A stretch of DNA of 64,000 nucleotides from Vitrella brassicaformis CCMP3155 (taxonomy: Eukaryota > Protista > Chromerida), in NCBI GenBank assembly GCA_001179505.1, contig CDMY01000445.1:1-64000 (forward strand), written 5' to 3'. Made by a program: the position numbers and the translations under genes. Below are positions 1 through 64,000 of this stretch, one piece after another (the first letter of the stretch is position 1; each line of letters begins with the position of its first letter). A model generated the notes under the pieces. It searched no databases, was not told the DNA's origin, and saw nothing but the letters and a program-made list of their open reading frames with translations.

Positions 1-189
1 ATCACCGAAGTGAGATCTGTGTTGACCACCCTTCATGATGCCATACATGGACAGAAACAACTTTGGCTGACTGGCCAGGCCATCGGTCTTATTAAAGTAA
101 AAGCACTCTTACTCTGGGACTTACCGCCCAGCAGATCCTCTATTCAGCTAACTACAGGAAAGGTCCTCACCGGCCTTTTTTCGCACACT

Positions 190-2190
190 ATGGTAGCTCG
201 GGGACATCAGAAACGACGAGGTTGCGCCACTACCAAAGGAGGATGCATCGGGGTTCAGCTGCTCATGGGTGTGTTGTGCGCAAGGAAAGCAACCACTCTC
301 GAATCAGCGTCGCTTTCACATCGCCTCCCTCTCTTCATACGACCGAAGACCTCGCCCATCTGGCGTCCGTCATCTCGCTTCAGCAGAATGGCGCTCACAC
401 GACGAACAAAGCCTACGCGGCCTCGCTTATTCGACCTCGCAAGCCACGACGATGACGCATCCACATCGACATCCAAAGATCCTCAATTGCCGCTGCAGGC
501 GGAAGGTGCGCTCGAGTCTTTGCGTGCCCAGCCTTCCCAGAAAGACCGTTTTCTTCATCTGGTGAGGCTCGGTGACGAGCTCACGCGTCGCAACCAGCAG
601 CCTGGAGGACTTCCTGACGGCTTTGAGCAGCGAGCGGAGAAGGTGCCCGGCTGCGTGGCTACTGTCAAGGTGCTGGCGACACTCGATGACGATGCCGTGA
701 AGGTCTATGGCACTGCGGATGCTCGCGTGTCGCAGGGCTTGGTGGCTCTGGTGGCGGAAGCTCTGGAGGGGCTGCCTGCGCCACGAGTGCTGGCTGTCCC
801 GCCTGACGCCTTCGCTGGCTCAACTGCTATGGCGTCCTTTCTGACCCCTGGCCGGCTCAATGGGCTCCGCAGCCTCATCATGACCATCCAGCGACAAATC
901 GCGTCACGCGTGGCAGGTGTTGGAGAAGAACAAGAGAGCGAGACCAGCGCATCTGCAGGCAGCGAAGGTCTCCCCCTCGGCCCCCCTTCGTTTGTGCTCT
1001 CTGAGGCCGCCGGCGAGGTTGCTGTGCTGCTATCCGGCGGCGTTGATTCGTCCGTGGCTGCTCGGCTGCTGGTGGATCGCGGCGAGCGAGTGCGTGCCTT
1101 TTACCTGCGCATATGGCTTGAGGACGAGCTGTCCCATCTGGGCGAGTGTCCGTGGGAAGAGGACCTAAGGTTCGCCCGCGACACGTGCGACCAGCTGAAG
1201 ATCCCCCTCGAGCTGGTGTCGCTGCAAGACTCCTACTGGGACAGTGTGGTGCGCTACACCATCAGTGAGGCGGCAGCGGGCCGCACGCCCAATCCCGATG
1301 TCATGTGCAACACCCGGGTCAAATTCGGGGCCTTCTGCGACGACCACGGCCGGCACTTCAAGAGAGTTGCAACGGGCCACTATGCGCAAGTGAGAAGAGA
1401 CCAGGAGAACGGGCCTGTGCGGCTATTCCGCTCACCTGACCGCATCAAAGACCAAACCTATTTCCTCTGTGGGCTGTCCCAAGAGCAGCTGGCGATGGCC
1501 GACTTCCCAATCGGCACTTTCGACAAGGCCCGAGTGCGTCAGCTTGCCCGAGACTACTCCCTGCCCACAGCCAGCCGCCGCGACTCGCAAGGCATCTGTT
1601 TTCTGGGCAAGCTCCGTTGGGAGGATTTCCTGACCCACTACCTGGGCAAGAATCCCGGTCCGATTGTTGATGTGGCGGGTGGGGAGTTGCTGGGTGAGCA
1701 TCATGGGCTGTGGCTGCACACCGTGGGGCAGCGGAAGGGACTGGGGCCCTACCTGAGAGACAAGATGGTGCACCGGGGGCCCTTCTTCGTGGTCGGCAAA
1801 GACCCAGACACCAACACGCTGCTCGTTACCAATGACTATGACGCCATCGACAGGCCGCGGCAAGAGCTGCAGGTGGAGAGCATTGGGTGGATCGCCGGTA
1901 AACCGCCCGCATCACTGTCGACCGCCGGCGATGCGATTATGGAGGTGCAGCTGCGTCATGGGCCCAAGACACACATGGCTCGGGTGCGGCTGCTGGACGG
2001 GGATGGCGAGTCAGCTGAGGTGCATCTTGAGGAGAAGGACTCGGGCATAGCCCCCGGTCAGTTCGTGGCGTTTTACGCTGGCGACGAGTGTCTCGGCGGG
2101 GGACGCATTAGGGAGACGTGGAAATGGAAATGGGATGGGGTGGGGGGCAGGCAAGAAGCGCCTTCGAGCAATGTGATGCTTCTGCAGTGA
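190..2190 (+). CDS. mnmA: SufE-domain / tRNA 2-thiouridylase MnmA fusion, intronless, with putative organelle-targeting leader
   Basis: Single ORF. SufE-like region (~538-900): KDRFLHLVRLG, KVPGCVATV, ADARVSQGL, LTPGRLNGL. MnmA (~1015-2112): SGGVDSSVAA, PNPDVMCN, ATGHYA, KDQTYFL, DSQGICFLG, TVGQRKGL, PGQFVAFY. Start ATG 190 is a guess; ATG 388 is an alternative. Confidence 0.93.
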   Translation: MVARGHQKRRGCATTKGGCIGVQLLMGVLCARKATTLESASLSHRLPLFIRPKTSPIWRPSSRFSRMALTRRTKPTRPRLFDLASHDDDASTSTSKDPQLPLQAEGALESLRAQPSQKDRFLHLVRLGDELTRRNQQPGGLPDGFEQRAEKVPGCVATVKVLATLDDDAVKVYGTADARVSQGLVALVAEALEGLPAPRVLAVPPDAFAGSTAMASFLTPGRLNGLRSLIMTIQRQIASRVAGVGEEQESETSASAGSEGLPLGPPSFVLSEAAGEVAVLLSGGVDSSVAARLLVDRGERVRAFYLRIWLEDELSHLGECPWEEDLRFARDTCDQLKIPLELVSLQDSYWDSVVRYTISEAAAGRTPNPDVMCNTRVKFGAFCDDHGRHFKRVATGHYAQVRRDQENGPVRLFRSPDRIKDQTYFLCGLSQEQLAMADFPIGTFDKARVRQLARDYSLPTASRRDSQGICFLGKLRWEDFLTHYLGKNPGPIVDVAGGELLGEHHGLWLHTVGQRKGLGPYLRDKMVHRGPFFVVGKDPDTNTLLVTNDYDAIDRPRQELQVESIGWIAGKPPASLSTAGDAIMEVQLRHGPKTHMARVRLLDGDGESAEVHLEEKDSGIAPGQFVAFYAGDECLGGGRIRETWKWKWDGVGGRQEAPSSNVMLLQ

Positions 2191-2485
2191 TGGTGTGTCT
2201 TGTGGTAGTGAGTGTGTACATATGTATTGTGATGAGACTTGGCTCGAATTCTGAAATGGTTGGTTGATCGACCGACCGATCGACATGACATGCGTCTATC
2301 CAGTCGTCAGGCAGCGACAAGGGGCGAGTGAGTGCGGGATGGATATACATGACGGACGGTATACACAGACAGCCACACAGCGAAAAGTCACACGGCGCGC
2401 ATTCATCACCCAAATATACATTCATGTTGATCTGATCATGTTGCCTTGGTGCTCTCGTCGATTGCTACATGCATGTCCCTATCGA

Positions 2486-5400
2486 TCACGTGAGGAAGAT
2501 GGCCTTGCCGGCCCTTCGGAAACCTTCAAGGCGACTGTACAATGCCTGCATTACACAAACGGACACACAGAGAGGCACGCACCCATGATGGGATCATACA
2601 CATTGCATTTCCTGCCGACCTTCCTGTCTGCCGCTTGTTTGAATGCGTTGCCCCACTCGAACCCCAGCTGGGCCTCACGGGACAGCTGGAACACACCCAT
2701 GGCCTGACAGACGCGCGCAGATGGGTGGACCACATCGAGTCTGTGCACATGGGATGGATACGTGTGTCGGTTTGACCGACCTGGAGTGTGATGAGTGCGT
2801 TGTGCAGGTATGGTACACAGCATGCGTCGCCGCACACCAGCTTGTGGCCCTCATACAGACGCTCCCCACTCTTGCGCGACTGACATGCACTCACACACAC
2901 ACGAGCGCGCGCACACACACACAAACACACACAGACACGAAGACACCACCCCATGCGCACAGGTCAGGCGTCGTGTTGTTATTCACCAGCACAGCGAGTT
3001 GTTTGAGGTTAGTGAATCGGAATGAGGCCCTCTTCTGTTCGGTCGCCGTGTGGTGCAGGTTGAGGAGTGTGTACACCGCCAGCCACACCGCCTCCAGGAA
3101 GGGAAACAGCAACGACACACCCACACTCATTATCGGAACACCTGCATCCACACACACACACACACACACACACAGCTGCGTCCATTCATTCCATGGTTGC
3201 GTAGCGCGTTCCCACCTGAAGGGTCGACAGCAAATGTGTCGTCTGTCGGCTGCCGGAGCACGCCGAAGTCCACCATATCGACAAGGGTCTCGTGCAAGTG
3301 CCGCACGCCGCCCCAACCATCCCCTCCGGCCGCTATACACATCTGCCGTGGGTGGTAGAACTGCCGTGCGATGAGAGGCAGCAGCTCCCGCACCCCCCTC
3401 TCGATCGCCGACAGCTCGATGACGCCCCTGCCGCCGTTGTTGCTGGCCAGGAGGGACATGGCTGGGGCGCGCGAGCGCAGACACGACACAACCACCAACA
3501 CGACGATTGCCTGACAAACAGCACAGACATGCACACATTGGTGTGTGTGTGTGTGTGTCGGGTAAGTCTGCCAGGTGCCTACTTGGTTGGCGAAGTGGTG
3601 GAATATCTGATTGCGATACGGCCCCAGCATGAAGAGAGGCGTCGGCACAGCACCACGACGACCGTCTGGGGATCCACTGCCGTTCCCGGGCCTGCAGCGA
3701 ACCTTCCACCCATCCCCCTCACGGACGAGCCACTGCCTCAGCAGCTGGCACACATTGTCGACGGTCTGCTCCCACTGCTGGTGTAGCTCGCCCCGCTCGT
3801 GCTCCCTGATGCCGTCGGCCAGCGTCAGGAAGGACGAATGCAGCCTCGCACCGCGAATCTTGAGCTCAGAGCCCAACCAACTCGACTGATCAGATCATGG
3901 CAGCCCAAACCAAACACCTTTGCGCATCTTTCGGCCCTGTTGGCTGCGTGCCTACCTTGGCGGCCAGCTGAGCGAGCGGGAGGCACGTGGGCTCATGGTC
4001 GGGGGGTGTGGGGGGCAGCGGCGTGTAGGTGGCGGATGTGGCACCGCTACTGGCGAGGCGTGCGGTGAGTGTTCGATGCAGGATGACCGGCACCACCACA
4101 GCAGAGGGCAGCAGCACCTGCCGGTCCTCCAGACAACGAATTGTGTCCTCAGCCACCCCATCCAACACCTACAGGCACGACCAGCCAAGGCGCAATCGGG
4201 TGGGATCGGAATCTCTCCCCTTCCTTGTGCCCCTACTTGTCTCTGTGTAGCTGGCGGCAGTGTTGGCAGTGGTGTGGATGCCTTGGACACTGTGATGCCC
4301 TGCAGACCAGTGATGGTGTCGTCACCGCTGCTGCTGGCGGAGGTGCGTGTGTCGACGAGGGGCATGGTGTCGGTGAGTGCGGGTGCATCCATTGCAGACA
4401 CACCGCCGGACACGTGGAGGGCGTGGTGGTCGCGGATGTAGGCTGAGGCCATCTCCTTGAGGGACAGCATCGGCCCCACATCCACCACCACCCTATGAAT
4501 GTACACAGCACACAGAGGGAGGGGCAATGCCGACATGCACTCGAACATTTGTGGTGTGTGTTTCGATTTACCGGCCGAAGTCTTCTGTGAGGACGTTGGC
4601 GGCTTTCAGGGTCCTTGCCAGGGTCTCGCCGAGCTGATAATCACACACATCAATGCACATACATCGGCTCCCCTCTACTCTGTGTGTGCAGCATAGCTGC
4701 CTACCTTGCTCTCCCCCAGGAACTCTCCCAGGAAGCTGGCGTCCTCCACAATGCGATCGTAGGCAATCGTCACAGGCACCTGCACCACACAGGGGACACA
4801 CCCCGCCCTTGGTGTGGCGGTATGACGACTGGCTGACTGGCTGACTGACTAACCACTTTGATGTCGGGCACCCGGGCCTGGAAGAGCAGCTCCATGGCTA
4901 TCGACAACAAACCCTTCTTGGGCTCCAGCATGAGCCGTGACCTGGACCGGCCGCCCTCAACGAAGAACTCTACCACCCCGTAGTGCCTGTACGAACAAAT
5001 GAATGAACCAAGGAAACACAGACAGTGCACTCAGTTCCGCGCCCCTCCCTCCGCCCCTCCATCCGTCCACTCGTCCACTCGTCCACCGTCCGTCCGTCCT
5101 TACGTGAGTACGTTCTGCATGTAGGTCTTGAAGCACGTAGTGTAGAGCGGCCCCGCACCCCTGAACCGACGCTTCATGAAGAACGCACCTAGCACAACAC
5201 ACATAGCGCATTGCATTCACCACAGACAGACAGACAGGTATGTATGGCCTGACTGACACACCACCCGTGGCTGCCTCTCTACCTACCTGATCCCCTGAGT
5301 ATGTAGCTGACGAGTGGTATTTTGCCGAGGTCCTCTCCGGCCGCGATGAAGGGGATCTTCACGTCCATCACATAACACGCAAACGACACCTGTATGACCG

Positions 5401-6356
5401 CATACACCAACACAGCAACGACAGACACCGGAGTGCATGCGCACGTGTGCGGCTGCTCAGTGTGTGTGTTTGCATACGATGAGGAAGTCGACGTAGGATC
5501 TGTGTGTCGGCAGCAGCAGCAAAGGCCCATCCCGATCCAATCGCCAATGTCTTGGGAATGAACGACACACACAAAGACACTGGTGCCTGCCTTTCGTCGA
5601 TCGTGTGGCTCCCCTCCCTCCCTGCCCACCTGATGGCCTCCCACTGCAACGGGTCCACCTCAATCGACTCGAAGATCTGTGAAAACACCTGATCAGATCA
5701 TGGACACACACACGGGCGCATGGACAAGTAGCACCCACCAGCACAGCTATGTTTTGTGCTGTGCTGCACGTACTGGTTTGAGCATGGCGCCGAAGAAGCG
5801 GATCATGCTGAGGGAGAACGAGGCCGAGATGCGGTGGTTCATGCGGACCACCTCCATTTCAACCGACAAGACGGCCTGCTCAAACTCACTACCCCCCTCC
5901 TTCCCCGACCTCCTGGCCGCCTCGCGAAGGATCTCATCACGAACCTGCATCCAATCGATTGCAGACAGACACCAACCAGCCCGCACACAACACAAAAAGC
6001 TTTCATTGCAAGCAGCTGTAGTCGCTGCGCCGTTGCGATGATTGATGCATCTGCATGCGTTTTGTGTGCACCGACCGACCTGCTCTGCCGACATGGTTGC
6101 CTCGTGCAGATCTTGGTCCGAGGGCGCCTCTGCCAGATGTGCAGGTTTGGCTGCCAGCGCCCATGTGAGTGTGCTGGCGACGGGCACATAGCCATTGGCG
6201 GCTCGGCGACCTGACACACACATCAGATCAGAAGCACACAGAAATGTGAGAATCTGATGCAGCAGCAGACAGTATGCTGGGGGCATTGATCTTCGCATCT
6301 GACTGACCGGCAACGACAATTGTGGTGTCCTGCTTCTCCATAGCGTCATGGTTCAT
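2486..6356 (-). CDS. Glycerol-3-phosphate/dihydroxyacetone-phosphate acyltransferase (GPAT/GNPAT family), multi-exon
   Basis: Acyltransferase motifs on separate exons: PTHRSYVDFLI, FIAAGEDL, FFVEGGRSRS, PIAYDRIVE. Last exon QALYSRLEGFRRAGKAIFLT* has no PTS1. Start 6356 (MNHDAMEKQD) or 6341. Confidence 0.85.
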
Positions 6357-6385
6357 CCATTCCTCACCCTTCCCTTCTTCATGTT

Positions 6386-6395
6386 TGAGCTCGCA
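6386..6395 (-). promoter_or_regulatory. Recurrent upstream motif TGCGAGCTCA (GPAT/Elongin B-like divergent gap)
   Basis: The same 10-mer occurs at 16715, 29800, 41081 and 50348; variants occur at 7663, 24981 and 50367. Confidence 0.55.
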
Positions 6396-6558
6396 CCGTT
6401 TCGTCGTTCTTTTCTCCAGAAGAAGAAGCTGCCGACGAGCATCGGCGTGAAGATCAGTTTCCTTTGTTTCCATCGCGATTACCGCGTCCGAAGCCTCATC
6501 TCCCTCCCGCAGCATCAGCTCGGACGTGTGATCCTGTAGCTGTGTCAGTGGCTGCGTC

Positions 6559-7125
6559 ATGTCTGGTGAGGTGCTGACGAGCCATGACAGCATCCACGTG
6601 CGCATCAAGCGGCGTCGGCAGACGGTCTTCCTCCTCTGCTACCCCACACAGCCGGTCGGCGTGCTGTACCAAAAGGTCGCCACCGTCATGAACAAGGACA
6701 GATCCGACATACGGCTGCTCAAGGCCAACCTGGTAGGGAGCGAAAAACCCACGAAATGCGACGAAATGAATGCATGCTTTGGTTTGCGCGCGCATGTGTG
6801 CATGCGGGTGGAACAGATACTGCAGGAGGAGGCATCTCTTCGGGCCCAGAACATCGGCAATGGCGAGATCATCGGACTGGTCTTCAAAGTGGAAGGTACG
6901 GAGCGCAGACCCTGAGAGCAGAGCCGCATATCTCCCACCTCTGATGGCTGCCTGTGTTGTGCTGTGTGCTTTTTGTCAGGCAAGGAGGAGTTCGAGACGC
7001 CCGAGTACGAGAGCCTTCCCGGCGACGCCGCCCCGACCAACACAGGCGCAGCGGGAACCGACGGTGCCACCGGTGCAGCTCCCCCGGTGGAGCCCGAGGG
7101 CGCTTCTTCCACCGCAGCGTCGTGA
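6559..7125 (+). CDS. Ubiquitin-like protein, Elongin B-like, 3 exons
   Basis: MSGEVLTSHDSIHVRIKRRRQTVFLLC...IRLLKANL|ILQEEASLRAQNI...IIGLVFKVE|GKEEFETPEYESLP. This resembles Elongin B (IRRHKTTIF, VGLAFR) with an unstructured tail. GT-AG introns join in frame. Confidence 0.7.
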
Positions 7126-7830
7126 TCCCATCCCTGCCGAGAAGATGGAATGGAATATGCCCAGCGAGATGTTTTACGTTCCATTGTACAGACCGATCGG
7201 ATGCTGCGAGCAGCTGAGCGCTTTTGAGAGATCGACTGACTTACTGACTGACTTACTGACTGACTGTCGGGAGGGTGAGCTTTGTGTCACCTCCCTCTGC
7301 TGCCGTTTCTGGGTTGTGCATACATACATTCATAGCAGACAGACAGACTGACAGGGATGCTTGAGTGGCGCGTGTCTATTTGATCGTGCTATCTATTTAG
7401 AGCAACGCCTGCGCGGCGGGGGGTGCGATGAGGCGCGCTGATGGCTGCGAGTTGCTTCTCCGCAGGGGGAAGTTTCTCGCCTGCATCGTCGAGTCTTGCA
7501 GTACTTACCGCTGTCGCACGGCGGACGCCATGAGTGGCACAGACAGCACAGATTGAGATGTATCTATCGGCTCAACATCCTTCTTGTATTCACTCATTCG
7601 CCCGTGGCATGCATGTGCATCCATTTCTCCACGACGTTCACTCCCCCGCGTTTCCCTCAGGCTGCGAGCTCGGCACGCAGATCTCCCCCTTTTTTGTCCA
7701 GCAGAGGCTGTCCGAATCGAAGCAGCTGGCTCACTTCACTCCATCTTTGGCAGCTCACAGCGAAGTCTTCCATCCGTCCGCCCGCCCGCGTGAGGCTGCA
7801 GGCTGGATCTCTGAGTGGCGGTTTGCAACC

Positions 7831-10800
7831 ATGGCGGGCAGTGCTTCATCGGCATCTGCTCGCTTTCGCTTTGCAATTGACCGAGGCGGCACCTTCACCG
7901 ACGTCTACGCCGAGATCCCCACTGCCGACGGGCAGACACACTTCGTCAAGACCATGAAGCTGCTGTCCGTCGACCCATCATATGTAAGCATTAAAGCACG
8001 AAAGCAACAGCAGGAAGCCAGACACACACTCACTCTCTACCGATTGCATGAGTCAGTCAGTGTGATCGGTCATACTGTCCCTTGATTCATTGCCTCAGGA
8101 TGACGCACCACTGGAGGCGATTCGGCGCGTTCTGAGGGAGTACGAGCCGCGCAGTGTGTCTGACTCGGGCGAGGTGGACCCGTTGGCCATCGAGTGGATT
8201 CGCATGGGCACGACCGTCGCCACGAATGCACTGCTGGAGAGGAACGGGGAGCGGGTGGCATTCATCACCACAAAGTGAGTGAGCCAAATGTCCCAGGAGG
8301 AACATGGTCACCCACTTGCAATGTGTGAGCGCACCTCTCCTGTCCGTCTGTCTGTCTGTCTGTTTGTTTGTATGTCAGGGGATTTCGTGACTTGCTGCAC
8401 ATCGGCAACCAGAGTCGGCCGGCCATCTTCGACCTGAAGAGCCGCAAGCCGGAGAATCTGTACGAGTGTGTGGTGGAGGTGGACGAGCGGGTGCAGCTCA
8501 TGACCAGGGAGGACGCCGGACAAGCTATCGAGGTACGGACGGGCCGACACACTCAGAGAGAGAGAGAGAGAGCGAGAGAGAGCTGGAGTCGCACAGCCGA
8601 TTGTGTATGTGTGGGCGTGGGTGTGTATGTGTCTGTCGGTTCAGCAGGGCAATGATGACGAGTTGGTCCAGGGCATCACGGGCGAGTACGTCAAAGTCAT
8701 CAAGGTGCGGGAAGGCTGCAAGCCAAGCGAGCCGATTGATCCATGACATGAACCCTTGCACTGCACGGATGTGCTGTGCTGTGCTGTGCTGTCAGGATTT
8801 GGATTTGGACGAGGTGAAGACCAAGCTGACGGAGGTCTACAGCAGAGGCATTCGGTCGCTTGCCGTGGCTTTCCTGCACTCGTACACATACCGAAACCAC
8901 GAACAACAAGCCGCCACCATCGCTAAGTGCGTCGTCAGTCAACACACAACACAACACAAGGACGGCGCACACACCGATCAGCTACCAATCAGCCGACACC
9001 AGCTCTGTGCGTGTCTGCCGCTTCCTCCAGGCAGCTAGGCTTCACCCACGTGACATTGTCCCACGAGCAGTCGTCGGCCAACAAGATTCTGCCCCGCGCC
9101 TACACGGCATGTGCGGACGCATACCTCACACCCACCGTCAAGCAGTACATCGCATCCTTCTCTCAAGGCTTTAGCGTGAGCCGAGCCACCGAGCCAACGA
9201 GCGATGATGTGCACGTGTGGATGAAAGCGATTGTGTGGGCCGATGGATCCATCAGAGTGCCCCCCCGCTGAATTTCATGAAGTCTGATGGCGGCCTGGCA
9301 CCCACAGGGGAGTTCTCAGGCGTACGGGCGGTGCTGTCGGGGCCTGCAGGTCAGCCCAGCAAGGCCTTGGCCACGTGCCGCCACTCTGTGAGTGATAGGT
9401 GTGTGTTGGATTTGGTGCCAGGTGGTGTGGTCGGTTACAGCCGCACGGCGTATCAGCAGAGTGGTGGCACGGCGGTCATCGGCTTTGACATGGGCGGCAC
9501 GTCCACCGACGTGTCGAGGTACAACGGGGATCTGGAACTCATATACGACGGAGAAGCTGCCGGCATCACTCTGCAGGCAACACAAGACAACACAGCACCA
9601 CACATGGCTTGACACAGCACATGACACGTCGATTCGCATCATAGACAGACAGGTGCCGTGCATTGTGGTTGTGTGTGCAGGTGCCCCAGCTGGACATCAA
9701 CACAGTGGCTGCAGGTGGTGGGAGCCGGCTGTTCTTCCGAGGTGGCATGTTCCACGTGGGCCCCGAGTCGGCCAGGGCCTACCCCGGGCCGGTGTGCTAC
9801 CGCAACGGCGGGCCACTCGCCATCACCGACGCACAGGCCGTGTTGGGACGACTTCCACCACACCGATTCCCTCGGTGAGATAGACAGACACCCACACAGT
9901 GCTGGAGGGATGGATGGATGTGTGTGCGTCTTGTGCGTGCAGGATATTTGGTCCGAGCAAGACGGAGGGTCTGGACGTGTCGTTGGCGGCCAAGCAGCTG
10001 TCTGAGCTGACGGAGCAGATCAATGAGTTCAACCAAAGGGAGGGACGAGCCGCCATGACCATGCAGGAGGTAAGCAAGTGACGGAGGCTGCAGATGTGTT
10101 TCATGTCGCATGTGAGGGAGAATGTCGGTTTGTGTGACCTTCTCCCACCATGCAGGTGGCTCTGGGCTTCCTGAAAGTCGCCAACGAAGGTGAAAAGCCA
10201 AGAAGGCGGTGTCCCGGCGTCCGTGTTCTTGTTTGTTTTCCACATCTTGGTTTGTCTGTCGCTTGCTTCTGTCTGTCTGTGTGTCAGCGATGACGCGGCC
10301 CATCCTGTCACTCACGAGGGTATGCATTACACACACGTGGCGATGGCCCAAACACGTCAATAATGCCATTACACACAACCGTGATGTCTCTATCGTGTGT
10401 GTGTGCTGACAGGGCCGCGGCTACAACCCCAGTGAGCATGCGCTGTCGTGTTTTGGCGGGGCGGGGGGGAACCACGCCTGCTCGATGGCCAGGTGGGGGC
10501 CGGGGGAGGCAGATGGGTCCGCCTCTCGTGTTTGGATGGCATCCATCCATCCATCCATCCATCATATATATCGGTGTGTGTGTTGGGTGTCATGTGTGTC
10601 AGGTCGTTGGGTATGCGTCGTGTGTACGTCCACCGCCTCGCTGGTATCCTATCGGCCTACGGGCTGGCACTCGCAGACGTCAAAATCGGTAGGTACACAC
10701 ACACATACACATACACATACACGCAGACGCGCACATGCAGTCAGTCCATCACTCTCGTGTAATTCGATTCGTGTGTGTAGACGAGGCCCAGCCCGTGTTG

Positions 10801-13800
10801 GAGCACTTGCCGCCAGTCGTCATGACCGCTGCAGAGGTAGGTGGGTGGGGCCTGCCGCACAGGCAAACACAAACACAGCTTCCTTGTGTGTCTCACTTGT
10901 CAGGCTCACACCGCTGAAGACTCAGCAGCCGCACAGGCGCTCGACAGTGAGTGAATCAAAAACGGAACAGTCCTGGCAAAGACACTGGCCTGTGTTGTGT
11001 TTCTGTGTGTAGATTTGCGTGTGCAGCTGGCCGAGTTGGAGAAGAGGGCGAAGGAGCGGCTGCAGGCGCAGGGCTTCGCACTCAACGACATACACACCAA
11101 ACGATCACTCACTATACGGTAGGCTCCACATGCACACACACGCGCATCGTCCACCCACCCGGACCTGCCATGGTTGTGTTGCAGCTATGACGGGACGGAC
11201 ACCTACGTCAAGGTGTCCGAGGCGGCCGGCAAGACTTACAAGGACATCAGTGACGACTTCAGAAAGGTGCGGCAAATGGCCGTGCAAGCATAGATACACA
11301 CAGATGTATCTCTCTATGTGTCTGTCTGTGTGCACTTAGTTGTACATCCGTGAATATGGGTTCGAGCTCTCCACTCGGCTGGTGGTGGAGGAGGTGAGAG
11401 TCGATGCCGTCGGCAAGTCGTCAGCAGGCAGGGCACAACTCAAGTGCCAGGGGACTGAGGAAGCGGTCAGTCAGTCACAACACTCACCCACGATGCCTGC
11501 CAGACATTTTGCACAGGCAGGCAAGGAGAATGTGTGGCCTCTCACTCCTCCACTCACTCAGATGTCGAGTCCGGTCGAGAGCTATCCCATATGGTTCGAT
11601 GCCAGTGTGGTGCCGACCAGGGATGGCCTCAAGGTGGAGGAGGAGCAGAAAGGCGCCCTTCTCCTCAGGACACCCATCTACCTTACAGAAAGGTAAGGTA
11701 CTCACACACAGACACCGGCGACGGACAGCGTAAACCCATACATCACTCACATCTATCTGATCTGCATCCATTCATTCATCCGTCAATAATCAATCGATCA
11801 GGTGCATGGCCGGCCAGTCGATCAACGGCCCCGCGCTGCTGTGCGATGCCAACACGACCGTCCTGGTGGAGCCCAACTGCACGGCGACGTTCCTCGAGGA
11901 CGGCTCCGTCGAGATCCTCCTGCACGACGGCGACCAGCCCACACAGACAGATGACGCAGCAACCAACGGGGTGGGCGGAAGCGATGAGGAGGTCATCGGG
12001 CCTGCGGACCCCATCACACTCAGTGTATTCGGACACAGGTACGCCATGGGCAGAGAGGGAGACCAGCCACACCTCACTGCTCTCTGATCGCGTTTGTTTG
12101 TCAGGTTCATGGGCATCGCGGAGCAGATGGGTCACATCCTCTCCCGCACGGCCATATCGGTCAACATCAAGGAGCGCCTCGACTTCTCATGCGCCATCTT
12201 CGGACCAGACGGCTCCCTCGTGGCCAACGCCCCCCACCTCCCTGTGCACCTAGGGGCCATGCAGGAGGCCGTGCGCTATCAGATAGAGCTGCTCGGCAAC
12301 AGCTGGCGGGAGGGCGAGGTCATCCTTTGCAACCACCCGGCGTATGGCGGGTCACACCTGCCCGACCTGACCGTCATCACGCCCGTGTTCCATGAGGGGA
12401 CGAGGGCGGTGTTCTATGTGGCATCGAGGGGCCACCATGCGGACGTGGGCGGCATCACACCCGGCTCCATGCCGCCATTCTCGAAAAGTGAACGAGGGGA
12501 GGGAGGGAGGGAGGGAGGGAGGGAGGACACACAGAGAAATGCTCACCTTGCAGGTGAGAGTCTGTGTGTTGTGGTGTGTTAAGGTATCGGTGAGGAGGGG
12601 GCGGCCATCCGGTCGTTCAAGCTGACGGAGGGGGGAATCTTCCAGCACGATGCTACCGTGGCCCTCTTCGGACACACCATCGACGCCTGGACGGATGAGC
12701 AGAGGAAGGCCTCCACCGCGCAGGCGTGTCAGCACGGTAACATCCCCGCCCAGCCCCCCACCCGTCGGCTGCAGGACAACCTGAGCGACCTGCACGCCCA
12801 GGTAGCGGCCAACCACCGGGGTGTGACCCTAATGGAGGAGCTCATCAAGGAGCACGGCCTGCGGAAGGTCCAGTGCTACATGAAGTACATCCAGGACGCC
12901 AGTGAGGAATCGGTCAAGGAGATGCTCGTGGCCATGTCTCACAAGAACGGCCTGCAGCTCATCGACACCCTCCGGGGCGTCGACTACATGGACGACGGCT
13001 CCGCCATACAGCTAGCCATCACCATCGACCGCACCAAACGCACCGCAACTTTCGACTTTACCGTAAGCGGCAGACAGACACCTCTTCCAAACGAAACCAG
13101 CAAAGAGTCTGTCTGTCTGTCTGTGTGTGTGTGTTCAGGGCACTGGTCCAGAGGTGTACGGCAACCTCAACTGCCCCCGGCCCGTCACGGCGTCTGCCAT
13201 CATCTACTGCCTGCGGTCGATGCTGGACTCAGACATCCCTTTGAACCAAGGCTGCCTCAAACCGGTGCAGATCATCCTGCCGCCCCACTCCCTCGTCAAC
13301 CCTTCTCATGACGCGGCCGTGGTGGCCGGCAATGTGCTGACGTCGCAGCGGATCACCGACATTGTTTTGAGGACTTTCCGGGTGGTGGCCAACTCGTATG
13401 GGTGCATGAACAACTTCACCTTTGGCAACAAGCTGCTGGCATTCTACGAGACCATCGGTGCGGTGCGCGTCTGTGTCTCTGCGAACAAACACAAACCATG
13501 CATGAGAAGGATGTCTGTGGCTGGGTGTGTGTGGATTAGGTGGTGGCAGTGGAGCGGGCCCGGCATGGCACGGCCGCAGCGGCGTCCAGTGCCACATGAC
13601 CAACACACGAATCACTGACGTGGAGGTCGTCGAAAGAAGGTGCCTCTCACCACACCCACATGTGATTGATGTGATGTCATTTCCCTCCTCTCTCTCTGTC
13701 TGTATGCTGTATGCTGTATGCAGGTACCCGGTGCTGCTGCGTCAGTTCAGGCTGCGTGAGGGATCCCAGGGCGTTGGCAAGTATTGCGGCGGTCAGGGCA

Positions 13801-14153
13801 TCATCCGGGAGTTCCAGTTCCTCCTCGACGGCATGGAGGTCAACTGCCTCATGGAAAGGAGAGCACGGCCGCCCCAGGGGCTAGACGGCGGCGGCGATGC
13901 GCTCCCCGGTCTGAATCTGTGGGTGCAGCGGTCCAAGCACGACCGCACCCTGAACCTGGGCGGCAAGAACTCCATCGTTGTGCAGGCGGGCGACCGCGTC
14001 ATCATCGCCACACCAGGCGGGGGCGGGTACGGCGCCCCAGATGACACTCGTGACGTCTCTGGCAAGAAGGATGGGTCACCGGTGGCTGCCCACCCACCCA
14101 CGCTTGGGACGGGGTCGGTCAATGCGTTCTGGAGGGCAGCTCATGAGAGCTAG
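7831..14153 (+). CDS. OPLAH: 5-oxoprolinase (ATP-hydrolysing; hydantoinase A+B fused), >20 exons
   Basis: [134 protein letters not shown]. Confidence 0.96.
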
Positions 14154-14658
14154 ACCAGGGATGGATGGGGAGTGGATGTGTGATGCTCGTGGTTGTGCTG
14201 AGCATGCAACTTTCTCCTGCGGAGAGGGTTTGTTTGTTTGTTTGTTTGTGCACAGGAGGGAAGCCGATAAGGCTTGTCCGTCTTGCCGTACGTGTCGTGT
14301 CGTGTCGTGTCGATCTAAGTCTGTGAACGTGTCTGTAGCCATAAGCCCAAGATTGATTGACGTGGATTCATGTGATGTATACGAGGGAGGACCCTTTTTC
14401 CTCATTGATTCATGTGGTCACCGATTCAGTGCATGTCGACAAACAAATGCAGTCCACTCTCCATCTGGCCACACACGCACACACGCACACATGCGTACAG
14501 GCGCAAATAGCATAAAGCATGCAACACACATACAGATATAAAGCTGTCTCTCTCCGAAGCCATCAATCAAAACTGGTCGGTCCGAAAATTGCTGTGACCG
14601 CGTAAACGCATGCAGCGTCACACACACGTGGAGGGAGAACGAGACAAAGCCTTCTGCA

Positions 14659-16676
14659 TCACTTAGCCGACAGCTTCTGCTGTATGGCCAGTAGGCTCTT
14701 CTGTCGGTTGTCCTTCTCTCGCTGGAGAGCCTTCTCTTTGGCCTCCTTGAGATTGGCACCGAACGGGGGCTTCAGGGTGCCCTCCTGCACACACACAGGC
14801 AGAGGCACACACGAAGGGACATACATGCGTAGTCGAAGCGGACTCTCTCTGTTGCTGTTGACCTCAGTGATGATGCCCGTGAGGAAACGGGCGGGCGTGA
14901 CATCTGAACAGCATGCAACGTGGGATCATTGTGTGTGTCCTTCCCTGTCTTGCATCCCCGCCTGAGAGCCTCACCGAAAGCAGGGTTGAACACCTGTGTC
15001 CCATCAGGGGCGATCGACGCACCGCCACTCACCTGCACGAAGCAACAACCCGACAGAAGCGGCCAAGGCCATGCATGTCACCGGTGTACCATGTTGTTCT
15101 GTCTGTCTATCAGGTTGGGACACATACACGGAGTCACATACACGGAGTATTTCGTCGGAGCTCCTCTCCTCGATGACGATGTCTTGGCCTGTCGGTATGG
15201 TGAGGTCGATGGTGGAGGTCGGCACACACGCGTACACCGGGATGCCGTGTGCATGCGCCGCCATCGCCAGATTGAACGTCCCTGCGTACAGTACACCCAC
15301 ACGTCCACACACACCACCCCCATGTTCTTGCTTTGCTCCCTCAATGTAATGTGCTGCCAGGCTGCCATATATGTGTAGGTAGTTACCGATTTTGTTAGCG
15401 ACGTCTCCATTGGCGGCCACCCTGTCGGCACCGAAGACGACGGCATCGACCTTGCCCTGGTACATGAGGAGGCCGCTCGCACCATCCACGATCAGGTGGT
15501 GGGGGATCCTGCTCTCACGCAACTCCCAGCATGTCAACTTGGCCCCCTGCACACATTTACAAATAAGAGAGATATATATGCACTCCCTCAAAAGAGGCAG
15601 GCGTGTGATGTGACTGATGCGAGTGGAGTCCACCTGCAGCCGCGGCCTGGTCTCGTCCACATACACATGGAGGTTCTTGCCGGCCTGGCTGAGGCTGAAG
15701 ATCACACCGAGGGCGGTGCCGTGGCCTGCCGTCGCCAGAGCGCCCGTGTTGCAGTGGTGGATCAGATTCAGCCGCTCAGCAGGCCCGTTGGTGGCGGTCG
15801 CGCCCTCTGTCTTGGCCGCCTTGGACGCCCGCATGGGTGCGACATCCTGGTCGATGGTGGCGACGCCGTGAGAGCCGAGCCTCTTGTTGTTCTCGACGTC
15901 CTCGTTGAAGATGCGCTGCGCCTCATCCACAATGCACTCGCTGATCAGTGCCGCACTTGCATCCTCACGACTGAGCAGCGGAAGGGCATACACACATATA
16001 CTAGGTGGCATGCGTCGGCGTGCCTGTCTGTCTGTATCCTTACATGTTGAGGATGGTGTCGACGACCTCGACGATACGGGCGGTGGCGTACATCAGATTG
16101 ACCGCCGTGGGGCGAGCCTCGTCCATCGCTGACACATACACACACACCAAGCGAAGCCATCCGTCCCTTGCCGTGCCGTGTCTGCATGCTACCTCTCACC
16201 CTTCTTGGTGTCTTGCAGTTTGTCTTTGAGTGTACTGCCGCTGACTGATGGCTCCTCCTTGGCAATCAAAAGACACTCGAGAGCCATTCCTGACGGCAAC
16301 AGCCACGGCAGGTCGGTGACAATGCACTGCCATCAGTGTCTGTGTGCCTACCGTATGCGGCAGCGCAACCGATGGCAGGCGCGCCGCGGACCTTCATCGA
16401 ACGAATCGACTCGGCCACCTGCAGCACACCACGCAGAGGTGGATGCACACACATGGATGAACAATCAATCTCACCTCCTTTGCATTGTGGAGATCCACGT
16501 AGGAGACCGATGCCGGCAGATCACTCTGGTCCAGCAGCTGCAGACGCGCACTGTCGCCCTGCCCCACACACGCAACACACGGTGTGAGATCTGCGTCAGT
16601 TGATCTGCCATCGTCTATGACTCACCTTTTGGATCCATTTCATCGTGAACACCTCATCCTCTCCTTTGCCGTTCAT
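14659..16676 (-). CDS. mtnA: Methylthioribose-1-phosphate isomerase, multi-exon
   Basis: [67 protein letters not shown]. First exon [17 protein letters not shown]; last exon ends QQKLSAK*. Confidence 0.94.
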
Positions 16677-16714
16677 CGTTGGGGATGGAGAAGGGAGGAT
16701 GCCGCGGGTTTGCT

Positions 16715-16724
16715 TGAGCTCGCA
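16715..16724 (-). promoter_or_regulatory. Recurrent upstream motif TGCGAGCTCA (mtnA/truA gap)
   Basis: Lies in the 85-bp gap between divergent ATGs; CAGATCT follows at 16735. Confidence 0.6.
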
Positions 16725-16761
16725 GCTAAGCTTGCAGATCTCCTGACGGATGCATTGAACA

Positions 16762-17371
16762 ATGAATGAGCCTGATCTACTCGGATCATCAGATCCATCC
16801 ACACCGGAAGAATGTGGCGATCTGGCCCATGCGCAGCTTCGGTATTGTCGATTGTGCGTGACGGCCACCTTTCTCCTCACCGTCTGCTGCATTCCGCACC
16901 GCCTGGAGGCCTTTCGAGCAGCGCCCCACCCCAATGATCCTTCTTCCTCTCTGCAGCCCTTCAGAAGACACGCTGCTCCATTTCAAAGGCATCGCCATCA
17001 TTGTGACCTGTCAGCGGCGCCTGTCGACGTCGATGTGGTTGAGGAGAAAGCACCACCACCTGGGGAGGTGCCGTCTTACTACTATGTGTCTACTGATGCG
17101 GCTGATCTGACTGATGTGGAGTGGTGCGAGAGGCGGCGGCGGTCTGCAATGGACGAGGGGCGGGTGGAGTTCAGCTCGCCGGCCGAGCACATTGCCTTCG
17201 GCCGGATGGTGGGGTACCTGGTGTGGGTGACCTATGACGGCCGGCAGTTTGAGAGCTTCGACGACTCGCCGACCGACAGCGCCATCAAGGCCTACCTCGT
17301 CAACATACTTGACGATGAACTGAGGCTCAGACCGAAATCCGGTGGGCGGCCGATCATAAGCAGCACACACA

Positions 17372-17412
<41 letters not shown>

Positions 17413-18728
17413 GCCATCATTCTTCTCTTGTTGTCTGTGACAACTCATTGATTTGCAGCTTTGCAGCACTGTGTGCGGACAGATGCCGGCATGAGCGCGT
17501 TGGAGAACGTCTTTCTGTTTGACTCCAACTGCCGGCCGGATATCGAGTCGATCGTCAGGCGGTTCAACCTCAAGGGCTCAGGCGTCAAAATCACCAAAAT
17601 GATCAAGGTGGGCGGGGAGGGAGGACACACTCGTGAGGACCATTGCGATGCCTTGGTGTGTATGGGTGTGCGTCTGACCTGCAGGTGTTGGATCATTTGT
17701 ATTTGCATGAGCTGCTGGACTCATGTGAGTTCTTCGTCCGCATTCCTTTCGAGGACCCGCAGCTCGTCACCAAGAACAAGTACATACACAATACACGCAC
17801 ACGCGTCCACACGGCCGACTCCACCTCTTTCCTCTCTCACTTTTCTGGCCAGAAACGAGATCAGCAACGCCTGCGCTAAGTTCACAGGCACCATTGATTT
17901 CGCCGACTACACGAGCGCCAAGGCCAGCAGCACCACACGCACGGTGGCAGTGCAGTACGACGAGGCGACGGGCGGCCTGCGGTTCATCTGTGAGGGTCAG
18001 GACTTCCTGCCCGACCAGGTGGCCATGATGGCTGCCGAGATCCTCAGCGGCAGCAAGGACACGCCATTGCCCCCACAACTCATCACACTGAGGTGAGGCC
18101 GGCTGCCTGGCTGGGGCAGGGACGGCACATGGATGCAGTGTGTGATCTATGGTGTGTCTGTGGTTGGTTCAGGTCAGTGTCGTTGAATTCCAATCGTCTG
18201 CAGAATGTGGCCTATCGGGACGTCAAGGAACCGTTGCCAGGTGAGGGAGGCAAAAGGAGCCCTCACCGAAGGACACAGAAGACGCCACGCCTCCCTTGTA
18301 TGTTCGTGATTGCAGCTGAACTGTCTGAGGCCAAGCAGGAGAGGTGCGGCGATGTCCTGGTCCTCTCACTCAACGACGCCCAGTACGACAGAATGAAAGG
18401 TATACACACAAACGACACCTGCCTGCCCCCAACACACACGCAGATGTGTGCCTCTACGTCTTCGCAAACAGAGAACGAGGGAGCCCTTGAGGTGCAGGTG
18501 CGCACCAGCATCGGCAAGGTGGCCTACCTGAGGGGGTGGAAGGAGACACGGCCCGACGGCAAGGCGCTGGCCAAGGTGTTGAGGCGAGAGGACCGCAAGC
18601 GGAAGGGTCTGCCTGACGAGGAGGCCGAGGCCGCCATGGAGGACCCCCAGTACAAGAGCAGTGCAGAAAAGAGGAAGGAAGCTGAGGCACTGCTCGACAG
18701 ACTCAGGCAGATCAGGGGCAGCTCGTGA
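16762..18728 (+). CDS. truA: tRNA pseudouridine synthase TruA-like protein with putative bipartite plastid leader
   Basis: YLVWVTYDG, RTDAGMSA (catalytic Asp region), FTGTIDFADY, FICEGQDFLPDQVAMM. Hydrophobic stretch LCVTATFLLTVCC followed by EA-FRAAP. Charged C-terminal extension. Confidence 0.78.
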
Positions 18729-21700
18729 CTGACATACAGAAATGTATGTACCATGGTGTGTGGTTGCCGCTGCGACTGCTTGAATGGTGTTGACGCAGCG
18801 GCTATTAAGCGTCATGTTGAATGGCGACGGAAAACACGCAGGTGTTCGTTGGAAGCATATGACGTGTTACTGCCCGCCACAACCGTCAGTCGACGCCTGT
18901 GGACGATTGGCAGCTCAAGATCCATTCAGGCAGCAGCTTGGGGGAAGCGGCCCTGTACACGTGAGTAAATTTGGGAGGCGACGAACACTAGAGAGGCGTT
19001 TCCCGCAGCATGCACGCGACGATGAGTTCATCCCACACCAGAGTCAGTACGCGGTCGGCAAAAATACAGACAGACAGACAGACAGCCACGTTAAGGTGTT
19101 CTCAGTTGTCGTGTCTAAGTGCACCTGGAGATCTTTGCAGGTCAAGCAATCAAGGCAGGCAGGCAGGCCAACGACAGCAACCAGACTAGGAAGGGCCTAT
19201 GGCTGCAAGAACGCATGCACCACGTCTGCGGGCACTGGCTGATCTCTGGCTATGCTATGCAGACGCGAGCGTGTCCATGGGTGTTCGTGGGTGCGAGCAG
19301 ATGTCGGTCGCTCGGTCAAAACCCGACTGGCTGCTCACACGTTCAGTCAGTCACTTGCATGCAGGATCGGCCTATGCGGATGCACTCGGCCTACCACCAG
19401 CATATCCATCGACTATCACACATCACCCTCCAACTCCCACCCTCTCTCTGTTCTGTGTCTCTCTTTCTCTCTTTGACACGCGTGCACGTGTATATAAACA
19501 AAAACGGACAGATAGGTACGTACGGACATACATGCAAGCAAACATGTATGCACCCACCCACCCACCCGGTACCAACTCACGCACACAGATACGCACCAAG
19601 ACATACATCCCGACGCGACACGACCGACACGACAGACAGTTCCGCGCACACGAGCGAACGAGCAGCGCCTTCATTCACACACGCGGTATACGTTGGCACG
19701 CATCAAGAAGAAAAAAGGAATTGGTGCGTGCGTCATCAGCTGTGTGTGAAAGATACGGCATCACTCGATCGTCGGAAAAGGCATGGCACACCACAAGCAG
19801 GCACGCAGGCAGGCAGGGAGACAGACAGACAGATAGGGAGCCAGCCAGCCATGCCGGGCGCAAAACTCCTTTCCTTCAATTATACGATTGTGTGCATAGT
19901 TACGGTGGGCTGGCTGGCACGCTACCAGCGACAAATACCCTTCCCCTCGCTCATTCATTCAGACAGACAGCCGACCGAGCAAGCAGAAGGGCGAATTGCG
20001 ATCGGTCGTTGTGCACGTATGTACGTAAGCATCTGTGAATGTGTTGTCAAGATATACATCCGTACGCATTGGTGGGCAAAGACACTGACGGACATAAGAT
20101 GGGATGTTGCGTTTGTACGTCGTGTGCGTATGTACGGCACATAAACAAGCCCTGGCCATGCATATGCATGCCTGTATGCATATTCACGCAGATGGATAGA
20201 TATACAGAGGGGAACTAGGTGCGGGTGCGACTGGACTCCCTCTCCCCTCCATCCCTCGCCCCTACCTGAAAAAGAGAGGCGTGAATGAGTGGTGGGTAGC
20301 TGGTGCGATCGACAGTCCCTACCTGATTGATGTATGACACGAATGCACCTTCATGCACTTACATCGACTCACTCACTCAGTCACTGGCACTCACTCCTGC
20401 CTACATACGCGTGTACGTATGTACGTATGTTTGTACGTATGTACGCATGTATCTGTACAAACACATATATATATATATAGCATAGCGTATACATAGCCAG
20501 TAGGACCAATTGGGGGCACGGGAGTTGTGAGAAGTGAGAGGTGTGTGTGTGGAGGGGGGACGGGACGGGACGACGAGCGAAAGTGAGACAAAAATGATTG
20601 AGCGGCTTGGACGGGGGAGCCAGGCTCGCCCGTAATTGGCATCCATCCATCCACACGCACATCATCCATCGACTAAAATCACAGCACACCACACGTCACA
20701 TCATATGATGGCACCAACTACGGACACGGCACGACACGACAGGGACACGCAGGTAGGCATGCAAAGAAAGAAAGAAATAGTAGGCATCTTCGTTGGTTCG
20801 TTCGTTCGTGTTGGTGCAATCACTCAATCACGTATTTCACACATTCGCACATTCATTCACTCATTCATTCACTAGGGGCACATTTTAGGCCAGCAGAGCT
20901 GCCAGGCTTGCACTCACGCAGCCATGCAGGCAGGCAGGCATCACACACGCACACAGAAGAATGAACACATTCACTACAGCCACACATACACGACACGAGA
21001 CATGAATTCACACGAATCAACAACATCCATTCGTCGATGGGGAGGTTAGTGGGAGCCCCTCTCTGTGTGCTTCTGCCTTGAAAATAGGCACGATTAGAGT
21101 AGGTAGGTACCCAACCGGCCGGCCACGCACTCACTCACACCCTCACAAACACACGCACGAATGCACGCACTCTATCAAACAACAAGGAGAGGGACAAAAC
21201 ACTTGATACAGATAGACAGACAGGCGGCAGGCAGTCAGACGCACAGCACGGCAAAGTCAAGCCGGGCCAGCCAACACTCATCTGTCTGTCTGTCGCCTCT
21301 GTCTTTCCTTCAGTGCACGCACTACTGCATGCACCAAAAAATACCTCAATTCGTCGCACACACGTACGTGAGTACGCGTGCACGGTTTCTTCTTCGCTGT
21401 GCCCTCATCCATCCATCCATCCATCCATCATCTTCAAAAAGGAGTCACCCCTTTCTCTGTCTACGCATCTCGGCAACCGTCAGTCACCATCCATCCCATC
21501 AGGCACCACCACATCAGCCAGCGGATGCACTGACGGGAACGCATGTGTGGAACATGCATTACAAGAAGCCGTTCACATCCGTCAATCGATCTATCGATCG
21601 TATGTATTGTATGTTTCTATGTGTATTAGATAGTTGTATCATTATATATATATACGCGCCCCAACCCTTCACCCGCACTCTCCCACCCAGCCCCACCGCC

Positions 21701-21995
21701 CCCCCCTTTCCTCCCCAATCAATGGTACACCAACACGAATACTGATCCATCCATCGGTTGATCGAGCGGTACATACAGCCTTACACAGCTGGTGAGCACT
21801 CAATTGACATCAATATAGCGATGATGAGAGAGATACGATACACACACTACAGACACACGCCACACGCTCTCACGCACACATTGACTAGGGACACCTAAAC
21901 ATTTACATACGCATTCACACACTCACCCATGGTGCACACGATTACATAATACCCCACGCTACGCCACGCCCGCCACGCCCCCCTGTCCGTGTCTC

Positions 21996-24622
21996 TCAGT
22001 CCTTGTATCCCGCCCGTGTGCTCTCCTCCATGGCCTTCATCAGCTCTGCATCGTGCACACACAAGACACAGCCAAAGGGTTCAAAGGACAATCCATACGT
22101 GTTGATACACACATCGTGTGCATTGAGTGCTGACCTTCCACGGGCACCGTCTGCATTTGCTGGAAGGTCCCCGTGGCGGGCGAGCGCGCCCCGCTCTCAG
22201 TCGGCGACGGGCCGCTCACACCCACGGGCACCGATATCGTCCGCTGCACCGGCCGGCCCACCCTCTCCACCCTTACTCCCTCTCCCTCCTCCTGCCCCAC
22301 ATCGGCCTGCGTCTCCGCCTCCCGCATGAACACACGGCCAGGCGCTGCCGGACACGACACAGACGAGAAGCGGGGCGGGTAGCGCGCCACCAAGGGGAGC
22401 GAAGAAGACGACGGGAGACCCGCGAGCTCCCCCGCAATGGTGTGCGTCTGCGCGAGGGTGTGCGGCGCACCCGCCATGAGGAACGAGGGCGGCCCCTCGT
22501 CGCCCTGTGGCTGGTGGGTGAGGGGCGTAGTGGCTGCGCGTGACGCGTGTCTACCGTAGAGAGGCACCGGGCTGCTGAAGGTGGGGTGTGGCACGTCGGG
22601 TGGGAAGGGGGGTGGGGGTGCGGGGGGCAGATGCCGCCTCCTCACATGGCGCTCGCTGAGGCTGCTGGCGCTGTTGGATGGCGACGACATCGACACAGAC
22701 GCCTCGCCCCCCATGGCAGTGACGGTCGTTGACCAGGCCGCGTTACTCGGATGAGCAATCGAGAGGAAAGATGCAGACGGCACCGAGCTCGCAGACGAGA
22801 GGGGGGGCGGGGAGGGAGGAAAACCGCCGTAGGCAGCTTCTCCATAGCCGCCGGGTGACTTGGGCGGCAGGATGGAGATGGGAGGGATGGGCGACAAAAC
22901 CTCCCCTGAGTCGGCGAATGCCCTCGGCACGGGACTCTCCTGCGGCATCGGGACGAGTGGGGCGGGGCGGGGCGCCCGCGGCATCGCTGGCTCGGCCTCT
23001 CGGATTGAAAAAGGCCGTCCTGATGGGGGACTCCTGGCCGGCGGTGGCGGCGGGAACAAGGGCGACGGAATATCGGGCTCGTATACCTCCAGGGTGTCGG
23101 CCTGCACGGCTGCATCAGTAGTGTTGCCGACGCCAATCCGCCCCCTGCCCCTCCTGTGTGGCCGCAGGATGCTGATGGCGCCGATCTCCTCGGAACTCCG
23201 TCTCACCTTGGCCACGGGGCCAGGGCCGCCCTTTGCCTTGCCCCGCCCCATCGACGACATGGGGGACGAGAAGCTCACAGAGGGCTCGCCATAGCCCCCG
23301 AGCTCTCCGTATCCCCCCACACTCATGCTCATGCTCATCCCCATTCCACCGCCAGCATACCCCTGCGGAGACGAGGGCGGCGGCGCCAATCCCACCGGCA
23401 CCGATGTTGACAGGATGGGGAACGGAGGCCCCCCCATGGCACGGGGCATCGTTCGAGACCCGAGTGGCGTGTCCTGCAGCAGCATGGGAGTGCCGGTGCC
23501 TCCAGTGCCTCCGCCAGGGGTCGAGCCGAGATCGCCTTCGGGTGGCTGCAGTACGCGGCTGTGGTAAGGCCGCAGCGAGAGCATGGGTGGGGGGCGGACG
23601 ACAGACGATCGGTCAGCGGGCGATGCCGACCTCGGGTATGAGGGGTAGCCGCCAGCCTCATACATGGGCTGCAAAGTCGGCATGGTCGGCGCCGGCTGCT
23701 GCGAGTAGGATGTGCTAGGCGGGTATGAGGAGGGGTAGTGTGCTGGGAAGGCTGGGTAGGAGGGGGGCGAGTCGGGTGGGGCGGGGGCGTCGCCTGGGTG
23801 GGTCTGGGGCGGCGGGGCGGCTGCACGCTCCGCCATGTGATACCTGAAGAGACGACAAAGGAGAACAGAAAGCCACACTTGAATATTCAAGGCGCTGTCA
23901 TTGGCTTGGCTTGGCCCGCCTTGCCTTTCTCCCTACCCTCTCGGTCGTAGCTCTGCGACCCCATGCGCATGGCGACACGACGCGCCAGCGCGACACTCGC
24001 CACGCAACCAGTGCTGAATGACACAGAAGACGCACACAGACAGCCAAGTGTCCATATATCGGCTTACGTGTCGGTCCTGCCCTGCTCTAGCCAGCCCAGC
24101 CCTTTCCAGCCCACCTGGCAGATGGCCGTTTTGAAGTAGTCGTCTGTGGTCCTGAGTTCGGCGACGCCGTGTGCATACTTGCATGCCTTGGGGTCGTGCA
24201 TGTATGGGCACTGGCCCCGCTCCCACTCCTCACACACACGCGTCTTGGTCAGGTCGGGCAGCGGACGCAACTCCTCCACCGTGTGAGCTGACAGACAGAC
24301 AGACCGATGCGATTCATACACACACAGACATACACATGTGTTAAGGCGTGCGTGTGTGTGTGTGTGTGTGTGTGTGTTCGTGTGAGTCGCACCGAAGGGG
24401 CACCGCTGGCCTCGCGGACACGGCTGTCCGTCGCCAGTGAACTGACACATGCGGGTCTTCCACCCTGCAGAAACACACACGACACAGAAACGGATATGAG
24501 CACGATTCGATTACTTCCCGTCTGTCTGTCTCTGTGCGGTGTGCGTCCCTCTCCCTCCCACTGCTTTGCTTACACTGGTCGCGCATCTTCCATTTCCTGC
24601 CGCCGGGTTGTCCATTTGGCAT
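21996..24622 (-). CDS. Tandem CCCH zinc-finger RNA-binding protein with long Pro/Ser-rich tail
   Basis: WKTRMCQFTGDGQPCPRGQRCPFAH, LTKTRVCEEWERGQCPYMHDPKACKYAHG, YFKTAICQ..HWLRGECRAGASCRHAHG. One ~1.7 kb low-complexity exon; ends KAMEESTRAGYKD*. Confidence 0.88.
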
Positions 24623-25108
24623 GATCACACAGAAGCGACCTGTCGGCGTCCCCCCGTCAAGCGACGCCCCACTGACCATCACAACGTCATCCTCGCGACA
24701 ACAGGCAGGCAAACCACTCCACTCGTCAGGGTCTCAAAATGCTGTCCTCGTTTGGTCCAGCGGTAAACGAGAAAGATCAAGTCAAGCAGACTGAGTCAAG
24801 TTCTCCGCCTCAGCGACTCGGTCCCGCGGGATCGCGCTCTCCATCTCTCCGGTTGATCTTTTAAGAGCGGCGAGTCACGACTGCTGCGCAAAGAGAAGCA
24901 GCAGGTACAGGGCACTGCTGTCATGGCTGGGGGAGGGGGAAGGACTCACGAAAGAAATCTGATCTCGCGTCGTCCTCGGCTAAGCTCGCAGATGGGAAAA
25001 CAACCCTACCTGCGGAAAAGAAGAAGAGAGGCGGCCTGGCGCGGCGCCATGAGGCAAGCTAATCCATAAAGGGGAGTGAAAACATAGCCAGCAGAGAGCC
25101 GAGTGAGG

Positions 25109-26273
25109 ATGGCGGCCCGCACATGGATGACGACGCGCCAGCCGTGGGAACGCAAGATCATGACGCGCACGACCCACCTGATCCTCTTCCGACCCCCCAT
25201 CCCCATCTGGCGGCCCCGCAAAAACCTCCTCTCGCCCCCGCCCATCCAGGTGTCGCGACGGAAGGGCATCCCGCTCCTGGACAAGCACTACGATCCGCTC
25301 AAGAAAAAGAAGGTGGGCGGCTTCCGCAAGTACCGCCCGCCGCCCAAGCCGCGGCCGCCAATACGGCGCGACTACAACCCTGGTGACTGCCATGAGATGC
25401 TCGGCAAGTTCCGATTTGAGGCTCAGGGGACCTTCCCTGGTGAGTTGAGTGGGACTAGGCTATGGGGACTGGGCTGACGCAAACGACACACGGGATGGAT
25501 GTTTTGTGTGTTGTGTTCTTCAGAGAGTGGTCAGCTGTTTATGGATGATTTCCGGCGGCGTGCGAGGGAGCTGTACCTGAGGGGATGGATCAAGGGCAGA
25601 TCCGCATTCGCCATCGGATGTGTAAGTGCGTTGAAATGACGGGTGACGGCAGCACAGCATCCATGGTCTGTGTCTGATATGTTCGTGTGTCTGCAGGTCC
25701 AGGGTGACGTGTACGCGCTTTCGCACCTGTAAGTAGGCCACGCACACATGCATCGAGCCCGCCGATGGACGCTGTCTGTTGATCCATCCATCCATCCATC
25801 CATCCATCCAATCGTCCCTTCCTTGCTGCTGTGTGGTGTGTCGTGTGTCAGCCGTCGCTGGCTGGAGGATCGATACAGTCCCCACGCCAACATCGCGTCA
25901 CTCAAGATACTCGACGAGAGCTTCGGCATTCCCGAACTCGAATACAAGTAGCTAACTGACACACCACACAGACACACAGAACATGACGACCGCCACTCGC
26001 CGCTTACGCGTGTGCGTGTGTGTTCAGGGTGCCGTATGTGTTTGCGGATCGCGATCTGCGAAAGCCCAAGAACGTCGAAAGACACCTCGAGGAGGTCTGT
26101 GACTCACTCGTACTCACACGAGGATGCCGAATGTGTGGATGTATGTGTGTGTGTGTGTGTATGTCAATCAGCGTCGTTCTCGCGTCCGTCTGCGCAAGAT
26201 GGTGGAGGAGAGCCACGAGCGGCAGAACGAGATCGAGAAATTCGTTGAGTCACACTGCGTCAGAACCTGGTGA
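25109..26273 (+). CDS. Acylphosphatase-fold-like protein with basic N-terminal extension
   Basis: Spliced core FRFEAQGTFP|ESGQLFMDDFRRRARELYLRGWIKGRSAFAIGC|VQGDVYALSHL|RRWLEDRYSPHANIASLKILDESFGIPELEYK follows the acylphosphatase pattern (ARELGLTGWVRN...QG...LEWL...P.A.V). The 3' end is uncertain. Confidence 0.6.
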
Positions 26274-27146
26274 AGCTGCGTCGTGTGTGCCGCCTCGTCA
26301 CTTCGCTTTGGCTTTCGACTTGCGCTGCGATGTCTCCCGGTGAGCACCATCAGTCCTAGTGCTTTGCTGGCGGGTGTCACGGAGCAGTGGATGAGGCGGA
26401 AGACACCTGCTACTGCCATGCAGGCGCATGTTAGAGCCGCAGTGTGTGTATGTGGAGGAGTGGTTGAGTGATGACGATGACATGGGTGTGGGTGTGCGTA
26501 TGTGCACAGCTGTACAGGTAGGTAAGTGGACCGACCGTTTTGTGTGTATTGTATGCATGGACAACTGACTGCAGGGGTGCAAGGGCATGTGCTGGAAGGA
26601 ATGCCAGCCAGCAGCCGGTTGTTTGGGTCTCTGACGTCTCTTCTGTTGTTTGTGACCCAAACACCAGAAGAAATGACAGAGACCCAAACAACCAGCCAGA
26701 CATCCATTTCCCTCTATTGATGTTTACGTAAGCAGTCTCACGTCATCTGGTAATCCTTCCACCTTGCTCGATCACAACTCATTCATTCGTCATGGAAAAT
26801 TGTCAGCTGGAACACAAAAATGCCGGAGACGTGCAGGCGCACACAGACACGAACGACACGAGTTCATCAACCACATGCACGTGACAGTTTTAGGCCGTGG
26901 TTGCTGTCGTAACCCCTCCGCAACGTGGGAGACGCCATTCGACCGACAGCCACGCCACGTGACAGCTGGTGAGCGACGGCGGAAACCACACGGACTGACC
27001 TATCGGTAGGTACACTTGCTATATATGCTATCTATCTGAAGCAAATAGCACGGCTGCGTGGCATGCCACGCAGCAGCAGCTCCTTTGAGAGCTGAGCTGC
27101 GGGGAAACAAGGTCGTGTGCATGAATGAACCGGCAGCTAAGACGCG

Positions 27147-29716
<2,570 letters not shown>

Positions 29717-29799
29717 GAATCAAAGACTCATGGTGGCCATCCTTGCAGATGTGAGAACTAGCCAGATCTGCGATATCTGCAGCGACTGCGGCTCAAAAA

Positions 29800-29809
29800 T
29801 GCGAGCTCA
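29800..29809 (+). promoter_or_regulatory. Recurrent upstream motif TGCGAGCTCA (HPPK-DHPS/WDR12 gap)
   Basis: Lies mid-way in the 177-bp divergent gap; CAGATCT at 29763. Confidence 0.6.
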
Positions 29810-29893
29810 AAGGGTGGCTACACCCACTCTACACACCAGCAGCAGGAGCAGCCCGGACAGCTGCATCATTCATCGCGAATCTGCGTGAGATCC

Positions 29894-32238
29894 ATGGATC
29901 TGTCCGAAGATGCACCATCTGCCGAGGGTGGCGGGGCTGCTGTGGCAGTTGCCATGGCCTCGGAGGTATCCGTGTACTTCACGACCAAGTTGCCGGATGA
30001 GTTCCGCGTGGCGCCTGATCCATTCCTGGTGCCAACCAAACTGGCGAGATACGGACTATCGGAGGTGAGGGATGATGGAGGGAGGGATGCACGATGTCGT
30101 CGATGTCGTCCGTGTTTTGCTGCATGCTGTGCTTCTATCTATCTTAAGGTGATCAATCATCTGCTGGGTCTGGATCCCCCGCGGCCGTTTGACTTTCTCG
30201 TCGATGATGAGTTCCTCAGGACCTCACTCGCCAAGTGAGTCAAGTGAACACACTCTCTCGTCGCTGCTCTCCACGGCCGCCTCTTCCTTTGCCTGTCTGT
30301 GTGGGTTTGATTCAGGTATATGGTTGATCATGGTTTGACCAGTGAGAGGACGCTCACAATCGAGTACACGCATGCACTGGGGAGGCCGTCCACACGCGAC
30401 ATCGACAAGCAGCCCGACTGGATCGCCGACCTCACCACCACACACCTCACAGGCGACACCGCGTTGCTTATCAGCGGCTCCTATGACGGCGTGGCCCGTT
30501 TCCATGTCATGTCATCCTCTGCGGGCGACCCCTCGCCAACCCCGGCCGCCAAGGGCGCCCTCACTGTGTCATCGGAGGCGTGCATCGTGGCGGTGGACAG
30601 CTGGTCGGGCGAGGCGGCCGATGGGTCGCCCATCGAGCTGGCCGCTGCACTCAAGAACGGCGAGGTGCGGTGGCTGTGTGTCGACCCGAATGCCGTTGAG
30701 AGCGTGGAGGAGCATGTGGGCCGAGGGTGAGACCACCAAGACCATGGATATACATCACACACTTGTCTGTCTCTTTCCGACTCTGCGGTGCGATCGATGT
30801 GCATCAATCAGTATGTATGTATGTTTCGGTGTGTTAGGCACATGGAGAGCGTTGAGTGCGTGTCCATCAGCGCCGATGGAGCACACATAGCCACCGGGGG
30901 CTGGGACAACAGTGTCATCGTGTGGGACAACGTAAGTAACCCTGCAGACAGACACGAATCTATCTATCTGGGACAGAATGGGATGGGATGGAATCATGTC
31001 GTTCGTGCCATCCATCGGTCAGACATCTGCGGTGGAGTCCCTACGCGCGAATATCAAGGCCGCATTGGGCAAGAGGTGAGTGAGTGACGCCACACAGGGG
31101 GGATCCACCAAAGAGTCACGTCACGAGGCACGGTGCATGTGCATGTGCATGTGGTGTGTCAGGTCAGCGTCAGAGACGTCGCACAGCCCCAAGTTCACCC
31201 TCAAGGGCCACACACAGACAGTGCAGGACGTATGCTGGCCGCAAGCACCCGGTGCATTCCAGCTTTTCAGGTATCAATCACACGGCAGCACTACTTGTGC
31301 TTGAATCTGATGTTTCATTGTTGTGCTGATGACATCTTTTAGCGCCTCGTTCGACCAGACAGTCCGTGTGTGGGACACCGTGGCGGCAATGCCCGTCTGC
31401 ACATTCCCATGCGCTAAGGTGGGCGAGTAACGTGACTTACATGCCACCCGTATGGTGTCTGTCCGTTCTGTGTGTGCGTGTGTGTTTCAGGCGGCCAACA
31501 GCTTGAGTGTGAGCCCCAGTGGTCAAGAGCTGTGCACGGCGCATGAGGACGGGTGAGCAGCCGAGACACAGACGTGCCAGTGCAGATGCGACATTGGCCG
31601 TTTGTTTTATCAGGCGTGTGAGGGTGTGGGACATCCGGGGAGGCAATAGACCAGCAGGTGAGGGCGGGGGAGGGGGCGGCGAACAGACAGGGTGCCACCA
31701 GCATGGAAGGAGGCACGCCTTTGGCTTGATCTGCAGGTTCGTCCTCATCGAGTGCTTCGTCTGCCGTGAAGGTTGATGCATCGAGTGCTCTCGCACTCAC
31801 ACACACTTACACCGTCCACAGAAGGTACTTACTGATGTAGTGCACACACATACACACATACACGCCATGTGTTGATCGATGCTCAAGTGAGATGGGTGTC
31901 GGCGTGTGTGTGTGTGCAGGATGGTTCCGCAGGCCCGTTGGAATCCTTATGAGCCCCACTGGATCGCCTCGGTGTCGCACGATGGATGCCTCAAAATCCT
32001 CGACACGAGAGCTACCAAACTCCCGCTGCAGACGGTAAGTAAAAAATCGCGGTACACCGTGCCATGCGTGTATTGACGTGCCCTCAATTCTTCATAGGTG
32101 TCTCTTGAGGGATGCAAGCTGCTGACGGTTGTGTGGGTGAGCCGGAGTGTGTGCGCGACGGGTGGGTCGGACGGTGTGCTGAGGCTGCATGAGCTGCAAC
32201 ACGCGGGGGGGGCCGTCAACCAGCAGGACGACGAGTGA
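29894..32238 (+). CDS. WDR12: Ribosome biogenesis WD40 protein WDR12/YTM1
   Basis: NLE domain (VPTKLARYGLSE|VINHLLGLDPPRPFDFLVDDEFLRTSL) followed by WD40 repeats (SGSYDG, ATGGWDNSVIVW, LKGHTQTV, SASFDQTVRVWD, SVSHDGCLKILDTR, ATGGSDGVLRL). Confidence 0.92.
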
Positions 32239-32716
32239 GAGAGCGAGGCGTGCCGTGTGTTGCTCTTGTTCCGAGAGGGATAGAGCGATGGGTCGTGAAC
32301 GTGTCGATAGCTGGCTATACATGGATCTGACCAACTGATCGAGACATTCATCACATTCATGGACGAACGAGCACAGCACGGGGGGCCAAAAATTTATGCT
32401 CTCTCCAGCCGCGTCAGTTGGTTAAAGTCCATCGACACAGTAGCTAGCTAAGGCTCTATGGGCACACACAGAGAGAAAGAGATACATTCTGTTCTATAGA
32501 CACACTGCCGTCGCATCGCGAACGCAGAGAACGCTCTCAAGGACTCACATCACATACACACAGAAGGATGCAACTGCTACCCATATTGTTTAGAGACACA
32601 CAGGCAGACATCACCTCTCTGTAAACCACACACAAGTCTTCTCACCGGCGCTTCATCACTCTACTCAATAAAATCCGTTCGCACCTTCATTGACTGGCTA
32701 ACGCGCCCTTCCAGAG

Positions 32717-35700
32717 TCACGATGCAGCCGCTTCATCGAGCAGCTTGCCGAGTGCCTCTTGGCTGCCGAGTGTGCCATCTGAAGGCACCAGCTGCCGCGT
32801 GATCCGGCCCTTGTGCATCACCAAAACACGGTCACAGCCCCTGCATACGCCACAAACGCACAGAGACAACGACGAATGAGCACCTGGATACGTGGATGTG
32901 GGCAGTGGGGCAACGGGTACGAACCTGATGGAAGCCGCATGGTGTGCGACGATCAAGGCGGCGCAGTGGGGCAGCACCTTCCGCAGCGTCACGTGCAGGG
33001 GCGGCGCACCGCTGTCGTCAGCCGCACTGCCGGCGCCTTCATGTTCGGGAGGGGGCGGCTCGTCGATGACCAGTAGCTGCAGGTTGGCCCCCGGTGCCTT
33101 GGCCTGCAGCAGCAGTCTCGCCACCGCCAGCTGCTGCAGCTGACCCACCGACAGGCTGTTCGATGCGCCGTTGGTGTCACCCCCGTCGGTCCCCTCATCC
33201 CTCCTGGCTGTCATGCCGCCAGATGGAGCGACCACAAGGTCCAGCCCGGGGCGTGTCCGGGCGTCCTCCTTGGGCAGTATGGGGATGGTGACGTCATCAC
33301 TGTCGTCGGGACATGCACCCGACGAGTCGCGGAGGGGGGCTGGCGAGTTGGGCAGAGGGGCTGGAGGGGAGTAGAGGGCGGTGAGCGTCGGCCCCAGGCC
33401 GCAGAGATCGAGCGCCTCCCATATCGTCGCATCGTTGAAGTAGTCCTAAGGAGGAAGGAGAGGGGAAAATTGCAGATGTTCAACGATGCGTTCCCACTCA
33501 GTGGATGACTGACCTCTGGGTCGAGAAGCTCTCGCACAGTCCAGTCCTTGAGCACCACGGGAAACTGAACAGTGAGCCAACACAAGCAGCCGCCAGGTCC
33601 GTGCATCTCGCCTACCCCAGGCATCCACCCCTCTCTCTGCTCCACCTACCTGGGGGAGGACGCCGACAACCCTCCGGAACTCGTCATCGGCCATATCCTG
33701 GGCCTCCCTCCCGGCAATCAGTAACCGCCCGTGGCTCAGCTCCACTTGCCGCAAAACAGACAAGAGCAGCGTGCTCTTGCCTGCCCCAGTTCTCCCAACC
33801 ACACCGACATGCTCGCCGGGAGCCAGCGAGAGCGATATGTCACGCAACGCGGGGGGCACTCCGGCACGGTAGCGCACCTCCACTTTGTCGAGGACCAGGG
33901 CAGGTGCGCCGGGTCGGGGCGGCAGAGCTGCCCGTGCCTCCCGCTGCTGCTGCTGTCGTCTTCGTGTCCGGCGCGCTGACGGGGTGGACGATTCCTCGGG
34001 GTCGAGCTTGACGTACTCCTGATGGACGACGGACAGCGACAGCTTGTGTAAGGAATGAGAAGGTGAAGGTGAGGGAGATGTCTCGTTCCTGACCTGAATG
34101 CGTTCGACGGAAACGAAGTTGATCTCCAACATGATGATGAAGAAAAGGAAGCCGCCGATCAAGTCCCGCAGGTCCATGGCATACTGCAGCGAGAGGCCGA
34201 ACAGCGTGGCGTTGCCCCGCAACTCCTCCCCTGACAGCGGTGTGGCTCTCGGACCCCTGACAGCCAGGCCCAACAGCGGACCGAGCGTCGTAATCGTGAA
34301 GAGGGCGAAGCCAAGCAGTTGCAGCCGCAGCTTCATCCACTGAAACGCCCTGAGGAATGTGAGGGGGACAGTGAGTGGCTGGACCAGACTTCTGCATGGA
34401 GTTCGCTTACGAATAAGAGACGAGCCGGCGGCGGCCGTACATGTTGATGTGACGCAAGTTCTCGCCGATAAAGGCACCCTACCAACCAAGACAGCCACAT
34501 CCCTTGCTACGCTTTTCCTCCGCCCCAGCAAGTCTTCTACCCACCTGTTGCTTGAATGCTCGAATGATGGGTGCACCGGCCATGGTCTGGTTAAAGTGCG
34601 AGAAGACCTTAGAGAGGCACTGCATTTTCTTGCGCTCCATCTCCCGTTGCGCCTCCTGGTTCGGCCACGCCACGTACACGAGGAACGGCACGTAGATGAC
34701 CGGCACAAATAAGAAGGCCACGGGGGCCGTATACAGCAGCATGCCGGCCGTGAACAGGAGCCTCGCGCTGGAGCCGAGAACGATCCCGAAATATGCCATG
34801 AGCTGGTCGTCCACCTTCCACATGTCGCCGGCGATGCGGGTAAGGACGCGGCCGAGCGGGTTGGCATCGAACCACCTCAGCGGCACGCGCAGCAGGAGGC
34901 TCTTGACCAGCTTGTTGTGGATGGACGACGACGCCTTCATCGATCCAATCGTCTCCCCCAGACACTCAACCAAACCCCAGCCGATCAGGGCGAGCAGGAA
35001 GATCATGTACGTGCGGAGACAGGCCACTTGCGTGAGGACGTCGGTCTCGCCCTTCTCCGTCCACCGCTTGAAGTATATCTTGCCACCCTCCCGTCCAATC
35101 TCCTTCCCCACAACCGCCAAACCGATGAGCACAGCCAGCAGCACACCGGCATGCTGCACGTACCTGAACAACAAGGCCGAAGAAGGAAATGCAAGTGAAG
35201 TGGCTGCCTTCTTCTCTTCTTTCCAATCGACTGACCATGCGTACGTCGACAGGGACACTGACCCTTGCTTGGTCTTCTCCTCTTCGAAAAGGGCTCCTGT
35301 CCTCTGGTTCTGGCCAGTCTCGCCGACGCCTCGGTACCCGCCCATATCTTGCACCGCCTCCCAGGGCTGCTCCCAGTCATTCACCGCAACGCATTGCAGC
35401 ATAGAATGTCGCTCCTCTATCGAGGATGGCACCGACCGTGGCGTGAGGGGAGTCGACGGCTCACCGCGTCCTTCTGACATGGGTAACCCGCCGCCGATCC
35501 TGGTCAAAGCAGCATGTGATGCCTCCTCTGCCCTTTCCGAGTCTGCTGCTGCTGCTGCTGCTGCCTCGCTGGGAAGAGATGCGACACGTCCGCTGAATAG
35601 TGCCGTCAAAGGGTGACTCGGGTCGGCAAGTGACAGCTGCTGGGCCACCTCGTCCACTTTGCCTTCCCAGGCCACGCGACCCCGGTACATCAGCACCACT

Positions 35701-38419
35701 CGGACGGGCAGGGACACAGCAGCAGCAGCAGCACCAGCGTCACTGCCCTGCGGCTGCATGGACTCACTCAGGAGGGTCTGGAATGTGATGGGCTGGAGAC
35801 ACAGAACCGTCGCAGCACCAGACAGCAGGCCGTCGGCAGCGGTGAGTTGCTTCCATATCTGCTGCCCCACTCGCGGATCGAGAGATGCGAATGGGTCGTC
35901 GAGGAGGAAAAGGTCGGTGTCGTTAGATGGGTTGTAGAGGGCGCGGGCCAGGGTCAGGCGCTGACGCTGCCCCCCCGACAACACATGGCCGCCCTCGTTG
36001 ACCTCCGTCACGTCACCTGCAGTCGAACAATGAACGATGCGACAGAAGGAGGCATGCGTGAGATGTGTGGGTCCTCACCGTGTGGCCAAGCGTCGATGTC
36101 CAGACAGAGTTGACAAGCCTCCACCACCCTGTCGTAGGCCTTCTGGTCATAGTCCCGACCGAAAAGAATAGTCGATCGGACCTCGCCTTGAGGGATCCAC
36201 GGCACCTGAGTCGACCACCCGATGGTCAGCTGCTCTGCGGCCGAAGAAGACGAAGCACGCGCCGCTAAGACCCCTCCGCTTGGGTAAGTGTCAACAGTCC
36301 CCCGCAGGAGCTTCATGTCACCCAATAGAGCACTCAGCAGGGAGCTCTTCCCCGCGCCCCTCGCCCCCAGCAGAACCACGATCTCGTTCCTCTGCAGCCG
36401 CAGTGAGATGTCCTTGAGACGGAAGCCTTCCGTGCTTCCGTCGCCCCGCCAGCTGAACGTTGCCTTTCTGGCACACAGGACGTCGGCATCATCGATATGA
36501 GACGATTGCGCGAACGAGCCGCCGCTGTCTACATGAGAAAGCGATGGTGATGAAACTGGCGATGGGCCGATGACAACTGGTGTGGTCAGGGGCGTGGCGC
36601 CAGCCGCTGGGGCGTGCGAGAGAGCAAGGAAGTCCTGCAGGCGCTGGAGCGAGACGCTGGCCTCGAAAGCATATTTGAGGATGAAGGGCAGCCATCCCAA
36701 CGCTCCCCCGACTTCCTGCATGATCTGTTGGACGGTGATGAGCATCGATGAGCTCACGCCGAACGGCTTACCCTGATGCAGGCCGACAAATAGAGGGAAT
36801 GCGTGTGGCAAGCACAGATAGAGTGTCTTGAGTGTCTTGCTGTTGTGCTGACCTCTTGTGCCTGTTCGAGGACGTAAGTTGCGAAGAATACATAGAGGGC
36901 CATGCTGACCATGATGCCCTCACAGAACCAGGCGAGTCTGTTGCAAGCCAGCCGGGCCGTCGTGGCCGACACCTCGGGTATCCGCACCTTGCGAATCCTA
37001 ACGATCACCGGCTCCATAAAGTTGATGATGCGCAAAGTCCGGATCTCCGTCAAAGCCTCGTTCCACAACTCAGTGCGCTTATCCTTCGACAGCTGCACAA
37101 ACACATAGCATACGCACACACATGAACAATGGCCAATAGATACAGCTTCGAAGTGTACGCATGAGTGTGTCTGGCCGCTGACCATCATAGGCTTCCTCAG
37201 GGCGGCGCTGATGGCGCACAGGATGAAAACGATGACAATCATGGCCAGAACGGTGACGAGCGGAGCGATGGTCGATGACCTCCCTCCCCCTTCGCGCGAC
37301 AGCAGCCAGAAGGAGAAGCCAAGTTTGAGTGGAAGCAACAGACACGTCAGCGCTCCGTCTGTGAGCCACTGGAGAGGGTCCAGGTCGTTCGTTATGAGGG
37401 TATAAAGGCTCGCGCGTTCCCCCTTGCCGTCCGTACCGGTGCCCTCTCGCTCGTCAGTGGGTCGGTTGCTGGCCTTGCCGGTCGTGTCGAGGCCACGGTG
37501 GAAGATGGTGGTGATGAGGCTCTGGCTCAGCCGCAAGTAGAGCCGCCACGTCATGAAGTCAAAGTGCACGTGCGTGAGGATCTTCAGGAGGCTCAGGACA
37601 AGCAACATGAGACGAGAGCCAAACTCTGCAGAATGAATGAGTCAGTCAGTCAATAATAATGAACGAATCAATCCGACGGATTGATTGCCTGTCGTGACAG
37701 CCAGCCACTCAATCAGTGACTGACTGACTGACTCACTCACTCACTCACCGTTGAGCAGCTCAGCGTTTGTGTGGCCCTGTGCTGATTCAGCAAAGCCCAC
37801 AACATTCTTGAGCTTGTATATGTACATGAGACCACATGCGTCGTTGAGCACACGGAGAGCCAAGCACTGCAGCAGGGGCACCCAGAAGGTCCGCATCAGC
37901 ACTGGGAGAACCCGAGGCCGGCGGCCCTTCTCCTCTGCTCGCGCCTGCTCACGAGAGAGCTGATGCTGCATGACATGTCACGTACAATCGGAGCGGCAAT
38001 AGTGAAGCAACGGACAGTGCTACAGTGTGCGCATGTTGTCTTTCGCTCACTCACCTCGAGTCTGTCCGCCCAGAGGAAGGGTGCATCGCAGTCAGACAGG
38101 TGTGGCACCACCTCGGTAGTGTCATCGCCCTTGGACGTCTTTGCCCACCTCAGCGAAGCAGACTGAGCGGCGAGGTACGGCCCGACCCAACTGATGAAAA
38201 ACACATGCAGGGATGCGTTCAAACTTCACAGCCGTGTTTGCTGTGGGCTTGTGTGTCTGGTGTGTGTGCTAGCCTGATGAACAGCCGGCCGAGGAAGGAC
38301 GCCTCCTGCTCAGGTGCCGACGCCTCGCACAGCTTCTTAGCGCCACGCTGTCTGCCGCTCCCGTCATCAAGCAATGGCTGTCTATCGGCCGCGCCATTCT
38401 TTGTGTTCCGTCGCTGCAT
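32717..38419 (-). CDS. ABC transporter subfamily C (MRP-like), full transporter TMD-NBD-TMD-NBD
   Basis: NBD1: GARGAGKSSLL, LSGGQRQRLTLARALY, LLDDPFASLD. TMD2: WFDANPLGRVLTRIAGD, NFVSVERI. NBD2: GRTGAGKSTLL, LSVGQLQQ, VIDEP. Confidence 0.92.
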
Positions 38420-38799
38420 CAGGACTCAGGTCGTCAAAGAGTTGTCGTGCTTGCCATAAACGATTGTTGGCCTGCTGCACGATGCCTAAGGACTACCAAG
38501 ACAGATCTGCGCGCGCATCGATCCAATTGTCGAGATTCTCGACAGATTAACCACGCGCTTCTCCCCAGCGCCATACAGGCAAAAAGGCCGGCTGCGAGTC
38601 CTCGCTGCGATAATGTGATGAGCAGCCACTAACAACTACAGATCACCGACAAACGCTTTATGTCAACCAAACCAAAAAGCTGTCTGTCTGTCTGATTGTC
38701 CTTGTCGTGCGTGCTGTATGTACACAATCATGATAACACACAGCGCTACGAGCCGTACCGTATGCACATACATACGCATTGCGCCGCACCACACACAGG

Positions 38800-41025
38800 C
38801 TACTCAGGTGCCTCGCTCTTCGAATCATTGCTTGTGGCGTCCCCTCCCCTGCTGCCGCTCGCCCGCTCGCGCGAGAGGCTAAGCTCGGGCAGCTGTATGA
38901 AGGACTGACCCCTGGGGACGCTGTCGCGATGAACCTTGACTTTAGCGCGGCCGACGGTGACCCTCTTGGCCCGCAGCTTCTCCACACACTCCTCAAGGGT
39001 CACTGGCAGCCCCCTGTCCTGCGTACAGTCGCGAACACGCGCCCTCGCCACCTTGTCACCCATCCGAGTCAGCTTCCTGCACACACACACACACACACAC
39101 ACACACGAACGCATGTCACAGGTGGCCCCTTGCCAGCGGTATCTCACTTACTCTCTGGCGATGTCGCCAAGGAAGATGGCGGCGAACAGCACCTTGTCAG
39201 CGCTCGTGGCGTGGTGGTTTCTGGGCGAGCTGCGGAAGTCATGCCGCCGCCCATCGCCGCTGCGTGGGGCCGTTCTCGCCTCCCTCTCGCTCTTGCCGTG
39301 CGCGACAGGGCTCTCGCAGACGTACAGCTCGACGACGGGCGTCTGCCAGGACGTGGGGGCGACCGGAGCTGGTGGGGCGATTGGGGAGAGGAGGTGTGTC
39401 GACGAGGATGAGGGGGAGGCCTCGTCGGCCTCGGGGTCGCTGCCGTGCCGCCGGGCCACGGGTGTGTGTGTCTTAACCGCGTGGTCGAGACGCTGCTGCT
39501 CCAGCCACAGTGCAAGTCGCGCCTGGTTCAGACACGGACCGACACGAAATAAGGGAGGGACCCATGTGTCGACTGGCCGGTTTCTCGCTCACTGGCCTAC
39601 CGGGTCGTCGAGTGCGATGTTCTTGGGGCATTTGAAGATGATGCTGTGGCTGAGCTGCGATGCGCGAGCGGTGACGTCAAACGCACTCTGAACACAGACA
39701 CGACACGCCGCACAGTCCACGCCTTGCGGTGCTTTTCCTTCATCGCCTCAGCGTACCATCTTGCCGTCAGCCATGCGTTCGATCATATACACACACTTGT
39801 CCCTGTAGGCCTTGCCGCCCCACGGCAGGTCCAGGAACACCTACACAAAGAAAATACAGTATCTTCCACCCACCAGTGCTGTGACCGTGCTCCCGTATGA
39901 GCTGGCTGTGTGCCGACCAGGTCGAAGCTCCCGCCGCCGCCCAGCCCCAGACCCTCGAGACGCTCCACCATACGGTTGTAGTCGGCGCAGAAAACCGAGC
40001 ATTTCGAAGAAACGCCTGACAGAGCATATATTCAACGAGTCCACACACGTAGCGCACGCCAGATGAAGCCAGCTCAGCTCCTCCCTCTTGCCGCTGTGCC
40101 GTACCGTAGACGTCGGCATTGGCGTTTGCGTACTCGACGTGCTCTCTCTCGATGTCGCTCGCCACCACATTCATGCCGTGGGCAGCGAAGGCGACCATGT
40201 TGCCACCCGCACCCCCAAAGCCATCATACACCACACCACCGGGAAAGATGTCGGCGCAGTCGCGCGCCATCCTGTCGGCGATGGGCTCGGGCGTGATGGA
40301 ATAGCTGAGCGGCGTACATACACCAACACACAGAAATGATTATTGAGTTGACAATGCGTTGGGGTTACTCACCGCATGACATCGTTGTAGCGCACGCCAT
40401 CCTTCTGGAAGAGCCAGTGGTCGTAGTCCGACTCGTTGATGTCCCTATCGCACTCCACAATCTTCACCACCACCTCACCAGTGACGGCCCCATCGTCTCC
40501 GCCGCCCTCCCGCGCAAGACCGCTGCACCGATCTTCGCTTCTAGAGCAAGATCCGCTCGACCCATCCTCGCAGTCACCTCGGCTGCCGATGTGGATGCTG
40601 TTATTCCGCGAAGGCGCACCCAGCCACTTGGCCTCTCGCAGGATGGGTGAGCTGTCACCCAGATTAGGGAAGTCACATCGCCGCCCTGGCCGTGAAGTGT
40701 TCTGTGGCGTGACAGGCTGCTTCTCTGGGGAGGGCTTCTGTGGGGAGGGAGGAGGGCCTGGCGTACATGAAGCGGCCGGCGCACTCCGCGGAGGTTCGCT
40801 GCTCTTGTTCCACACGTCTTGTAGCGGTGTTGACCATCTCGATGGCGCACTTGCTCGAGTGCCGTCGCTTGCTCCCTCGGCACCTATCAACGTACGGCAA
40901 CAAACAGCCAGATGAGCAAGCGATACCCTCAGCCACGGCTGATTCTGTTTGATGATTTTCTTACCAGTGGTCTCTTTCTTCTTCTGAATGGATGTTCCAG
41001 TGGATGTGTGACGAACACACTCCAT
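38800..41025 (-). CDS. TGS1: Trimethylguanosine synthase (TGS1)-like RNA cap methyltransferase
   Basis: YSITPEPIADRMA, VYDGFGGAGGNMVAFA, VVASDI, VFLDLPWGG, IIFKCPKN, AAIFLGD. A GTAAGT donor at the apparent stop (~39150) splices to a final exon ending SEAPE*. Confidence 0.8.
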
Positions 41026-41077
41026 CACGGACGGACGCGGCCTGTGGCACTTGACACTACCCCATCTTCTCTTTTAC

Positions 41078-41092
41078 TTTTGCGAGCTCAGC
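41078..41092 (+). promoter_or_regulatory. Recurrent upstream motif TTTTGCGAGCTCAGC (TGS1/RING gap)
   Basis: An identical 15-mer occurs at 50345-50359. Confidence 0.6.
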
Positions 41093-41270
41093 GCGAGGGA
41101 GCGGGAGATCATTTTTGGCTTTTAAGGTAACGGAAAGCGACCAGATCGTCTGATCTCGAGTCTAGCGGGAGATCAGTCCGACGGCTGATGCAAGTAGCGG
41201 CTGGACGGACGAGCCGCCTTATTGCCGATGTCTGAGTCGAGGAGTGCACGCCCGTCTGGCGACCACCGGG

Positions 41271-41906
41271 ATGGAAACAAGGCCGATCTCGGGAGGCGTT
41301 CGAGCCAGAGGGGCGGGCCATCGGTGGAATCGTCTGCTCTGCTGCCAAAGGTGCGCACAGCACATGCACATGAGTGTATGTTGATCTCTCTGTTCCATGT
41401 GTGTTCGGTTGTGTGTGATGCACCCACAACACAGGCGACAGGCATCCATTGTGTTGTTGATCAGGTTGGCCGAGTTGACCGTCCAGCAGCCACCCCATTC
41501 ATCCCAGCCTCCCTCGTCCAGCAGCTCAGCTGCCCCTCCCCCACAGCAGCCACAGCCACACCCACAGCCACACCAGCCACACCAGCCACACCAGCCACAG
41601 CAGCCACATGGCGGCAGTGGTGACGACACGGCTGGCGAGTGTGTGATCTGTTTCGGCGAGCACGGCGCTGCGTCGATCCTGTATGTGCCGTGCAAGCACC
41701 TGTGTGTGTGCGGCCACTGCTATGCCGATCGCCGGCGGCGCCACGAGGCTCGGGTGAGGCGCATTCGGCGGCACAACGCCCGAGCTGAGAGCGAGGCCGA
41801 CAAGCGGCCCATCCCCAAGTTCGAGTGTGAGATCTGCCGCGAGCAGGTCGGCTTCGCCGGCACTCAGGCAGAGGTCCTCCAGTGGAGCGGACAACCATTC
41901 ACTTAG
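41271..41906 (+). CDS. RING-HC (IAP/MDM2-like) finger protein with QPH repeats
   Basis: CVICF...VPCKHLCVCGHC-x35-CEICR. The (CAGCCACAC)n repeat encodes QPH. ATG 41271 gives the phase-2 donor needed to join the RING exon. Confidence 0.75.
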
Positions 41907-42874
41907 ACAGACACCACTCTTGACGAGTGAGTTGTGAAGGTTTTTGTACCATCATGGAGCTAGATGGTGTGCACGTTTTTTACGCACCAAGTGTGCTCTT
42001 TGTGTGTGCATGGGAAAGACTGTGGAAGGCAGCGTGGTCGTCTAGGAGATGTGTATGTATTGTAGTGTACCATTCAGGTTTTGCACTGGCCCGTTTGTCG
42101 CATGGCAGGTCTGTCTGTCTGTCTGTCTGCAGCGGCATTCATTGTGGGGGGTTGTGGAAGGAAGGGAGAGACAACAGGACGACACTAGGTAGGTATGTAC
42201 GCGACGTGAAGGCATCTATCAGTCAGCGCATATCAGTAACACGTAGTGTCATTGACACATTGAAATCGGCATGAATGAATCCGGGCATGAATCCGATCAC
42301 CATGCACACCACACCGGCAAGAGCCAAGAGCCGGTCATCAGAAACACCATCATGAGACATCAGTTGCCAATGAGTGAATGTCGTGAGTCCGAATGACGAT
42401 TCTGTGAGATCAGACACCCATGCATCCATCGGTGTCCATTGCAGCACCGTACACCCACCCACGACGCACACCGACATGCAATGGCCGGCATGACATGACA
42501 TGACGCAGAGGGGGGCATGGCATGCAGATGACCGGCACCCACCCACATGACTGACGGAACGAAAGAAAAGAGGCACTCACGTGTAGGCAGGCTATGGACA
42601 GACAGGCAGGGCACGCAAGTAGAAAACTCTGGACATTGTCATTATATGCCGAGAAACAAACACCAGGTGAATTCAACGAAATGGGCCACACACGTGTGTA
42701 CGACAAAATGTGTTGGGTGGGAGGGAGGAAAACCTCACTGGAGCGGACATCCCCAGGGAGGGCAAAAACTTGCATCTCCGATGATGCCACTCATTCACTC
42801 ACTCCTCTCACTGCGACACTCAAAAGCCATCTAAAGAGGCCCATCCCACCCCTCGACGTCGTCTCTCCTCTCTC

Positions 42875-42942
42875 CTACAGGCCCTCTACTCTAACACTCT
42901 GTCTTGTCTACAGGCCCTCTACTCTAACACTCTGTCTTGTCT
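42875..42942. repeat. Tandem duplication, 33-bp unit x2
   Basis: ctacaggccctctactctaacactctgtcttgt at 42875 and 42908. Confidence 0.9.
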
Positions 42943-43015
42943 GTCTGCTATGTGACCATCATGTCTGTCTATGCTATGGTATGCTATTACCCAAGGCAGA
43001 AACTTGCAGCAGGCG

Positions 43016-44508
43016 TCTCGTCATCGACTCGTGGCCACCCGCTCCCTCACATGCGCCTTCTCAGCCTCTGCACAGCACAACCAAGACACACATCACATCA
43101 CATCCCACAGACCAAACCATACATACCACATCCCCTAGTGTCTCTCTTCTCCCTCGCCCAGGTTGCCCTGTGTGCGTACCCATTCCTGTCCCCACTTTTG
43201 TTCCCAGTCGCTGTTGCCCTGCTCCCAGTTGTTGCCGTCCTGGCCCGCGCCCCAGTCCTGCTCACCGCCCCAGTTGTGCTTGGGGTCGCCGTCCGGCCCC
43301 CCGGCGTGCACGGGGTCGGGGTTCGCCTGGCCCGGCTGCTGCTGGAACTGCGTGCAGTCGCCTTCCAGAGCCGCTGGCTCACCCGCATCGGCAAACTTGA
43401 GCGCCTCAGAGTTGGCGCTGCACGCACGGCTGAAGTCAACACACGCGCAGAGCAGACACGCCAGGACGGAGGACGCGTCAAAAGGAAAGGGGCGTGGGCT
43501 GTGCAGCGTTGCTGGCTTTAAAGGAGCTCACCGCGTTGCTTCGCCCTGCATGCTGTTCTGTTCGATGCAGAACCTGAAGGCGACGTCAGCGGCGGTTGGC
43601 TGGTTGACAATGTAGTATCGGCTGTGGATGGTGGCGTTGGCGAAGTCGCTCATGTCCTTGGGCCACGCGCTGGGGTAGCCCTCCTTTGCGAAATCGTAAT
43701 ACATGCCGGCGTCAGTAATGTTGGCCTCCTGATGGACCACAGAAACAACAGACAGCACAATGATCAATCAGCCGACACTCATGGTGGTAGCGTCATGGCC
43801 AGGCATCCGTGTGCCCACGTGGTCGTAAAGGACGAGCTCATCGCCCTCCTGCTCTGACATGACGGCTTCTGGCAGCCCCTCGTAGGTCTCCCATCCGCTG
43901 AACTCGGCGCCTGGCTTGACGGCCACGACGGTCGCGCGCAGGAAGAGCGGGAAGTAGTCCTCGGCGCGGTGGCCGCAGAAGTCCCACTGCTTCTTGGCAT
44001 TGCTCACCAGGCAACCTGGCAAGCAACATGACGCAACCACTCACTCACGTGTGATGCGAATCGGACGCGGTGCTGGGTGTGTCGTGCCCACCAAAGTTGG
44101 AGCACTTCTGGTTGTCCGCGGAGAGCACGTCGACCCCCATCCTCGTGAACTCTGCACCACCACAAGAGACAGAAAGAGCCGCCAGGCTCAGTCAGCCAGC
44201 GCCGTTAGACCACCCCTCCCTGCCTCCCTCGCTCCTCTGGTTGTGCGTCATATCATCTTACGGTCAGCCATCTCCCACTCGACGGCTGAGCTGGCCTGGA
44301 ACCACAGGGAATAGTCCCCCTGATCCACCACCAGGTAGTCCACCTTGGCCTTAGTCGTGTCTGTGGTGTCCGCGGCGTCGTCAGCCATAGTCACGTCGTC
44401 AGCCACAGTGGTGTTGGTGTCCCCGGGAGCCTCCGTCACCGGCCCCTGTGCGTATGCGATGGCCACCAGGGCGGCCGCCAGCTGGAGGACGTGCACAAGC
44501 CTGCCCAT
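43016..44508 (-). CDS. Predicted secreted protein of unknown function
   Basis: Signal peptide MGRLVHVLQLAAALVAIAYA-QG and a T/D-rich linker. Several GC3-rich exons (KKQWDFCGHRAEDYFPLFLR, GMYYDFAKEGYPSAWP), then a Trp/Gly/Gln-rich tail. The 3' end is uncertain. Confidence 0.65.
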
Positions 44509-44868
44509 GGCGGTGGTGCCTGTCAGGGGTGGGAGGGACTGCGGAGGGGTGGGGGGCCGGGGGGCGGCGACAGCGATGGGGTAGACAAGTAAAGACGAAC
44601 AAGGAGGGCAGGCCGCAAGACTATCCGGCAGAACGGCAGAAATGCCGTTGCAAGAAACTGGCCGGCCAGTTCGCAGCCGTTGGGGATCGGCGGCCAAATT
44701 TTTCTCTCGGTGACAAGTGGCAACCAGCGACAACATTCTCACCCACCCACCCACCCACGCACGGCCAGTACCAAAACAAGAGTGACAATGCGTGGAATTT
44801 ACTTGTGTCATTGCAGTCACGCGGACACGGAGAAAGAGAAAAGACTGTAGCACCACAGCACAGCCGCC

Positions 44869-45852
44869 ATGGCCATCGGCATCAGGAGATCCTAGCCGTG
44901 TTGAGCATCCAGCCAGGAGTTCCGCTGGCTGAGGCGCCGCGCCGCTGGAGGAAGTTGTCGTTGGTATGCAGCCCGCACCGTACCATGGGAGCCGCACTGC
45001 AATGCTAGGGGGGCTGCAGGCATCGCGAGGATATATGCACTCACTTGTCGCGTCTGTCGTCTTGTTGTGTCTGCAGAAATACCACCCGGACAAAGGCGGC
45101 GACGTAGAGAAGATGAAGGAGATCAACGAGGCCTACCAGGCCATCATTGCCGAGTTTGAGAGCGGACAGCACGGCAACACGGATGACACCGAGGTCGGCA
45201 GCCAACCACGACACAGATACACATCCTACCCTGCCCACCTCTCTGTCGTTGTGTGTTCTTGTGTGTACGTATCTGATGGGTGGGTGCATCGCATCAGTTG
45301 AGGGCAGCGCGGGACGAGGTGAGCACCACCCACCCACCCACACGACTAACCGACATCCAGACCAGACAGCCCACCCCCACGCTCTCTGCACTCATCCCTC
45401 TCTTCCCTGGTCTTTGTGTGTCCCGCGACCGACAGTGTGACGAGCATCTTCGCGAGTACTGGCGGTGGCGGGAGGAGATGAGGAGGCTGGAGGGGGAGTG
45501 GAAGAGGAAGGTGGACCATGCTGCGGCGTTGGTCGCCGAGGTGGGGCATCGGCTGGCCATCGACACCACCACCACCGCACACACCACCACCGCGCCCACC
45601 GCCAACCCCAGCAGCACACACCCCACCACCACAACCAATACCGTGCAAGAGGGCCCCATCATCGAGGGGGAGGAAGGAGGCCGCCATCGGCGGGACGGGC
45701 TGCTGCAGCTGCAGCTGGGGGTGCTGGGGGTTCTTCAAGATCCTCCGCAGCCCCTTCGGCTGCTGCTGCCCCACCACAGCCCACTGATGGGCTGTTGCTG
45801 GCGGGGGCGTGTTGTTAGGCGCGAGCCCCCAGCAGCAGCCCATCAGAACTGA
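44869..45852 (+). pseudogene. J-domain (DnaJ) protein, apparently frameshifted
   Basis: EILAVLSIQPGVPLAEAPRRWRKLSL|KYHPDKGGDVEKMKEINEAYQ keeps the HPD motif. The Kozak-like gccgccATGG at 44869 is out of frame (stop at 44893). Pseudogene versus sequencing error is unresolved. Confidence 0.6.
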
Positions 45853-46484
45853 CTAGATGGTACAGACCACACACAGAGAGTCGCCACCTGATAGACAGCC
45901 CATTTTCTGTAGCCGCTGATGGATTCATTGACCGCATCGACATACATCCGTTAATGCAGTGCAGACACACAGTGTGTGACGGGTCGGCGGAGGGGGGAGG
46001 GAGGGAGGGAGCGGATTGCTGAGTGTGTACTCTTATTTGTGCATTTATGGGGTGGATTGCGCGTGACTGGGGATATAAAGAGCTCACATAAGAGTTCGTG
46101 TTTCATCTCATCCACTGGCGCATGTGTCTCTCTACCGTTGGATATGCACACAACTCACTCATTGACGCATCCATCCATCCATCCACACACACAGCCACGC
46201 ATCAAAAATCATGCAACACAACATGCACACCGCAAGCAAGCATAGTAGGGAGGTCGGTCAGCCCAGCAGCAACGTGCTCTCAAAACTGCACACACAGCCA
46301 CTCCCAGCCCTCCTCTTGATTGATGTGTGCACGGCACGTATGCGCGCCCCTCCGTCAGCGACGGACCAGGCGCTCTTTGTCTGCCCACCCATCCATCCAC
46401 GACTGACACACACACACTCTCATTGTACACACCCACCGCGTACCCCCCACCGACGCGATGCGCGAAACGCTGCGCACGTCCACC

Positions 46485-46784
46485 NNNNNNNNNNNNNNNN
46501 NNNNNNNNNNNNNNNNNNNNNNNNNNNNNNNNNNNNNNNNNNNNNNNNNNNNNNNNNNNNNNNNNNNNNNNNNNNNNNNNNNNNNNNNNNNNNNNNNNNN
46601 NNNNNNNNNNNNNNNNNNNNNNNNNNNNNNNNNNNNNNNNNNNNNNNNNNNNNNNNNNNNNNNNNNNNNNNNNNNNNNNNNNNNNNNNNNNNNNNNNNNN
46701 NNNNNNNNNNNNNNNNNNNNNNNNNNNNNNNNNNNNNNNNNNNNNNNNNNNNNNNNNNNNNNNNNNNNNNNNNNNNNNNNNNNN
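46485..46784. other. Assembly gap (300 N)
   Basis: Run of N. Confidence 0.99.
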
Positions 46785-46821
46785 GCCCCTACATGTCTGT
46801 CACACACATATGGTGTGTCCA

Positions 46822-49800
46822 TCACTTGGTAGAGCCGACCATCTCCTGCGTCAGCTCGTCAGCGGGTTTTTCCCCCGACCGGTGGCCATCCACACCCCAG
46901 TCCTCCAGCTTGCCGTGATCCTCAACAGATGTCGGAGTCGGCGGCGCAGCAGACTCGGCCACCACCTCGCGAGACGGCTCGTGGTCGCTGACCACACCCT
47001 CGGTGTGGGTGGTGTCGTGGCGGCGCTCGCGACGCTCGGCGGCCTCCTCTTCTTGGTCCTCGGAGGCCTGTTGTTCCTCCTTGGTGTGTTCATGCACCAC
47101 CTGGCGCATCCACATCTGGCGGAAGCGGGAGTTGGAGTTGCTCAGCAGCGCTGAGGGCCGACCCTCCTCCACCACACGACCGTTTTCCACAACTGCCGTG
47201 GGCACGGACAAAAGATATATAGATAGATCCATAGAATGAGTGGGTGGCGTGTGCCCGTACGTACGTACCGATGATCCTGTCTGCTCGCGTGACGGATGAC
47301 AGCCTGTGGGCGATGGTGAGGGAGGTGCGGCCCTCGGCCACCTGTTGGGGGCAGGGCAGCCAACACACAGACAGAAGGGAGGGAGGGACACACACACATG
47401 TACTCAATCAATCAATCGGCATACATACAGCTGAGCTGCCCTTTCTCGTCTGTGCGCTGCGCTGCGCCATCCATACGTACGTTCATGAGCGAGTCGACGA
47501 TCTCCCTCTCCGTGAAGGCGTCCATGGCCGACGTCACCTCGTCACACAAAAGGATCGGCGGGTCCTTCAGAATCGCTCGAGCTATCGTGATGCGCTGCAT
47601 GCACCACACAAACATACATCAGAATGAACTCTCGAAGTCCACTGAGCTTCACTCACTCAGCCCACTGACTAACTGACCTGTTTCTCTCCGCCTGAGAGGG
47701 ATGCGCCCCTCTGTCCGATGGTTGTGTTGAGGCCGTCGGGCAGCTTCTCGAGGGTGCGGGAGAGACCCGCCTGGATGGCAGACTCATACACCTGCCAGGC
47801 CACCACAAGGGAGGGAGGGACACACAGGCCAGGCACGGGCGGCTCGTTCGTTTGTTCCGAACCGCGGGAATGAGTGCTGTGTTTGCCCTCTTACCTTCTC
47901 GTCATCGGCCTTCAGGTCGCCATAGAGGATGTTGTTGTAGATGCTCTCCGCAAACACCTGCGTGGCATGGCATGCAGTTTGTCAGAGTCCGACAGCAAGA
48001 TCGCGCCCGCCCTCGGGTCTCTGTCTGTCAACCTGCCTGAGCATTTGTGTGTTGGGTGGGGTGGGGTGGGGTGGGGTGGGTACCTACCTGAGGCTCCTGC
48101 GGGACGACGCCGATGTTTTCCCTCAGCGACGACAGCTGGATGTCCCGCACATCCTGCCCGTTGATCAGCACCCGCCCCGCAGTGGGCTCGTAAAGCCGCG
48201 TCAGGAGCTTCAGCAGCGTGCTCTTGCCGCCCCCAGACCCGCCCACTATCGCCACCTTCTCGCCCTCCCGGATCTTGAGGCTCAAATTGTTGACGATCGT
48301 CCGGGTGCTGTTGGGGTAGGTGAAGGACACGTTGTCGAACTCGATGCTGGCGCCCTTCTTCCTTCGCGGCGATGTGAATGAGAGGGGGTCCTCGTGCGGC
48401 CGGCTGATGAGCAGGGGGAGGGCGTCGGGGCGGTCTGCCACTGCTGGCTCGGAGTTGAGGAGTCTGAACATGTAGTTGAGGTCCACAGACCCTTGCAGCA
48501 GACCCTGTGTTGTGTTGTGTGCACACACACACAGCCAGATGGGGTGTGAGCTGAGCTGAGAGGTTTACCGATGGGAGCGTGTGTTTATGTGTGTGTGTGT
48601 GTGTGTGTGTGTACCTGTAGTAGCCATCCGATGAACCCGAAAGGCTGTATGACTTGTGAGAGGATGGAGTGGAAGGCAACGAAGCCGCCCACACTCATGG
48701 CACCAGTTGTCACCTGGTAGGCGCCTCGCCACAACAGGCTGGTCAAACCTGACAGACACAATAGATAGACAACCGACAAGACACACAAAACACACACTGA
48801 TGAATTAATTGGCCATACGCTCATCTGAGGTGGTTGGGAGGGGAGGGTGGGATTGTTCGTTGGCCTCACTCACCGACAGCAATGATGATCTGCTGGCCCA
48901 GGTTGAGCAGATTCAACGATAGCATGGACCTGATTGATGTGACACACACGGACATTCCCTCCCTCCCTCCCAGTCAGTCTGCCACACACATAATCCAACA
49001 CGTTCTCACTTGATCTGCATGCGTCTGAGTCTCTTGAGTATGGCGTCGAACCGCTGCTCCTCGTGCTTGGCGTTGTCGAACAGCCGGATCATCTCGTGGT
49101 TGCTGAGGGCCTCCACAAAGTACGACCCCCGCTCGTTCTCCAGCTCGTTGACCGACCGCCGCAGCTTGATGCGCCACAGGGCCATGGCCTGCGTGTACAC
49201 CAGGTACACACCCAGCATCACCAGCGTCGCCCCAACCACGTCGCGACCGCAACTCCTGGCCAGCCACCAACACGTCAATACCACCTGACACATATGTCAG
49301 ACAGCCAGGAAGGAAATGCTGCAGCGATGGGGTGAGTCGTTGCTGTCTGGCCAACCGACTGACTGACCTCAAAGAAGGTCGGGAGCAGCCACACGACAGT
49401 GTTGTTGAGGACGTTGTCGAAGCCGTCATCGGCCCTCTCGTACTCGGTTGTCAGTCGGCCGATGGGCGTCCTCACGTAGAAGGACGACTCCAGCTGGAGC
49501 AACCGCGAGAAGACCGCCCTCGAGAACCGCCTGGAGCCCGATGTCTGGACGAGGTTGAAAGTGACGGCCTTGATTTCGTTGCATAGGCTCGACAGCAGCT
49601 TGGCTGTGCCGAAGCCCATCAGCAGGGCGGACGGGACCACCATCGGGCCCCTCTTGGTCGCCGACATCCTGCATACCGACAGAGAGAGAGAGAAGGAGAG
49701 TGCAAGAGTGGCGTGTTGTGTTGTGACTGAGTGGTGCACGTGGCTTGTGTGATGCTTACTGATCGATGGCCCTCGAGAGCAGGATGGGCACCTGCAGTGC

Positions 49801-50322
49801 CAGCACCTTGGAGGCGACGACGGCCGCCATGCTGATCAGAATGAGCAGCGGGTTCCACTTGACGCCCTCCCCCGATGTAATGTAGCTCAACAGACGGCGG
49901 CAGAAGAGCCCCGCAGCGCCGTACTGCTCGGCGACGGAGTCCACAAAGGACCGAACAGACCGGACGGGGTCGAATGCCCTCCTCCTCTCATCGCCCACGA
50001 GAGCACCATCGGCCGGTGCGTCGGCCGACACCGCTGCTGTGCATAAAGGCCCTCCGTCGCTCTGCCGCCTCCTGGTGCCGAACAGGTCGCCATTCTCATA
50101 GACAGGAGCCCTTCGGGCGTCTCGATGCGGCCTAGATCTTCTCGTCTGCGGCCGTGGCCTCAAGATGGGGAGGAAGGCGGGCTCGCTTGGCGGTGATGCA
50201 GCCCTTGTGCGCAATGGGGATCTGCGGTCTGTCCGCCTCAGCGGCTCGACGGTTCTTGTTGAAATGACTGCATCTGCCTGCCCAACGAAGGGCAGCACAG
50301 CCACACTTGCCAGCAGCTTCAT
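46822..50322 (-). CDS. ATM1/ABCB7-like half ABC transporter
   Basis: [59 protein letters not shown]|[25 protein letters not shown]. Confidence 0.92.
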
Positions 50323-50344
50323 ATTTGCACCGCAACCCGCGACG

Positions 50345-50376
50345 TTTTGCGAGCTCAGCACCAGACTGCGAGCTTA
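50345..50376 (+). promoter_or_regulatory. Two copies of TGCGAGCT(C/T)A (ATM1-like/CDPK7 gap)
   Basis: TGCGAGCTCA at 50348 and TGCGAGCTTA at 50367, within a ~220-bp divergent gap. Confidence 0.6.
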
Positions 50377-50541
50377 GCTGCACACGGGACACACACAGGT
50401 GCTCTCTTTCACTTGGCGACTGCCTTGAGAATGGCCGGCGGCGCCACTCAAGAATCTTTTATCAAGCGTACGAGCTTGTCGAGAGCCGTGTATGCAGCAA
50501 CCACGATGGCGGACGTGATTTGACGAGCACAGTTGCGATTG

Positions 50542-55997
<5,456 letters not shown>

Positions 55998-57212
55998 CCG
56001 GCCGGCCGGCTTGGTTGCTGGTCTGCTGGGCGGCTGTGGTTTGTTGTGGCTTCCTCCCTTGATTGATTGATTGCTTCCTTGCTTGAGTGGTCTCTGGTCG
56101 GTGCACCGTCGATTTTTCGGCTGTTGTCTTGCCTCTTTGCCTCTTCCCTCCCAGTTGCGTTGCTCTTTCTGGCTTCCCTTGCTGCCTCCCATTGCTTGCG
56201 TCGCGGCCGTTGTGCGGCCGGGTGGGATGGATGGATGGCACAAGTTTTGGCTTTTCAAGGACGGTCGGTGGTCGGTCGGTCGGTCGGTGTACCCCTTCGT
56301 GTTGCCCTCCCTCCCTGCATGTGTGATGAGAGAGTGTGTGTGTGTGTGGCGTGTATAGCTAGTCCAATGACGACCAGTGACGTGTGTGCCGATGGGCACC
56401 TGCCTCTGCTCCTTCCTTCCTCTCTCTCCTCTCCTCCCCTCCCCTCTCCCCTCCCCTGTCTGCCAGTCGCCGACACCCTTTCGCCTTTTCCCTGTTTGGA
56501 CACTCTTTCACCTGTTTCCTGCCTGCCACGTTGCGTGTTACGTGTGTGAGACACTTACTTGTCACATCGACCTTCACTTATTCTCTTGTTCGTTCGTTCG
56601 TGCCCTCCCCGATCGACTCATTCTCTAACAGCCGCGACTCAACCAACCGTCAAAGCAGCCCAGCCCCATCGGCAGGCAACACACGAGCGACTGCCGCCCA
56701 GCCCGGCCCAGCCCATCCCAAGATTACGCCCACCCACCCATCTCTGCTGTTTGCGGATGGATGGTGGATGTGGCGGACCTGCTTGTGAGGGCTGCCTGCA
56801 GTGAGTGCATGGTAATCACAGAGAGGCGAGTGCGAGAGATGCGAACCGAACTCAAACGTACGTTCGTGAATGGATGTCTTTGTATAAACACACGCACATG
56901 GTCATCTACACACATGCACAAAACTGACTGCCGCCCATTTTTCTCCGTCCCTCCCTCCCTCCCCCGACCGCGGTGTCAGCCAGCCAGAAGCACCCGTCCG
57001 TCACACACTGTGTGTCTGCTCTGCACATGAATGTATGTATGTATGTCTACGATAGCGGTCGATGAATCCATCTGCGTGTGCATGGAATGACTGTGAGGAG
57101 AGACACATGCAAGCCCTCGCCTTGCAGTCATTCCATGGCATGCACACCACAGATGCTTGCGTGTGCAAGGGCTGTTGGTTGTACAGACAGATGCATTGCA
57201 AGCACCCATCGA

Positions 57213-59650
57213 TCACATCACCACACAACCTCCCTCCACCTCCCTTATCAGCCCCCAGCACCCCCAGCTGCCGCCGCAGCAGCCCGTCCCCCCGATGGCG
57301 GCCTCCTCCCCCTCGATGGTGATGGTGGTGGCGACGGCCTTGGTGGGGTACAGCGTCGATGAAGGCCGCCACTGCTGCCTCCACCTCCTCCTCCCTCTCC
57401 CTGGCCTTTCGCTTCTCCTGCACCCGCCTCTGGAAGTCCGCCTGCCGCGCCGGGGTTCGAGCTTGGCCTTGGCGGCCGCCAGGCGCTGGTCCAGCTCCCG
57501 GCTCGCCTCCTCCGACTTCTCAATGCTCTTCTTCAGAGCATCGAGCTCCTCACGCACCTCTGAACGGATCCCCTTGCGCAGCTCCCGCAGCTGTGGGTTG
57601 GGTTTGTCCTGCGTGTGGCCAGTGATCTTGCTCACCTCCTCGTCCCCCTCGATGATGGTGTCCTCCTGTGTGGCGGTGTCGGGCTTGGGGGACGGGTTGG
57701 TGAGCTTGACGTACTTGTCGATGGCCGCCTCCACCTCGCGGCGTCGTTTGAGCCTCGCGGTTCCTGGATGGATGGATGGACGGAGCACACAGGATACCGC
57801 GAAGGCATCGTCAAGTCTATTTGAGGCTGGATGTGTCGTATGTTGTGTTGCTGCCTACCCCTTGCACGTCAGACAGCTCCTTCTCAATCTTCTGCCCACC
57901 CAGACAGAAGGGAGAGAGACATGCAATGGAATGGATGTTACGACTGAGCCTTACCACGCTGAGCCTTGCGATATCCCAGCCACACCACTCCGTCTCGGGG
58001 AGAATCCTTGGGAGACCGTAGCAGGCGCCGCGGGAGGGGAGTCTCAGGTGCCATTTGAAGTGGGGGACCACCTCAATCAGCAGTGAGATCGGCAGGGCTT
58101 CGAGGCAGCGAAAGGGCAGATGGAGAAAGACACCAGCGAGCAGATTGACGTTCTGCATCGGTGACAGACACAAAGAGACGGTCTCTGTCTGTATCTATCT
58201 GCGTATGGGTTGGGTACTTCTACGAGGTATGTGAGGGTGTCGATCAGCGCCTCCGTGTCATCGGCGTTGCTCTCGACGCCACACACACCAGACTGCACCT
58301 GAAGAGGGGCACCAAGCGATGCATTACCACACGTGCACTGCAACAACCCTCCGTCAGGCGTGTCGATGCGCACCTTGATGGTATTGGGGCTGTCCATCGG
58401 ACGTCGATGCCTGGCGTCCGACCGTCCAGTCGCCGCCGTGCGAGCCCTCCCGCACGGTGACCAACCGAAGCAGCGCTGAGACGCAAAACAACATCCACAC
58501 ACGTGAGTGTGGTGGCTGTAGTCGAGCCGTACGCGTATCAAAGGCATGGCATGCAGCCCCGGGAGACAGGCACCGCGCACCACGCCACCACCCTCAGATT
58601 CATCGATCTGCACACACAGCCACAGGGGCCGACTCACAAACACGGGAGAAAGGACAGATGGATGGATGGATGGATGTGGCCACGAGAGTGGGTGTGTGGG
58701 GGTGTGTGTGATCACTCACCGGTATGAGAGATTTGCCTCCTGCGATGAGTGTCTCCGATACAGCTACGTCACCACCAGCAGATACGCACGACTCGGCCTT
58801 GGTCTTGCGTATCATGGATGAGGGCGCGGGCAAGTCGAGAAGGCTGTCGTGTGGGTTGGTGGTGGGGCGGGGCGGCTGTGACGTCTTGACGCGGCAAGTG
58901 AGGCGGCGTCGCTCGGCCTCTATGGCGGCCGAGCCCACCTGATGGGGCTGAAATCGCTGCACAAGACCAATGTGAGTGAGCATGGCGGCTGTGGGGTCAG
59001 ACTGTCCCTTCTTGTCGTCTTACATACATTAAGATAGCACGCCACACTGAGCTGAGTCAGCTGCAGTAGAGAGGGGATGTTGAAAAAGTCCGCCGCCTGC
59101 AGCGGGTCCAGGACACCAAACACGTACAGAGGGCGCGTGTGCTGTGTGTCTGGTGACTCTGGCGGTTGCTGTACCTTCATGATTCTGAGGACCTGATACT
59201 CGTTCTGTCGGAGATAGAAGGCGTCCCACCCATCAGACACGACCTGCATTCCAAAAGAAGAAGCGGCAATGAAGATTCACGCAGCTCATGAGCCATATGA
59301 GCCATATGATCGTCTGCATCTGACCTCCCCGATGTGGTGTGACTCGACGCGTTTGCAAGGCAGCCACGGATCCTCGTCGGCCACATGGCGCTCGCAGTAC
59401 TCCAGCACCGCCATCAGAGTGAGTCTGCTAAACTGACGGACCGGCAGCGGCTCATCGGCGTCTGCGAGAGATGCACACAAGAACTCACAGACGGGCTCGG
59501 AGGGATCTCAGCCAGATGTTCTCTCTCACCCCCTTCCGACATGTCTGCGATGACATCCGATTTCTGCACCGCCGCATCAATGGTGGTCGCGTCCAGATGC
59601 ATCAAACCGGTTCTCGCCACGAGAACGAGGCGGCGCTTCGTCATATCCAT
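57213..59650 (-). CDS. Skp1-family protein with long C-terminal extension (F-box-like motif, coiled coil, Cys/Trp tail)
   Basis: PLPVRQFSRLTLMAVLEYCERHV, GE|VVSDGWDAFY, IMK|AADFFNIPSLLQLTQLSVACYL match Skp1. Downstream exons join in frame via GT-AG up to ~57960; beyond that the frame is ambiguous. Confidence 0.7.
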
Positions 59651-62019
59651 CACAGCCCCGAGATTTACGACGGGACGGGAGCTGGCGAGCTTTTAAGCTG
59701 GCATCCAACCTTGCTCACTGCACACTTGGGGCTCCTGCCCTGCCGGGGAGTAGACAGCGAAGCACTGCAGGCAAGGAGCAGACAGCCGACACAGGATAGT
59801 CCCCTCCACAAGCGGGGACAGACTTGTCTGAACGAGACGCGAACACAGTAACAGAGCCGTGGGCACTCGATGATCGACCACACTCGTACAACAGACGCAT
59901 CATGAACCGTCACACCGACGGGAAGCGAGAGGGTGAACCGGAGAATGAAACGGCCGATTTAAGGCCACATATAAAACCTCTCGGCGACTGGCCACACACA
60001 GCAGTGCAGCGGGAACTAGCGTCTATAAGTAAGTCAAGTCCATAGGTTCACCGTCTGGCTTTTTCTCCCTTTTTCTCCCTCCCTCCCTCCCTCCCTCCCT
60101 CCCTGGCTGGCTGGCTGGCTGGCTGGCTCTCTATACACTGTGCTGCACGTACCAAGTTTTGCCATCCATCCATCCACTTGCTGACTGATCACCCCATGTA
60201 ATTCATCTCATCTCGACTTATCAGGATGGCATCATCCGTGCTGTGGTGTGATGGTGCATGGTGCCATACCAATACACACATACATACATTGTGCAGACAA
60301 AGGAGGGATGGAGGGAGGAAGTGCAGTGACTGTGTGGATGGGTGGATGGACAGATGGGTGGCCTGACTGTGTGTGTGAGACGCATTCTCACTAACGTAAA
60401 CATCATCGATAAAAGACATGCTATCTATCAGCATCGATGGATCCGCTCGCTATGTGCCAAGCAGGAGATAGATACTACTCGGAAGCGGCACGGCACAGAG
60501 GCGTGGGCAAACCCACGGAAAAGACACACACACACATACACACAGAGCACAGACGCAAGCAGTTGTCCACTGACCTGACTGACGTCCACACACGGCACAG
60601 ACGCACGCATAGGGACACACAGACACACACACAGAGAGAGAGAGAGAGGGTGGGGTGAGTGTGTGGGGGGTGGATGGTGCAAGTAAGTGTATGTGAATGT
60701 GTATGTGTATGTGTGTGTGTTCGTGTAAGCAAGTGCCACACATCAGTGCACGATGCACACACACACACACACACACATATGTATACGCACCGATGGACAC
60801 ACCGTGTGTGTGTATGTGTGTGTGTGTGTGTGGAGGTGGCTGGTTGTGAGTGAGCTGCTCTCTCTGCCCGAGACACATGGATACGTATGAGGGTTTCTGA
60901 CTAGGCCAGCTGGCCAGCCCAGGCAGCTACATACACTCATGTATGTAGATGAGCTGTGCGGCGGCACAAGAAGCTGTCGATGGGATGATTGATGGCCCGA
61001 CAGCGCAGTGGTGGTGTCTGGCGGAGGCTGGAAATGCGGCCAGCGACGAAAAACAGCGGCGGAAAGAGCAGTGTTCCTGCGCAGTAGGAGAAAGCTGTGC
61101 ATCGCGTCGGCATGTGGGTGCCTGAGTGGGTGAGTGGGCATGTCGCGGGCCGCTAAGCAAAACCGCCGGATGACAAAGGGAAGCCAGTGAATGAATGGTG
61201 GGCCAACAATGTGGAGTTAGTCAGTCAGTCAGTCAGTAGCAAGCTACACAGATGCACCGGGTCGACCTTTGTGTGCTCGTGGTGCGCATGTGTGTCTTGG
61301 CGGTCGGGTGTGGTGTGAAGCGGGCCGCACCCAACACCGCCAAAGCAGGAGAGGAGCAGTGAGTCTGTGGGTGCCTGCAGTAAGGTACGTAAGCCTATAC
61401 ATGCATACAAACAGCACATGGTGAGTGGAGTGAGTAGGTCGAATGAACCGTGGACCAAAAATACAACAAATACGCAGTCAGTCAGTCAGCAGTAGTAAGT
61501 CGACATGGATGCACACGGGCATGGCGTTACGCTCACACCTCTACACGCATCTCACGCATCCACGAACCATGCATGGGTCACGATTGTCACCACATGAGAG
61601 TGAATTCGTCTGTCATCCATCCATCCATCCCTCCATCCAGACACACACACCCCGACACGCTGGCTGCATCACAGTCAGTCAACGAGCAGGCATGGGCCTC
61701 ATCCATCCATTCTGGCAGCCAGTATTTCACAAATAAGTCAGTCACGCAACTAGAAATTACCAGACGGTGCCAATGTCTACACCGACACTCTGATAGAGGT
61801 CACGCCACCCACACCCATGGCCAGCCCCGGGCCGACACCATCCATCCATCCACCCACCCTCCACCAACCGACCTCCCGCCCCCGACAAGCACCACCACCA
61901 CCACCACCAACCGATTGTTTCGGTCAACGAGAACACCGCCGACGCACATAAGAAGTAGACAGACGGGGAGTAGACAGCGACAGACACACCACACCCACGC
62001 ACACGAACGAAAAGGGAGT

Positions 62020-62134
62020 GTCCGCACCATACGGAGGGACGAAAAGAAAACGAGAAAGCGGCGTCCGCACCATACGGAGGGACGAAAAGAAAACGAGAAA
62101 GCGGCGTCCGCACCATACGGAGGGACGAAAAGAA
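62020..62134. repeat. Minisatellite, 43-bp unit x~2.7
   Basis: gtccgcaccatacggagggacgaaaagaaaacgagaaagcggc starts at 62020, 62063 and 62106. Confidence 0.92.
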
Positions 62135-62209
62135 TACGACAAAGGAGAAGAAAAGGCAACGGGTAGGGCTGCTGACTCAAAAGCAATACAATACAACACA
62201 CTAATTAAC

Positions 62210-62509
62210 NNNNNNNNNNNNNNNNNNNNNNNNNNNNNNNNNNNNNNNNNNNNNNNNNNNNNNNNNNNNNNNNNNNNNNNNNNNNNNNNNNNNNNNNNNN
62301 NNNNNNNNNNNNNNNNNNNNNNNNNNNNNNNNNNNNNNNNNNNNNNNNNNNNNNNNNNNNNNNNNNNNNNNNNNNNNNNNNNNNNNNNNNNNNNNNNNNN
62401 NNNNNNNNNNNNNNNNNNNNNNNNNNNNNNNNNNNNNNNNNNNNNNNNNNNNNNNNNNNNNNNNNNNNNNNNNNNNNNNNNNNNNNNNNNNNNNNNNNNN
62501 NNNNNNNNN
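62210..62509. other. Assembly gap (300 N)
   Basis: Run of N. Confidence 0.99.
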
Positions 62510-63700
62510 GCGGTCTTCTTGGCCTCCTTGACGGCCCTCACCCAGCACCACCGGATGATCGACGTCACCGAATTGACCACAGTGCCATCCCTAGTGGTGC
62601 ACAGCACACGCAACAACCATTGCGGTGGCACGTGCATACACCGCTGCACACCTGCCCGGGTCACCCACTTACCAGTCGAAGCAGACGCACCGCAGGACAG
62701 GCTTGTCGGACACCGCCTCCCTCACATCGTGGCCGACAGCCGCCTTGTCATGACACGGAGTGGGGTGCGGAGAGGGAGGGGCGCGGTCGGTCTGCACTGA
62801 TGCCGCCGGTCGGAGGCCGAATGGTGCAGTGGCTGGGGAGGGAAAGTGGGGCCGCTGCTGGGTGTCTCGCTCGTAGTAGAGCTGGCCTTCGTGTGTGGGC
62901 TGCTGTGACCAACGGGTCTGCCGGATGGCCTCGCCCGTCAATCGCCGAGTGACCAACGGGTCTGCCGGATGGCCTCGCCCGTCAATCGCCCGAGTGACTA
63001 AGGCCCACAGGCGGATTGCTTGCATGCGGCCCGGCATCTACAGCGCGGAGACGGCACTCCCGTGGCCTGACACAACCACTCCCACCTGCACACACACACA
63101 CGTGACAGCCATGAGAGCACAACAAGAGATGAGAGATGACCTCCGCCGTGTATGTGTGTGTGTAGGTCTCGTACCTTCCTCCTCTCAGGCAAGAAGCGGG
63201 GAGTCGTAGAGGGATGGATGAGTGAATGGGCGGCGGCTGACTGCAGCCGGCCTGCAGAAAGACAACAGGCAGACAGACAGACAGACGAGGAGCTCAGAGA
63301 GGTCGACCACATGTGTCTGTCACGTGTGCACATCTGTGAGTGTTCGCGTGTGTACCTGGATAAACAAACATGGCGGGCGGGCCAGCAAACACACACCACC
63401 ACACACAGCGGCCTTCCCGCAACCTGAAGCAGCCAGCGGACCAAAGACATCCGTGCATTGCATTGCATGTGTGTGTGTGTGCGCCAAGTGCATGTCCGAA
63501 CGTACAGCCCCGCCCTGCGTACCGGTCGGTGGAGTGGTGCGTGGAGGGGGGAGGGAAGACGTGCCTATCATTTCCTTTTTGGTATTGCCTTCTTGTGGGC
63601 CTCTCTTTTCCCTCTCTCGGCCTTCTTCAGGGGGCCTTTGGCTTTGCTTTCCCTCTCTCTCTTCGTCCCTTCCCTTGTCTGTCGGGCAGCCAGCCACCGA
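62510..63700 (-). CDS. Possible exons of an uncharacterised gene running into the gap
   Basis: Coding-like segments with splice-like borders (VPPQWLLRVLCTTRDGTVVNSVTSIIRWCWVRAVKEAKKT; DKAAVGHDVREAVSDKPVLRCVCFD). No family recognised. Confidence 0.3.
62905..62998. repeat. Tandem duplication, 44/45-bp unit x2
   Basis: gtgaccaacgggtctgccggatggcctcgcccgtcaatcgccga at 62905 and 62949. Confidence 0.9.
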
Positions 63701-64000
63701 GTAAAAACTGACTAGATGACGTCAGAAATGACAGTAAAAATGACTAAAGAATGCAATGACGCACACAGACAGGCCAGACGATCGAAATCGAGAGGGACAG
63801 GCAGGCGAAAACGAAATCCATCGGTCATGCGGACACGTGTGTGTGTGTGAGGGCAGAGCCGTCATCAGCCAGGCCATGAAGGGGGAAAGGGACACACATG
63901 CACGCAGCCATCACACAAAGGTTTTCGAAGGGCACCACGGCCAGACAGCCGGCCATGGGCCCCTCCTTTTCTGGTCTTTTTTTTGCGGCGGCCAGACGCA

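Follow-up and report, generated by a model that had tools for sequence, protein, structure and literature searches.

A nuclear, intron-less SufE–MnmA fusion gene in the alga Vitrella brassicaformis, a counterpart of apicoplast MnmA

At the start of contig CDMY01000445.1 of Vitrella brassicaformis CCMP3155 (assembly GCA_001179505.1) a single open reading frame joins a SufE-like sulfur acceptor to the tRNA-thiolating enzyme MnmA. This raises the question of whether one plastid protein both takes up sulfur from a cysteine desulfurase and delivers it to U34 of tRNA. The window is the whole stretch of DNA that was analysed, 64,000 nucleotides of the forward strand; the sequence is approximately 59% GC and contains CA microsatellites.

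The SufE–MnmA architecture is not new. A SufE domain has been listed, on the basis of HMM matching, in the MnmA of Toxoplasma, which the authors assign to the apicoplast (Yang et al., 2022; PMC9420914), and a SufE-like N-terminal domain has been reported for the MnmA of Plasmodium (Swift et al., 2023; PMC10219651). The Vitrella gene is the algal counterpart of these proteins: a nuclear, intron-less gene from a plastid-bearing alveolate alga, orthologous to and collinear with the apicoplast MnmA proteins known from Toxoplasma, Plasmodium, Babesia and Theileria. Its features are as follows.

190..2190, + strand: complete single-exon SufE–MnmA fusion CDS (ORF list; ATG and TGA positions; RNA contigs unspliced across the CDS)
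190..435, + strand: probable bipartite plastid-targeting leader (inferred from composition and hydropathy)
517..897, + strand: SufE-type sulfur-acceptor domain, aa 110–236 (Pfam PF02657; PDB matches to CsdE and SufE; AF2; Foldseek)
652..654, + strand: codon for Cys155, the predicted persulfide-carrying Cys of VPGC (alignment to CsdE Cys61; family invariance)
898..1014, + strand: acidic/Ser-rich flexible linker, aa 237–275 (sequence; AF2 pLDDT)
1015..2109, + strand: complete MnmA (tRNA 2-thiouridine(34) synthase), aa 276–640 (Pfam; TIGR00420; 2DER; Foldseek)
1033..1050, + strand: PP-loop ATP-binding motif SGGVDS, aa 282–287 (aligned with E. coli SGGVDS; invariant in 120/120)
1291..1308, + strand: NPDVMC, aa 368–373, with D370/C373 equivalent to E. 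coli D99/C102 (2DER alignment; invariant in 120/120)
1591..1602, + strand: GICF, aa 468–471, with the second catalytic Cys C470 equivalent to E. coli C199 (2DER alignment; invariant in 120/120)

The gene consists of a single open frame that begins with an ATG at 190, encodes 666 amino acids and ends with a TGA at 2188–2190. Two RNA contigs (151–852 and 826–2544) tile the whole CDS with no gaps, joints or splicing, and the DNA contigs are unbroken across 158–2877. The second RNA contig extends gap-free from the end of the SufE domain across the linker and the entire MnmA part; that it derives from RNA is indicated by two splice joints further downstream, both of which are absent from the DNA runs. 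The two domains are thus carried by one mRNA, which answers in favour of the fusion the concern, raised in the first-pass annotation, that transcripts might split them. The frame 190–2190 given in that annotation likewise stands, but the upstream start at position 10 in the accompanying ORF list does not. The listed ORF 10–2190 reaches further upstream only because nt 1–180, a high-copy repeat, by chance has no stop in that frame. The extension was ruled out on account of this repeat and of its third-position GC, which is 0.48 compared with 0.74 in the MnmA part. The transcribed unique stretch 151–189 contains no ATG. The public gene model (P0001) is 600 aa long, as it begins at a later ATG (388) and lacks aa 1–66.

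The C-terminal part of the protein is a complete MnmA. Residues 276–640 match the Pfam families PF03054, PF20259 and PF20258 (E 3e-66, 9e-20 and 2e-18), and the three elements of the MnmA fold, HUP, PRC-barrel and C-terminal β-barrel, are all present. The whole protein passes the NCBIfam equivalog cut-offs of TIGR00420 (351.3 bits against 236.95) and NF001138 (343 against 284). It matches the E. coli MnmA structure 2DER with an E-value of 4e-75, and Foldseek gives a TMt of 0.88–0.89 to the MnmA structures 2HMA and 2DEU. Compared with the E. coli enzyme the core is the same (38–39% identity by Foldseek, TMt 0.88), and the PP-loop, DxxC and second Cys are identical. The HMMER alignment places NPDVMC on NPDILC and GICFLG on GICFIG, such that C373 and C470 correspond to the E. 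coli catalytic pair C102 and C199. An Asp occupies the E. coli D99 position in 120 of 120 family members, which assigns the protein to the D-type (DxxC...C) rather than the C-type (CxxC...C) of MnmA. Formation of s2U34 on tRNA Lys, Glu and Gln is predicted.

The N-terminal acceptor domain belongs to the SufE family. It matches PF02657 over aa 110–236 with 70 bits against a cut-off of 27 (E 2e-19), covering model positions 3–121 of 121. The domain is modelled by AF2 with a pLDDT of 90–98 and has the SufE fold, with a Foldseek TMt of 0.76–0.86 to the SufE/CsdE structures 1MZG, 3G0M, 1WLO and 5EEP. The top PDB sequence match is CsdE (E 2e-06). Within the VPGC motif (aa 152–155, nt 643–654), C155 is aligned by HMMER to solved structures on Cys61 of the CsdE ‘IAGC’ motif. 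This Cys is invariant in the 106 fusion homologues that have residues at that position (106/106), and is retained in Chromera, Babesia, Theileria, Eimeria and Neospora. Across 80 fusions the invariant positions of the domain are the Cys, the Asp of GxADA, one Gly and the PGR-motif Arg. The Asp and the Arg presumably correspond to the SufS-facing residues D74 and R119 of E. coli SufE. The domain scores below the NCBIfam equivalog thresholds of both SufE and CsdE (NF006792, 40.7 against 160; TIGR03391, 33.5 against 136), so that it is best described as a divergent paralogue, an equivalog of neither bacterial SufE nor CsdE. It is predicted to accept persulfide sulfur from SufS and to stimulate this desulfurase.

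The leader contains a basic N-terminus, a hydrophobic segment (aa 17–30, with a hydropathy peak of 2.2 at aa 19–29) and then a Ser/Thr/Arg-rich part almost devoid of acidic residues (12 R/K, 1 D/E and 13 S/T in aa 33–80). This composition, signal-peptide-like followed by transit-peptide-like, suggests that the leader may direct the protein to the plastid. In the brown-algal homologues the N-terminal signal peptide closes with ...AECF or ...GYSF, as in the type used for red complex plastids, and the N-termini of the red-algal homologues are transit-peptide-like. The linker between the two domains (~40 aa) opens with IASRVAGVGEEQESETSASAGSEG and is disordered in the AF2 model, with a pLDDT below 50 at P0001 residues 186–203. 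Across the family, a median of 44 aa (range 24–156) separates the SufE end from the PP-loop. The AF2 model has a pTM of 0.72, a value from which no fixed SufE–MnmA interface can be deduced. The first-pass annotation had read from the letters a complete SufE-like domain with its persulfide Cys (the equivalent of E. coli SufE Cys51), an acidic/Ser linker and a full MnmA with both catalytic motifs, and had connected the protein to the plastid. Each of these parts is recovered here by the profile, alignment and model evidence given above, with agreement well outside what chance would produce, and the plastid connection is in keeping with the composition of the leader and with the protein's nearest relatives.

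These are plastid-lineage proteins, namely those of red algae, of red-derived algae and apicoplast MnmA; next come green-plant MnmA-type proteins with N-terminal extensions, presumed to be plastid enzymes, and also bacteria. More than 100 homologues share the same collinear SufE–MnmA architecture by Pfam, from independent genomes and from transcriptomes that include complete MMETSP transcripts. The carriers are red algae, diatoms, brown algae, haptophytes, Chromera, Babesia, Theileria, Eimeria and Neospora. A single BLASTP HSP runs through both domains against Chromera (aa 45–507), Babesia (86–577) and Theileria (74–574), and the Chromera orthologue is 46% identical through SufE and MnmA. The order SufE–linker–MnmA is therefore collinear and alignable across both domains with the apicomplexan and chromerid proteins. 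The fusion was found in red algae and in lineages with red-derived plastids, and nowhere else; in the green lineage, as sampled in land plants and one green alga, plastid MnmA lacks a SufE domain. Among the 150 closest MnmA clusters, no representative of bacterial length carries it either. In the literature searched, no description of this wide spread in red-plastid lineages was found, nor any paper linking SufE to Mtu1 and trypanosomes.

How might such a protein work? As a rule, the SufS persulfide can depart only with the help of SufE or SufU, and MnmA-dependent s2U34 is essential for plastid translation. The reading that we prefer, with a probability of roughly 0.6, is that the protein is a plastid tRNA 2-thiouridine(34) synthase whose fused N-terminal SufE domain works as a relay from SufS. 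The bipartite leader would import the protein into the plastid, where the SufE domain would dock on the plastid group-II cysteine desulfurase SufS and take up persulfide sulfur on its loop residue C155. The flexible linker, of some 40 residues, could then allow delivery of the sulfur to the MnmA Cys pair C470/C373, either of the same chain or of a partner chain. The PP-loop of MnmA would adenylate U34 of the plastid tRNAs Lys, Glu and Gln, and the C2 oxygen would be exchanged for sulfur. The fused SufE would in this way replace the TusA–E relay of E. coli, and tRNA thiolation would have its own tap on SufS, apart from the free SufE or SufE–BolA that feeds Fe–S assembly.

A relay from SufS through a SufE-like domain to MnmA has already been put forward as a hypothesis for Plasmodium (Swift et al., 2023; PMC10219651), and is plausible for the Vitrella protein and its orthologues alike. 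The first-pass annotation had arrived at the same relay by inference and had left undecided whether the architecture was already described. The relay fits the invariant Cys, Asp and Arg of the SufE domain, the flexible linker and the plastid-like leader. It also fits the genetics of Plasmodium, in which MnmA localises to the apicoplast, and in which deletion of sufS or mnmA leads to loss of the apicoplast but deletion of the free sufE does not (PMC10219651). The unfused plastid MnmA of the green lineage counts against it.

A serious rival, though one that we consider unlikely, is that the SufE domain supplies sulfur for building or repairing a labile [4Fe-4S] cluster on MnmA, with D370, C373 and C470 as ligands, and that U34 is thiolated by cluster-bound sulfide rather than by a Cys persulfide. 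Such an arrangement would parallel that of plant SufE3 (SufE–NadA), in which the job of the SufE portion is to supply the NadA cluster; SufE3–NadA is said to have been described by Murthy et al. in 2007. All three candidate ligands are conserved throughout the 120 family members, but they are the same residues that the persulfide model uses, and so sequence does not separate the two. The chemistry of D-type MnmA is itself disputed between a persulfide and a labile [4Fe-4S] cluster (PMC13066941). According to this 2026 review the E. coli D-type enzyme can bind Fe–S via two Cys and one Asp, and cluster-dependent thiolation activity has been reported; however, the review describes these clusters as very labile and leaves their function undecided (PMC13066941). 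A cluster would in addition need an iron donor, and none is evident.

The relay through C155 also has to be weighed against a role of the SufE domain solely as a docking and activating module, which would recruit SufS and stimulate it, with sulfur passing directly from SufS to the MnmA Cys as in Bacillus YrvO–MnmA. Swift et al. regard direct SufS-to-MnmA transfer as the closest analogy. In one attempt out of four, B. subtilis MnmA, which has no SufE domain, was able to take the place of the Plasmodium enzyme in their work (PMC10219651), which implies that the SufE domain may not be strictly required and that SufS may pass sulfur straight to MnmA. However, docking alone would not need the loop Cys, yet this residue is invariant wherever the position is occupied and is kept even in the fast-evolving parasite orthologues. 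We judge a docking role to be improbable.

It is very improbable that the fusion protein is a mitochondrial MTU1-type thiouridylase rather than a plastid enzyme. The Vitrella leader was judged by composition alone, which gives this reading some room, but the nearest relatives belong to plastid lineages, with green-plant MnmA-type proteins and bacteria coming next, and the Atlas search ranks mitochondrial MTU1 clusters below those of apicomplexans, diatoms and the green lineage. The apicoplast assignments of the Plasmodium (PMC10219651) and Toxoplasma (PMC9420914) enzymes also stand against it. Finally, that two adjacent genes were joined by read-through, mis-assembly or a bad gene model is scarcely credible: although the RNA contigs of run X1 overlap by just 27 nt (826–852), within the SufE domain, and run X2 has no contigs at about 700–1100, the gap-free RNA contig, the continuous DNA contigs and the recurrence of the same collinear architecture in more than 100 proteins from independent sources all speak for a genuine fusion.

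The preferred relay from SufS through C155 to MnmA can be set beside several known systems. In E. coli a protein persulfide carrier likewise stands between desulfurase and MnmA (IscS–TusA–TusBCD–TusE–MnmA), as is predicted for Vitrella. However, the Vitrella carrier would be one SufE-fold domain covalently attached to MnmA rather than a set of separate Tus proteins, no Tus-type domain was detected in the fusion protein, and the presumed donor is of the SufS type (group II) instead of IscS. The B. subtilis YrvO–MnmA pair likewise connects a SufS-like desulfurase with a D-type MnmA by a short, Tus-free route; there transfer is direct and without SufE, whereas in Vitrella a SufE domain is interposed. 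Plant SufE1 (SufE–BolA) and SufE3 are further cases in which SufE is joined to a client domain or a regulatory one within a SUF-using plastid, but the partner in Vitrella is a tRNA-modifying PP-loop enzyme. The E. coli CsdA–CsdE system similarly ties a SufE-fold acceptor to tRNA modification; CsdE is free-standing and serves TcdA, an E1-like enzyme that makes ct6A and not a thiolase.

The closest parallel is with the MnmA of Toxoplasma (TGGT1_309110) and Plasmodium falciparum (PF3D7_1019800), which share with the Vitrella protein the order of leader, SufE or SufE-like domain, linker and MnmA, the catalytic Cys, Asp and PP-loop, and membership of the lineage with red-derived plastids. The relay proposal covers all of them. 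The Vitrella protein is compact, with 666 aa compared with 1083 and ~1600 in the two parasite proteins, whose long low-complexity insertions it does not have. Pfam recognises the Vitrella SufE domain clearly (70 bits), whereas that of Plasmodium required structure-based analysis (PMC10219651), and its host is free-living and photosynthetic, unlike the parasites. Beyond its use as test material, the gene is an expected orthologue of a described architecture. The Vitrella orthologue would offer convenient material for the published hypothesis of a Tus-free relay from SufS to MnmA. Being small, soluble-looking and intron-less, with a canonical SufE, it also suits the question of persulfide versus [4Fe-4S] in D-type MnmA.

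As to origin, we propose tentatively, as a possible but doubtful scenario, that the fusion arose once in the red-algal ancestor and that secondary endosymbiosis then brought it to diatoms, brown algae, haptophytes, chromerids and apicomplexans, the green lineage never having possessed it. It might serve as a private sulfur channel that frees plastid tRNA thiolation from the SufE of Fe–S assembly, or as a means of loading [4Fe-4S] onto MnmA in situ as in SufE3–NadA. If this were true, the compact, well-folded algal version would be a far better biochemical subject than the large, insertion-rich parasite proteins for demonstrating how a D-type MnmA is fed by a group-II desulfurase. In a tree of the MnmA domain the base of the red-lineage groups is unresolved, with Babesia and Theileria forming a long branch beside bacteria, and a single origin is thus compatible with the data. 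A single-sequence phmmer search with the SufE domain returned only the protein itself; at that database size the domain is too divergent for such a search to inform on its distribution. A profile search for free-standing relatives recovered Oceanicaulis-type bacterial SufE and diatom SufE–BolA; because of its word pre-filter, this search is no guide to where the domain came from. Diatoms thus have separate SufE–BolA proteins alongside the SufE–MnmA fusion.

The fusion protein consists of an N-terminal SufE domain and a C-terminal MnmA joined by a linking region. The first-pass annotation had described a SufE-like domain with a PGC cysteine, an acidic/Ser linker and a full MnmA with NPDVMC and GICF motifs, and this observation is confirmed in all details. 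A Pfam scan matched both the SufE and MnmA domains above thresholds. The features of the protein, numbered from ATG 190 on the + strand, are:

aa 17–30: hydrophobic stretch (hydropathy peak 2.2) with a basic stretch before it
aa 110–236: SufE domain PF02657, full-length (Pfam E 2e-19; 70 bits, gathering score 27)
aa 237–275: linker, IASRVAGVGEEQESETSASAGSEG..., acidic and Ser-rich
aa 276–640: MnmA domains PF03054 (Pfam E 3e-66), PF20259 (9e-20) and PF20258 (2e-18)

The C-terminal part is called as MnmA by NCBIfam TIGR00420 (351 bits, cut-off 237), and the N-terminal part matches the SufE and CsdE models of the same library, with scores well under both equivalog cut-offs. Alignment to solved structures matches VPGC to IAGC of E. 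coli CsdE, with C155 opposite Cys61, while SGGVDS, NPDVMC and GICFLG fall on SGGVDS, NPDILC (D99, C102) and GICFIG (C199) of E. coli MnmA (pdb 2DER, E 4e-75). Judged by its sequence, the MnmA of the fusion is of the D-type, as its DxxC motif has Asp.

When the 120 best homologues are aligned, 106 of them have residues at the column of the SufE cysteine and all 106 keep it, as do Chromera, Babesia, Theileria, Eimeria and Neospora. The same alignment shows no variation in any of the 120 at the PP-loop residues, D370, C373 or C470. Across 80 full-length fusions the SufE domain is invariant at just this cysteine, the GxADA Asp, one Gly and the PGR Arg; the Asp and Arg presumably correspond to the SufS-facing D74 and R119 of E. 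coli SufE. An AlphaFold2 model, with the homologue alignment as input (mean pLDDT 86, pTM 0.72), consists of two confident domains with a connecting segment of pLDDT <50 (residues 186–203 of P0001, the public 600-aa gene model). Foldseek aligns the model with MnmA structures (TMt 0.88–0.89) and with SufE/CsdE structures (TMt 0.76–0.86). The predicted disordered linker of 20–40 residues would be of sufficient length to reach the active site.

The SufE–MnmA architecture is already described: a SufE domain was reported in Toxoplasma MnmA (Yang et al., 2022; PMC9420914). The same paper gives the domain content of a different Toxoplasma protein, TGGT1_294380, as PP-loop and aminotransferase class V. 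A relay is a sensible functional idea and has been published before for the parasite orthologues. In Plasmodium, MnmA is located in the apicoplast, which is destroyed by deletion of sufS or mnmA, but not of free sufE; Bacillus MnmA alone, without a SufE domain, complemented in 1/4 attempts, and direct SufS-to-MnmA transfer was taken as the nearest analogy (Swift et al., 2023; PMC10219651). The terms Chromera, Vitrella and algae do not occur in that paper, and within the library searched the fusion is undescribed outside Apicomplexa. Compared with the parasite orthologues, the Vitrella protein is a compact, canonical member of the same family.

The published relay from SufS through the SufE domain to MnmA is the most likely reading of the Vitrella protein (probability about 0.6). 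The SufE domain of the imported protein would dock on plastid SufS and C155 would accept the persulfide. Thanks to the flexible linker, C155 would then pass the sulfur on to C470 and C373, and the MnmA domain would thiolate the adenylated U34. The present data show intact domains, conserved residues, a linker modelled as disordered, one transcript for both domains and an orthologue of the apicoplast enzyme. A less likely reading, drawn by analogy with plant SufE3–NadA, is that D370, C373 and C470 may hold a labile [4Fe-4S] cluster fed by the SufE domain. D-type MnmA is able to bind such a cluster according to a 2026 review (PMC13066941), which regards the role of the cluster in D-type MnmA as unsettled. 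Since both models use the same residues, sequence cannot separate this one from the relay. That the SufE domain is a docking or activator module only is improbable, as a pure docking role fits badly with the invariant SufE cysteine.

The contigs of two RNA and two DNA runs were compared with nt 1–3000, of which 2878–3000 was treated as repeat and left out. Contigs of RNA run X1 cover 151–852 and 826–2544, free of gaps or joints in that range. The second crosses the end of the SufE domain, the linker and the whole of MnmA, and so is continuous over the domain junction (850–1050), at which the first-pass annotation had proposed looking for RNA reads. Its two splice joints further downstream have no counterpart in either DNA run, which shows that the contig is of RNA origin. 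The weaker side of the transcript evidence is the short overlap of the X1 contigs, 27 nt within the SufE domain, and a gap in X2 coverage at ~700–1100. Homologues lend strong independent support: more than 100 database proteins have the same four Pfam domains in identical order, some as complete transcriptome ORFs, and single BLASTP alignments cross both domains against Chromera, Babesia and Theileria. This independent homologue support makes an artefact very unlikely.

On the + strand one open frame extends from nt 10 as far as the TGA at 2188–2190. A start at ATG 190 gives 666 aa, whereas P0001 begins at ATG 388. Because the unique, transcribed sequence at 151–189 contains no ATG, ATG 190 is the first usable start. 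The N-terminal region beyond the hydrophobic stretch has 12 R/K, 1 D/E and 13 S/T in 48 residues. This pattern suggests a bipartite leader for a complex plastid, which is probably missing from P0001. Brown-algal homologues have N-terminal signal peptides ending ...AECF or ...GYSF and red-algal homologues have transit-peptide-like N-termini, which would support a plastid address. A mitochondrial enzyme is highly improbable.

Nucleotides 1–180 form a high-copy dispersed repeat with its right end at ~178–187, a few bases before ATG 190. In the DNA runs it has a word depth of 5,000–19,000 compared with ~21 for the adjoining gene, and the RNA runs are rich in it too; many different sequences continue past its right end, and no second copy was found within the window. 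Third-position GC is 0.48 in the repeat and 0.74 in MnmA (the whole window is ~59% GC). The part of the ORF upstream of ATG 190 falls in this repeat and was rejected as fortuitous, since the depth and third-position GC differ from those of the gene. The RNA contig breaks on meeting the repeat, and its first base need not be the 5′ end of the mRNA.

Downstream of the gene lie two short introns at 2546–2619 (74 nt) and 2704–2780 (77 nt), CT..AC on the + strand and hence GT..AG of a minus-strand transcript, supported by both RNA runs and lacking from the two DNA runs. The spliced minus-strand sequence around 2546–2780 has no long ORF, and is probably a UTR or non-coding RNA converging on, and co-assembled with, the 3′ end of the MnmA mRNA. 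At ~2850–3250, (CA)n/(TG)n microsatellites appear as THTHTH and CVCVCV in ORF translations.

The MnmA domain only was searched exhaustively with HMMER against 1.84 billion cluster representatives and the best 150 matches were taken, with SufE presence scored by a local HMM made from the SufE domains of the fusion family. About 60 of these 150 carry a SufE domain, nearly all of them among the closest. In a separate Atlas search the nearest cluster is an apicomplexan MnmA, which, like the alignment of the Chromera orthologue over both domains, agrees with a chromerid source. Named carriers include red algae (Porphyridium, Rhodosorus, Purpureofilum, Cyanidium), diatoms, brown algae, a haptophyte, Chromera and four apicomplexans. 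Diatoms also have separate SufE–BolA proteins, and the MnmA-fused SufE there is therefore an additional, dedicated copy. Land-plant and prasinophyte MnmA (Selaginella, Vaccinium, Riccia, Adiantum, Cymbomonas) have N-terminal extensions of 80–160 aa in which no SufE domain was found, even at Pfam E < 0.1. The fusion thus spans red algae and the sampled red-derived plastid lineages, with its cysteine invariant, and is missing from the sampled green-lineage proteins; this red-lineage-wide spread turned up in none of the papers searched, although domain databases reveal it.

A quick maximum-likelihood tree of 121 MnmA domains, unrooted and without resolution at the base of the red-lineage groups, places land-plant and prasinophyte MnmA in a clade of their own with full support. 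The label 'SufE present' changes nine times. Seven SufE-less proteins sit among those of the red lineage, and six of these are truncated models, as their N-termini lie just 13–104 residues before MnmA; the Guillardia model starts within the apparent last SufE helix. The SufE-bearing piroplasms Babesia and Theileria form a long branch beside bacteria, accounting for one more change. A single origin in the red lineage would be compatible with these data. The seventh SufE-less protein, P0251 (551 aa), is the MnmA of an apicomplexan, the gregarine Digyalum oweni; its N-terminal extension of 175 aa gave no SufE match with Pfam or with the family HMM. P0251 shares a long branch with Eimeria, and secondary SufE loss or extreme divergence is possible.

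Other domain additions were observed among the homologues. Two metagenomic SufE–MnmA fusions of 1142–1147 aa (P0037, P0038) carry a SET domain (PF00856, precomputed Pfam), which is N-terminal since SufE and MnmA occupy 562–692 and 744–1122 of P0038. In the apparently bacterial P0237 (525 aa) a GNAT acetyltransferase domain (PF00583, E 3e-17) precedes MnmA; its cluster has 133 members, and the three named ones, of 358 aa, are Alloprevotella MnmA.
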